In this document: in pieces, positions 1-64,000 of the stretch
How positions within the stretch are numbered: the first letter of the stretch is position 1
Layout of the letters: every line of letters begins with the position of its first letter
Assembly: GCA_002269645.1 (NCBI GenBank)
Contig: NIVC01000208.1
Coordinates: forward strand, 186,001 to 250,000
DNA: 64,000 nt
DNA from: Macrostomum lignano
Lineage: Eukaryota
Direction of reading: 5' to 3'
Notes under the pieces: generated by a model
Told to the model about the DNA's origin: nothing
What the model saw: the letters and a program-made list of their open reading frames with translations, nothing else
Database searches by the model: none
Position numbers and translations under genes: made by a program

Positions 1-90
1 TAGTACCACCCACCTCACTCTAGTACCACCCACCTCACTCCAGTACCACCCACCTCACTCCAGTACTACCCACCTCACTCCAGTACCACC
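1..90. repeat. 20-bp tandem repeat (tagtaccacccacctcactc) x~4.5, runs off window start
   Basis: Unit visible directly at 1, 21, 41, 61 and partially at 81. Confidence 0.95.
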
Positions 91-313
91 TAGCTTACAT
101 GTATTACTTACTTTTTTATTAAATTGAACCATAATCCACCCTTAGCTTTTACTGAAAGAAAATTATGCATCTTTAACAATATATTACTAAAGTCCAGTTT
201 ATAATAAAATATATGCATGAAATTGTTGTCAGGGTTGTTAAATCAGTGTGTAAAAATGGGAGTTTTATGGTGCTTTTGTATTATATTTTGTCGTACACTA
301 ATATTATTGTTAA

Positions 314-2530
314 TGATGTAACCACGCTCTGGTCGCGGGATAGGGCATGGGAACTTTTTTGAAAGTGCCTCCTATCCCGTGCACCCTCTGCACAGAGCTG
401 TCGAGACTCGGCCAGGTCTCCGACCGGGCCTGGAGACTCCCGCTCTGCTGCACCCCTCCTGCTGCCTTGGTCCCGTCTCTCCTGCCGCCACACCTGCCTT
501 TCCGGAGCCCCTACCCCTTTCTGTACCTCCCCCTCTACCCTATCTCTTCTGTTCCCGCCCTATTCTTCCTGTACTTTCTCTACCTCCTCCCTTTTTTTGT
601 CTCCCTCTGCACTCTTTTCCTGCGCTGTCCCCTCTTTCCCTGTGTCTACTTACAGTACTTTGTGTGCTCACCGTCTCCCCATCCCCTCTCAAACTCCCAA
701 ACGGTGACGCAAGTCGTGTGACCCCTTCTCCCCCTCGGTGACTCATCGATGACTCATCCCCCTCTCTTGCGCAACCTTTTCTCACGCTATTGTTCTCCTT
801 CCCAAATTTCTCATGTGACACCCACCCCACCTCCGCTTCTATTGTTCTCGTTTTTGCTTCTTTTGTTCTCTCGACCCCCACCAATTATCACATTTTCTCC
901 GATTTTCTCTTTCTTTTGTTCTCGTTTTCGCACCTAATTATCACCTTTTCTCCAATGTTTACTTTTCCATTGTTCTCAGTTTTCCCCAATTATCCCCGAT
1001 TTCCAATTCCTTTGTTCTCGACCCCAGCCCTATTGTTCTCAATGTTTGCTTGCGCAACACTTTCGCGACCACCCGCTGCGCCAATTATCCCCCACCCCAC
1101 CTCCGGATTGCGCAATTTCCCGATTTCTCATGTTGCTATGCCGGTCTCATGCTTCTCATCATGACTCATTCTGACGTCATTCTGCCGGCAGCCAATCAGA
1201 GAGAGGGAGCCATGGTAACGACCTTGAGGAGGCGGCTGTGAGGTCTATAAAAGGAAGCGATTTCGGCATGAGAATACTCAACTGAGTTTATCTCTGTTCC
1301 TCTCCTCGTCCTTCTTTGGACTTGCTGTCAGATTGAGTTCTGACCCATTCGTCTATAAGACGAATCCCTGCCGGTCCGCGGTCTGTTACCGCCAAGTCAT
1401 CCTTAGCTCCCCAAGTGAGCTCGCCTATCGGCCAGCGGTCTGATACCGCCCAGCATCATCAGCATCGCCTGATCTACATCAGCGCCTCGTCGCTCCAGCG
1501 CATCGCCGCTTCACCGTCTGCCTGACTGCAGCCTACAGCCGCCCTCGGTCACTCCGCCTCTCTCTCTCTCTGTGCAGCTGCCGGTAAGTTCCTGCTACTA
1601 ATTTGTGCTCTAATTGCCTGTGCTTATCCGGGGTTTGCCTATTTTCCATTGTCTGATTAGAGAGCTGAGCCAATTGTGATACCGTATCTTTTGCTGTATT
1701 TTACTCAATAGTGAAGCTGCCTAATTGCCTGCTTATTTGCCTAAGGGCCTAATTATTAACTATTAACTAACTTCATCATTATTCAATCTTTCACCATCAT
1801 TTAACTCATGGCTTGCTAAGCCTTTCTCCCGGGGTGGCAAAGCATAAGGAAGTTTGGGTAAGCTAATGGCCTCTCCCCGTGCAAAGCCCGCCTGTGAGTG
1901 CGTGCTGCGGGGCCGCGTGTGCGTGCAGTAGAGGGATTAGCGAGTCTTGGCACAGAATGGCAGTAGGAAGGTTGCAACCCCATGCTAACGCGTCCCTTCG
2001 CCCTGAGCAATCTAAACTGTAGACAGTACATGTTCGCCTCATACTACTCTTAGTAATCAAAGTCGCAAGCCAGCCTCGCTCACAGCCACAAAGGATCCCC
2101 TGCTGAGAAATCCTCCAGGATTGAGCCCAGAGTTCCCGATCATGCCCCAAGCAGAGTCCCTGTACTCGGCTGCATGCGTCTCCCCTGTTAGCCTAAATCC
2201 CCTGGTAACCAATCCAGGCGGGGCTCTAGCCTCGAGAGGTCTGGTAGAAAGATCCAGGTGCGCCAGGTCACATAGAGTGGTGGCAGCCACTCGGTCATAC
2301 CATGACCGAGTGACCAACTATTGCACCTTGGCTACAGGTGGGGTCCATGTGGGTCCTTGGCCCTCTGGTCACGAAGCGCTACCAAAGCTACTAATCATGT
2401 GGGCGGGACAGTCTGGTGCTGGAGGTCCGTCAGGTCATTGCCCGGTCATAGGCAGCCTACGGTCATTGCCCCCTCTAGCCATGCGTTCGTCTCTCTACGG
2501 AGCGGACAGGCGACGAGGGCGGTTACATCA
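314..2530 (+). mobile_element. Probable solo LTR (~2.2 kb, Gypsy-like) in a CFAP251 intron
   Basis: Starts TGATGTAACC (314) and ends with its reverse complement GGTTACATCA (2521-2530); TG...CA ends; flanked by a 4-bp direct repeat TTAA (310-313, 2531-2534); internal CCAAT and TATA; no coding domain recognised. Confidence 0.6.
739..1252 (+). promoter_or_regulatory. LTR promoter/enhancer: AP-1, C/EBP, CRE, CCAAT and TATA motifs
   Basis: TGACTCA at 739, 750, 1162; TTGCGCAA at 767, 1050, 1108; TGACGTCA at 1172; CCAAT at 1192; TATAAAA at 1246. Confidence 0.55.
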
Positions 2531-2718
2531 TTAAAAACATTATTCACTTGTTAAAATTATTCCTATATGTTGTTGTATTAATCGACAACTTACTGAAGTA
2601 CTACTAGAAAGTAGTAAGTCAGTAGTAAGTAGTTAAAAAAGCCATAAACTTTCCTTGTGAAAAGTACTTTTTAGACACCGACTTAAAATTAGTACTATTT
2701 GTACTTTAAATGTTTCAG

Positions 2719-2806
2719 TGTCCACCGAAGCCACTCCCGATAAACGAGCGGTGAAGCTGGTGCCTCTGCACGAGAAGGGCATCACAGTGCTCACACAGAC
2801 GGATGA
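2719..2806 (+). CDS. CFAP251: CFAP251 exon ([28 protein letters not shown])
   Basis: tttcag acceptor, gtgagt donor, phase fits next exon. Confidence 0.8.
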
Positions 2807-4019
2807 GTGAGTCATTGGGATCTGGTGATAAGTTTGGACTCTGAGAACAGATGGTGATTTTGGCAAGGTGGTAAAAGAAATGGCAAACGTGATGAAAACC
2901 GTTGATCTGGGATAAAAGAGCAGGGAATCAATCGGGTAATAGACAGGGGTAATAGACAGGGAATCAGCCGAGGAATAGACAGGGAATCAACCGGGGAATT
3001 GACTGGGAATCAAGCGGGGAATAGACAGAGAATCAACCGGGGAATGGAATAAATAGTGATTAGAATTGACCAGGGCAAAAGATTAAAGGACGGCGTTGCT
3101 GGCAGAAGAAAAACAATCCAACAGGGAAAACAGGCAATCTGACAGGGAAAACAGGCAATCTGACAGGGAAAACAGGCAATCTGACAGGGAAAACAGGCAA
3201 TCTGACAGGGAAAACAGGCAATCTGACAGGGAAAACAGGCAATCTGACAGGGAAAACAAGCAATACAACAGGGAAACCAGACAATCTGACAGGGAAAACA
3301 AGCAATACAACAGGGAAACCAGACAATCTGACAGGGAAAACAAGCAATACAACAGGGAAAACAGGCAATCTGACAGGGAAAACAAGCAATACAACAGGGA
3401 AAACAGGCAATGCAACAGGGAAAACAGACAATCTGACAGGGAAAACAAGCAATCTGACAGGGAAAGCAGACAAGCAGATAAAGAATCGAACCCACAACTA
3501 CCGCCACCAACAGGATAATTGTCACCGGTGACACGGCCGGTCACGTGAAGTTTTTCGACCAGAACCTGCAGCTGCTCTACTGGTATCAGCACTTCAAGTT
3601 TGGCCCAGTCAGCTCCATCTCGTTCAAGTACCAGAGCTTGCCAGCGCAGACAGGAGCGGCCAACGACGACGATAGGCTATCCTTGAAGAGTCAGCCGACA
3701 ATGGACCCGCTCTATGACACGGACGCCACAATTCCCGCTAATCCCTTCTTCGTGCGCGACTTCGTGATTGGAACTTCAAGCGCGGTCTTCGCCAATGTGG
3801 ACGTGAGGGAGAGTCGGGCGCACATCATTCACAGGGACTTTGACGCTGCAGTGCGCGCTATCGATGTGCACCCGACCATGTGAGCCGCCGGCCTGGGGCT
3901 TGGGAGCGGCAAGGGATGGGGGAGATGCTGAGAGATGCTTGTTGGTTGTTTTGTTAGTCATTTAGGTAGTTAGTTAGTTAGTTAGTTTGTTAGTTAGTTA
4001 GTTAGTTAGTTAGTCAGTC

Positions 4020-4051
<32 letters not shown>

Positions 4052-4052
4052 G

Positions 4053-4086
<34 letters not shown>

Positions 4087-4115
4087 CAGTTAGTTAGTTA
4101 GTTAGTTAGTCAGTC

Positions 4116-4161
<46 letters not shown>

Positions 4162-4166
4162 CTAGC

Positions 4167-4226
<60 letters not shown>

Positions 4227-4315
4227 CAGTCAGTTAGTTAGTTAGTTAGTTAGTAAGTTAGTTAGTTAGTTAGTTAGTTAGTTAGCTAGCTAGTTAGTTA
4301 GTTAGTTAGTTAGTA

Positions 4316-4362
<47 letters not shown>

Positions 4363-4367
4363 CAGTC

Positions 4368-4421
<54 letters not shown>

Positions 4422-4426
4422 CTAGC

Positions 4427-4458
<32 letters not shown>

Positions 4459-4459
4459 C

Positions 4460-4542
<83 letters not shown>

Positions 4543-4571
4543 CAGTTAGTTAGTTAGTTAGTTAGTCAGTC

Positions 4572-4617
<46 letters not shown>

Positions 4618-4643
4618 CTAGCTAGTTAGTTAGTTAGTTAGTA

Positions 4644-4690
<47 letters not shown>

Positions 4691-4691
4691 C

Positions 4692-4722
<31 letters not shown>

Positions 4723-4723
4723 C

Positions 4724-4762
<39 letters not shown>

Positions 4763-4763
4763 C

Positions 4764-4797
<34 letters not shown>

Positions 4798-4863
4798 CTA
4801 GCTAGTTAGTTAGTTAGTTAGTTAGTAAGTTAGTTAGTTAGATAGTTAGTTAGTTAGTTAGTC

Positions 4864-4914
<51 letters not shown>

Positions 4915-5603
4915 CAGTCAGTTACTTCTATGTATGGTTATTATTTACTGATTTATTCGGGTCTATGCTCGTATCTGCATTGGTGTCACTCAAAATGATT
5001 ATCTAACAAGTGACTCCGGTTTATTCCGTCAGGACGAAGATCGCCATTGGCGGCAAATCTGGCTACCTGAAGATCTGGAACTACCAGACAAAGTGAGTGT
5101 CAATCCAGTCTAAGTATTTTGTTTAAAATTAGGATCCTTTTAAGTTTGTGCTTGCGAAATCTATAAGGCCCATTGATTATTTTTCTTACCAGATTGACCG
5201 AGTGCTCCCGACACATCGAAGGCAAAGCATCATTTTCCGCCATTCGCTGCATCAAGTTTGACCCAGCTGGCGAGTTTCTCGGTAAGAGAAGAGACTTTTA
5301 ATCCGCCGTAAGCCAAGACAGACTTGCGTGTGCGGTCGGACACAAACAGAGACAAGCAAGGCAGACAAAAAAAGAAAGACACCTCCAAAAAGACTTAAGC
5401 GTTAAGGCAGACACTTAAACACAGAGAAAGTTTGTCAGAAAAGCAGACAAACACAGAAGGACAGACAGATAGTAAGAAACAGACGGGCAGACGCGCACAC
5501 AAACAGACAGACAGACAGAGAGACAGAGAGACAAACAGACACACAGACAGACAGACAGAAAGACCCAGCAGACAGACAGAAAGACAGACAGATACAGACA
5601 GAA

Positions 5604-5662
<59 letters not shown>

Positions 5663-5744
5663 AAGACAGACAGACAGACGGGCAGACAGAAGGACAGACA
5701 GACAGACAGACAGAGGCAGAAAAACAGACAGACGGGCAGGCAGC

Positions 5745-5804
<60 letters not shown>

Positions 5805-5833
5805 GACAGACAAACAGACAGACGGGCAGGCAG

Positions 5834-5865
<32 letters not shown>

Positions 5866-5873
5866 GCAGACAG

Positions 5874-5905
<32 letters not shown>

Positions 5906-6009
5906 GCAGGCAGGCAGACAGACGGACAGACAGACAGACAGACCGACAGACAGACAGACAGACAGACAGGCAGACAGACAGAAAGACAGACAGACAGGCA
6001 GGCAGACAG

Positions 6010-6048
<39 letters not shown>

Positions 6049-6079
6049 GGCAGACAGACAGAAAGACAGACAGGCAGGC

Positions 6080-6122
<43 letters not shown>

Positions 6123-6147
6123 AAGAAGGGCAGATAGACAGACAGAC

Positions 6148-6190
<43 letters not shown>

Positions 6191-6255
6191 GACAGACAAA
6201 CAGACAGACGGGCAGGCAGACAGAGGGACAGACAGACAGACAGACAGGCAGACAG

Positions 6256-6289
<34 letters not shown>

Positions 6290-6395
6290 AGGCAGGCAGG
6301 CAGACAGACGGACAGACAGACAGACAGACCGACAGACAGACAGACAGACAGACAGGCAGACAGACAGAAAGACAGACAGACAGGCAGGCAGACAG

Positions 6396-6434
<39 letters not shown>

Positions 6435-6517
6435 GGCAGACAGACAGAAAGACAGACAGGCAGGCAGACAGACAGACAGACAGACAGGCAGACAGACAGA
6501 AAGACAGACAGGCAGGC

Positions 6518-6548
<31 letters not shown>

Positions 6549-6608
6549 AAGAAGGGCAGATAGACAGACAGACAGATAGACAGACCCAGCAGACAGACAG
6601 ACAGACAT

Positions 6609-6653
<45 letters not shown>

Positions 6654-6744
6654 GACAGACAGACAGACAGACAGAGGCAGGCAGACAGACAGACGGACGG
6701 ACAGGCAGACAGACAGAAAGACAGACAGACAGGCAGGCAGACAG

Positions 6745-6778
<34 letters not shown>

Positions 6779-6810
6779 AGGCAGACAGACAGAAAGACAG
6801 ACAGGCAGGC

Positions 6811-6841
<31 letters not shown>

Positions 6842-6901
6842 AAGAAGGGCAGATAGACAGACAGACAGATAGACAGACCCAGCAGACAGACAGACAGACA
6901 T

Positions 6902-6950
<49 letters not shown>

Positions 6951-8641
6951 GACAGACAGACAGACAGACAGACAGAGGCAGACAGACAGACAGACGGACG
7001 GACAGGCAGACAGACAGACGGGCAGACAGACAGACAGACGGGCAGACAGACAGACAGACGGGCAGACAGACAGACAGACAGAGTAAAACAGCCTTGACTC
7101 ACTAATTGTAAAGGTACTAGTATTTTACAGACAGAGAACCCTTTTTATACAATTTGTTTCCAACTTAGACTCATCTGGATGCGCACACCAAGTCACGAAA
7201 TACACAAAAAATTATATAAGAGTTCAACAACATTTCAGCTGTTGGCCACGAGGGTGGCCTGCTTAGAATCCTGGACGCGGACACCCTGTCCGATGTGATG
7301 GAGGAGAACTTTCACTATTCGAGAGAGTGCATCACTCATATCGTGTTTAGCGACGACTCGCGGTACCTCGCCACTGCCGTGAGTGATGCTGCGTTGGAGG
7401 GACTTTATCTTAGCTAAATTATCTGACCCTCCACATCTACAGTATCTGACCCTCCACATCTACAATACCTGACCCTGCACATCTAAAATATCTGACCCTC
7501 CACATGTACAATATCTGGCCCTCCACATCTACAACATCTGACCCTCCACATCTACAACATCTGACCCTCCACATCTACAATATCTGACCCTCCACATCTA
7601 CAGTATCTGACCCTGAAATCTACAATGCTTCCCGTATCTACTCTTTCTGGCCCTTTGTAATCTCGCAGGACAAAGAGTTCACAACCAGCCTGTACGAGCG
7701 CGAGCGGGGCCGCCCGTGGACCTACGTCGGCCGGCACCGCGCCCACTACAAAGAAATTCACGACCTGCTTTTTGGAGTGCAGATTGACACCGGCTACAAC
7801 AGGCTACTGTCCCTTGGCAAAGATCGATATTTGGTGGGTGACTACCGATTTTTGGCTGATAAGGCTCAAGTACTGATTTGCATGCATAGTCAGACCTAGA
7901 AGAGACTCACTAGCAACCACCCCAACCCCGCCGCAGGTGGAGTACGATATCCCCAACGCCAGCAAGGACAACCTGCCTGTGCTTACATCCGACCGCATTG
8001 AGCAGAACGGGGTGCCGCTCTGCATGACCTGGTACCCACCCATAGTTAAGGAGCAGTTCCTGCTGACAGCCAATGACGAGTACAAATACAAGCTGTACAA
8101 CTGCACCACAAAGAAGTGTCGCAACACTTTTCTTGGACCAACCTATGGATCTCCGGTTCGAAAGTGAGTCTGTTTAAAAAAGATAAATATCGATATATTT
8201 GCAATGGACTTAGAATTATTTTCGATACATATCGCCTGTTGCTTGTTCGCGTCCACAGAATCTGCATTCTGCCGCATCCCAATGCTCAGCCAACCGACCG
8301 TCGCTACGCAGTGTTCATGCTTAACGACAAGATCGGCCTGACCATCCTGCCTCTCGATGGCAACCCCTACAATTCGGTTGGCTGCGTGGCCCATCCGCAG
8401 GGCGTGGCCAACATGGCCTGCTCTGCCGACGGTCGCTTCCTGTTCACCGCCGGCGGGGAGGACGCCACCGTCCAGATGTGGAGCGTCCATCCCGCGTGAG
8501 TCCTGTCTGTCTGTCATAGTGTCTGTCTGTCTGTGTCTGTCTGTCTGTGTCTGTCTGTCTGTCTGTCATAGTGTCTGTCTGTCTGTCTGTGTCTGTCTGT
8601 CTGTGTCTGTCTGTCTGTCTGTCATAGTGTCTGTCTGTCTG

Positions 8642-8672
<31 letters not shown>

Positions 8673-8779
8673 GTCTGTCTGTCTGTGTCTGTCTGTCTGT
8701 GTCTGTCTGTCTGTGTCTGTCTGTCTGTCTGTCATAGTGTCTGTCTGTCTGTGTCTGTCTGTCTGTGTCTGTCTGTCTG

Positions 8780-8815
<36 letters not shown>

Positions 8816-8816
8816 A

Positions 8817-8866
<50 letters not shown>

Positions 8867-11568
8867 GTCTCTCATCCTCAGATGCACATAAAACTGCTAA
8901 TGCAGAGTTTTGGACGCCCAGAGCAAGCTCGGCGGCCCCGATTTGATTCCGTTCTACTCCCTGCTGGAGGGCGGTCGCGAGGGCGAGCTGTTCAAGGAGC
9001 TGGAGGACTATTTCTACTATGCCCAGCTGCGGGCACAGGGCATCGACTCCATGGAGACGCGCTGGGTGTCGGAGCGGATTCCCATTGCCGAGATTCCCTT
9101 CGTCATGCGAGGTCTCGGGTTCTACCCCTCTGAACAGGAGGTTTGTCAAAGGCTTTGATGTTTCACCTATCAGATAAAGATTGGACGGAACTTTGATGTT
9201 TAATTGTCGATTGGGCGGCATTCTTTGATGTTAGTACACTAGGCAGTCGAGTCTACAGATACTAGAATAACTAGTTGGGCCACTCAGGCATATATACTTA
9301 GTGAAACAGTTTTCTACTTTCAGTTCAGTAGCAAAAAAGAATACACAAGCTATTTTATAAGAATAAAGGCAGCTTACATGTTAAAAGGCAGATTTAGGCT
9401 GGAACAACCGAGGACGGTAATAAAAATTGGTTGGCGTGGCAGGGGTAGAGGTTCTGGTGGATTTGGAATTTTAAGCTTGGGGGAATATGAAACAATAAAT
9501 AAGTCTTGTCTTTAAAACTAAATTTAAATGCTTCAGCTTAACTTACTACTGAACTGAAAGTAGCTTGCACGCAAATGTGCTGAGTAGCCCATCTATATAG
9601 TTATTCTAGTATCTGTGGTCTAGTTCACACAACTTACACAGAATGCTCAATCAGCGATTTAATGAAATTAAACTGCGTAGAAATAGATATGCGTACAAAC
9701 TACTAATCCGGTGAAGAAACATAAGTAGCCATAGACTATTACTCAAGTGTGTAGCACAAGATATATTCATTTAATAGAATTACTTGCAGCAGCATTGTCT
9801 TTTCACAAAGAATTTGGATGCTTGGTTTTGCTGCAGTGAAGTATTTGTGCTCTTTTTGTGGAACTTTTTGTGCTCCAGTTTAACTGGTTTCTACGTTTCA
9901 CGTTTCGATTGCTGCATGGTTTCTGGTTACTGACTTAATAAATCAGGCGGTCTTGTGCTGCACACTTGAGTAATAGTCTATGGCTAGTTATGTTTCTTCA
10001 CCGGATTAGTAGTTTGTAGGCATATCTATTTCTACGCAGTTTAATTTCATTAAATCGCTGATTGAGCATTCTGTGTAAGTTCTGTGGTCTAGTCTTACTT
10101 GCTTAGAATTAAGCCAAAGTTTCTTAAAAGACAAAGTTTCTCCAACCCTATTAGCAAATTCTCTCATACTGACCAGATTGACAACATGATGAACGAGATC
10201 AAGTTTAGTCGCTACGTCGACACCGGAGAATACGTCACCGACATCGACTTGGGCGAGTTCATTCGGCGTAAGTTTAGCCACTGGGCAGTCCGTTTAACAG
10301 TGCAAAACCGTGAAAAATGGCAACTAATAGCTGACAATATCTCACCATCTGGACCTTTCTGGATTAACCTGTTTTTCGAGCTATCGTTTTTTGCGAAATT
10401 CTACCGAAGACAGTAGGCAAAGAACCTTTGCATAGGCAAAATCTATGCAAATCTATGCATTGATGTAATGCTACGCTCATAGCTCTGAATTTCACTGCAT
10501 CGCTTTAGCAACATGCTCTGTAATCAATCTCCACCCTGCAGTGTACGTCAACCACAGGCCTGTCTTCGGTCTGTCCCTCGACCGCATCTTCAAAGCCTTT
10601 AAAGTGCTGGGCGAAGCCAAAGGCGAAGAGTTCCTGGTTGATCGGGGTGACATTCTCGACTTGCTGCAGAATAGCGGTGAGTTAAACGGGGAATAATAAA
10701 TTTTCGCAGAATCAACTTACGTAATTTTGTCCCCACTGCCAGCGGGAACTCTTTCTAATCGTCAGGGCATGTACACTCTCTGTGACTTCGGGGTTGCACG
10801 TAATTGGCGTGAATCGTTCGTAACATCCCCGAGGTTTTTACCATTGATCTGCTCTGCCACCCTGATATTGATGAAAGCTTGATGAGTTGCAGTGAGAACT
10901 TCGGAATCCTTGGATAATCTGGCAATATCACAGATTGCATCCTGGTGCAGCTTTTAACGTAATGGGACTATTGAGGTGATCGCAACTCCCAGCCCTGTAG
11001 TTCTAACGCAGCATAGAGCTGACACCTTATCACATACATGTAGTGCAGTATCATTGACAGGCAATGAGAAAACTCCAGATAGAATGTCAAGAAAACCAGA
11101 ATTTCAAGGTGACAAGAACAAACTGAAACTGACTCTAGAGAGCAGCAGACCTTGGGCCATAATCTGCACTACAAGTCCTAATCTGAGTTCCAGATGAAAA
11201 GCCGTGTAAAGAGGATATACATGGAAGTGTACACTAAACCAATCAATTGACACTAGACTCCTCCATCCTACGCTTCCGCAGGCGAGCACATGACGGAGTA
11301 CGAGCTGGCTGAGTACCTCACGACCTTGCTCGGCTTCAACCCGGAGGGCGGCAGCTTCGAGCTGGAAGAGTTCAACCCGGCCACGGCCGGAGACCTCATC
11401 GACGCTCACATTCCGGCCAGGATCGGCGCGTCCGGCTTCGTCGAGGATCTGCTCGGTTTCGGACCCGTGGCCGCCCGGCAGAAGTCCAGCCAGGCGGCCG
11501 GCTCGCGGTCGCAGTCCGCCAGGCCCAAGAGCGTCCAGATCAGCAGCAGCGAAGCCCAGACTCTCTGA
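2719..11568 (+). CDS. CFAP251: Cilia- and flagella-associated protein 251 (WDR66), 3' part; WD40 repeats plus C-terminal EF-hand-like region; 12 exons in window, 5' exons upstream of the window
   Basis: Exons 2719-2806, 3514-3879, 5033-5092, 5193-5281, 7239-7378, 7669-7833, 7937-8163, 8259-8495, 8906-9140, 10177-10267, 10542-10676, 11282-11568 all have AG/GT boundaries and join in one frame. Peptides such as [69 protein letters not shown] and YVNHRPVFG are recognisably CFAP251. Confidence 0.93.
2905..3470. repeat. Intronic minisatellites: ~11/22-bp gggaat-type units (2905-3050) and 21-bp acagggaaaacaggcaatctg units (~3120-3470)
   Basis: 21-bp unit repeated ~16 times with a second variant (acagggaaaacaagcaataca). 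Confidence 0.9.
3514..3879 (+). CDS. CFAP251: CFAP251 exon ([18 protein letters not shown]...DVHPT)
   Basis: caacag acceptor, gtgagc donor; overlaps ORF 3545-3883. Confidence 0.9.
3945..4925. repeat. (GTTA)n microsatellite, ~1 kb
   Basis: Direct observation; occasional gtca/gcta/gtaa variants. Confidence 0.98.
5033..5092 (+). CDS. CFAP251: CFAP251 exon ([19 protein letters not shown])
   Basis: gtcag acceptor, gtgagt donor, WD motif. Confidence 0.85.
5193..5281 (+). CDS. CFAP251: CFAP251 exon (LTECSRH...[13 protein letters not shown])
   Basis: accag acceptor, gtaaga donor, phase consistent. Confidence 0.85.
5340..7085. repeat. (GACA)n microsatellite, ~1.7 kb, with internal higher-order duplications
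   Basis: Direct observation; the gaaagaagggcagataga variant recurs at ~6121, ~6547 and ~6840. Confidence 0.98.
7239..7378 (+). CDS. CFAP251: CFAP251 exon ([13 protein letters not shown]...DSRYLATA)
   Basis: tttcag acceptor, gtgagt donor. Confidence 0.88.
7418..7625. repeat. ~24-26-bp minisatellite (atctgaccctccacatctacaat) x~8
   Basis: Direct observation. Confidence 0.9.
7669..7833 (+). CDS. CFAP251: CFAP251 exon (DKEFTTSLY...[10 protein letters not shown])
   Basis: cgcag acceptor, gtgggt donor, 55 codons. Confidence 0.88.
7937..8163 (+). CDS. CFAP251: CFAP251 exon (VEYDIPNAS...[10 protein letters not shown])
   Basis: cgcag acceptor, gtgagt donor; matches ORF 7937-8167. Confidence 0.92.
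8259..8495 (+). CDS. CFAP251: CFAP251 exon (ICILPHP...[16 protein letters not shown])
   Basis: cacag acceptor, gtgagt donor; within ORF 8116-8499. Confidence 0.92.
8503..8868. repeat. (TGTC)n microsatellite, i.e. (GACA)n on the minus strand
   Basis: Direct observation. Confidence 0.97.
8906..9140 (+). CDS. CFAP251: CFAP251 exon ([10 protein letters not shown]...GFYPSEQE)
   Basis: tgcag acceptor, gtttgt donor; within ORF 8910-9158. Confidence 0.92.
9238..9624. mobile_element. MITE-like element with imperfect long inverted arms
   Basis: acagatactagaataacta (9255-9273) pairs with 9598-9616; ctactttcagttcagtag (9314-9331) pairs with 9546-9563; ends actag...ctagt. Confidence 0.7.
9620..10092. 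mobile_element. Fold-back/MITE element with ~130-bp inverted arms
   Basis: 9631-9761 is the near-perfect reverse complement of 9951-10082; ends ctgtggtctag like the adjacent element. Confidence 0.8.
10177..10267 (+). CDS. CFAP251: CFAP251 exon ([17 protein letters not shown]...EFIR)
   Basis: accag acceptor, gtaagt donor. Confidence 0.92.
10542..10676 (+). CDS. CFAP251: CFAP251 exon ([10 protein letters not shown]...LLQNS)
   Basis: ctgcag acceptor, gtgagt donor. Confidence 0.9.
11282..11568 (+). CDS. CFAP251: CFAP251 last coding exon ([17 protein letters not shown]...stop)
   Basis: ccgcag acceptor; TGA at 11566-11568; matches ORF 11290-11568. Confidence 0.92.
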
Positions 11569-12166
11569 CTGAAGAGCAGAAGACGGCGGACTTCTACTGA
11601 CCTGACAAGACTCACAAGTAACCGCTACTGTGTGAGGTGAAACTTTATTAATTTTAAAACAAAGTTGACTCCGTGCTTTATATTCTTCAGATGTACGTGT
11701 AAATTTAACTTGCTGAAACTGCCGAAGCCATTGTGTGATCTATACTATAAAAGTACTACATTAGTTCGCTGCCAGTGGGTGGTCTTTGGGCTGCAAAAGT
11801 AGACATTCAACCAGCAAAGGAAGCAGGACTTGATGAATGAAAACTCTATCAATAAGGCAAAGGGCTATGACTTTCCGTAACAATGTGTCTTAGTACGAGT
11901 ACAGTACCATGTTGGCTATGAAAAATTTCAGTTTGTTAATTGAAAGCTGTGTAAACAAGTTAAAATTATTTTGTTGAAAATTTAATAAGCGATTCTAAGC
12001 GATTTTTTTCGAGTAGTTTCTATATCAAAATAAAGTTTTCATTTATTATACTTCAAAGACTAAGTTGAATATTACAGTATTTTTTACGAATCAAGTTGTG
12101 ACTTTTCGTTATTTTTTCGGGGAAATTCTTATTGTCATTTTGAATATATTGACTAGTATCAATAAT

Positions 12167-12428
12167 GAGGCTCTTCATATTGCTTGTTCTGTTTCTAGAA
12201 TCAGAACCAATTTGTAAAGTATAACTTTTTGTCTCCTAAACTAGAGGGATATTAGTGCTTTGAAATTGTGATTATTGGATGGCAATAGCCAAGAAGAAAG
12301 TGAAAAATTGTGCAAAGTGAGGCTGTTAAGGCAGTCAAACATTCAACAAAGTTAAAAAGTTATACTGCTTTTTTTCTTGGAAATCCGAACCGATTCTGGT
12401 TCTGGAATCGATTGCCGTGAAGAGCCTC
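12167..12428. mobile_element. 262-bp MITE, possibly Harbinger-type
   Basis: TIR GAGGCTCTTCA (12167) / TGAAGAGCCTC (12418-12428); 3-bp direct repeat AAT on both sides. Confidence 0.65.
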
Positions 12429-13009
12429 AATGTCAATTATTACTCATTTAGGTGCCATAAATTAGCTGGATCAGTTAAAACAAAAAATCCGAAAAAATGA
12501 ATAAATCACAAATTAACTTTAATATTACTTAAGCTATTGCTTTCATATTTTTATGTTTTTTTGTCAGCACCAACAGCATACAAAGACAATAAAAATAGAT
12601 AAGTCAAATAGAAAAAACTCACACGGGAGCAATAAAAGAAGATTTGAAGCCCCGATAGTCTAGATCCATTAAGGCGCTACAAGTGCGTTTGAGATGATTC
12701 GCAGATTCTAAAATTTATTACTTCCCCCGCAGAAGAGGTCATCAAAGTCATGATAACCGAGAGGGGACAGCGCTGTTTATGGGTGCGCTCTAGCACTCGG
12801 TGTGGCTAACAGAGACAAATAACTCAATAAAAATAATGTGCACTTTCATTGAGTACTAATATCAATAAACTGCGAAAGCTGCTACAGATTACCTGTAAAT
12901 TTTGTGGCTACTGCATTTGGCAGACTAAACAGCTGATGAGTCTAAAGCAGGGAAAGCTGATTATCAAACAATAAACTGTCAAACAGGAAAATTCAGCAGT
13001 TGACATCCC

Positions 13010-13558
13010 TTAATCAGCTGTTCTCAGTGCAGGAGCGGTTTTCCAGTGTCTGCTTAACTCTTTAATGCCGGCTGCCACAGAGCTGAAGGAATGTCCTGGC
13101 ATCCGCTTGATACGCTCCAGCTGTCTTTTGGGTGGCGGCTTCAACAGTCTTTGCCAGTCGCTGTCGCAAGGCTCAATTAAGTACAAGACCGTCACGTGTG
13201 GGCGTCTCAGAACCGATATCAGCAGTCCGATGGTGACCCCAATTGCTATAAAGAACACGCTGAAACTGCCTATTAGAACAAGCGATTTGCTGGAGTCTTG
13301 CGGTTCTTTTCTAGTTTCAGTTGAATTTTCGCTGCTGCTCTTGTTGTATTGCTGGCTCTTCGGCAGAAACTCGGAGACCGATGGGGGATACGGACACGGC
13401 TCGAAGGGCCAGGGCTGCTGGCTGCACTCCCTGGTGTCTGCGTGCACTGCAGGGGTGTGGGCGGATTTGGGTGGAATACTGGGATGATAATAATATGAAT
13501 TGCAGGAATGCTGTGGGCACCCAGGGACTACTAAAACACTAGACGGGAAAGTGGCCAA
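13010..13558 (-). CDS. Possible exon/ORF of an unknown single-pass membrane protein
   Basis: 182-codon ORF with one hydrophobic stretch (LVLIGSFSVFFIAIGVTIGLLISVL) followed by RR; non-ATG start; no family recognised. Confidence 0.25.
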   Translation of the reverse strand: MATFPSSVLVVPGCPQHSCNSYYYHPSIPPKSAHTPAVHADTRECSQQPWPFEPCPYPPSVSEFLPKSQQYNKSSSENSTETRKEPQDSSKSLVLIGSFSVFFIAIGVTIGLLISVLRRPHVTVLYLIEPCDSDWQRLLKPPPKRQLERIKRMPGHSFSSVAAGIKELSRHWKTAPALRTAD

Positions 13559-16500
13559 ATCATGCAGGAAATAGTGAAAATAGATGCTGAAAAAAACCAG
13601 CTTTCTTCTACGTTCAATTATAAATTCTAGGGAGCACTAGAAAAAATCAACTGCCAACTATTTCAACTGAGCACATACAAGTATCATGTACACGCTCACA
13701 CAGGGTTTAAAGCGGCTGTCTTTTAATCGCAGTCAAACCACGGGTTCAGACGTTTTTAGCACTAGGCTACTCTGCGCCTTCATGCTGGGATTCTGAAATA
13801 ATGTGCTTTATCTGGACAGATTCTAAGTGATGAGATGGATTTTGAAGTACTAGTAGATGGTTGGACTGTTAGGTGGATTGTAAACAATCGGGTGGGATCT
13901 GCGGCAGGATTGAATGTGTTCATGTATGAAATGTGTTCTAGGGGTTTATGAGGTTTATGTGGATTCTGAGGTACAGGTAAATACAAGGTCAAGCCACCCA
14001 CTTGGCAGTGAAAAGACAAATAAATCGAGTCTCACCTCGAAGCTGGCACTCGTCAGTAGAGTGAATATTTGGACAGACATCCGCCAAGCAGCTGTCGTGG
14101 TCGATCTGATTAATTCGAAGCTGTAAAAATTTACAAAAAAGATAAAATACTGAAGCTATAATTATACTGATGGTGTAAATTAAAAAAAATCGATAAATGT
14201 CCATTTTTACCGTGATTCCAATGTGACACACTTTGGGCGAAATGTCTGACGGCAGTTTCCCCGTCATGTAGCAGTAACTGGAGTTGGCTATGCAGGTGGC
14301 CTGAGGATAAAATCGGTGCAAATTAAGGACGTAAAACGTGTGTATTTATTAGAAAACAGACCCGCACTACTGAATTTAGTGAGAATTAATCACCTCTGAT
14401 GGATTAAATAGCTGATATATTTCGGATCCACCAATGCTTAGAAAGTACACAAGCTGAGTCGCACCGAGCTTCTGATACTCGCTCATGGTTGAGAAGAACA
14501 GCATATACTGCTGTGGATCTGCTGGCGACAGAACTCCGAATAGCTTCGGCTCTTCGATGCTCGACGCTAAAATAAAGTCAAAATGTCGGCTTTACGTTAG
14601 TAAAAGTGTAGACTAAAGCAGAGAGATACGACTGAGAGTTGACGAAGCCCCTTTGGCGTTTATTAGATTGATACGCAAGTGTGCAGGGGGCTCTGAGCGC
14701 TGATTAGCTTATATAGGCAGTAGGAATTTAGGTCTTTGGGTTCAATACAAGTCCAAAAATTGATGTAGCTCGTACAGCGCGAGAATCACACGCGTTACCC
14801 TGTTTAGCTACTTTGCCCGTTCCAGATTTTTGGCAGAAGGGAGAAATTTCCACATTGAAGCATCGATAAACTCTCATAAGGTAAAATGTACTTCAAATAA
14901 GTAAATGTGCAGCAAATATTTAAGGATTCAAAACCGTCTATTGAATTTTACACTCACAAAAGATTAGACAAGGAATACTATATTTGACTAATCGCAGCTA
15001 ACAAGCTGTTATGTTTCCTTGTTAATCAAGCAAAACAGCAATCTAAATGTTTTTCTTACCAGGTCGACTACACAGCGTCAACAGCACAGCAATAATACTG
15101 GCTACAGTTTTCATTTCGAAAGACGTATGTTGTTTTCTGTGCGTCGCTTCGCTTCTGTCTCTACTGCAATTCATTTTATGTGTAGATGAGGATGAAATTT
15201 TCGGTAAGAAAGAAAGAAAAAAGTTGAGCATAAAGCAACGACGGAAAAACAGTCAAGATAAGAGAGAGAAAAGAGGCTAGAGTGTACACTGCCCGGTTTG
15301 CGTACTGTCGACTCCATTGCACATGGTAAATGCACCGGTGCTTGATACTTGGCATACTTGGTATACTCGTACTTGGCAGTAGCTACGAGGGTACGAGATA
15401 TGAGTGCGCAGCTGTTTCTCGGTCTTAGCAAAATGACACCTCCCTTATCTGGGGTTTCAAGTAAGAAGCAAGCTTGTCGAGTGCGCCAATTATATGCCGG
15501 CAGTATATTTTAACTAAGATCCGTAATGCTTAAGAAGAACCTGAAAATTGTTTTGTATTTTTCTACAAAACCTAAAAAAACATTCATTATTCTAGAGACA
15601 ATTCTTGTTACAAAGTCAGGATATTCGGTTCGGAACACATCCAGCAGAAACTGAAACTAATTTAAAAAAAGCTATAGCTTCAAGCCAAGATTCAAAAAAA
15701 TTGTTGGTGATAAACATTTACACTTCTTTTAGAGGCCAGTAAAACGCTTTATATTTTGGCACCCTGAAGCAAAATTATTGATTTCCACAACGGGTCACAC
15801 GGTGGTGTGGGGGGACAAGGAAATGGCATGTCTCCCGTAGCTTTTGACATGTCCCCCCGTCAAAAGGAATACTTGATTTCTTTTTCTAACACAGTATGAC
15901 CACTAAAGTCGACAAAAAGAGTCGACTTGTCTATGAAGAAGGTGCTTTAGACTGCCCCTGAATATTGTCTAGCCACTCATTATAACCTTCTAAGACGCCG
16001 ATTCCAGGTACAATTCGTCGTTCTCTATGCAGCTCTGAAAGACACAAAAAGAGATTACACGACGCTCCAGCTTTGAGTTAAACAAACCAATGAAAAATTC
16101 AGGTCATTGTTTCATCGCGGTTGTGGCTTCCTTTCATTTTACTTCCTTTTTGCTTAAACTATAAGTCGCTAAATTCCGGTTCGGTCCCTTGTTGAGTTTA
16201 AAGCGTGTCGTGAATTTTTTAAGCATTTCCTATTTCACCTTCACTCGTCTCTGTTTATTCTGTTTTCTCTCTGTCTCTGGTTCAATTTTGTTATTCGTAT
16301 CTCTCTCCCCTGGCTTCTGATTGGCTCTCCATTCTTGCCTCTTTCCTCAGTCGTGCACTTCACCCCTCTTCGTCTAAATCCAATTGCACTCAAAGCCCAA
16401 AATAAATGCCCTAAATAAATCGGTTTGGGCCCTGCGCCAGACTCACGTCTCTCTTATTATTATTCAAGTTAACTCAATTTAGATAGTTTTAATAGATTTA

Positions 16501-17195
16501 TAGATTAATAGATTTAATTCTCTATATGGCGGCTAAACAAAATAAGTTAAAAATAGAAAAATTAGGTTGAAGGGCACAGGCCAGTATTTTTTGTCTTCGC
16601 TATTCCCGCTGTCGTCTGGTTTCGCTGTCCCTTCGCTGGTGCCTTCCAAAGCACGCAGTTTCATAGGAACGCCTTACACTGGCGCGATCATTGGCATGTC
16701 GTAAAGTTTAAAGAAGCCGAGCTGACAAAGTTACAAGTTACAAGTTCGAAATTGATTTACACAAGTAGCCTTAAACATAACTGTACAGTTAGGTTGATAC
16801 TGAATGATTGTCAGGGTACGAGAATCATATCATTTATGCAGTTAGATTACTGGTAAAATATATGACAGATTCAACCAGTGGAGTTCCTGACCCTGAAGCA
16901 TTACAACTTTGCTGTGCTGACTAGAATTACATTTTATGTATGCATGTACTTAATCGCTATGTACTTTCGTCATTGTAATTATACTTTTACCCAGACGCAA
17001 TAACAAAATATTTTAGCCATTATTCCACAGTTTTGAATCAATTTTGATGTGTACCATAGACATTTGGATTGAAAAAATCCATCGCTCAGTATTTTTGTTA
17101 ATAAATACAGAACAACAAGAAGTAAATGAACTAAAAGGAAAATCATTAAAACTAAAGTACCAGCTACACGAAAAGAGTTCATAATGTAAGATTAC

Positions 17196-17304
17196 TACTA
17201 GGCTTTCGAGTGCGATAATAGTCTTGGCTCGAGTGCGCGAAGCGAAGCACGTACGCGAAGCGCACGAGTGCCATAGACTATTATCGCACGAGTAAGCCTA
17301 GTAG
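17196..17304. mobile_element. 109-bp palindromic hairpin element flanked by TA
   Basis: Arms ctactaggctt..gtgcgataatagtc.tggc / gcca.gactattatcgcac..aagcctagtag; TA at 17194-95 and 17305-06. Confidence 0.65.
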
Positions 17305-17310
17305 TAGGCA

Positions 17311-19257
17311 TATTGTCCCATGACTGAGCGTGCGTTGAAAAAATTCTTCGTCACAGCACTGTACTTTATTATCTGCACGCTTTTTGTTCCTGCAGCTAGG
17401 AGTTCCTACCATAGACATTTTCTTAGTGACCATAGACAATTTCTTGCTATGCACAAGCTTCTGATCGTGAGTTTGGCCCCATATGGATTCATTATTTCCT
17501 AACGGCATGAGAAGCGGCATGACGGCCGGTGAGATCTCCCACCATATGGAGTGGGCCGACGTTGAGAAGCTTGTGGACGAGCAGTTACGTCTCCAAACAA
17601 CTAGTGTGGACGACAACGAGGACCTGAACTGCCTATTCGACTCCATCCCTGATTTGAACGACGACGACGAACGGCCTCGATCGAACTTGACGCATCAATC
17701 CGGGCGCTGGAGCAAGAGACCGATGTAAAATCGTCTAAGAAGCATGAGGCTCAATACGTCGCGAAATTTCGCGATTTCTTGGCCAAGTATCCGCACCTGC
17801 GCGTCGATTTGGACACCTCGCAACCTGAGGAGCTGAGCGTTGGCCTGCGCTACTTTTACGGCACTTCGCAAGACTGATGACCAGCCGTATGCTCCTAGCA
17901 GCCTCGTGTGCATTCGCGCTGCCTTGTTCCGCTACCTGATGAAGAACCGGGGCATCAACATCATTTCCGATGGTCGATTCTACTCTGCAAATCAAATGCT
18001 GAAGGCCGGTGGGCGTCTTTTCTTTGCCCACGGTGGCCGCGTGGACCACTTCCAGGCCATGGAGCCATCGGACCTACAGAAACTGGGTGACTACTTCGAC
18101 CAGAGCACTCCCACTCGCCTTCTGCATGAGACGTACTACAACGTCGTCTTCTACTTCGGCACCCGTGGTCGAGATTGGTTGAGGGATTTGCGGGTGGACA
18201 GCTTCGAGTTCGACAAGGCCCCCGACGGTCGCGAGATCGTTCGCCTTCGAGAGAAGCGGGTGAAGAATATCGCCAGGGACTTGGGCCGTGCCGCTAGCGA
18301 CAATGTCAAGGAGGCTGTGATGACCGAGTCTCCTGTGAGGTGCCCGGTCGAGTGCCTCCGACTTTACCTCCTGAAGAGAAGTGCGTCAATTCCTAGCTCT
18401 TCATCTTGTGGCGAAAAGGCGTCCGATGACGTGGCGTTCTTCCTGAAGCCGAAGGTTAGTGGTTTCGAGAAGAGGACGTGGTTTTCGCCCAAGCAGCCTA
18501 TTGGCATTAATGGCTTTGCCGAGCTCTTCCCACGCATTTGCGAGGCAGCCAGCTTGAGCCGGCGCTACACTGCGCACTGCGTTTGGTCCATCGTCATCAA
18601 GGAGCTCTCCGTGGCCGGCCATTCAGTATCCGACATTTGCAAGGTCACGGGGCACAAGGCCACGGCCTCTGTCGAGCGGTACCTTCGATTCGGGTCACGC
18701 CGCGTTGGCGAGATGCAGGACATGTGCTCGTCGTTGAACACGGCGATGCACGCGAACCAGGTGGCCTGCGTCGATAAGGAGGTTTTGGCGCTTCCGTGCA
18801 AGGTCCCGCGACGGGCCGTGGCGAATACGGACGATCCTGCTGCTCGTGTGATCGCGGAGCCCCAACCACCAATACTACTGGGCCTGTACCGCAGGTTGTA
18901 TTTAATTTCAGTGGTCCCGTCACCAGCTGCACGTTTGGACGCATCTAAGATCTTCGTCGACCTTTCTGCTGTCATCTGTTTTACTGCTGACTTTTTGTTT
19001 CTATGCATCGGTGTCAAATTCTGCTGTGTTTTTCCCCTTTGTTTTAATAAACGTTGCTTGCAAACTGCTGTTTTTTTGTGGCGCTGTACGCTATTATCTG
19101 CACGCTTTTTCATTATCTGCACGCTTTTTTCATTATCTGCACGCTTTTTTCATTATCTGCACGCTTTTTTGGCTACGCCGCATAGGGTTGGGCCATAGAC
19201 TGTAAGATTAATGCACGCTTTTTGAACAAAAAACGCACGCTCAGTCATGGGACAATA
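17311..19257 (+). mobile_element. Crypton-like tyrosine-recombinase element bounded by 26-bp perfect inverted repeats
   Basis: tattgtcccatgactgagcgtgcgtt (17311-17336) and its reverse complement (19232-19257) enclose one recombinase gene. Confidence 0.8.
17483..18900 (+). pseudogene. Tyrosine recombinase (Crypton/DUF3504, ZMYM/KCTD1-related type) with two frameshifts
   Basis: Joined frames give ...LRYFY/LRKTDDQPYAPSSL...FGTRGRDWLRDL...FFLKPK...QPIGINGF...YTAHCVWS...VTGHKATASVERY. HxxR reads HCVW (TGG at 18584). The 3' boundary of the true CDS is approximate. Confidence 0.8.
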
Positions 19258-20005
19258 AATGTCACAGCTAGTGCAGTTTATCAGTTTGTAGTCGAAATTT
19301 GACAATGTAAAAATCAATTTGTCACCCAAAGTGAAACATGCACAGTTCTCAAAGCCGCAGTTTCACTTTAGCCTGATGATTTGGCACTGCAAAAGGAGTT
19401 GGTCTATGTTGAATGTTTTCTATGAAAGAGAAATACAGGTGCTCAAGTATAGTTACCGAACTTACCATTTGAAAGATGCATGTCTTGGTTAAGTTGGCTT
19501 GCGACTGATAAGCTTCTTTGGTACCGCAGTATCCAAGCTGGGATTCTTTGGGACTGTCGGCTGCTCGACTGAATCGATTGGCCGCTTTGAGACATCGCTT
19601 ATAGCCGTCGAGGCGTTGAAGACTGCATGGTCACGTTTTCTTCCTAGGTAGCGCCGCACGGTTCGTTCAGTCTTCGACAGGAAGATTTTTTCAATTAATA
19701 AGCGCGGCTGTTTGACGAGATGCACTATAGCCATAGTTGTTTGACAAGACAAATAGCTTTTTCTCGCACTACTCGCTTTCCTGATTTCTTGCAAGACCCA
19801 AGCAAAATCAGCACTCATCACAGTGTTGTCTATGGTCAATCTAAGCCACACAACTCAGTCGTCTATGGGTAAAACAACTCTTAAAACAGCCAATTGAAGC
19901 ATGATAAAAAGTGTGGAGTAATGACAGCGACAAAAGTGTGGAATAATGGCCGCAAAAGTGTGGAATAATGACTGAGCGCTGAGTGAAAGTATAAATACAA
20001 TGCAC

Positions 20006-20088
20006 TTGTATAGTATGCAACTTCGTTGAATAATGGCCATAGACACTCGATTTTTGGCCATTATTCAACTCAGTTGCATACTATACAA
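20006..20088. repeat. Inverted repeat/hairpin with ~34-bp arms
   Basis: ttgtatagtatgcaact..gttgaataatggcca / tggccattattcaac..agttgcatactatacaa. Confidence 0.8.
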
Positions 20089-20980
20089 TCTACCATTGCT
20101 CGTTTACTCGTATGTTTGTGAGTCTCCATGAAATTGCGCGCGAGCTTCTGATGGTTATGCAAGCTCGTGCCTGCTCTCTAAAACCCCAAAGTACTGACGA
20201 AACTGCGTGATTTTACCACTTAGTCATTGCATTTCGGATTTCGGAGCTAAAAGTGTAGTGTTTGAATTGCAGTCAAACAATATGTATTCTTATAGAACAT
20301 GTGAGTAAGCTCGCAATATGACAATGCCTTGATGGAAAACCAAAAGCAAAAATGCTTTTTTGATTCCAGTTCCTCTTAATCTTTAAGGTGCAGTGAACTG
20401 GCTATGAAAGTTATTATGATGTTTTAAATTGATAGCGGAGAAGCTGTCAAAAGAAAATATTTTATTATCTACAAAAAAAGTTTAAGATTTTAACAATGAA
20501 AACGCGCCACCATTCTAAGAAACTAAGCTAAAAATTGCAGTCAAACACTACACGATAAGCTTTGTAAAAGTAGCTATAGGACTAACTAAAAAAGGCAATA
20601 AAATATAATAAAAAAGTGAATGGCAACTGTGTTACACGACAATAAAAGCAGCGACAAAAAAGCGAAATAAATTAAGAGTTCAAAATTTAAGACGAAAAAA
20701 TTCTTATTTCCTAAATTAACAGGTTTTGATAGATAAATTTTAAGAAAAAATGTAATAAAATGAATTTTTAAGATTAGTAAAATTAACACAAAAAGAGGAT
20801 TATAGAAAGAGCTTCCTACTGCAGTATGTATCCTATTTTAGAGAAACTTCGACCATATGCGGACTAAAAGTAAACCCGCCAAATATTTATTTTACATTTA
20901 AGTTTTAGTTACGCCATTTGGTCGTTATGTGTAAAATATTGTTTAAACCGATATTGAAATGTTACTGCTTTAAAAAGCAC

Positions 20981-21725
20981 TCAAAATCCAAAGATCACTT
21001 CACAGATGTTGATTGAATTGTCCAGCAAACTGAATATTCCGAATTTGGTGCCGAAGGCCTTGCACTGGAAGGTGGCCACGGAAAATTTCTCTGTGTTCAG
21101 TCGGTAGCACTCAGAGCCGTCCACCTGCAGGGACAGCTTTTTCAGTCGGTAGCTGCAGCAGTCCTGACGGTTGTAGATTGTGGCATGCGAGACGAAGGCG
21201 GTCGGGACAGCTGAGCCTCCCACCAGCCCAGCTGACCGTCAGCCGTGTGGGTGCAGGATCGATAATAGTAGTCCTGGTTCGTATCGCCATCGAATGCTCT
21301 CTCGCAAACTCCATCCATCTGGACTGAGCTCTGGTTGCAGCTGATGAAGCTCAGCTTCACTGCATCTAGAATGCAAAGTATAGCGACATATAGCGACATG
21401 CATGTATGTGCACCGTGCTCTCAAACTCACCATTCTTGGCGGTGTAAACATCGCAGACATCCGAGCTCATCCAGGCGTCATTGTGGAAAGCATTGAAGTT
21501 GAAAAATATGCACAGACCCTGCATTAGCCAGCTGAAGCCATAGCAGTCAGATCTCAGAGTGCACAGCTCGGCGCATTTCAGCCTGCCGATGATAGTCAGA
21601 GTCTCCATGGCAACCGGAGCCAAGTTGCTTCGCATTTTGGCAGTGGTGAACATGACTCGAGTTGTCGCTGTTCTAACAATAAGAGCTACACAGAGCAGCA
21701 TTATAAGAGGATAATTGCTACTCAT
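20981..21725 (-). CDS. Secreted PAN/apple + F-type (fucolectin, F5/8C-like) lectin; 2 exons (21725-21431, 21365-20981) with one 1-bp frameshift near 21205
   Basis: Signal peptide MSSNYPLIMLLCVALIV; PAN-type CAELC...C.GF...C; 65-bp GT-AG intron keeps frame (N|D); FTP motifs AFDG.TN..Y..SCTHT...WWEAQL, YNRQDCCSYRL, NICEV. Confidence 0.75.
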
Positions 21726-22520
21726 GATTGAATTTTTCAAGTTTATGAAGTTACGAGTTTATGTCCACGTTAGAAATGCTTGCGGTTCGCTGATTGGCCA
21801 AATTTGATTGGACAATGACAAAAGCATTGAAGTTTAGTTTTCATTGTTTTCGGATTATAAAGGGGCTTCGGTTCGAAGCTTACCTAGATAGTCGCAGTAT
21901 TATCGTAAGTTTGCTACTGTCTGCGTTTGTAAATTTTAGAAGAACGAAAATAAAAAGAAAAGCTTTAAAGCTCATGGAGAAAAACTAACTACGAGTAATT
22001 AAGACATGACCGAGCTGCCAAAAACGTTCGTCCAACGAAAAGGATATTTAGTCAAAGTGAATAGTCGTATAGTTCGTTAATAAAACTTTGGAACAATGTG
22101 AGACATTTAATCAAAGAAAATACCGCAAATTTGCGGCTCACTTACTCTTAGTAGCGTCATATGCATGTTTGTATATCTGAAAAAAGAATAGATGAATTAG
22201 CCGGAAATTTGTTGAAAAAACCTGTAAATCGGTAAACTGACCTGATCCCTATTGTAAAAATTTTACATGCATTACACATTTAGATATACGATGAAAGCTT
22301 AAATTCGCTGGACGACGATAAGAAAGCTGAAACTGCTGTTCTGCTACATATACGGGCGTACATGCAGCTATTGAGCTGATTGAAATGACAATTTTAATCA
22401 GGTATCTTCGTTATAGTTGCACGTACATTTAATGAGCTCATTAAATTAAATTAAATTAAATTAAAGAGTGACTTATGTACAAAACTAAATTTAGATGTAA
22501 ACTCAATTGGAACAATTTGT

Positions 22521-22859
22521 TTGTCAACTAAAGAGCTGAAATGTCAAGGTTTTATCTATAAAATTCCTTCAAAAGGTAGTCGGTTTTGCTTGCCTACTTT
22601 AACACCAAGTGGTATTTCTATAGCCTTAATATGTCATATAATTCAAGTTTCAAATAAATGGGTTCTTGTTTGCAACAATGTAAAGACAAAATTTTCTTGC
22701 CATAACAATAGCTTCTTGTGTACTATTGAAAGTGACAATATAATGTTCATTGAACCCACAAATCATTTTAATCATCAACCAGTTACTTTGCTTATTTTCA
22801 ATGGGAAACTATTTTCTACTCTAAAATATTATCCAATATGGACTTCTATAGATGATTAA
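22521..22859 (+). pseudogene. Possible C-terminal fragment of an animal EnSpm/CACTA-like transposase
   Basis: Pattern F.CH..SFL...F.EP.N..N.QPV.L..FNGKLF.TLKY resembles such C-termini; by-eye match only. Confidence 0.35.
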
Positions 22860-22873
22860 ATTAATAGTAAATG

Positions 22874-23759
22874 TGTAGCTATTATATGTATAGTGAGGCA
22901 GGATTTAATTAACCTATAATTAATACTAACAGTAGTTAAGCGCGAACCAAATTCTCAACCAATCAAATAATTTCTTTAGTTGTTTAAATGCTATCCTTTT
23001 TTTGTTTTAATTCTTGCTAAATTTGTTTTAACTCACCAATTTTGTTTTAATGTAGTCCTTCTTCCCAAAATATTTAGTATAAAAGGGATCCGGGTCAACT
23101 CTAAAATAAAATAACCTTTTCTTGTTTGGCATTTTGCTCTTAACAGTTCTTGCTGTTTGTGAGAAGCTCTTAGTGGAACAAATTAAATTTGGCTAAGACT
23201 CATCTCGTTATTTCTTTGAGAATAGGGAAAATTGAGGTCGTGGAGACCCAAACTAGGGATCTGAATAGGGAAACTTGAGGTTGTGGAGACCAAGAACTAG
23301 GGATCTGAGTAAAGAAACTTGAGGTCGTGGAGACCCAAACTAGGGATCTGAATAGGGAAACTTGAGGTCGTGGAGACCCAAACTAGGACCTGAATAGGAA
23401 ATCCACCAGAGGTCGTGAAGACCCAGGATAGAGGCCAGAAGGAGAATCTCGAGGTCGTACAGACCCTAAGAAAGCCGTACAGGCTACAATAGACATTAGG
23501 CGCTAAAGAGATTAGGCATTAGGGAAGTAGATTAGTTACCACTGGACACCCTTGATCCTCGGAAAACGTCAGACTTAAGGACTGAATTAGGGAATTAGAC
23601 AGTGGCTTACCGCTTGGGCACTACACGCTATCACAAGGTTTCTAAGAAATCGTGTGAGTTAGGAATTCCTAGAAAAATTCATAGTTTAGAATATTTAAAG
23701 TAGGCATTTAGTGATATTAGACGGGCAGCTAGGTCTACAACTTGGTGGCACGGTGAAAT
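22874..23759 (+). mobile_element. Putative LTR (~870 bp) followed by a tRNA-Leu-like primer binding site; no gag/pol downstream
   Basis: TGTAG start (22874, uncertain), TATAAAA ~23079, 43-bp tandem units 23220-23430, CTACA end (23739), TGGTGGCA-CGGTGAAAT at 23743-23759. Confidence 0.45.
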
Positions 23760-24310
23760 ATTAGGACAGGAGTTTCCCCTAGAACAATAGTAAAATAAAG
23801 GTTATTGCTAACTTACAAATAAATACAAGGATTGCCTTGCCTCAAGCACTAGGAAATTTGCTCTCCAATTTTAATAGATTTCTGGTCTATATGTATAACA
23901 ATTACCTTTTTATGACAGATTGGCTTGCCCATTCTTGATTAGGCTAGACCTATTAAGTGGATGCCGGTTTTCGAATTATTTCCTTGCCTAAAATGTATTA
24001 ATTCTGCTGTACTGTCAAAATGTTGACATTTGAAGTTGAAGTTAAAGCCTACAAGTAAATCATCTTGTACTTAAGTCTATGTTGGACTTATCAATTGATC
24101 AAAATACAAAATAAAAAAGGTTTAAAGCCCATTCATATCCATCCATCTTGCTCTTAAGTTTATGTAAGACCTTTAAAGTAAAAAAAATTAAAATACAAAA
24201 AAATTGCACTAGGTAAATTATTATTTGCACTTCCCTCCCCACTTTTTGACTGAGTATGTCTCACCAGATCTATTCTGATTGGAGTTGTTTCAATCTACTC
24301 TCATTTCAGC

Positions 24311-25151
24311 TTCGAATCTGCAACTTAAACGAGGAGAGTAAGAAGCTGTTACCAGCATCTGGGCTCTCCCTCGCCGAATTAAGAACTAAGGGCTGCACTA
24401 AATTAGGCATAGAAGATGCTGAAAACGTGCGCATCGTTACAGCCGACGGGTTCGAAATCGACGATGACGAAATTATAGCGGAGGTAGCTAAAGAAGGAGG
24501 GAAATTTTTTTTCTCCTTCAAGGTGAACTGGTCCCAGTGCCACCTAGTCAATTGCTGCCTGAACCGTCCACTGTGTCTAAAGTGGATCGGACACCGGATG
24601 CAGTGAACATAGCTGCAGCATCTGATCTGACAGTATTAGTGACACCCAATCGAGTCCAGCAAACCCCAGCCGATACTTTGATGGCGTGGCCTGCGGTGTA
24701 CTCGCTTCCTCGTATGGATTTCCTTAGCGATGCTCTTTGCGAACTTCGAATGCACCCTGATAAGGGTGTGGATTTCAAGCTGAACTCAGCATTTGTTAAT
24801 AAGTTCCTAAAGTTTATTGTCGACGACGTCACCTCGAAGTATTTGTCACCAACTAATCCATACCTATCATCGAGCCAATTAACGGACATCTGTACGGCAA
24901 TCATTACCTCGTATCCTGGCTTAAAAGACCGGTCTCAGGATGGGAGCTCAAGCTTTTGGCGTACGAAGGTTATTCGCCGGTTCAAAGAACTTCGATTCGT
25001 TGGTAATTTTGCCGACAAAGACAGTCCCATCATGCAATCCAGACGTCAAAAGCACGGGCGGAAGAAGGTGAAGATTACCAGCAGTGCCGGTCTGAGTGGA
25101 GTTTTGGGGCATCAAAACTGGCCCAAAGTTTTGGCCTGGCAATTGAATTAG
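24311..25151 (+). pseudogene. CIDE-N-like domain plus SAMD3-like transposon-associated domain, frameshifted at a T-run
   Basis: After tttcag acceptor: LRICNLNEESKKLL.A..SLAELRTKG..KLGI...VRIV.ADGFEIDDDE; then YLSSSQL.DIC.AII..YPGLKD...FWRTKV.RRFKELR. Confidence 0.5.
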
Positions 25152-25174
25152 GTGACTGCATACTAATCTCGGTA

Positions 25175-25718
25175 TACCAACCAGTCAAAGGCGTCGAAGG
25201 CTACGACAAGACAACCTCAGAAATACGGAATGAACTCGAAAGACTCATGACAAGGGTAGGACAAAAGAAGGCCATTTTCATCGGGGGCGACTTCAATGCA
25301 TCAGTAGGAAGCAACAATACAAGAATGAACCCGAAATCTGGAACCCCGTTCACCTGCATAGGAAAATGCAACATGCAAACGGCTAACGAACAAGGAATAG
25401 ATTTAATGCTGTGGATGGAAGAGTGGAACCTGGTATGGACAAGCTCCTTCTTCAAGCAAAAGTAGGGGGCACTTGGAAACACCCAAAAACGAAGAGATGG
25501 TACGAACTGGACGGTTTCCTGGTAAGAAAAGACCAGAGGCACAAGACCGTGAGAAAAGTGTACACGGACCACAGCCCGAACCTATCAGATCACCTACCGA
25601 AGGTCTTTTGGATACACCCGAACTTGACAAACAAATCAAGAAGATCATCAAGAAGAACAAGGCGACAGCGATAAAGAAGCAAAAGAGGAAGAGGATCCAG
25701 TGGGAAAAACTAATTTAA
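25175..25718 (+). mobile_element. RTE-like LINE fragment (3' half of APE endonuclease)
   Basis: IFIGGDFNASVG, NEQG..LM..MEE.NLVWTSSFF, TWKHPKTKRWYELDGFLV, SDH; contains stop/frameshift. Confidence 0.75.
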
Positions 25719-26516
25719 TCAGGTCAGATATGCGAAGCCAAGCTGTTGCTGCTGGAGTTGCAACCAAACTTACTGATGCGCAAATTGCCTAAAATTTGAT
25801 TCTAGAGCACTCTGCTCAGCCATTTCCAGTATTCATCAACGTTCAATGAGGCTTTTTAAGTTAAACTAGAGTAGTAGGGAAGATATGCTTTTGCCCTACT
25901 GTCAGTAGTTAAAGCCAGGGAAAATATTCATGGTAGCGTTAGATCGCAAATTTGCGGCTTTCTTATAATTATTTATAAGTTCTTTGTTGTTTTCCTTTAT
26001 TCTGGTTGCCTTGGTAACCAACAAGCTTTAAAGTATTGAGATACTACAGGTATCCACAGTGTGGGCCTTCGGGTATCTCTTGCTTCACTGCGAGTTGGCA
26101 TCTGGGGTGGCCACCTACCTGGCGTTCGGCACTGGCATCAGCAGCAGCATCGCTCTTCGAGCAGGCACTTCTCGGCGGCTCTCGGCTTCGGCGACTCTCA
26201 GCGGCTTTCGGCAGCTCGGCTCGACGGCTCGGCGGCTCAGCTGCGGCTTCAGGCGGCGCCAGGCTTCGCCCAGCGGTCTGCAACCGGCAGGCCGCCGGCC
26301 GGCGGCGCGCGACTTCTGCAACGAGGCACCAGGCAGCTGCTGTATAGGTTTTTTAGTAGCGAAGCAGAATAAGGACATTCTTTTGTATTTAGCCGACCTA
26401 GGCCTACTATTAGTAGTATTATTTGAGTTTTAATTTTATTTATACAGTTTTAAGTTTTAAGTTTTAATTTGTTTTAAGGATTTATCTTGTAACTAGGCTA
26501 CTGTTTTAAAAGCCTT

Positions 26517-27892
26517 ATGGAAGTTGAAAATAGCAGCAAATGGTGCTCACGTGACACTGACTCGCCGCCGTCTGTGTCGACTAAGATCCGGGCAGCGAAC
26601 AATGCTCTCACCCTCAAACGCGCCACTGCCGGAGACTCCGCCTCGAACTGGTACCTCAAAAGGTGAGCGGCCTCCTTCTAAAAGGGATAGAATAGAAATC
26701 TTGAAAGTTGAAGGCGAAACTACCATCATTAGGCTACCGAAACCTGACAAAACTGACAGCAAAGCTTACAACTTACCAAACAACTGCAACATTAGCTATC
26801 ATCCATCAGCTTTAAAAAATTGTGACAGTCAAATTTTGAAGATCCTCACTGATGAGATCCAGGCGAAAGCCTTCCACCACCACACCAACGGTCGACCGGA
26901 AGCCCGGAAGATTGTTTGGTTCGGGCCCGAATACTCGTATGATGGTACCAAAATTAGTGCCAATGACAACTGGCATCCACTCGTCATCAGTCTTGCCACC
27001 TGGCTCAGCGTCGAGTTCCAGCTACCTGTCTTTAACTCCTGTTTGATCAACTTTTATAAAGACGGGTCGATCAACATCCCCTGGCACTCTGATGACGAGG
27101 CAGAGCTAGGGCCTAACCCAACAATAGCATCCATTTCGTTTGGCGCAGCGCGCGACTTTCACATGCGCGCCAAAGGCTCTACTAACATAGCCTGGTCTCA
27201 AAGACTCGCCAGTGGCTCGCTGCTGGTAATGAGCGGTGCTACTCAATCACACCTCCAACACGCGGTCCTCAAGGACCCCAAAGTCAAAGAGCTCAGAGTC
27301 AACCTTACGTTTAGACTCACGCACGACGCCAGATTTCCGGAAGAACTTCCTGTCTCTGCCCAGTCAAACCCTTGTGTGAAACCGATCGAAAACAGCATCA
27401 CTTGCGATCTTGACGATGAGGACTCGGTTCGCCGCAGAGCAGAGCTGGAAACAGAGCTCCAACCGTGCCGCCGCCGCTGCCGCCGCCGCCGCTGCCTCTG
27501 CCGCTAGCGATACCCCACCAGCCGAAGCGCCGGCGAGTCGACCTGCTCTGACCAATCCGGCGGCAATCCAAATCTCCGCCAATCCGCCCACGCTGCCGGC
27601 AGTTGCCTCGGACTCCGTGGCCGCGCCCAATCTAGGAGTTGAAAACGCCAATGACACGCGCAAATCAAGTGAGAGGGGCCTAATCTCCCGGATGGGGGTG
27701 CTCGAGGTTGTACTTCAGGCACTCACTCGGCTCATGGGCACTAATCCGGGGCAGATGCTCACTGAATGGGAAGCGGGGCAACTCGCGATCCAGGCAGTGA
27801 CTGAAGTCCTGGCAGCACTCAGGAATCGAAGGGGACCTGATTCAGGGACAGGGGACACCGAAGCCGCGCAAGCGGGCGGAGGTGAAACCTGA
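26517..27892 (+). pseudogene. Copy 1 ORF1: N-terminus + AlkB (2OG-Fe(II) dioxygenase, ALKBH2/3-like) + C-terminal helical domain; frameshifted
   Basis: ATG 26517 (MEVENSSKWCSRDTDSPP, homologous to copy 4 start); NSCLINFY, WHSDDE (27082), QHAV, RVNLTFR (27295-27315); C-terminus in ORF 27410-27892. Confidence 0.88.
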
Positions 27893-27923
27893 ACCTGACA
27901 ATTAAATTACGTTTAGCGTTAAC

Positions 27924-30385
27924 TTGATATCAAATTTAAACTCATCTAATAATTCCCCTGATAATAATGGGCCGGGTAAACAGTCTGTTGTGCGGGACAC
28001 TCTGAACATTGGACATCTCAACTGCAACGGGCTTAGCAACAAATTCTATGAGATAATATCCTGGATCAACAAAGAAGACTTAGACATTGGGCTTTTCTCT
28101 GAAACATTCCTAGAGAAAAAAATAAATTTTACTTACCAGGGTATGCCACGCTCCGGTTTGACGTCCCTAACTGTAGAAGAGGACTTGCAGTTGTCTATAA
28201 AAATCATTTAGAAATTATGAATGTTGAAAAAATTTTTGACAACTGCAACCACGAGCTTATCACTTTTGAAGTTCATCTTAAAAATAACAAACTTAAGCAA
28301 TTTAACGTGGTCCTCTTCTACAGGAACCCGACTCCAACACGGCTTAACACCCAACTTCTTGACCATTTATTCTCTAATCCCTCGACCTTAGTTGTCGGGG
28401 ACTTTAACTGCAACCACCCAGCCCTCGGGGGTGACTCCCAAACTAACTATCCTGGCAAGCAGCTGTTTGATAGGCTTGACTCGCATCCAAACCCACCAAC
28501 CATTCTTAACGATTATGGGGACTGTACCAGAGTCAGCTACCGTAGTGGCTCAGTCCTTAGGAACGTGCTTGATCAAAGAATTTGTTCCCCGGAGCTAATT
28601 AAACATACCAGCAACGTTATTGTGGGAGAAGATCTAGATAGCGACCACCTCCCCATTATCATTAAAATTTATTTAGATCCTGACTGTAAACTGAGCAAAA
28701 AACCCACTAAAAGCTTTTGGAACACTGACTGGGAAACCTTTAGAGGGACCCTTCAGGATAAACTTAGCAACCATCAGCTTCTCAGTCGCAGATTCTCCAC
28801 ACCTGAGGACCTAGACAAAGCGGTTGATCTGCTAAATCAGTGCATTCATGACACCATTGAGGATGTTGTACCCAACCGGGGCCCTAGGGAACAGCTTCCC
28901 CAAGATATTATTAACAAAATTAAGCATAGGAGGAAACTTAGAAAATTATTCAAAAAAACTAGAATAGACGACTTCAGGGTTCAAGCCAATCAAGCAGCTA
29001 AAGAAATTCGAAATGCTATACGCATGCATAGATATAGGAAATTCGAGGATCTATGCCACAAAGTTGCCGAAAATAGTTATAAAAAGGAACCCAAAAAATT
29101 TTGGATTGACATCAAAAAGATGACAGGAGAAAGGTCCAAAATGATCAACTATCCCCTTCTAGTCTACAAAGATTCGCATGCCGAGACTGAGGCAGAAAAA
29201 GCTTCACTCTTCAGCGACTTTCTTAAAGATCAAATGCAATCTCACCCCAACCACGACTCGCTAATCTATGAAAAGGTCAGTAAGTACAAAGATCATGAGA
29301 TCTTCAAAACCCATAACAATATAATTGCGGCACTTTCATACCATAAAGAGCACGCGAACCCAGATAATCTAGATAAAGAAGATATCGAAAACGATATCCT
29401 TAACATTACTGACCAGGACGTGCTCTGGGAAAGCAGAAAACTTAGGTCAGGAGGAGCTCACGGTCCGGATAGAATTCCTAACATGGTTTTGAAATATGGT
29501 CTCGGCCCAGACTCCATCAGAGCGCTCGCAAAAATTTACAACTCTAGTTTTCTCATAGGATACTTCCCTAAACAATGGAAAAAGGCCATCATTAGGATGA
29601 TCCCTAAACCAAACAAATCCAAAAATCTCGTGGAAAGCTATAGACCCATCAGCCTAACATCAGCCAAAGTCCGCTTTAGTCAGTTCGCTGACGACTTAGC
29701 AGTATGGGCCTCTGCCACAAAATCTACGATGTCCGCTAAAAGGCTTAACTCCTACTTTATTGTCCTCAAAAAGTGGCTTGACAATTTGGGCATTGTCATC
29801 AATCCCTCCAAAAGCAAAGCCATTTCCTTTTTCAAAGCTAATGGGAACAAGACAGGTCCAGACGATCCTCCAATTAAACTTGGACAAGACAAAATCAAGT
29901 ACTATGATTCCGTCACCTTCCTAGGGATGGTTCTTGACAAACAGCTTAACTTTAGGGCCCATATCGACAAGGTAGCTGGGTCTTCGACAGCCAAAATGGC
30001 TGCCCTAGCTAGGATAGCTAAGAACTCCAGGATTTCGCAACTGGCTCTTCGCCTCATCTATAGATCTTACATTGAAAGCACAATGACTTACGGCGCTCCG
30101 GTGCTCATCAATCTACTGGCTTCCCTGGTTAACAAGCTACAAATTCTGCAAAATAAGGCTCTTCGCCTCTCTATAGATGCTCCGCCTTATACTAAAATCA
30201 CATACTTACACCAGGTCACAAAGATTGACATCATGGTTCAGGATCGACTCCTCTATCTTGCTAAAAAATGGTACAAAAAAGCCCTGGAGAGTGAAATCCA
30301 TGGGTTCAAAAATGACACCAAAGAATGGGCCAGGCCAGGGTTCAGGGTCCCCTTTACTACTAAACTCAGACAAATTACGAGATGA
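27924..30385 (+). pseudogene. Copy 1 ORF2: APE endonuclease + reverse transcriptase (internally deleted), one frameshift ~28135
   Basis: IGHLNCNGL, FSET, VGDFNC, SDHLP; GPDRIPN, YRPISLTS joined directly to KVRFSQFADD (29684); FLGMVLD; LQNKALR. Confidence 0.92.
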
Positions 30386-32146
30386 TTAACGCTAATGTGA
30401 TTCATTCTAAAACTCGAGCGCCTCTGTCCGGGGTCGGGAATACTAATGATACTCGTAATGCTATGCTAACCACTTGTCATTCAAAGTACAGTACCAATCA
30501 CACCCTGTTTTTACGTTTATACCCTCTCACAGTATTATCTTTTATACCCTTTCTCTAGCAAGTTTTACATTATACACCCAAAATGTTGTTTATTGTGGGG
30601 CCAGGTCCACTAACTATCATTATAACTAAGACAGAATATCTGAATGTTGGACTTACCGGTTGGGCTTGCTTTGTTGGGATGCTGTTGAATAGTTTGCAAA
30701 ACCCTTGCAAACAACTAGAGGTACAAATAGGGGTAGGGACCTCTATACTTACGACATTCACTATGTCCTCCCAGGAAATCCTTCGTTTTCGTAAGGTTAA
30801 CTAACATAGGCAGGTTCCTATATCATAGCGGTGTCTACCTACTCTCAATAGTAGTAAATAATCTGGCCTCAATTTTTATACCAAAACACTCAAAACATTA
30901 TTGCTTTGTGATTCACTGTACATATTTACACCCCAATATTTGTTTTAGTTTTATCAATCATATTTATTTATATTTATTTGTTTTACTCAATACTTCAACC
31001 ATCTGCTTTAAATTGTCTCTATATTGATTAATTGAACCCTTTTATTTGTTTTAAGTTTTTAAATGTAATTATTGTATTATTTATTAGAAAATATTTGTTT
31101 TATTTCTCCAACTCGAACAAAATACTAAATGTATCGCTCAAACTGGAAACCAAAAAAATAAATTAGTTGCGTAAGAGCCCTCCCCAGGGCTGATGCGCAG
31201 GGCCCCTTGACAGCCCCTACTTACCAAATGAAAAATAGTTTTCCTTTATTCTTCCCCTCCCCAAGCCTTGCGCGCACTGCCGTCGTCCCGGCCGGTCTGA
31301 TTACTGCTCTAAATTCGCTTCAAAACTACCTAAAGTAAGTTCATTGTAAATTCTGTCTTCACTTCTATATTAATAAATTTATTTTTCTTCTCGTTTTCCT
31401 GGGCCTTTAGTATGTCTTAGGGACTTTTTCTCTAGTTAGCAACCTCTTTTGCTCTCTATTTATTTTAATTCGGGTTCTTAAGCTTTAGGGATCCTCTTCA
31501 CGGGTTGGGTCTAGGACGCGCTGTCCTCTGAGTTAGCTTAGCGTTTTTATTTAATTCCTTTTTTTGCTCAATTCTTTGGCTTCGGCCTGGGGGAACCCCT
31601 GCTCAAATTTTTTCTTAATTCGTCTCTTTTTGTGCATTTTTGCAAAATTTACTAGCAATTTGCATTTACACTATTTTTGAACCTTAGTAGTCTAAATTAG
31701 GTATTACTATCTTTTCTTGTGTTAGCACATCAAAATTCTCTAAATTTTTTCTAATCTATTTCCTCTAATTTAGGAACTTCTCTCTTTTTGCCTTCTTCCT
31801 AGATCATTAGTCAGTAAGGTTTTTTTGCTATTCTTTGCCTTCTTTATCTAAATTAATTATTTCGATCTATAATTTACTTATATTTAAATCACCGGTTTTC
31901 CTTTTCTTCTTCATTATTCTAAACGAGACAGTGCGTGTAGGGCTTGCGGACGATATTAACCCGCTCTGACAATTGCTTGAACTGCTGACATTTACCTTGA
32001 ACTGATTTATTATATTAAATTGCTTTACATTTATTTAGAACTGCCCCTGTTTTACTAGTTTTATAGCTAATTGGTCTCCCTGTTTTATATTGACCACTCA
32101 TCTACCTCCATTAGAATACTGTTTTAATTAGTTAACTAGCATTGTC

Positions 32147-34210
32147 ATGAGCACTATCAAAGAAACTGACATCACCGATAACAGGAAGAGGCCAGCGCGA
32201 GACACCTCGTCACCAGCTACTGCTGCTCCTACTAAAAAGCCTAACATGCGAGCCTCAGCTGGACCTACCGACAACAGAGCAACACCGGCCAGACGGACAT
32301 CTCTGCCAGATGCCTCTCCAGGATCAGCTGATGGCGGCTCTGCTTCCAGGCAGCCTCCGGCAGCGTGTTCAAGCCTGAAATACGACATAAACAACTTGGC
32401 AATTTTAAGCATTCCCAAGCCAGACAGGACTAATGAAAAAACTGTTACTCTACAGCAAAACTGCATCATCACTTATGCGCCGAACGCGGTAAAAAGCTCA
32501 GAAACCACTCTCTTCAACATAATAATGAAAGACATCGCTCCAAGTGCCTACCACCACCACTCAAACGGAAAACCGGAGGCCCGTCAGATCGCCTGGTTTG
32601 GGCCCAGCTACACCTACGGTGGATCAAAAATCGAGGCCAATGACAACTGGCATGCTGCAATAGTTCGACTAGTCACGTGGCTCCACCTCGAATACAAACT
32701 GCCACTATTCAATTCCTGCCTAGTTAATTTTTATAAAGACGGCAACATCGGTATTCCTTGGCACTCTGACGATGAAAAGGAACTTGGAGAGGATCCGATC
32801 ATCGCCTCAGTGTCACTCGGAGCCGCCCGAGACTTTCAAGTTCGCTCAAAATCTTCTCCAACTAACATAGTATTTTCGCAAAAGCTAAGCAGCGGCAGCC
32901 TCTTAATAATGAGCGGTGGCACTCAGCCTTATCTACAACATACCGTACCTAAAGATCCCAGATGCAAAGATATGCGAATCAACCTAACATTCCGATTAAC
33001 TAAAGACGACAGAATCTCCGCCGCGGACACTCCAACGCCTAATCCGTGCGTCCGGTTCACACAAGACCAAATTTCTTGCGACCTGGACGACGAGGAATCC
33101 ATCAGGCGAAAAGCAGAAGAGGAGGCCGCCAACTTGGAAAAAATTAAGCTAAATTCTACAATCAAGGACTCCAAAGCAAAATCAGGCAGCAAAGTGGCAG
33201 ACGCCTCTCAGGCAGTCACAGCTCAAGCGAATCCTCAAGCATCAAGCAATCAAACCAAGGCATCAAGCAATCAAAATCTAGCAACACAGCAATCAAGCAT
33301 TCAAGACACAGCTACTAAGCAAACCAATAACCAAGGCGTTGAACAACAACCAAGCAACCAAAGCACCCAGCAACAAACAGAAAAAAGTATACCGGCAGCC
33401 AGTACAGCTGACCAGGCAACCAACAACAACAAAGCTAACCAAGAAGAAAAAGAAAAAACACGTAGAACGTAGACGTAGAAATTAAAATGTGCCAACTGCA
33501 GTGGTGAGCACACGTCGTATTCTCACAAATGCCCAGTAGCTATTAGGGCACATCGCCTGGCAACTGAAAGGGAGCGCGAGAGGGTGCACAGTCTACGACA
33601 ACAGTACGACTACGACTGATATCAGCAAAACTTACCAGAAGCCTTTCCGAGGCCGCAACAGTTCTCCTACTCTGCAGCAGCAAGCCGATCAGCTGTGACA
33701 AGCCAACTGCCTCCAATGTACAACGCGTGCCCGGCTGGTCCCCCTGCGGCGGTCTCGGCGATGGCCTCTGCAGCGGTTGACCCGGCAACCGAGCCTGCAT
33801 CCCACCCCGCGGCGGTCCAGGCGATGGCCTCCGTGGAGGTCGTCCCGGTTCTGGCCCCTGCAGTGGCTCAGGCGACAGCCCCTGCAGCGGTGGCCTCAGG
33901 CGCGGGGTCAGCATCGACTGTTAACCAGACCGAGCCGGTGACCTACGGACCGAAGGCGAGTTGGGCCAAACCAAATTATGCGGCCACCAATTATAACCAT
34001 ACCAAAAACAGTAGCTCAAAAATTTACTCACAAACAGATATTCTCAGGCTGGCCATGAGGGCCTTGAGTAGCATCCTGGAGATGGGCTCGGGGCTTCTCT
34101 GCGACGCACAGATTGCGGGGGAACTCGCAGTCCACGTTGTCATTGAGGTCCTGGGCTCACTCTCGGAGCTACAGGGTCAGGGAGCTGATGGTGGGGCAGC
34201 TGCATGGTAA
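32147..34210 (+). pseudogene. Copy 2 ORF1: AlkB + Q/S/T linker + single remaining CCHC knuckle + C-terminal domain
   Basis: Open 441-aa frame with WHSDDE (32762), QHTV, RINLTFR; then KCANCSGEHTSYSHKC (~33485); C-terminus in ORF 33695-34210. Confidence 0.9.
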
Positions 34211-34263
34211 GCTGTTCACCTTCAGGCCCCGAACTACTTGTTACCTGAAACTTAAGAGCGCGC

Positions 34264-37158
34264 ATGTCAGTGTGTGACAGTAACAGTCACAGCTCAGTTA
34301 CCAAGAATGGTTCGAGGGTAAACAACTGCTCTACTACGCTGAAAGTGGGGCATTTAAACTGTAACACGATTTCAAATAAGCTGCATGAGGTTATAGGGTG
34401 GGTTCGAGACGAAAACATTGATATAGGCCTTTTTTCCGAGACCTGTCTGACCAAGGACAATAATTTCTTCATACAGGGATACGCCATCCTGAGACTAGAC
34501 GTTCCAGACTGCAGGCGCGGGCTTGCCATTGCTTACAAGAGTCATCTTATTATTGACGGGGTTAAAAAGTATTTTGATAGTCAAACTCATGAGTATATCA
34601 AGTTTTCAGTGCATCTCCCTGGCAACTCTTTCAGGAAGTTTGATATCACGCTGTTCTATAGGGCCCCCGGGCTCCCCGACTGTCTTAAGACGGATCTGCT
34701 TGAGCAGTGTCTATCCTCCCCATACTCCCTTCTGTTAGGAGATCTCAACTGCAGGCATGGGTTTCTTGGTGGTGATAGTGCTCAAAATTACCCTGGGAGG
34801 CAGCTTTTTGATTGGCTCGATTCGCATGCGGATCCCCCTGTCGTTCTCAACAAGTTCGGGGATTACACGCGGATCTATAACCGCTCTGGTAAAAACCTAG
34901 GCAATGTGATTGACCTAGCTATGTGCACTAGCAGGCTAGCTCCCTTCTCCAGTGAGGTCTCTGTGGGTGAAGATCTAGACAGTGACCATCTTCCCATAGT
35001 TGTATCTCTGTCCATTGATCCCGCTTGCCACAAGGCAAAGCTCCCGCTCAAAAGCTTCGGGAAGACTGATTGGGAGTCCTTCAGATTCTCGCTACAGGAC
35101 AAGCTTGACAACATCAGAATTCTAAAATCTGATATCTCTACCCCTGAAGAGATCGACCAAGTCGTGGACAATCTGTCTTCGGCTATCACTGACACCATCA
35201 ATAAGGTGGTCCCTGACAGAGACCCCAGAGAGCAACTCCCACCGGACATAGTTAGAAAAATTAAGCACAGGAGGCATCTTAGAAAATGCTTCAAGAAGAC
35301 TAGGGACGATACGTTCAGGATTCTTGCCAATCAGGCGGCCAAAGATATCAGAGTAGCTATCAAGAATCACAGATACAAAAAGTATGAAGATCTCTGCAAA
35401 AAGATAGCCAAAAATAGTTATCGTCACGAACCACGTCGCGACGATAACTATGGAAGACGTGAAAAAGATGACTGGCGAAGCCAAGAAAAGGATAATCTAC
35501 CCTACACTGAAGCATAATGACGCCACTGCAGAAACAGAGGCTGAAAAAGCGAACCTTTTCAGAAATTTTCTTGACTCCCAAATGCAACCCAAGCCTAAGC
35601 CTGGGACTGAGTACTATAACAAAGTCATCAATGCTCGATCGCGAGAAATCTTCAAGCCCCATGAGGGGATCTTTCAGGTTCTGTCCTACTTTAGACAAAA
35701 CCAGGCTGTTGAGGGCAACAATCAAGAAGTGTCTGAGGCTGACCTTCTTGAGATCATAAACATAGATGTTACAATGGCTATAAGCAGTCTTCGGCTCGGG
35801 GGAGCCCCAGGCCCCGATAAGATCCCCAATGTCGTCCTCAAGAAGGGCCTGAGCCCCAACTCCATCAGGGTGCTTACTAAGCTGTTCAATACTTGCTCCC
35901 TGCTTGGGTACTTTCCCAAAGCCTGGAAAAAGGGAACCATAAAGATGATTCCCAAACCCGACAAACCCAAAGGTCAAATTAACAGCTACCGCCCCATCTG
36001 CCTAACTTCCTGCTTAGGAAAATTATATGAAAAAATACTCGCTAGAAACCTTCGAACCATTCTTGAAAACCGTAACATTATTAGTTCCGATCAATGTGCA
36101 TATCGCCAAGATCACTGCACCTTTGACAATATAGTCAGGATCACAGATGGCGTTCTAAAAATGCTGCAGCTTGGGCAATACACCCTTGGTGTCTTTTTTG
36201 ATGTTAAGGGCGCCTTTGACGGCGTTTGGCATGACTCGCTACGCCTTGATCTTCTCGACAGTGATCTTCCTCACAGCCTCACGAGGTCCATTTCTAGCTA
36301 CCTTGACGACAGAGAAGTGCTGGTCCAGGTTGGGGGGCCCTGAGTGAGAGCCTCAACCCGGCGGCAGGTGTTCCCCAGGGAGGTGTCCTCTCGCCGCTCC
36401 TCTTCCTGGTTTATGTCAACAAAATTCCGCTTCCTGCTGACAGAAAGGTTCGCATTAGTCAGTACGCAGATGACCTGGCCGTTTGGGCCAGCGCCAGAAC
36501 TTCATCACTTTCTGCTAAGCTGCTAAATGCCTACTTCAAGAAGCTCAAAATCTGGTTAGACGAGGTTGGGATAATTATCAACCCAAATAAGAGCAAAGCT
36601 ATTTCTTTTTTCAAGCCCTTGGGCAATCACCGGACAGGACCTGATAGGCCCCCCTTGCTGCTTGGCAATCAGTCCATTCCTTACTATGACTCTGTGCGTT
36701 TTCTAGGAATTATCCTTGATAAACAGCTCACCTTTAAACCTCATCTCATCAAGGTAATTAATTCTGCGCAGAACAAGCTCCTTGCGCTGCAGCGCCTTGC
36801 TAGTAAGACCAAAATCTCCCAGCAGGGGCTTAGACTGATTTATAGGATGTATATTGAGAGCTGCATAATTTATGGCGCTCCAGTCTTGATACACCTCACG
36901 GATGCTCAACTCAACTAGTTGCAGCTGCTACAGAACAAAGCGCTGAGAACGTCACTAGACGCTCCACTGTGCACTAAAATTAGTTACTTACACTACATCA
37001 CCAAAATGCCGATGATCAAAGAGCGCATTTGGAATCTAGCCAAGCGCTGGTACAGAAACACCGAGATGTCTGGAGTACACAACTTCGACCTAGACACCAA
37101 GAAATGGGATAGGAGAGGGTTCAGGATGCCTGCAGTGGCCCGTCTGAGAAATGTCTAA
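34264..37158 (+). pseudogene. Copy 2 ORF2: APE + full RT, no RNase H (Jockey/I-like)
   Basis: VGHLNCN, LGDLNC, SDHLP; YRPICLTSCLGKLYEK, FDVKGAFDGVWH, GVPQGGVLSPLLF, QYADD (36463-36474), FLGIILD; frameshifts ~35440 and ~36340, stop 36916. Confidence 0.93.
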
Positions 37159-38119
37159 TGTGGCACCCATGCTGTGCTTAGGTTCAACTGTGAGCAGTAT
37201 TGTCAAACAAGAGCAATTATTGATTAAAACCTAACAAACTCTTGATGTAATTGTAAAAAAAAATTGAAATCTCAAATAAATCTGTGATAAAAATTTTTTA
37301 CACCAGAAAATATTCATGACAATACATGTATACAATTTTATTGTACAACTAACAATTATTTCATTTTATGCCATTATTCCAAATATTTAATGCCAATATG
37401 CCAAATATTCAATATACAATAACACTGACGCAACTTTGCCTATACCCCTCGCCTCTTTGTGCTCTGCTTCATCTTCTGTCTCTCTCCCGACTTTGAACTG
37501 TACATGTTTTAATCATCTCTACTGTTTTAATTTGTTTTTACATCTCCTCACAATTTCCTTTTTCGATTTGTTCTAATGCCTTCGTTCTCTTCATCTTCGA
37601 TTCACCTTAGTCAGATTTGTTTTATTGCTTCGATTGCTACTTTATACATTATCTGATACACTGTTTTATTTGTTTTATTTTATGCACTTTTTAACAAAAT
37701 ATTGAAATCGAATGTCAATAAAAACTCGATAACCTACAAATACATTGTGGCGTAAAAGCCGAAAAGGCTGAAGCGCCGGGCCTATTTAAGCCCGAATACT
37801 CAACAATGAATGAATGAATGTTGTTTTCCTTTATTCCGTACCTGCTCAACTTGCTTGCTTAACACCGCCTGCTCTACATTGCCTGCTCTACATCTCCTGG
37901 TGCTCTCCGGCTCTACAGCAGCATCGCACTACGTGCAGGTCCTACATCGGTCTTTATCTGCACCGGCGTCAGCGGCTACGCACTGCGTACTGGTCCTACT
38001 TCTTGGTGGCGGCGGCGGCTCGGTGGCTTGGCTCGGTGGCGGCGCCGTCGGCTCGTGCGAGACAGCGGCTTTTAGCGCCAGACTTAACGCTTTCAAAGAT
38101 GCTTGACTGCTTGACTGCT

Positions 38120-40180
38120 TGATCATCAAAGATGTCCTCCCGCAAGCCTTTCACCATCTAACTAATGGTAGACCAGAAAAAAAGAAAAATTGTCTGGTAC
38201 GGCCCGGCATACACCTATTCCGGTGGTAGTCTGGAAGCCAATGAGGCCTGGTACCCGGAGTTAACCAAGCTAGTTACCTGGCTCCACGTCGAACTTGGGC
38301 TACCACTGTTCAACTCCGGCCTAGTAAATTTTTACGAATCGGGGCATGTTAACATCCCCTGGCACGCTGATGACGAGACCGAACTTGGCCCCAATCCGAC
38401 AATAGCCTCTATTTCGCTGGGAGCTACAAGAGAATTAGCCATTAGATCCAAGCAGTCCAAAAACATTGTTTTTAAGCAACCTCTCGAGTCTGGCAGTTTG
38501 TTGGTAATGAGTGGTGCAACTCAGAAATATTTTGAGCACAGCATCTACAAAGACCCTAAAGTAAAAGACATTCGCGTTAATCTCACCTTTCGAATGACTT
38601 CTGAAAATCTGGTCTCCGAGTCTCCAGCGCCCTCGTTGAACCCTTGCGTTCGCCAGTCGCAGGATCTCATCACTCCCACTGATGATCCCACTGATGATCA
38701 AAGTCATCTCTTGCGACCTTGATGACCAAGACTCTATTCGTAGAAAAGCTGAAGAAGAGCGAGTCAACCTAGAGAAAATCAGAAGGGCTAGCCAATCCAG
38801 CATTAAATCCAGCGCCAACAATAGCCAGTCCAGGCAGACCAAATCTGCACCAGTCATCTTCGAAGTCGCCCTGGAAGGAAATGATCCAATATAGTTTGAG
38901 TGGCTGCTAAAGACTAATTTCCGTAACGTAAGAATCAAATCAGTTAAAGATCTGTGCCACTCACCTGGCTACATTGTCCACCCTGAGCATCCCAGGGACT
39001 TCAATACGCTCTTAACAGCTCCAATGAAAATCAGCTCAATTAATGACTTTGAAGTCACCAGGCGCACTGCTGCTAAGAGACCTGTCCACCAAGCTAATGA
39101 CCAGCCGAGGGTTCGAGCCCCCCTCAAATCTCCGAACGTTCTCTCCTTCATTGTCCGTAACGTTCCGCTAGCGGTCGACGTAAGCGGTCTAGCCAAGCAC
39201 CTAAATGACTCTGACCAGCAACTCTCAATAGATGGAGCAGTTAGAATTATCTCCAAACAGACTGGCCAGCCGACTCCCTTCGTAAGGCTATTCACCAAGT
39301 GCCAAAGAGTAGTAGATAGCTGCATCCAACAGGGTATCTACCTAGGATTTGTGAAATATAGATGCGAAGAATCTAATAGTCTCCCGCCCGTCAGAGCTAT
39401 CCAGTGCAAGCGGTGCTCAGGACTCGGTCACCATGAGGCGCGCTGCACAGCAAACTATAGGTGCAACAAATGCGCTGGCAATCATTTCTCAATGGATTGC
39501 CCCAAAGACCAAGTCTTCAAGTGTGCAAATTGCGGCGAAAACCATCCGGCATTCTCATTCAAATGCTCTAAAGTCCGAGAGGCTAACGAATTGGCAACCC
39601 GCAAAGAACATGACCGAATCCGAAAGCAACAACAACAGCTGAGAGCCCATAAGCCAGAAAACAGCCAGACCCTTGGGGAAACCTTCGGCGTCCCTGGGCC
39701 AATCTCCTACGCAGATGCCATGCGTCCGCAGCCGGTTCTCGGGCCAATAGCCTTCTCTAACCGAGCTGCCAAAGCTGCCGAAGCCCAACGAGCATCATTC
39801 CCCGCCTCATCTGCCAATGCTGCCGCCGCCGCCTCAGTCGCCTCAGCCAACCAGAATGCTCTGTCTGATGCAATCAACACATTTGAGCCGCCAACAACTG
39901 CTCCAGCCAATCCGGTCATGATGCATCCAGGAGTTGAATCAACTAACCAAATAGGACCAAGTGAGAGGGGCTTTTTCTCTCGGGAAGATGTGCTCGATGT
40001 AGTGTTACAGGCGCTCGACCGACTCATGAACATTGAACAAGGACGGATGTTCACATCCTGGGAGGCGGGGCAATCGTCTTCCGGGTGGTGTCTGAAGTCG
40101 TTAGGGTGTTCAGGTGTCAAAGAGGGCCTGTTGCTGAGTCAGGGGACACCAAAGTCGTGCAAGCGAACGGAGGTGAAACC
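38120..40180 (+). pseudogene. Copy 3 ORF1: AlkB (N-terminus deleted) - linker - RRM-like - three CCHC knuckles - C-terminal domain
   Basis: WHADDE (38363), EHSI, RVNLTFR; a 37-bp insertion shifts the frame ~38665; ORFs 38682-38894 and 39024-40238 are the same frame separated by one TAG; FIVRNVP, CKRCSGLGHHEARC, CNKCAGNHFSMDC, CANCGENHPAFSFKC. Confidence 0.9.
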
Positions 40181-40272
40181 TGAACTCTCTTTCTATAGTC
40201 TGCTTAGCTCTGCTCTATTAATTCAACTCTCCTCGTAATACTTCTACGACTAAGACTAAAAGTCACTCTGTT

Positions 40273-42620
40273 GTGCGGGACTCCCTCATTATTGGACACC
40301 TGAACTGCAACGGGCTCAGCAACAAAATCTATGAGATAATCTCGTGGCTAAAAAATGAGGACTTAGACATAGGACTTTTCTCTGAAACTGGCTTAGTTGA
40401 CACAAACCCTTTCTTTGTCCAAGACTACGCCATCCTTAGATTTGATAAACCTCACTGTAGAAGAGGCCTCGCAGTTGCTTACAAAAATAATCTAAACATT
40501 ATGAATGTCAAAAAGTATTTTGATAACAGTAACCATGAGTTTATTAGCTTTGAGGTTTTCTTAAAGCATAATAGGCTAAACAAACTTAATATAGTCCTCT
40601 TCTACAGGGCGCCTAACCCTACCAAGCTAAACTGCGACATTCTAAAAAATCTTTTCACAAATTCCTCCACTTTGGTTATAGGGGACTTCAACTGTAACCA
40701 CTCTGCCCTAGGTGGAGACACAAATTACAATTACCCCGGCAGACAGCTCTTTGACTGGCTTGAAAACCACCCCAACCCCCCTATTTTATTAAATAACTAT
40801 GGTGAATTCAGCAGAGTGTGTAATCGTGGCGGCTCCCACACCGCTAATGAGCTGGACTTGGGGCTTTGCTCCCCCAATCTTGGTCCTCACACTAGTGAGG
40901 TTCCCATAGGTGATGACATGGATAGTGACACTTTCCCATCATCATAAAAGTTTACCTTGACCCAAACTGTAAAATTTCGAACCCCCCCCCTAAAAGCTTC
41001 TGGAGCACTGATTGGGAAACCTTCAGGGCTGTTCTCCAGGACAAACTCAGTGATAAACTAATCAACTATCTCAGGTTGGCCACTCCAGCTGAATTAGATA
41101 GGGCTGTAGACCTGCTAACCCAGGGCTTGCACGACACGATTGAGGAGGTGATCCCAAACAGAGATCCCCGCGGACAACTCCCCCCAGACATAATAGCAAA
41201 AATTAAACACAGGAGGAAACTTAGAAAACTCTTTAGAAACACCCGGATTGACCATTTTATGATTCAGGCGAATCAAGCCGCTAAGGAGATCAGGCTCGCC
41301 ATCCGTATGCATAGATATAGGAAGTTTGAAAAGTTATGCAAAAAAATTTCCAAAACCAGCTACCGAAATGAACCAAAATTTTTTTGGATTGATATAAAAA
41401 AATGACGGGGGAAGGTCCTAAACCGATCTCGTACCCCCCAATCGTTCTCAAGGATTCTGTTGCTGAAACTGAAGCTGAGAAAGCACAGGCCTTCAAGGAG
41501 TTCCTTGAGGCTCAGATGCGTCCCTGTCCAGACAGATCCTCCCAGCTCTATAAGAGAATTGAGGCCCAAAAAGATCATGAGATCTACAAACCCCATAACA
41601 TCTTAGCTGCGTTAACCTATCATAAAGACCATGCCGATCCTGATAATCCAGACAAAAAAGACATTAAAGCTGATATTCTCAACATCATAGATCAGGATGT
41701 TCTTTGGGAGAGTAGGAAGCTCAGGGCAGGAGGGGCTCCCGGGCCTGACAAGATTCCGAACATTGTCCTCAAATTTGGCCTGAGTCCAGACTCCATCAGA
41801 GTCCTTGCAAAGATCTTTAATGCTAGCTTCCTCCTTGGATACTTCCCCAAGCGATGGAAAATGGCTACTGTCAAAATGATACCCAAACCAAATAAACCTA
41901 AAAACCTCATTGATAGCTATAGGCCTATCAGCCTTACCTCTTGTTTAGGCAAGCTTTATGAAAAAACCTTAGCATGTCTGCTAAAATACTCAATGACTAC
42001 TTTATCCGACTCAAAAGGTGGCTTGATGCCGTTGGCATTACTATTAATCCCTCTAAAAGTAAAGCAATCTCCTTCTTTAAGGCGAATGGCAACAAAACAG
42101 GCCCGGGTGAACCCCTGATCAAACTTGGGAACAACATAATTAGTTATTATGACACTGTCACCTTTCTTGGAATGGTCCTAGACAAACAACTCAACTACAA
42201 ATCTCATATTAACAAGGTCGTTGGTTCTACCACAAATAAGGTTGCTGCGTTAGCCAGAATGGCAAAAAGAATCTCCCAGCACGGACTAGGACTGATCTAC
42301 AGGTCTTTCATTGAAAGTACCATCACTTACGGTGCTCCCATCCTTCTTAATCTTCCGACTTCCAAGTCAACAGAATTCAGGTACTCTAAAACAAGGCTCT
42401 GCGCATCTCCCTTGATGCTCCGCCTTACATAAAAAACTCTTACATCCACTTGGTCACCAACATGCCCATGATCAAATATCGCCTACTTAGCCTAGGGAAA
42501 AATGGTTCAAAAAGCGTTAGTGGTATTCACAAATTCAAAGATGACACCAAAGAATGGTTGAGACCCGGCTTTCGAGTCCCGGTCACAGCTGCGCTCAGGA
42601 AAAAACTTAATGGCTAATAG
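40273..42620 (+). pseudogene. Copy 3 ORF2: APE + RT with deletion removing the YADD core; multiple frameshifts
   Basis: IGHLNCNGL, IGDFNC; RPISLTSCLGKLYEKTLA joined at 41973/41974 to MSAKILNDYF; FLGMVLD. Confidence 0.9.
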
Positions 42621-43334
42621 CCAGATTCCTCTTAAAACAATATTGGTTGGAACGTCGAAGTCTTCAGCATTGGCTAGGCTGCAAGTTATCGCCTCCCTCA
42701 ACGTACCTGCAAGCCCTTATCTGACTGAGTTGTTATTCACTGAGTGAGTTATATTTATAGGACAAAGTTTGACTCGACTAGTTTTTGATTACATTATATA
42801 TATTTGCCGAACCTCTCTCCGGGAGAGAATCCAACCTTTACTGCAGGCGTATTCTAATTGATGACTAAGTATTAATCCAATGCAATTATTTTTGTATTCA
42901 AATTATTAAGACATCATATTTTTTAAAAATATTGCCAACTGTTTTACCTCATTTTTTCCAATATTGCTAAAAAACTTTTAATTTTGTCCAATATTGCTCA
43001 AATATTTTCTTTGTGTTTTATTCTTTGTTTTTAATCCTAAATTTATAAAAAAATGATCGTTTTAGTTTATTTCTCAAACTCTCAAATTCTTGTTTTACAC
43101 TTGACCTCATCTTTTGTTCCTTTTTATACTAGTATTATTTGTTAATAGCTACCCCAAATATTTGTTTTATGTAAATACTCCTCGATTTTATTTTTTTCCT
43201 AAATTGGACGACTATAACTTCTAATAATTCGAACATACGCGTAAAAATATAAAGTTGCGCAAGAGGCCTTCAAAGGGCTGAGGCGCAGGGCAACATTATA
43301 TTAGCCCCTACTTATTAAAGTAAAAAAAGTAAAA

Positions 43335-45697
43335 GTTGTTTTCATTTATTAATTTTGGCTTTATTTTGTCAACACTTAGTACTAGCATCAATCTGCAATG
43401 GAAGTAGAAGTCAATAGCAAAAGATGTGCCTCTAGAGACACTGACTCGCCGCCAGTCAGCACCAAGAAGGCCAACAACCGGTCCTCCTTCGGTCCAGACC
43501 AGAGGTCCTGTTCTGCGTCCTCCAGCAATGCGCCGACTTGTGTGCAACAGCAGACAGTGACTGAAGAACTTCATGTGGCCAGCGATGGTGAGAGCCAGCC
43601 TGTCAAGAGTAGTAAACTAGCAGACTTAGGAAAAGCAACTAAAATATTGATACTCAGTCTACCAGAACCAGACCTCACAGATGACAAAACTGGCCAGCCT
43701 TTAACTAACTGCAAAATTAGATATCTGCCAAATGCGCTCAAATCTTCTGAAGCCAAGCTAAATAAAATTTTAATGGAAGACATTTATCCAAACTCATGCC
43801 ACCATCTAACCAAGGGCAAGCCTGAGGCCAGGAAAATAGTTTGGTATGGGCTTGAGTACACCTACGGGGTACTAAGATTGAGTGCAACGACGCTTGGCAC
43901 CCAGTCGTCACTCACTTAGCCATTTGGCTTCACGTCGAGCTTAGATTGCCACTAGTAATTCGTGCCTGATCAACTTTTATAAAGATGGATCGGTAGCCAT
44001 CCCATGGCACTCTGACAACGAACCAGAGTTAGGCCACGACCCGACCATTGTGTCGGTGTCGCTGGGAGCTCAGCGAGACTTCCAGCTTAGGACTAAGGGC
44101 CAGAGCCAGAATATAGTCTACTCGCAGAGGCTTGCCAGTGGTAGCATCACGATAATGAGTGGGCTACGCAACGGTTCTTGCAACACTCAATCACAAAGGA
44201 CCTCAAAGTTAAGGAACCTCGAATTAATTTAACATTCAGAGTCACTAGTGATAACAGAATCTTCGACTCACCAGCTTCTTAGCCTGGCAATCCTTGCATC
44301 CAGCTTCCTGAAGAGGCCATCACCTGCGACCTCGATGACGCAGAGTCTGTACGCCGTATGGCCAGGCAGGAGGCTGAAAACATTAGCAAAATTAGATCAC
44401 GTTCCAGCAGTAACTCGAGGCGAAAAGCTAAATCCGACCAAACAGACCAAACTCAACCAGCCAATCAGCGGTCTCAAGCAACCACTCAGCAATCTAAACC
44501 TAACACTCAGCAGTCAGAATCTCAGAAGGTAGCTACTCAGCAGTCAAAGCCAAACACTCAGCAGCCAAACGCAGCCAATCAGCACACACAATCAGGCACT
44601 CAGCAACATTCGTCAAACACTCAGCAGAATCATGCAGCCAATCGGCACTCACAATCAGGCACGCAACAATCACTAGCAGCCACTCAGCCAGGCACTCAGC
44701 AGTCAAAATCAGTTACTCAGCAGTCACAACCAGTCACTCAGCAGTCACCACCAGGCTTACAGCAAACACAACGAGAGACGCAGCAGACACAATCAACCAA
44801 CCAATAAACTAATTTTGCAAACCAGACTCGACAGCCAGCTACGGCTAGCACTGTGAATTCCGTGCAGTCAACTAAACCTAAGCATCCAGACACTCAGCAA
44901 TCAAGCACCCACACTCAGCAGCCTAATAGCTACCATCTGCCAGCAACTCAGCAATCAACCACTCGCACTCAGCAGCCAAGCACTCACACTCAGCAGCCAC
45001 AAGCACGCACTCAGCAGTCAAACTCACAACAATCTAATAATTCTAAATTAACTAAAATTACGCCAGTTGTATTTGAGATGCCCTTTGAGGCCAAGAATCC
45101 TATTAAATTCAAACATTCAAAAAAATTAACTTTCCTAACACTTGCATCGTGTCAGTAAAAGAGCTGTATCATAGCTCAAGATACTACGTATTTACTAATT
45201 CTCCACACGACATGAACAACTTATTGACAACAACACTAAAAGTTAACGAAATTAATGGGCACACTGTCACTAGGCGCCTGCCTCAGGCCAACCGACACCT
45301 CTCATCAGGATGTTTACAAAGTCAAGGGCAACTTACGACACCTGCCTGGAGAACGGCATAAAGCTTGGGCACTGAAATTCCGGTGCGAAGAACCGCACAA
45401 CCTTCCACCGGTCAAGGAGATTCAGTGCCACAGGTGTCAAGGCCTTGGACACACCGAAAGCAGGTGCAACGCCGGTTTTGTGTGCAACGTGTGCCGGGAC
45501 GCACTATTCCGGCGACTGCCCCAAAGATACGGGCTTTAAGTGCGCTAATTGTGGGGGTGAAAACCCGGCGTTCTCCTTCAAATGCCCAAAGGTTCAGCAT
45601 GCAAATGAGAGGCGACTGAAAAAGAGCATCATAGGATTCAACTTTAAGACTTAAATTCGAACAGATGAAAATTAGAACCTACTCAAACACTAGCTGA
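43335..45697 (+). mobile_element. AlkB-carrying non-LTR retrotransposon, copy 4 (ORF1 only; truncated by LTR insertion)
   Basis: 5' motif gttgttttcatttatt; ATG 43398; WHSDNE (44008), LQHSI, RINLTFR (44220-44240); Q/S/T linker; CHRCQGLGHTESRC, CANCGGENPAFSFKC; frameshifted. Confidence 0.88.
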
Positions 45698-46074
45698 TGT
45701 AGTGAGCCGCTAGTTTATGGTTAGGCGTCGCCCTTGTCAGCTGTTCCCTCGCCCTCGCCCTGGGTTGCTGTCTGCCGCTGGTCACTTCCCTTAGGCTAAG
45801 GTCGCCAGCCAGTCGCTCGTCTCTCGCTCAGAGCTTCGGCTGTAGCTCTCGTTTGCTCCCGCCGTTTTCCCTGTCTTGGAGCAAGTCAATGACACCTTGC
45901 GTTCTTTGAACTTAAAGTGCAGTAAACATGTTTACTCACTCGTTCTGTACCTGAGTCAATGCTTTCATCCCTTCCTAAGGAGGGATCACTCTGAAAAATA
46001 GCAACTGTCACGCCGCGTATCTGGCCAGGGTAGGACTCAGCTAAAAATAGCAAAATTCACGAGGTCTCGCGCGC

Positions 46075-47199
46075 ACCACAGCCAACTCAGCACGTCAGTT
46101 CAAACTCAGCAGAGTCAGAGCCAATCGCAGCCAAAATCAGGCACGCCAATCAGCACCACAATCAGGCCTCAGCAACTTCGTCAAACACTCAGTTACTCAT
46201 GCAGTCACTCAAATCAGTCACGCTCACTAGCAGCACTCAGCCAGGCACTCAGTCAAAACAGACTCAAGTCAACCAGTCACTCAGCAGTCAACCAGGCTTA
46301 CTACAAACACAACGAGCCAGCAGACTCAACCAGACCAACAAACTAATTTTGCAAACCAGACTCTCAGCTACGGCTAGCACTGTGAATTCCGTGCAGTCAT
46401 CTAAGCATCCAGACAAGCAATCAAGCCCCACACTCAGCAGCCTAAGCTACCACTGCCAGCAGCACAACCACGCACTCAGCAGTCAAGCACTCACACTCAG
46501 CAACAAGCACGCACTCAGCAGTCAAACTAATCTAATAATTCTAAATTAACTAAAATTACGCCAGTTGTATTTGAGATGCCCTTTGAGGCCAAGAATCCTA
46601 TTAAATTCAAACATTCAAAAAAATTAACTTTCCTAACACTTGCATCGTGTCAGTAAAAGAGCTGTATCATAGCTCAAGATACTACGTATTTACTAATTCT
46701 CCACACGACATGAACAACTTATTGACAACAACACTAAAAGTTAACGAAATTAATGGGCACACTGTCACTAGGCGCCTGCCTCAGGCCAACCGACACCTCT
46801 CATCAGGATGTTTACAAAGTCAAGGGCAACTTACGACACCTGCCTGGAGAACGGCATAAAGCTTGGGGCACTGAAATTCCGGTGCGAAGAACCGCACAAC
46901 CTTCCACCGGTCAAGGAGATTCAGTGCCACAGGTGTCAAGGCCTTGGACACACCGAAAGCAGGTGCAACGCCGGTTTTGTGTGCAACGTGTGCCGGGACG
47001 CACTATTCCGGCGACTGCCCCAAAGATACGGGCTTTAAGTGCGCTAATTGTGGGGGTGAAAACCCGGCGTTCTCCTTCAAATGCCCAAAGGTTCAGCATG
47101 CAAATGAGAGGCGACTGAAAAAGAGCATCATAGGATTCAAGCTTTAAGACTTAAATTCGAACAGACTAGAAAATTAGAACCTACTTAAACACTAGCTGA
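46075..47199 (+). repeat. Second copy of a ~1.5-kb tandem duplication (copy 4 linker + ORF1 zinc knuckles); the first copy also carries a degraded LTR 5' end at 45698-46075
   Basis: gtgaattccgtgcagtca at 44852 and 46382; tgtagtgagcc at 45698 and 47200; identical ORF translations 45149 vs 46647. Confidence 0.9.
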
Positions 47200-48194
47200 T
47201 GTAGTGAGCCGCTAGTTTATGGTTAGGCGTCGCCCTTGTCAGCTGTTCCCTCGCCCTCGCCCTGGGTTGCTGTCTGCCGCTGGTCAGCTTCCCGCCCCCC
47301 TTTTGTCTGCTTGTTGTCGCCCGCCCTTTTGTCGCTCGGTTGCGTCTCTGTTCTCATCCCCCAGCCTCTCGGCTGTTAGCTGTCTCTGTTTCGCTCCCGT
47401 CCCGTTTTCCCTGTCTTGTGAGCAAGTCACATGACAGTTCTTGCGTTCTTTGAGTCTTAAAGTGCAGTAAACATGTTTACTGCACTCGTTGGCCCTGTTT
47501 ACCGGGTGAGTCACGTGCTTTCGGACCCCTCCCTTCTCTAAGGAGAGGAGTGACTCATGTTGCTAAAAATAGCAACTGAGTCACAGCCGCGTGTACTCTG
47601 GCCGGGGACCTCAAGTGACGTCAGTTCTAAAAATAGAACAATTCACGAGGTCTTCCGCGCGCTTGTACCCTGCCCGAGACTCTCGAGTGACGTCAGTTCT
47701 AAAAATAGAACAAGTCACGAGGTCTTGAGCGCGGGTGCTTCCCGGCTATAAATAGGAGCCCTCTCCCCCTTGTTTCCGTCAAGGAGTCTTCTTTCTGTTC
47801 AACCTCGAGTTCTACGTCTGCGTGTGACTAAATCCCGAGTGTCTGAGCCTTTGCGCATATTGATTCTATTCCTATTGCTCCGACTGAAACCCGACCAAGT
47901 CAACCCAAGTCTACGAGAGGCTAACTCAGCCCTCCCTCTACCATCCTAGCCCGGCAGGTACTGCTGACGAGACGCCCTATTCGTTGCGCTCTAAATCTGC
48001 ACGCTGTGCTGTGTTCGTTGACATCATTATTTCGTTCCGACGGGAAGCTCACCTCACCGAAGGCCGAGACCTGAAGGAACTGGTGGCAGCACTACCTACG
48101 CTACTGAGAGTTGAGAGAACTTCCCACTGAAGAGGCTCGAGTCTTAAGGTAATCCTTAAGTGCCTAAACCGGCAAGAAACCCAACTGTACTTCA
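47200..48194 (+). mobile_element. 5' LTR of a Gypsy element (~995 bp)
   Basis: TGTAG...CTTCA ends, TATAAATA 47747, followed by PBS and gag. Confidence 0.75.
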
Positions 48195-48195
48195 C

Positions 48196-48215
48196 TGGTG
48201 ACGCAGCGGTGAGAT
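48196..48215 (+). other. Primer binding site, tRNA-Leu-like
   Basis: TGGTGacGCAGCGGTGAGAT resembles the complement of a tRNA-Leu 3' end (TGGTGGCAGCGGTGGGAT) with a 2-nt insertion; starts 1 nt after the LTR CA. Confidence 0.55.
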
Positions 48216-48286
48216 CCGACTACGACACACCCAAGCCAACCTCTCTTTCGAGAACGACATCGGCCAGTAACTACTACGAGTTCAAC

Positions 48287-51200
48287 ATGTTCAACGAACG
48301 AGACGAGAGCCGGTGCAGCAGCCGGCTGGATCAGCACATCAGCAGTTCGAGGCCTGCGGCAGCGGACGCCGCAGCAGCAGCAGCCAAAGAGCGGTTCTGG
48401 GCCGACTTCCTCGGCGATCTCGAAGCGAGCCCCGACCTTCAGAAGACCTGGAGGGTCATCCGCTCCCTGAGCAGCAGCAACGGCTCCGCAGCCCCTAACG
48501 CTGCCCTCTCTGTCAACGGCAAACCTGTCATATCGAACGCGGCCAAAGCCGATCATTTCATGCAGCACTACAGTGCGGTTAACCGGCTGTCCTTCTCTGC
48601 TGCCGACCGCCGCACCAACCGCCAAGCCCGCAAACTCCTCGGCAGGGCCGTCGCGACTGCCCCTCCGGAGTCCCCTATCTCCCAGGAGGAGCTGGATTCG
48701 GCGATCACCCGGCTCCGTGGCCGGGGAGCTGCCGGCCCCGACGACATCCCGCCGAGCTTCATCAAGGCGCTGGGCCCCCGCGCCCGGGCCAACCTGCTGA
48801 ACGTCTTCAACGAGTCCCTGACGACCGGTGTTGTCCCGGCCCCCTGGAGGAAGGCCACCATCATCCCCCTGCTCAAACAGGGGAAACCTGCCAGCCGCAT
48901 CGACAGCTTCCGGCCTGTCAGTCTGACGTCCTGCATCGTCAAGACCTTGGAGCGCGTCATCTTCTGCCGGCTCTACGACCTTGCCGAGGCCCGCGGCTGG
49001 ATCAGCTGCTGGCAATCTGGCTTCCGGCGCATGCGTTCCTGCGAGGACGCCATTCTTGAACTCACCCAGGCGATCAGCGATGGCTTCCAATCAAAGCCAC
49101 ACATCCGGAAGTTGCTGGCTCTCCTGGACTACAGCAGAGCCTACGACAGGGTGTGGCGGCAGATGCTTATCCTGATCATGCTTGAACTTGGCGCCCCGCC
49201 AATGCTGACCCGCTGGTGCTTCGCTTTCCTGAACGACCGCTGGGCGTCTACTTGCATCAACGGCGCCCTGAGCCATCCGCGGCCGCTTCGCCAGGGCCTG
49301 CCCCAAGGCTCGGTGCTTGCGCCCTTTCTCTTCCTGCTGTTCATCGATGGCGTGGTCCGGGTGTGCCCGCCCGGGGTCGCTCCGTCCCTGTACGCTGACG
49401 ACCTTGCCATCCGCGTCCAGAACAGTTCTGTGGCCGCGGCTACCAACTCCCTTCAGGAGGGCCTCGACGCGGTGGCCAGCTGGAGTCGCCAGATGAAGCT
49501 GACCCTGAATCCCTCGAAGAGCGTCGTCACGCTGTTTACGAACTACACCAGCGAAGCCGGCCTTCAGCCCCAGATCCTGCTCGAGGGCACGCCCCTCGCC
49601 GTGGACCCCAACCCGCGCTTTCTCGGCGTCAGCCTCGACAGGACGCTGACCTTCGGTCCTCACGTCCGCGACGTCACCTCCAAGGCTCGCGCCCGCTGCA
49701 ACGTCTTGGCCGCCTTGGCTCATCAGGACTGGGGCTGGCGCAAGGAGAAGCTTCGGACCGTCTACAACGCGCTCATTAAATCTGTGCTGGACTACGCCGC
49801 ACCGGCCTGGCAGCCGTGGATCAGCGAATCGCGCCGCGACGAGCTCGAACGGACCCAGAACCGAGCTCTCCGCCGCATCACTGGCCAACTACAGACCTCG
49901 CCCGTCGAGGCGCTCCGGCTTGAGGCTGGAGTCATCAGCTACAAAATGCACTCTAAGTGCCTCATCGCGCGATCATGGGAGAAAGCGCTCCGGCTGCCCG
50001 CTGACCACCCGCGGCACCGCGCCGCCGCGGGGATCGCCACCCATCGCCTTGTGCGGCCCAGCTGGCGGCTCGCGGCCTCTCAGCTCAGCGAAGTCCTGCC
50101 GCCCAGCCTGAGCAACCGCCAGCCGTTCTTCCCGCCGAGCGCTCCCACTCCCGTCCAGCCTACTCACCGCCTTCGCAGATTCTGCAGCACCCTCCCGCTG
50201 CTCGTCACGCCTACCGAACCTGACCTCTGCCGCAACACCGCCACCGACTGCATCCGGGAGCTGACGGCGTCGCTCTCCGCACCGGTCTGGACGGTGTACA
50301 CCGACGGCTCCGCCACCGGGGGGATGCTTTCCGGAGGCCACGCTTTTGTGGTTACGGAGGGCGATCCGTCTGCCCCGACTGTCGTCCATGCCGAGGCCCG
50401 CCGCGGCTCGCCCATTACGTCCAGCTTCGACGAGGAGGTCGCCGCCCTGTCCGCCGCCCTTTGCTGGGTGCACGCCGGTACCAGCGCTACCTCCCCCCCG
50501 TCCTTGGTCATCTGCTCGGACAGCCGCAGCATGATCGATGCGCTCGCCTCCAACAACCGCGGCGTCGGTCCTGCCCTGCAGGCGCTGGCCCTGACGGACG
50601 CAGACATCATCATTCAATGGGTGCCCAGCCACTGCGGCGTCCCGGGCAACGAGCACGCCGACCGCCTAGCCAAGGAGGGCTGCGCCCTGCCTTCTTCTGC
50701 TGCCCCCGTGTCCTTCAACGCCGCCGCCGCCGTCTGCCGTAGAGTCCTCAGTGACCCGCCGGCGGCCCATGCGCGCATACGGGAGGCTTACCGCCTCGTC
50801 TCTCCAGCCCGCGATCGGGAGGCTATCGCCTCGCGCGCTGATCAAAGACTGCTCGCCCAGCTTCGCACCGGCCACTCCACGGCGCTCAGGGCCTATCATG
50901 CTGTCCTGAACCCGGCCGTGCCCGCCACTTGTGCCCGGTGCGCCGAAGCGGACGACACCATCGACCACTGGCTCTGCGACTGCCCGGCCCTTTACACCAG
51001 ACGGACGCAGATTTTTGGTACTCCTCGGCCCCCGCTGTCGGTCCTGGGTTCGGATCCGGCCGGCGTGGTTGCACTGGCTCGCGCGACCCTGTGCCACGCG
51101 AGGTGCTAGCCTGCAGCAAAGCAAAGCAAAGCAAAGCAGCAGCAGCGATCAACGACTTTGGTCAGCAGCCAACGCCGAGGCAAGGTGCGAGAAGCGAGGT

Positions 51201-52218
51201 GTCCGACGACCCGCCAGACGAGCTTCTGCAAGGCCTGGACAACATCGGCCGGAACATCATGCACCAGGACATGAGGACCATGATGGCAGCTCTGCAGCAG
51301 CAGATGGAGCGGCCCGTGAGTAAACAAGTTAAAATTGTGAAGTTTACTCCAAGTCAGGACATTCATGTCTGGCTTGCCGCGTTCGAGCAGCGTTGCGAGA
51401 TGGAGCGCATCGTCGACCCGTTCGAGATGAAACAACACCTCATCGCGAGTCTTGATTTGGCTACTGCGTATCCTTCCTTGCTTAGTATGAATCTTCCGCG
51501 TTTCGCCAGCTACGAGGAGGTCAAGCAGCGTCTGATTGAGCGATTTGCCCGTCATGGTGGTGCTGATGAGTACAGAGAACTGTTGCGACGTCGTCAACAA
51601 GGCAAGAATGAGTCAGCAGAAGAGTTTGCTGACGCCCTGAGAACTCTTGGTGAACGTGTATCCTCGGATGCACCCTGAAGACCGCGAGAAGGAGATTGCG
51701 GATCAATTTCTTGCTGGTATTCGGACGACTCCAGACCTGCGTGAACGGCTGTACTGGGTCCGCCCAAATAATCTTCTTGCTGCGATTCGAGAACTACGAC
51801 GACTAGAAGGCGCCAAAGAATTGGCGCAGCGAACCGCTCAACCCCGGTTAGGATGTTGGACGGGGAGCAGGACGGCGACCCGAAGCCCGACGTCACCGCC
51901 CAAGCCTTGCTAACTCTAACCGACTTGATCGAGAAGCAGCAGCGACTGCTTGATCACCTAGTGCAGCGTGACCAGCAGCAGGTAGCAAGTCCGCCGCAGA
52001 GGGCCATAGTCCGTTATGGCTGCGGACAGCCAGGTCACCGCATTACCCAGTGCCCGATGCGCCAGAACCAGGGAAACGGCCAGGCGGAGAGCGACAACGG
52101 CACCGCCCTCCGCGAGGTCCAAGTCCAGGCTACGTGGCAGACTCCGAGAGGTCACCAGAAGAAGAGGATGTCGGCTGTGCAGGCGCCAATGCCCACTCCG
52201 ACAGTCGCTCGTCAGTAA
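48287..52218 (+). pseudogene. Gypsy gag, split by the LINE insertion; frameshifted
   Basis: MFNERDES...DAAAA[A/LINE]INDFGQQ...KF.PSQDIHVWLAAFEQRC...EEFADALR...DQFLAGI...GCGQPGHRITQC. Confidence 0.8.
48385..51135 (+). mobile_element. 5'-truncated I-group LINE (RT + RNase H + C-terminal CCHC), (GCAAA)n tail, 11-bp TSD
   Basis: FRPVSLTS, LLDYSRAYDRVW, GLPQGSVLAP, LYADD, FLGVSLD; RNase H YTDGS...E...SDSRS...WVPSHCGVPGNEHADRLAK; CARC...TIDHWLCDC; TSD gcagcagcagc at 48374-84 and 51136-46. Confidence 0.92.
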
Positions 52219-52259
52219 GTGACGCGGAGTGCGGAGGTTTCGTGGACACCTCCCCGAAT

Positions 52260-55200
52260 CAAAAAATCCATGCGCGTGAGGCCGATCCGTACGTCACAGG
52301 TCGAGTTGCGAGTCGAGAGGTCCCTTTCTTGCTTGACAGCGGCAGCCGGAAAAACTTTCTTGGTTCGTCAACCTGGGCCGCTATTAGACGCCGGATGCCT
52401 CGTATTATATCGCATGCTATTCCCGATTGCGTAACTATGTATGATGGGACGCAGCTCCCACTTGCTTGTAAGGTGTCCATTCCGGTGGAGTTCGGTGATG
52501 TCGTCGCGGACACCGAATTCCTCGTCATGGTCTCCGATTGCGAAAATTTGCTTGGCGTATCGTTTATGCGAGAGCACTGCCAGAACTTGGACTTCGCTCA
52601 AGGAATGTTGAAGTTTAACAATGGCGCGTGCATCCCCGTTCGTTATTCGCGGCGTGAGCTTCAGAACTGCCGAGTGTACACCTCTGAGAAGTGCACTCTG
52701 CCGCCTAGAAGTTCAGCGCTGCTTGCCGTCAGACTGGATGACGGCCACCCTGAGAATCGAGGATCGCCATCAATTGTCGAGCTGGTTAAGTCGAGGCTGC
52801 ATCCCAGCTGCAACGCTCTGGAAGCAGCGCCTGCTCTGATGACGATGCCTGAAGGTCGCGGCTACATTGAGGTCGTCAACACCGCCGACAGCGAGGTGTT
52901 CCTGCAAGCCGGTATCCGTGTTGGTGTTGCAACCCCACTCCGAACTGCCGACCTGATGTACTTGAGCGAGACGCCCGAACCTGAAGTGCGACACCTCCCG
53001 AAGAACTCTGAAGAGTCCAGCACAGCATGGCTAGATGAAGTCGAGATCAACAGCGAATTGTCCAAAGAACAACATCAAAGAGTGCGAGATCTACTAGTCG
53101 AATGTCAAGCGGCCTTCTCCAAGCACTCGCTAGACGCCGGCCTGACTCACCTGGTGACCCACGAGATCATCTTGAAGGACCGGACACCAGTCGCGCTACC
53201 ACCGCGCCGAATCCCGCTTCATCTGAAGGACAAACTTGACGCCCTGCTGGACGAGATGTTGGCGAAGCACATCATTCGCCCTGCCTACTCGAGCTACAAT
53301 TCGCCAATGCTCATCGTGCCCATGAAGGACGGCAACATCCGACTAGTCCACGACTTCAGAGCTCTCAACAACAGGTGTGTGTATCACCCGTATCCGCTGC
53401 CGCACATCCAGGAAACCTTCGCGAAGCTTCGTGGTGCTCAGTGGTATTCCAGCTTGGACCTTGCTCAAGGATTCTGGCAGATCCCGCTGCGCGACTGCGA
53501 CCAGCACTTGACGGCATTCTCAGTAATCGACCGCGCCAATTCTGTTTCAACGTTCTACCGATGGGTCTCCACGATAGTCCCGGCAGCTTTCAGCGTTGCA
53601 TCAATAAGCTCCTGGACGGCCTGACGCCAAGGACTGCGCTTGGCTACATGGATGACATCGTGGTGCACTTAGTGACTTTCGAGGAACAGCTGGATAATTT
53701 GCGAACTGTACTCCAGCGCATCATCGCAGCCAACCTCAAAGTGAAACCGAAGAAGTGTCATTTGTTCCTCAAGGAGCTGCATTATTTAGGTCACGTCCTG
53801 ACTCCCGACGGCCTGAAGACCTGTGAGGACAAGATTGCGCAGATCCGTGATTGGCCCGTGCCACAGTCCGTGACTTAACTGAGACAATTCCTAGGCCTCG
53901 CCAATTACTACCACAAGTTTGTCGACGGCTACGCTGGAGTGGCTGCGCCGCTGCATGCCCTGACGCGAAAGGACATTGGCAGCCTGCGGCAGCACTGGAC
54001 TCCCGAGCATCAGGTAGCGTTCGACACCTTGAAGAAGAAATTGTGTTCTACTGAAGTTCTCGCTCTGCCTGAATTTAATTCTGATCCTGCTGTGAAGTTT
54101 GTCCTCGACACGAATGCCTCTGATATTCGAATAGGCGCTTGCCTTGGACAACTGCAATCCGACGGCGTCGAACGTCCAATTGCATTCTTTAGCCGTAAAC
54201 TTCGCGATCCTGAGAAGCGCTACACGGTCACGAAGAAAGAGCTACTTGCAATTGTGGACGCTATGCGACATTTCCGTCATTACCTAATCGGCAAGAAGTT
54301 TGAAGTTCGATCCGATCATCGGGCCTTACTGTGGTTACTGAACCAGACTCAGGCCACAGGTATTTTAGGCCACTGGATCGAACGCCTAAGCGAGTTCCGC
54401 TTCCAGCTCAACCACCGCAAGGGCAAGGACCACGCCAACGCTGATGCCCTGTCAAGAGGACCGGAGGCGCCGCCGATCTCCTTCGAGCATGGCAGACTGC
54501 TAGAGCAACCTGGTTCTACAGCCCGACCCGGTGACGACCACGACCTGGAACCGGATTTGGACCCGAAACCCGAGGCCACTGCCAGAGCAGCCCTCCTGAA
54601 GACAGTCCACTCTCGCTGCTTGGAGGCCGAGACTGACCTGGACGAAGACCTGGAAGCCACCGCGCCAGCAGCCTTCCAGCACGACGCCCACCGCTGCAGT
54701 CAACGCCTGGAGACCGGCCTGGACGACAACTCAGAGGCCACTGCGACAACAGTCCTCTGCCGCGATGCCCATGCCGCCCGCTGCAATTTGGAGACCAACC
54801 TGGACGAAGACCTTGAGGCCACTGGGGACACAGACCTTGACGACGCCCAAGACTACAGGTCTCGGACTCTGGAGACGCACACGGACCAAGATTCAAAGGC
54901 CACCGCACCAGCAGCCCTTCTGATGACGGCCCGCAACGCAACTCCAGGCAAGCAATTTAACTACAACCCCTCCGAGCCTTTCGCTGAGATTTCTCGCCGT
55001 GTTGACAGAGGCCAGAATCTCGCGCCAGCTGCAAGGTCGAAGCTCTGTCCCCCGGGCCGACAGACAGCTGCTCATCGCCTGTGCGGAAAGTCGAGTCCCC
55101 CTTTGCGACACCGTCCAGTGCAGGAGAAGACTCACCCAATTTCGACGACGACTGAGCCGACGGCTACGGCTGCCTGTGACGAGGCGTGCTTCACGTGTTG

Positions 55201-56682
55201 CGTCCCGCCCTACAGCCAAGAGTCGCCTGGGCTAGGCAGTGGAGGCATGCGCGCTGCTCCATCTGCGGAATTTTCTGTCAAGAGAGCGACGATGAGAACT
55301 TCGAAACGAGATCAACGGACGTACTCCGACGTTGAGACAAAGTCCCTCGGAGCGACCTAATCCTGACGCCGACAAGACGGTGCCGTGTGATCGACTTGGA
55401 GCCATTAAAGCGGAGACTGCGGGAATCCGGACCCCTCAGCCATGCCACGCTGTGCTCACTGATTTTCTGAAGCTGCCGATGACTCGCCAACAGTTCGTTG
55501 ACGCCCAACGCGCTGACCGAGCCATCAGCTACGTGCTCAACCTGGTCGAGAACGAAGCCCCGAAGCCTGAGTTCGACGCCCGGTTGCGACTGACGAAGGA
55601 GCAGCGGAACCTGCTCGGATACTACGATAACCTGGAGGAGGACAACGGCCTGCTGCTGATTGACCTGTCCGATGGCCAGCAGCCGCCAAAGGTTGTTCTG
55701 CCTGAGGCCCTTGACGCCCAGGTGCTCCAGGAGCTCCACAGTTCGCCACTGTGTGGACACCTCGGCGAGACGAAGACGTTACTGCGGCTACTCTGGAGAC
55801 CCGGATTAGCCCGTGCTACCAAGACCTTCATCAGTAAGTGCCGCACCTGCCTTGAAAGTAAATCGCGACGGCGAGAGAGAGTTCCGGTCCAGAGCTTCCC
55901 AGTTTGCGAAGTTCTGGGTTGTCTACAAGATTCGACGGAGACTGCCCAACCCGAGAGCTAGACGAGACGAACTAGTCGTCCATCGCCGGAACCTTCTGCT
56001 CGTGCCTGACGCTGACTACACGAGGACATCTGATCCTGAAGTCGACAAGCCGAAGAAACGCCGGCGGCCGCCCGACGTCCCCGATTGCGCAGGACCCGCG
56101 ACCCTGACGCCGATTCCCGAAGACGACCAGGACGACCCCGACGATGATGATGATGACGGCTACGACGCAAGGCCGGCCTTCCGATGGCACTTCCGGCCTT
56201 TGGCGATCCCGGAGGTGCAGCCAGGAGGTGGACCGGTCACGACACCAGCAAACCAGGCAAGTGCACTTCGGCGTGAGCCAGTGCCGTATGGTGAATGTCA
56301 TTTGCATGAGCCTGTTCTTGATGCGTCTATGCCTGCTGTTTCTTTTCCGCCCGTTTCTGCTCCCGTCCCCAGTGCTGATTTTTCTGTGGTCCAGACCCCT
56401 GGGCCGTCGCTATGCACCACTCCGGTGGAAGCGCCTGTAGGAATTGTAGATGCCGGTAGGCCGGCTAGGAATCGTAGGCAGCCTGAGAGGCTGATTATTA
56501 ATCCTAGGGCCAAGACTTATGTTAGCCGCATCGCCCGCATCCGCTCGCAAATTGAACCGCATTTCAGCACAGAAATGCACCGCCGAGCATTCAAGCGCAC
56601 TGAGCGCTCGCCAACCGAAGAGGACCGAGCCTCTTCCCGCCGCAACCGGCCTAGGACGGAGTTGCCGTTTCCAACGGACTAG
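52260..56682 (+). pseudogene. Gypsy pol: protease, RT, RNase H, integrase (catalytic core deleted); frameshifts and stops
   Basis: FLLDSGS; SSLDLAQGFWQI, LPMGL, GYMDD, YLGH; VLDTNAS...YTVTKKELLAIV...SDHRAL...ADALSR; LHSSPLCGHLG...CRTC; jumps at ~55905 to VYKIRR...VVHRRNLL; ends RNRRQPERL. Confidence 0.9.
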
Positions 56683-56687
56683 GCGAG

Positions 56688-57362
56688 ATGAATATCGCAG
56701 TAGATTGCGTTGCTGACACGATTAGCAGCAGCAGTACGACTGCTGGTGGTGGCGCTTCTGCGGCCGCGGTGTCTGCAGCTCCGTTGCTGGACGACATGGA
56801 CCTGCGCGCTCAGATCCGAATGTCGTCAGTGAACCAGCGGAAACGTGAGCCCGAGACGAGGTCCTTGACAGCGCGCTGTCCCGACGTTGTCGTGTCGGCC
56901 ACCGACTATGCAAAGATAAAGCATGCTGTGTCCGCCTATGTCAAGGGAGGTTACAGGAGTACTGACGCAGATAAATTGCTTCGGACCTTGTACCTAGCAA
57001 TTTTCACGGAAGATGAGCTGACTACCTGCTCTTACACGGGACGTAGGTCGACAAAAACTGGTCCGCCACCAAAAGCGGAAGTGGCAAAGAGAAAAAAATT
57101 CGCCATTAAGGCGTTTATTCACGGCCTGCAGTTTCCCAACCAAATTCCGGAAAGAAACTATGCCGAGATGTTTAAGTGCATTGGATTCTGTACTGCGCGA
57201 AAACTAAAAAAATCGCTCAAAGTGGCACCCAGCGGCGATAATAAAAGAAGCAATGAGGTGGCGACGATCGACATCGATGCCGATGAGGACGCCAACAGTG
57301 GTGACAACGGCGATCACAATGACGACGAAGCTGCAGCCTCTCATCCATCTGCAAATCCATGA
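56688..57362 (+). CDS. Intact 224-aa ORF with BEN-domain-like core, directly after pol
   Basis: ATG 5 nt after the preceding stop; KLLRTLYLAIFTEDELTTCSYTGRRS...PPP...KFAIKAFI matches the BEN pattern; acidic tail. Confidence 0.6.
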   Translation: MNIAVDCVADTISSSSTTAGGGASAAAVSAAPLLDDMDLRAQIRMSSVNQRKREPETRSLTARCPDVVVSATDYAKIKHAVSAYVKGGYRSTDADKLLRTLYLAIFTEDELTTCSYTGRRSTKTGPPPKAEVAKRKKFAIKAFIHGLQFPNQIPERNYAEMFKCIGFCTARKLKKSLKVAPSGDNKRSNEVATIDIDADEDANSGDNGDHNDDEAAASHPSANP

Positions 57363-57652
57363 GTCGAAGTGTACACAGACTGAAATGCAGCCATTTCAGG
57401 CATTTTATTATTAACTGGGCGTTTTCTGACCTTATCGGGAATTATAGAAAATGGAGAGAGTGGGAGGGAGAAATTTGTGTATGCAACATATCATGTTACG
57501 TTAGGCATTGTGCTAAACTAAACAAAGCTAAACTACACAAAGCTAAATTAAACAAAGCTAAACTAAACCTAAACGTCGCAGTACAATTGGTTTCTAAACT
57601 GCTTAACTTTTGGTCGCACACGTCTGCCATGTCCCACTAGTTCAATTAATTG

Positions 57653-57845
57653 TTTTTTGGCGCACTTCTGCGATGTCCCACAAATTCAACTAGTTCTTTT
57701 TGGCGCACTTCTGCGATGTCCCACTAGTTCAACTAGTTCTTTTTTGGCGCACTTCTGCGATGTCCCACTAGTTCAACTAGTTCTTTTTTTGGCGCACTTC
57801 TGCGATGTCCCACTACTTCAACTAGTTCTTTTTTGGCGCACTTCT
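57653..57845. repeat. ~42-bp tandem repeat (ttttggcgcacttctgcgatgtcccactagttcaactagttc) x~4.5
   Basis: Direct observation. Confidence 0.92.
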
Positions 57846-58014
57846 GGTAACTATATGCACCATATAATGCATTTGAATACTAGCGCGCTTCGCGTAAAGC
57901 TTTATTGCTGTAACTACTGGTTATTTCACATCTAATATATTTCTGCTGATTTGTATTCCTGTTACTTATTTACATATTATAATACTGTTGGTCAATAGTC
58001 AGAAAAGGAACACA

Positions 58015-58330
58015 CAAGGTCACAAAACGGTCACAAAATACGGTAACAGTAAACAGTAACATAGTACCCTAAACAAAACTGTCACAAAGTATGGTAACAT
58101 TGATCGGTAACATGTGACCCTGAACAAAACGGTCACAAAGTATGGTAACATTGATCGGTAACATGTGAGTCTGAACAAACGGTAGCAAACTACAGTAACA
58201 TTGATCGGTAACATGTGACTCTGAAAAAACGGTCACAAATATGGTAACTATGAACGGTATCGTGTTACCTTATTATCATGAACATAAACGGTCACAATAA
58301 ACGGTCACAATCATTACAGACCACGGTATC
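58015..58330. repeat. ~51-bp tandem repeat (ggtaacattgatcggtaacatgtgac...ggtcacaaa) family
   Basis: Three clear units 58094-58250 plus degenerate flanks. Confidence 0.8.
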
Positions 58331-58401
58331 AAGTGGAACGGTAGCAGCCCCTTTTTGTGACCGTTTTGTTTTATACGGGCTTGCGAATTTTCTGGCCAGG
58401 G

Positions 58402-58686
58402 ATGCACTTCCGCTTGCGAACAGCCGAGGCTTATCATCTGGGCGTACTCTTGAACTTGAGAGCCATGAATCGCGAGAATGTCGCCGGTAGACCAATTATT
58501 CAAGAGAATATACGTCACAAAACTAATGTGACAAATCTAATAGCTTTATTTTTTACAGTCGGACTCTGCCGATTCTGCCTGCGGCGCGGCCACATCGCGG
58601 CAGAGTGCCGTGATCTACCCCGCCGCAACCGCAGCCGCAGCCGCAGCCGCAGCCGCAGCGGCAGCCGCAGCACCGTTGAAGAATGA
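58402..58686 (+). CDS. Possible mini-gene: CCHC zinc knuckle + RS dipeptide tail, 72-bp intron 58487-58558
   Basis: CRFCLRRGHIAAEC followed by RNRSRSRSRSRSGSRS; g|gtagac donor and ttttacag acceptor preserve frame. Confidence 0.4.
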   Translation: MHFRLRTAEAYHLGVLLNLRAMNRENVAGRPIIQENIRHKTNVTNLIALFFTVGLCRFCLRRGHIAAECRDLPRRNRSRSRSRSRSGSRSTVEE

Positions 58687-59029
58687 AGAAGTTTTCTATC
58701 CAAACGTTTTCTGTTTCTGACACCTGACAAATTGATAAGTTCAGTAGCATAACTCTATACATAGCAACTGTTGAGAGTTTTTTTAAACGATAAAAATGAT
58801 TTCCTATATTCCCTAGATTTCCTATTCCTTTTTATTATTTGCTATATGTATACTCTGTCAGTTGCTAGGGCACACATTTTACTACATAAACAGTTTTTGA
58901 AGTAGTTTAACAATTGCTTAATTAAAAATTGTAAAAGAAAGCGTACAAATAATTTGTCAAATAAAGATCCACAGAATTTATTACTGGGCACTTGTTCTGT
59001 CTGTCCAGTTTGTTAACCTGGAATGGAAC

Positions 59030-62000
59030 CAGGATTGGGATAAATGGGATCAGGATTGCAAGATTGGAATAAATGGGATAAGGATTGGGATAAATGGGAT
59101 CAGGATTGCAAGATTGGAATAAATAGGATAAGGATTGGGATAAATAGGATCAGGATTGCAAGATTGGAATAAATGGGATAGGGATTGGGATAAATCGGAT
59201 CAGGATTGCAAGATTGGAATAAATGGGATCGGGATTGGAATAAGTGGGATCAGGACTGCAAGATTGAAATAAATGGGATCGGGATTGAGATAAATCGGAT
59301 CGGGATTAAAATAAATCGGATCAGGATTGCAAGATTGGAATAAATGGGATCGGGATTAGAATAAAAGGGATCAGGATTGCAAGATTGGAATAAATGGGAT
59401 CGGGATTGGGATAAATAGGATCAGGATTGCAAGATTGGAATAAATGGAATCGGGATTGGAATAAATGGGATCAGGATTGCAAGATTGGAATAAATGGGAT
59501 CGGGATTGAAATAAATGGGATCAGGATTGCAAGATTGGAATAAATGGGATCGGGATTAGAATAAAAGGGATCAGGATTGCAAGATTGGAATAAATGGGAT
59601 CGGGATTGGGATAAATAGGATCAGGATTGCAAGATTGGAATAAATGGAATCGGGATTGGAATAAATGGGATCAGGATTGCAAGATTAGAATAAATGGGAT
59701 CGGGATTGAAATAAATGGGATCAGGATTGCAAGATTGGAATAAATGGGATCGGGATTGAGATAAATCGGATCAGGATTGCAAGATTGGAATAAATGGGTT
59801 CGGGATTGGAATAAATGGGATCAGGATTGCAAGACTAGAATAAATGGGATCGGGATTCGGATAAATGGGATTAGGAGTGCAAGCTTGGAATAAATGGGAT
59901 TAGGAGTGCAAAATTGGAATAAATGGGATCGGGATTGGAATAAATGGGATCAGGATTGCAAGATTGGAAAAAATGGGATCGGGATTGGGATAAATCGGAT
60001 CAGGATTGCAAGATTGGAATCATCGGGATTGGGATAAATGGGGTCAGGAGTGCAAAATTGGAATAAATGGGATCGGGATTGGGATAGATCGGATCAGGAT
60101 TGCAAGATTGGAATAAATGGAATCGGGATCGGAATAAATGGGATCAGGATTGCAAGATTGGAAAAAATGGGATCGGGATTGGGATAAATAGGATCAGGAT
60201 TGCAAGATTGGAATAAATGGGATCGGGATTGGAATAAATGGGATCAGGATTGCAAGATTGGAATAAATGGGATCGGGATTGGAATAAATGGGATCAGGAT
60301 TGCAAGATAGGAATAAATGGGATCGGGATTGAGATAAATCGGATCAGGATTGCAAGATTGGAATAAATGGAATCGGGATTGGAATAAATGGGATCAGGAT
60401 TGCAAGATTAGAATAAATGGGATCGGGATTAAGATAAATGGGATCAGGAGTGCAAGATTGGAATAAATGGGATTAGGAGTGCAAAATTGGAATAAATGGG
60501 ATCGGGATTGGGATAAATCGGATCAGGATTGCAAGATTGGAATCATCGGGATTGGGATAAATGGGGTCAGGAGTGCAAAATTGGAATAAATGGGATCGGG
60601 ATTGGAATAAATGGGATCAGGATTGCAAGATTGGAATAAATGGGATCGGGATTGGGATAAATCGGATCAGGATTGCAAGATTGGAATAAATGGAATCGGG
60701 ATTGGAATAAATGGGATCAGGATTGCAAGATTGGAATAAATGGGATCGGGATTGAGATAATTCGGATCAGGATTGCAAGATTGGAATAAATGGGATCGGG
60801 ATTGGAATAAATGGGATCAGGATTGCAAGATTAGAATAAATGGGATCGGGATTGGAATAAATGGGATCAGGACTGCAAGATTGAAATAAATGGGATCGGG
60901 ATTGAGATAAATCGGATCGGGATTGAGATAAATCGGATCAGGATTGCAAGATTGGAATAAATGGGATCGGGATTAGAATAAATGGGATCAGGATTGCAAG
61001 ATTGGAATAAATGGGATCGGGATTGGAATAAATGGGATCAGGATTGCAAGATTAGAATAAATGGGATCGGGATTGGGATAAATGGAATCAGGAGTGCAAG
61101 ATTGGAATAAATGAGATCAGGATTGCAAGATTGGAATAAATGGGATCGGGATTGGATAGATCGGATCAGGATTGCAAGATTGGAATAAATGGAATCGGGA
61201 TTGGAATAAATGGGATCAGGATTGCAAGATTGGAATAAATGGGATCGGGATTGGAATAAATGGGATCAGGATTGCAAGATTGGAATAAATGGGATCGGGA
61301 TTGAGATAAATCGGATCAGGATTGCAAGATTGGAATAAATGGGATCGGGATTGGAATAAATGGGATCAGGATTGCAAGATTAGAATAAATGGGATCGGGA
61401 TTGGGATAAATGGGATCAGGACTGCAAGATTGAAATAAATGGGATCGGGATTGAGATAAATCGGATCGGGATTGAGATAAATCGGATCAGGATTGCAAGA
61501 TTGGAATAAATGGGATCGGGATTAGAATAAATGGGATCAGGATTGCAAGATTGGAATAAATGGGATCGGGATTGGGATAAATAGGATCAGGATTGCAAGA
61601 TTGGAATAAATGGAATCGGGATTGGAATAAATGGGATCAGGATTGCAAGATTGGAATAAATGGGATCGGGATTGAAATAAATGGGATCAGGATTGCAAGA
61701 TTGGAATAAATGGGATCGGGATTAGAATAAAAGGGATCAGGATTGCAAGATTGGAATAAATGGGATCGGGATTGGGATAAATAGGATCAGGATTGCAAGA
61801 TTGGAATAAATGGAATCGGGATTGGAATAAATGGGATCAGGATTGCAAGATTAGAATAAATGGGATCGGGATTGAAATAAATGGCATCAGGATTGCAAGA
61901 TTGGAATAAATGGGATCGGGATTGAGATAAATCGGATCAGGATTGCAAGATTGGAATAAATGGGATCGGGATTGGAATAAATGGGATCAGGATTGCAAGA

Positions 62001-64000
62001 CTAGAATAAATGGGATCGGGATTCGATAAATGGGATTAGGAGTGCAAGCTTGGAATAAATGGGATTAGGAGTGCAAAATTGGAATAAATGGGATCGGGAT
62101 TGGAATAAATGGGATCAGGATTGCAAGATTGGAAAAAATGGGATCGGGATTGGGATAAATCGGATCAGGATTGCAAGATTGGAATCATCGGGATTGGGAT
62201 AAATGGGGTCAGGAGTGCAAAATTGGAATAAATGGGATCGGGATTGGGATAGATCGGATCAGGATTGCAAGATTGGAATAAATGGAATCGGGATCGGAAT
62301 AAATGGGATCAGGATTGCAAGATTGGAAAAAATGGGATCGGGATTGGGATAAATAGGATCAGGATTGCAAGATTGGAATAAATGGGATCGGGATTGGAAT
62401 AAATGGGATCAGGATTGCAAGATTGGAATAAATGGGATCGGGATTGGAATAAATGGGATCAGGATTGCAAGATAGGAATAAATGGGATCGGGATTGAGAT
62501 AAATCGGATCAGGATTGCAAGATTGGAATAAATGGAATCGGGATTGGAATAAATGGGATCAGGATTGCAAGATTAGAATAAATGGGATCGGGATTAAGAT
62601 AAATGGGATCAGGAGTGCAAGATTGGAATAAATGGGATTAGGAGTGCAAAATTGGAATAAATGGGATCGGGATTGGGATAAATCGGATCAGGATTGCAAG
62701 ATTGGAATCATCGGGATTGGGATAAATGGGGTCAGGAGTGCAAAATTGGAATAAATGGGATCGGGATTGGAATAAATGGGATCAGGATTGCAAGATTGGA
62801 ATAAATGGGATCGGGATTGGGATAAATCGGATCAGGATTGCAAGATTGGAATAAATGGAATCGGGATTGGAATAAATGGGATCAGGATTGCAAGATTGGA
62901 ATAAATGGGATCGGGATTGAGATAATTCGGATCAGGATTGCAAGATTGGAATAAATGGGATCGGGATTGGAATAAATGGGATCAGGATTGCAAGATTAGA
63001 ATAAATGGGATCGGGATTGGAATAAATGGGATCAGGACTGCAAGATTGAAATAAATGGGATCGGGATTGAGATAAATCGGATCGGGATTGAGATAAATCG
63101 GATCAGGATTGCAAGATTGGAATAAATGGGATCGGGATTAGAATAAATGGGATCAGGATTGCAAGATTGGAATAAATGGGATCGGGATTGGAATAAATGG
63201 GATCAGGATTGCAAGATTAGAATAAATGGGATCGGGATTGGGATAAATGGAATCAGGAGTGCAAGATTGGAATAAATGAGATCAGGATTGCAAGATTGGA
63301 ATAAATGGGATCGGGATTGGGATAGATCGGATCAGGATTGCAAGATTGGAATAAATGGAATCGGGATTGGAATAAATGGGATCAGGATTGCAAGATTGGA
63401 ATAAATGGGATCGGGATTGGAATAAATGGGATCAGGATTGCAAGATTGGAATAAATGGGATCGGGATTGAGATAAATCGGATCAGGATTGCAAGATTGGA
63501 ATAAATGGGATCGGGATTGGAATAAATGGGATCAGGATTGCAAGATTAGAATAAATGGGATCGGGATTGGGATAAATGGGATCAGGACTGCAAGATTGAA
63601 ATAAATGGGATCGGGATTGAGATAAATCGGATCGGGATTGAGATAAATCGGATCAGGATTGCAAGATTGGAATAAATGGGATCGGGATTAGAATAAATGG
63701 GATCAGGATTGCAAGATTGGAATAAATGGGATCGGGATTGGAATAAATGGGATCAGGATTGCAAGATTAGAATAAATGGGATCGGGATTGGGATAAATGG
63801 AATCAGGAGTGCAAGATTGGAATAAATGAGATCAGGATTGCAAGATTGGAATAAATGGGATCGGGATTGGGATAGATCGGATCAGGATTGCAAGATTGGA
63901 ATAAATGGAATCGGGATTGGAATAAATGGGATCAGGATTGCAAGATTGGAATAAATGGGATCGGGATTGGAATAAATGGGATCAGGATTGCAAGATTGGA
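59030..64000. repeat. G-rich satellite, 50-bp basic unit (29+21 bp), ~2.17-kb higher-order repeat; runs off window end
   Basis: Unit gggatcaggattgcaagattggaataaat + gggatcgggattggaataaat; rare variants recur at 2165-2166-bp spacing. Confidence 0.97.

What the first reader, a model, noticed from the sequence alone, without database searches (positions are those of the whole stretch)
26517..45697. LINE family encoding an AlkB RNA/ssDNA demethylase fused into ORF1
Seen: four diverged non-LTR elements each begin ORF1 with a 2OG-Fe(II) dioxygenase that keeps the full catalytic set (HxD at 27085, 32762, 38363, 44008; distal H in QHAV/QHTV/EHSI/QHSI; RxNLTFR). AlkB is part of ORF1, not a neighbouring gene: in copy 2 it reads openly into the Q/S/T linker, and in copy 3 one 37-bp insertion and one TAG are all that separate it from the RRM-like and 3xCCHC region. 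ORF2 (APE-RT) follows. Established: ALKBH2/3-type enzymes remove m1A/m3C from RNA/ssDNA; these lesions block reverse transcriptase; some plant RNA viruses (flexi-/closteroviruses) carry AlkB in their replicase; LINE ORF1p coats the element RNA. Inference: the element loads its own demethylase on its RNP to repair or erase methyl marks on the template before target-primed reverse transcription, or to counter host epitranscriptomic silencing. I cannot tell from here whether such elements are already catalogued.
Basis: partly seen in the sequence, partly recalled or inferred. Interest (0 to 1): 0.95.

Follow-up and report, generated by a model that had tools for sequence, protein, structure and literature searches.

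The report
LINE retrotransposons carrying an AlkB demethylase
A family of flatworm (Macrostomum lignano) LINE retrotransposons has an ALKBH3-like nucleic-acid demethylase domain built into its RNA-coating ORF1 protein, conserved as strongly as the reverse transcriptase, which suggests the element removes methyl lesions that would block copying of its own RNA.

Summary
Four + strand APE/RT LINE copies lie exactly head to tail (25989-31237, 31238-37822, 37823-43337, 43338-~47662). Each starts ORF1 with a 2OG-Fe(II) AlkB domain (Pfam E~1e-28) that keeps HxD, the distal H and RxNLTFR.

All four window copies are defective, through ORF1 or RT deletions, frameshifts, a 1.6-kb duplication and a missing ORF2. 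The architecture still holds, because it recurs elsewhere:
- M. lignano gene models read AlkB, linker, CCHC module continuously.
- Two other M. lignano contigs carry AlkB-ORF1-APE-RT.
- Logan contigs hold intact copies (ORF1 843 aa plus ORF2 948 aa).

Between subfamilies synonymous sites are saturated, yet AlkB dN (0.27-0.58) matches APE and RT. AlkB+ elements form one RT clade (93%), their AlkBs form one clade (86%), and the nearest AlkB-less relatives have a homologous ORF1 without AlkB. This points to a single old acquisition under purifying selection.

The domain is closest to human ALKBH3 (TM 0.86). Demethylation of the element's own RNA or cDNA is the best-supported mechanism, but it is inferred and untested. 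I found no paper describing AlkB in a LINE; Repbase and Dfam could not be checked.

The parts
25989..31237 (+). Copy 1 (P0003-type subfamily), defective. It has lost the linker/RRM-like/CCHC part of ORF1, has an APE frameshift near 28130 and an internal RT deletion.
   Evidence: Junction motif at 25989 and 3' block at 31187. It is 91-97% identical to M. lignano P0003 over residues 1-178 and 579-696 only.
26626..27450 (+). Copy 1 AlkB domain (HSD 27085, QHAV 27256, RVNLTFR 27295)
   Evidence: Pfam PF13532 E 6.7e-28; motifs; identical to UniRef M. lignano P0001 over this stretch
27999..30385 (+). Copy 1 ORF2 (APE plus RT lacking its central motifs)
   Evidence: Pfam Exo_endo_phos_2 and RVT_1; tblastn
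31238..37822 (+). Copy 2 (P0004-type subfamily). It has a ~0.9-kb 5' UTR, an ORF1 missing about 240 codons internally, and two frameshifts in ORF2.
32147..33472 (+). Copy 2 ORF1 as it stands: basic N-terminus, AlkB (core 32555-32995; HSD 32762), then an open Q/S/T-rich linker
   Evidence: ORF of 441 aa; Pfam E 7.5e-28; AF2 pLDDT 85.6 and Foldseek ALKBH3 TM 0.86
33479..34210 (+). Copy 2 remnant of the last CCHC knuckle and the ORF1 C-terminal region
   Evidence: 95% identical to P0004 residues 410-518
34264..37158 (+). Copy 2 ORF2: APE plus RT (YADD), with frameshifts near 35450 and 36340
   Evidence: Pfam; frame inspection
37823..43337 (+). Copy 3. All ORF1 modules are present, but the N-terminal part of AlkB is missing, there is a 37-bp insertion and a TAG, and ORF2 has several frameshifts.
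38119..38695 (+). Copy 3 AlkB domain (HAD 38363, EHSI 38534, RVNLTFR 38573)
   Evidence: Pfam E 7.3e-28
38700..40238 (+). Copy 3 ORF1 nucleic-acid-binding module: conserved mid-domain, a putative RRM-like region, three CCHC knuckles and a C-terminal helix region. TAG at 38893.
   Evidence: Translation; alignment with P0003, P0004 and L001; weak AIR2-type zinc-knuckle match
40237..42602 (+). Copy 3 ORF2 (APE+RT), spread over four frame segments
43338..47662 (+). Copy 4. ORF1 only: AlkB 43821-44351 with three frame changes (HSD 44008), a Q-rich linker, and the CCHC module at 45054-45627. It has an internal 1.6-kb tandem duplication (44536-46074 / 46105-47662). No ORF2 and no 3' block.
31168..31216 (+). 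Copy 1 3'-terminal double stem-loop, followed by an A-rich tail that ends at 31237
   Evidence: Conserved block; fold z -2.8; consensus structure of 14 pairs with 1 compensatory change
37749..37793 (+). Copy 2 3'-terminal double stem-loop, followed by an (AATG)n tail that ends at 37822
   Evidence: (z -3.2)
43256..43307 (+). Copy 3 3'-terminal double stem-loop, followed by an A-rich tail that ends at 43337
25989..26002 (+). Junction motif GTTTTCCTTTATTC. It also occurs at 31238, 37823 and, as a variant, 43338. It is either the conserved 5' terminus of the element or a duplicated target site.
   Evidence: 6 matches against 0.73 expected by chance; alignment A7

Best explanation
Shown. The region is a head-to-tail array of four decayed members of a lineage of APE-type LINEs of the flatworm Macrostomum lignano. 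In this lineage the ORF1 protein is a fusion with this order of parts:
1. a short basic N-terminus;
2. a complete ALKBH3-like AlkB Fe(II)/2-oxoglutarate dioxygenase domain;
3. a low-complexity linker;
4. the ancestral ORF1 nucleic-acid-binding module (a conserved mid-domain and three CCHC knuckles).
ORF2 (APE+RT) follows, then a 3' UTR ending in a conserved double stem-loop and a short A-rich or AATG tail. AlkB was acquired once at the base of this LINE clade and has since been kept under purifying selection as strong as that on APE and RT, with every metal and 2OG ligand intact.

Inferred. ORF1p is expected to coat the RNA it is translated from. The fusion would therefore place a stoichiometric single-strand-specific demethylase on the element's own RNA and nascent cDNA. 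There it would remove m1A- and m3C-type methyl lesions, which are hard stops for reverse transcriptases. These lesions could be chemical damage or host-deposited marks. Removing them would raise the yield of full-length target-primed reverse transcription.
For: AlkB identity and fold:
- Pfam 2OG-FeII_Oxy_2 E~1e-28.
- PDB phmmer gives ALKBH3 E 2e-26, better than ALKBH2 at 5e-15.
- The AF2 model has pLDDT 85.6, and the best Foldseek hit is human ALKBH3-ssDNA 8jnk, TM 0.86.
- H, D, H and both R are invariant in 36 aligned sequences. They are also present in L005, L006 and P0305.

Fusion with ORF1:
- Copy 2 has an open frame from AlkB into the linker.
- M. lignano P0003 (696 aa) and P0004 (541 aa) are continuous.
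- L001 ORF1 is at least 684 aa, L006 ORF1 is 843 aa and L005 ORF1 is 688 aa. Each is followed by APE+RT.
- Four more full-length representatives were found, P0161-P0164.

Selection: pS is at least 0.75 (saturated). dN for AlkB is 0.27-0.58, against 0.34-0.45 for APE and 0.20-0.40 for RT. The UTRs cannot be aligned apart from the terminal motifs.

Single gain:
- The RT NJ clade of AlkB+ elements has 93% bootstrap and excludes L003 and L004.
- The TE AlkB clade has 86% bootstrap.
- L004 ORF1 is homologous to the non-AlkB part and has no AlkB.

Precedent: plant-virus AlkB domains repair m1A/m3C in RNA (PMC2553587), and an orchid Gypsy element encodes an active AlkB-family RNA demethylase (PMC9289625).

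From established knowledge, not tested here: ALKBH3 prefers single-stranded DNA and RNA; m1A and m3C block reverse transcriptases, and AlkB treatment is used to relieve this in tRNA sequencing; LINE ORF1p binds its RNA in cis.
Against: - No activity, substrate or retrotransposition data exist.
- All four window copies are dead, so nothing in this window can be functional.
- Cis-coating by this ORF1p is assumed from other LINEs.
- RRM-likeness of the binding module was not confirmed.
- The trees are NJ on about 200 (AlkB) or 430 (RT) columns, not ML.
- The taxa of the Logan samples are unknown, so the host range beyond M. lignano is not established.
- ALKBH3-like enzymes can also act on tRNA and DNA, so the target need not be the element's own RNA.
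Confidence: 0.7

Rival explanations
1. The AlkB domain is catalytic but its target is not RT-blocking lesions on the element's own template. Candidates are m6A or other marks used by the host to silence or destabilise TE RNA, host tRNAs, or alkylated DNA at the integration site (for example 3mC made by DNMTs). On this reading it is counter-defence or DNA repair rather than template cleaning.
For: The orchid Gypsy AlkB is an m6A eraser (PMC9289625). M. lignano is reported to keep DNMT1 and DNMT3, and DNMTs make 3mC (PMC9246332). The catalytic residues are conserved.
Against: The domain is ALKBH3/ALKBH2-like, not ALKBH5/FTO-like: FTO and ALKBH6 hits are 8 or more orders of magnitude weaker. No data exist on RNA marks in this species.
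Confidence: 0.17
2. The AlkB fold is kept as a non-catalytic single-strand nucleic-acid-binding or chaperone module of ORF1p.
For: ORF1 proteins are modular and recruit diverse binding domains. No activity has been measured.
Against: The HxD...H triad and both 2OG-binding arginines are invariant across lineages that are only 38-60% identical. A pure binding module would not need these residues.
Confidence: 0.08
3. AlkB is a host gene or gene fragment captured locally and then duplicated with the neighbouring LINEs, or a domesticated host gene family. On this reading it is not a component of the mobile element.
For: All four window copies are adjacent and in one orientation. The M. lignano annotation lists them as ordinary 'Fe2OG dioxygenase domain-containing' genes.
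Against: The same architecture is found on other M. lignano contigs (L005, L009) and in intact elements from other samples (L001, L006). The RT and AlkB trees agree. The copies are 40-60% identical with saturated synonymous sites, so they are not a recent local duplication. Copies 1 and 2 have relatives elsewhere that are 89-97% identical.
Confidence: 0.03

Closest known systems
AlkB domains in the replicase of plant RNA viruses (Alpha-/Betaflexiviridae, some Closteroviridae); van den Born et al. 2008, PMC2553587
   Same: A selfish RNA-templated replicator carries its own AlkB-family dioxygenase fused into a replication or packaging protein. The viral domains demethylate m1A/m3C in RNA, which is the activity proposed here.
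   Different: Those are RNA viruses with an RdRp, and the AlkB sits inside the replicase polyprotein. Here the carrier is a nuclear APE/RT LINE and AlkB is the N-terminal domain of the RNA-coating ORF1p. The host is an animal. The sequence is closest to ALKBH3.
Phalaenopsis Ty3/Gypsy (Tat/Ogre) elements with an ALKBH5-like ORF (PMC9289625)
   Same: A retrotransposon-encoded AlkB-superfamily RNA demethylase with shown in vitro activity, interpreted as counter-defence against epitranscriptomic control.
   Different: It is an LTR element, the AlkB is a separate extra ORF, it belongs to the ALKBH5 (m6A eraser) clade, it was acquired recently and it occurs in plants. Here it is a non-LTR element with an in-frame ORF1 fusion, ALKBH3-like, and the acquisition is old (synonymous sites are saturated between subfamilies).
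Human ALKBH3 (PDB 2IUW, 8JNK) and ALKBH2
   Same: The fold matches (TM 0.86 normalised to ALKBH3), with the same HxD...H iron triad, RxxxxxR 2OG site and N-terminal lid region. Sequence E-value is 2e-26 to ALKBH3.
   Different: Identity is only about 30%. The domain is embedded in a 700-960 aa TE protein with CCHC knuckles. The TE AlkBs form their own clade apart from spider ALKBH3 and fish ALKBH2.
Jockey/CR1-type LINEs with a CCHC-knuckle ORF1 (nearest named hits: Drosophila X-element and BS)
   Same: Two ORFs, APE+RT in ORF2, ORF1 with three CCHC knuckles, a 3' UTR stem-loop and a short tail.
   Different: No described member has an enzymatic AlkB domain in ORF1. Clade assignment rests only on the names of database hits and was not tested against reference RTs.
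LINE ORF1 proteins with an enzymatic domain (SGNH esterase ORF1 of CR1/L2-type elements; own knowledge)
   Same: This is a precedent for an enzyme fold within ORF1p.
   Different: That enzyme class is a lipolytic esterase, not a nucleic-acid dioxygenase.

Membership tests
AlkB family (ALKBH2/3-type Fe(II)/2OG nucleic-acid dioxygenase) | Double-stranded beta-helix fold with an N-terminal nucleotide-recognition lid | tested here: met
   AF2 pLDDT 85.6. Foldseek gives 8jnk (ALKBH3-ssDNA) E 2.5e-18, about 200 aligned columns, TM 0.86.
AlkB family (ALKBH2/3-type Fe(II)/2OG nucleic-acid dioxygenase) | HxD...H iron-binding triad | tested here: met
   Present in all four window copies at the stated coordinates. 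Invariant in alignments A1 and A5. Present in L001, L005, L006 and P0305.
AlkB family (ALKBH2/3-type Fe(II)/2OG nucleic-acid dioxygenase) | RxxxxxR 2-oxoglutarate-binding motif (RxNLTFR) | tested here: met
AlkB family (ALKBH2/3-type Fe(II)/2OG nucleic-acid dioxygenase) | Oxidative demethylation of m1A/m3C in ssDNA or RNA | not testable with these tools
   Needs a biochemical assay of the recombinant domain
APE-type non-LTR retrotransposon (LINE) | ORF2 with an N-terminal apurinic-type endonuclease and an RT | tested here: met
   Pfam Exo_endo_phos(_2) and RVT_1 in copies 1-3 and in L001 and L006
APE-type non-LTR retrotransposon (LINE) | No LTRs; the 3' end has a tail or a stem-loop | tested here: met
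   Self-BLAST shows no terminal direct repeats. There is a conserved 3' double stem-loop plus an A-rich or (AATG)n tail.
APE-type non-LTR retrotransposon (LINE) | Target-site duplications flanking individual insertions | tested here: inconclusive
   The copies abut one another. The 14-nt junction motif could be a 5' terminus or a duplicated target. The 3' end of copy 4 is missing.
Jockey superfamily/clade | RT groups with reference Jockey-clade RTs | not tested
   The only evidence is names of database hits, 'transposon X-element' and 'BS', at 30-34% identity. No reference RT set was available.
Jockey superfamily/clade | ORF1 with PRE_C2HC plus CCHC knuckles | tested here: inconclusive
   Three CCHC knuckles are visible, and zf-CCHC is weak in L001 and P0164. 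There is no PRE_C2HC Pfam hit in these ORF1s, only in distant hits P0160 and P0165.
Viral AlkB (Flexiviridae replicase) | AlkB embedded in an RNA-virus replicase with methyltransferase, helicase and RdRp | tested here: not met
   The neighbours are the ORF1 CCHC module and APE/RT. No RdRp or helicase is present.
Orchid Gypsy ALKBH5-like elements | LTR retrotransposon with a separate ALKBH5-clade ORF | tested here: not met
   No LTRs are present. The domain is ALKBH3/2-like.

The most novel reading that the evidence does not exclude
A whole clade of animal LINEs carries an active single-strand RNA/DNA demethylase as part of ORF1p. AlkB of the same clade also occurs in a 1012-aa ORF upstream of an ORF with weak RT and GIY-YIG matches (a Penelope-like layout, not verified). 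On this reading, base methylation of retroelement RNA or cDNA (m1A/m3C, as damage or as a host mark) is a significant barrier to reverse transcription in vivo, one that retroelements have evolved to erase. The same lineage also builds exact head-to-tail arrays, which hints at an unusual integration or template-jumping mode.
Probability: 0.4. Interest if true: 0.85.

Novelty: new variant of a known kind. Interest (0 to 1): 0.75.

Why it matters
LINE ORF1 proteins are regarded as RNA chaperones and coats. An in-frame nucleic-acid repair or demethylation enzyme, conserved as tightly as the RT, would be a new functional class of LINE accessory domain. I know of no earlier one in an animal retrotransposon.

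It is a third independent case of an RNA-templated replicator acquiring an AlkB-family domain, after plant RNA viruses and an orchid Gypsy element. That supports the view that methylated bases in template RNA impose a general fitness cost on such replicators.

It also gives a natural, genetically tractable test. M. lignano has transgenesis, so one can ask whether m1A/m3C limits reverse transcription in vivo by comparing wild type with an HxD mutant.

There is a practical consequence too. These TE genes are annotated as ordinary 'Fe2OG dioxygenase' host genes, and they could distort presence/absence surveys of ALKBH2/3 in flatworms.

Tried and rejected
- Exact-sequence look-ups of the copy 2 ORF1 and of P0003 found nothing, so the window's own record could not be placed. 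The species was inferred from P0001, which is identical to copy 1 over the AlkB stretch.
- A profile word-search with the non-AlkB ORF1 module returned only 3 proteins, probably because low-complexity words swamped the candidates. The exhaustive HMMER search was what found more members.
- AF2 of the ORF1 binding module failed (4 sequences, pLDDT 38). A PDB profile search gave only weak AIR2-type zinc-knuckle hits. 'RRM-like' therefore remains unverified.
- Rfam found nothing in the window.
- A Biopython bootstrap timed out and was replaced by my own NJ bootstrap.
- A telomeric HeT-A/TART-like array was considered for the head-to-tail arrangement. I did not adopt it. The array is flanked by other TEs and microsatellites on both sides. 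The same lineage also forms arrays at other internal positions of large contigs (L009).
- I considered that the RT+RNaseH ORF at 48209-51109 might be copy 4's ORF2 and rejected it. It is only 28-40% identical to the family's RT, against 52-69% among copies 1-3. It is also GC-rich and lacks an APE.
- Literature searches for AlkB or a dioxygenase in LINE or non-LTR ORF1, and in M. lignano TE papers, found no description.


Full report
**1. Observation**

The region holds four + strand non-LTR elements.
- Pfam finds 2OG-FeII_Oxy_2 at E about 7e-28 in the ORFs at 26524-27507, 32147-33472 and 38165-38722. It also finds Exo_endo_phos(_2) and RVT_1 in the ORFs that follow.
- tblastn with the copy 2 ORF1 finds a fourth AlkB spread over three frames at 43401-44618.
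HSD, HSD, HAD and HSD sit at 27085, 32762, 38363 and 44008. The distal-His motifs and R[IV]NLTFR are where stated.
- The 37-bp insertion and the TAG (38893) in copy 3 are also real.

**2. Anatomy and boundaries**

Two conserved features mark the element ends.
- The motif GTTTTCCTTTATTC occurs at 25989, 31238 and 37823, and as a variant at 43338. That is 6 matches with up to 2 mismatches, against 0.73 expected by chance.
- A block GGGCTGAnGCGCnGGGC occurs at 31187, 37765 and 43275. It folds into a double stem-loop (z -2.8 and -3.2 for two copies). The consensus has 14 pairs, one of them compensatory. A short A-rich or (AATG)n tail follows.

Each tail runs directly into the next junction motif. 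The elements are therefore 25989-31237, 31238-37822, 37823-43337 and 43338-~47662, exactly head to tail.

All four copies are defective.
- **Copy 1.** It matches M. lignano protein P0003 at 91-97% identity, but only over residues 1-178 and 579-696. The linker and CCHC module are deleted. Its RT also lacks the central motifs.
- **Copy 2.** It matches P0004 at 89-95% identity but lacks residues 170-409. It has two ORF2 frameshifts.
- **Copy 3.** It lacks the first ~120 codons of ORF1 and has several frameshifts.
- **Copy 4.** It has three frame changes in AlkB, a 1.6-kb internal tandem duplication (86.6% identity), and no ORF2.

Downstream lie an unrelated 5'-truncated RT+RNaseH LINE, Gypsy-like ORFs and a 50-bp satellite.

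**3. Species**

UniRef's M. lignano protein P0001 is identical to copy 1 across the AlkB stretch. NCBI M. lignano gene models PAA54533-5, PAA61448 and PAA49615 belong to the same protein family. The window is therefore M. lignano or something practically identical to it.

**4. AlkB is part of ORF1 and part of the element**

- Copy 2 reads openly from AlkB into the linker.
- P0003 (696 aa) and P0004 (541 aa) read continuously. The order is AlkB, Q-rich linker, a conserved mid-domain, three CCHC knuckles and the C-terminal region.
- Logan contig L001 has an ORF1 of at least 684 aa with AlkB and CCHC, followed by an intact 946-aa APE-RT.
- Logan contig L006 has intact ORF1 (843 aa) and ORF2 (948 aa). 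The same ORF1 protein is seen on four contigs from at least two runs.
- M. lignano contig NIVC01003829.1 (L005) carries a divergent subfamily, with AlkB only 38-39% identical to copy 2, in the same layout.
- NIVC01002892.1 (L009) carries three tandem copies of that subfamily.
- An exhaustive HMMER search of 1.84 billion representatives adds four more full-length AlkB-ORF1 proteins, P0161-P0164 (757-962 aa).

This rules out local capture followed by duplication.

**5. Selection and history**

Between copies, and between copies and L001, synonymous differences are saturated (pS 0.75-0.88). dN is 0.27-0.58 for AlkB, 0.34-0.45 for APE and 0.20-0.40 for RT. AlkB has therefore been as constrained as the core enzymes, and dN/dS is well below 1. 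The UTRs cannot be aligned except for the terminal motifs.

The trees point to one old gain.
- In an NJ tree of the RT, the AlkB+ elements form a clade with 93% bootstrap. This clade includes copy 2, L001, L005b and L006, plus two elements whose ORF1 is cut off by contig ends.
- That clade excludes the AlkB-less relatives L003 and L004.
- L004's ORF1 is homologous to the non-AlkB module (31% identity over 249 aa) but has no AlkB.
- In an NJ tree of AlkB domains, the TE-borne AlkBs form a clade with 86% bootstrap. It is separate from spider ALKBH3, fish ALKBH2 and metagenomic AlkBs.

Together these indicate one old N-terminal addition of AlkB to a pre-existing ORF1, followed by co-diversification. 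The donor of the domain is unresolved.

**6. What kind of AlkB**

- phmmer against PDB sequences gives ALKBH3 at E 2e-26 and ALKBH2 at E 5e-15.
- The AF2 model (pLDDT 85.6, pTM 0.82) superposes on human ALKBH3 bound to ssDNA. The fit is TM 0.86 over about 200 columns, rmsd 2.3 Å.
- ALKBH6, E. coli AlkB and FTO score far lower.
- The iron triad and both 2OG arginines are invariant in 36 aligned sequences.

**7. Mechanism**

- **Shown:** a complete, catalytically equipped ALKBH3-type domain is tethered by a flexible linker to the nucleic-acid-binding module of a LINE ORF1p, and it is conserved like the RT.
- **From established knowledge:** ALKBH3 removes m1A and m3C from single-stranded DNA and RNA. 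These lesions stop reverse transcriptases. LINE ORF1p binds its own RNA in cis. Plant-virus AlkB domains repair RNA (PMC2553587).
- **Inferred:** the fusion coats the element RNA with a demethylase. This clears RT-blocking methyl bases, whether damage or host marks, from the template and possibly from nascent cDNA or target ssDNA, and so favours full-length TPRT.

I put about 0.55-0.6 on this specific mechanism and about 0.95 on the architecture.

The rivals are a catalytic domain with another target (m6A, tRNA, or DNMT-made 3mC in DNA), a non-catalytic binding module, and a captured or domesticated host gene. The last is essentially excluded.

**8. Comparison and novelty**

TE- and virus-encoded AlkB is known for Flexiviridae replicases (PMC2553587) and for an orchid Gypsy lineage with an ALKBH5-like extra ORF (PMC9289625). 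Here the carrier is a non-LTR element, the domain is fused in frame into ORF1p, it is ALKBH3-like, it is old, and the host is an animal.

Six full-text searches found no description of AlkB, or any dioxygenase, in a LINE or in M. lignano TE papers. Repbase and Dfam could not be queried, so prior cataloguing cannot be excluded. I rate it a new variant of a known kind.

**9. Side findings**

- The lineage repeatedly forms exact head-to-tail arrays. Examples are the window (diverged subfamilies), L005 (two copies) and L009 (three near-identical copies, period ~6.45 kb).
- A TE-clade AlkB also sits in a 1012-aa ORF upstream of an ORF with weak RT and GIY-YIG matches in L008. That is a Penelope-like layout, but it was not verified.
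- These TE genes are annotated as ordinary host dioxygenases.

Noticed in passing
window 25989-47662; L005 2435-11414; L009 3103-21208: Members of this LINE lineage lie in exact head-to-tail arrays. There are four deeply diverged subfamilies in the window (3' tail abutting the next 5' motif). There are two copies on M. lignano contig NIVC01003829.1. There are three near-identical copies with a ~6.45-kb period on NIVC01002892.1. The AlkB-less relative L003 also shows two same-strand copies. Possible causes are tail-targeted TPRT, RT template jumping or unequal crossing-over.
   Followed up: partly
L008 2120-5158 and 5266-7398 (Logan SRR19430222): An AlkB of the same TE clade, with its catalytic residues intact, sits in the middle of a 1012-aa ORF. 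That ORF lies directly upstream of an ORF with weak RVT_1 and GIY-YIG Pfam matches, a Penelope-like layout. This suggests the domain is shared between retroelement classes.
   Followed up: partly
window 25989-26002, 31238-31251, 37823-37836, 43338-43351, 12035-12048: The 14-nt motif GTTTTC[C/A]TTTATT marks every element junction. A fifth occurrence at 12035, identical to the copy 4 variant and preceded by an A-rich run, has no element next to it. It could be an empty target site or chance.
   Followed up: partly
window 44536-46074 and 46105-47662: A 1.6-kb tandem duplication (86.6% identity) inside copy 4 duplicates the ORF1 linker and CCHC module. A 72-bp tandem repeat follows at 47584-47737.
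   Followed up: yes
window 48209-51109 (+): An open 966-aa ORF with RT and RNase H but no APE, GC-rich (~63%). It is a 5'-truncated LINE of a different family, only 28-40% identical to the RT of the AlkB family.
   Followed up: partly
window 50929-57362 (+): A run of ORFs with Retrotrans_gag (weak), RVT_1 and RT_RNaseH matches. It is a Gypsy-type LTR retrotransposon fragment.
   Followed up: no
window 59022-64000; 3953-4924; 5460-7082; 8503-8866: A 50-bp-unit satellite with about 100 copies and strong G over C skew runs to the window end. There are also long (GTTA)n, (GACA)n and (CTGT)n microsatellites.
   Followed up: no
window 17840-19198 (+): A 452-aa ORF with a DUF3504 match. This domain is typical of Crypton- or tyrosine-recombinase-derived proteins (own knowledge).
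   Followed up: no
M. lignano annotation (PAA54533.1, PAA54534.1, PAA54535.1, PAA61448.1, PAA49615.1; UniRef P0001-P0003): TE-borne AlkB-ORF1 genes are annotated as hypothetical or 'Fe2OG dioxygenase domain-containing' host proteins. A review states that M. lignano retains ALKB2 (PMC9246332). Such presence/absence calls could be confounded by these TE copies.
   Followed up: no
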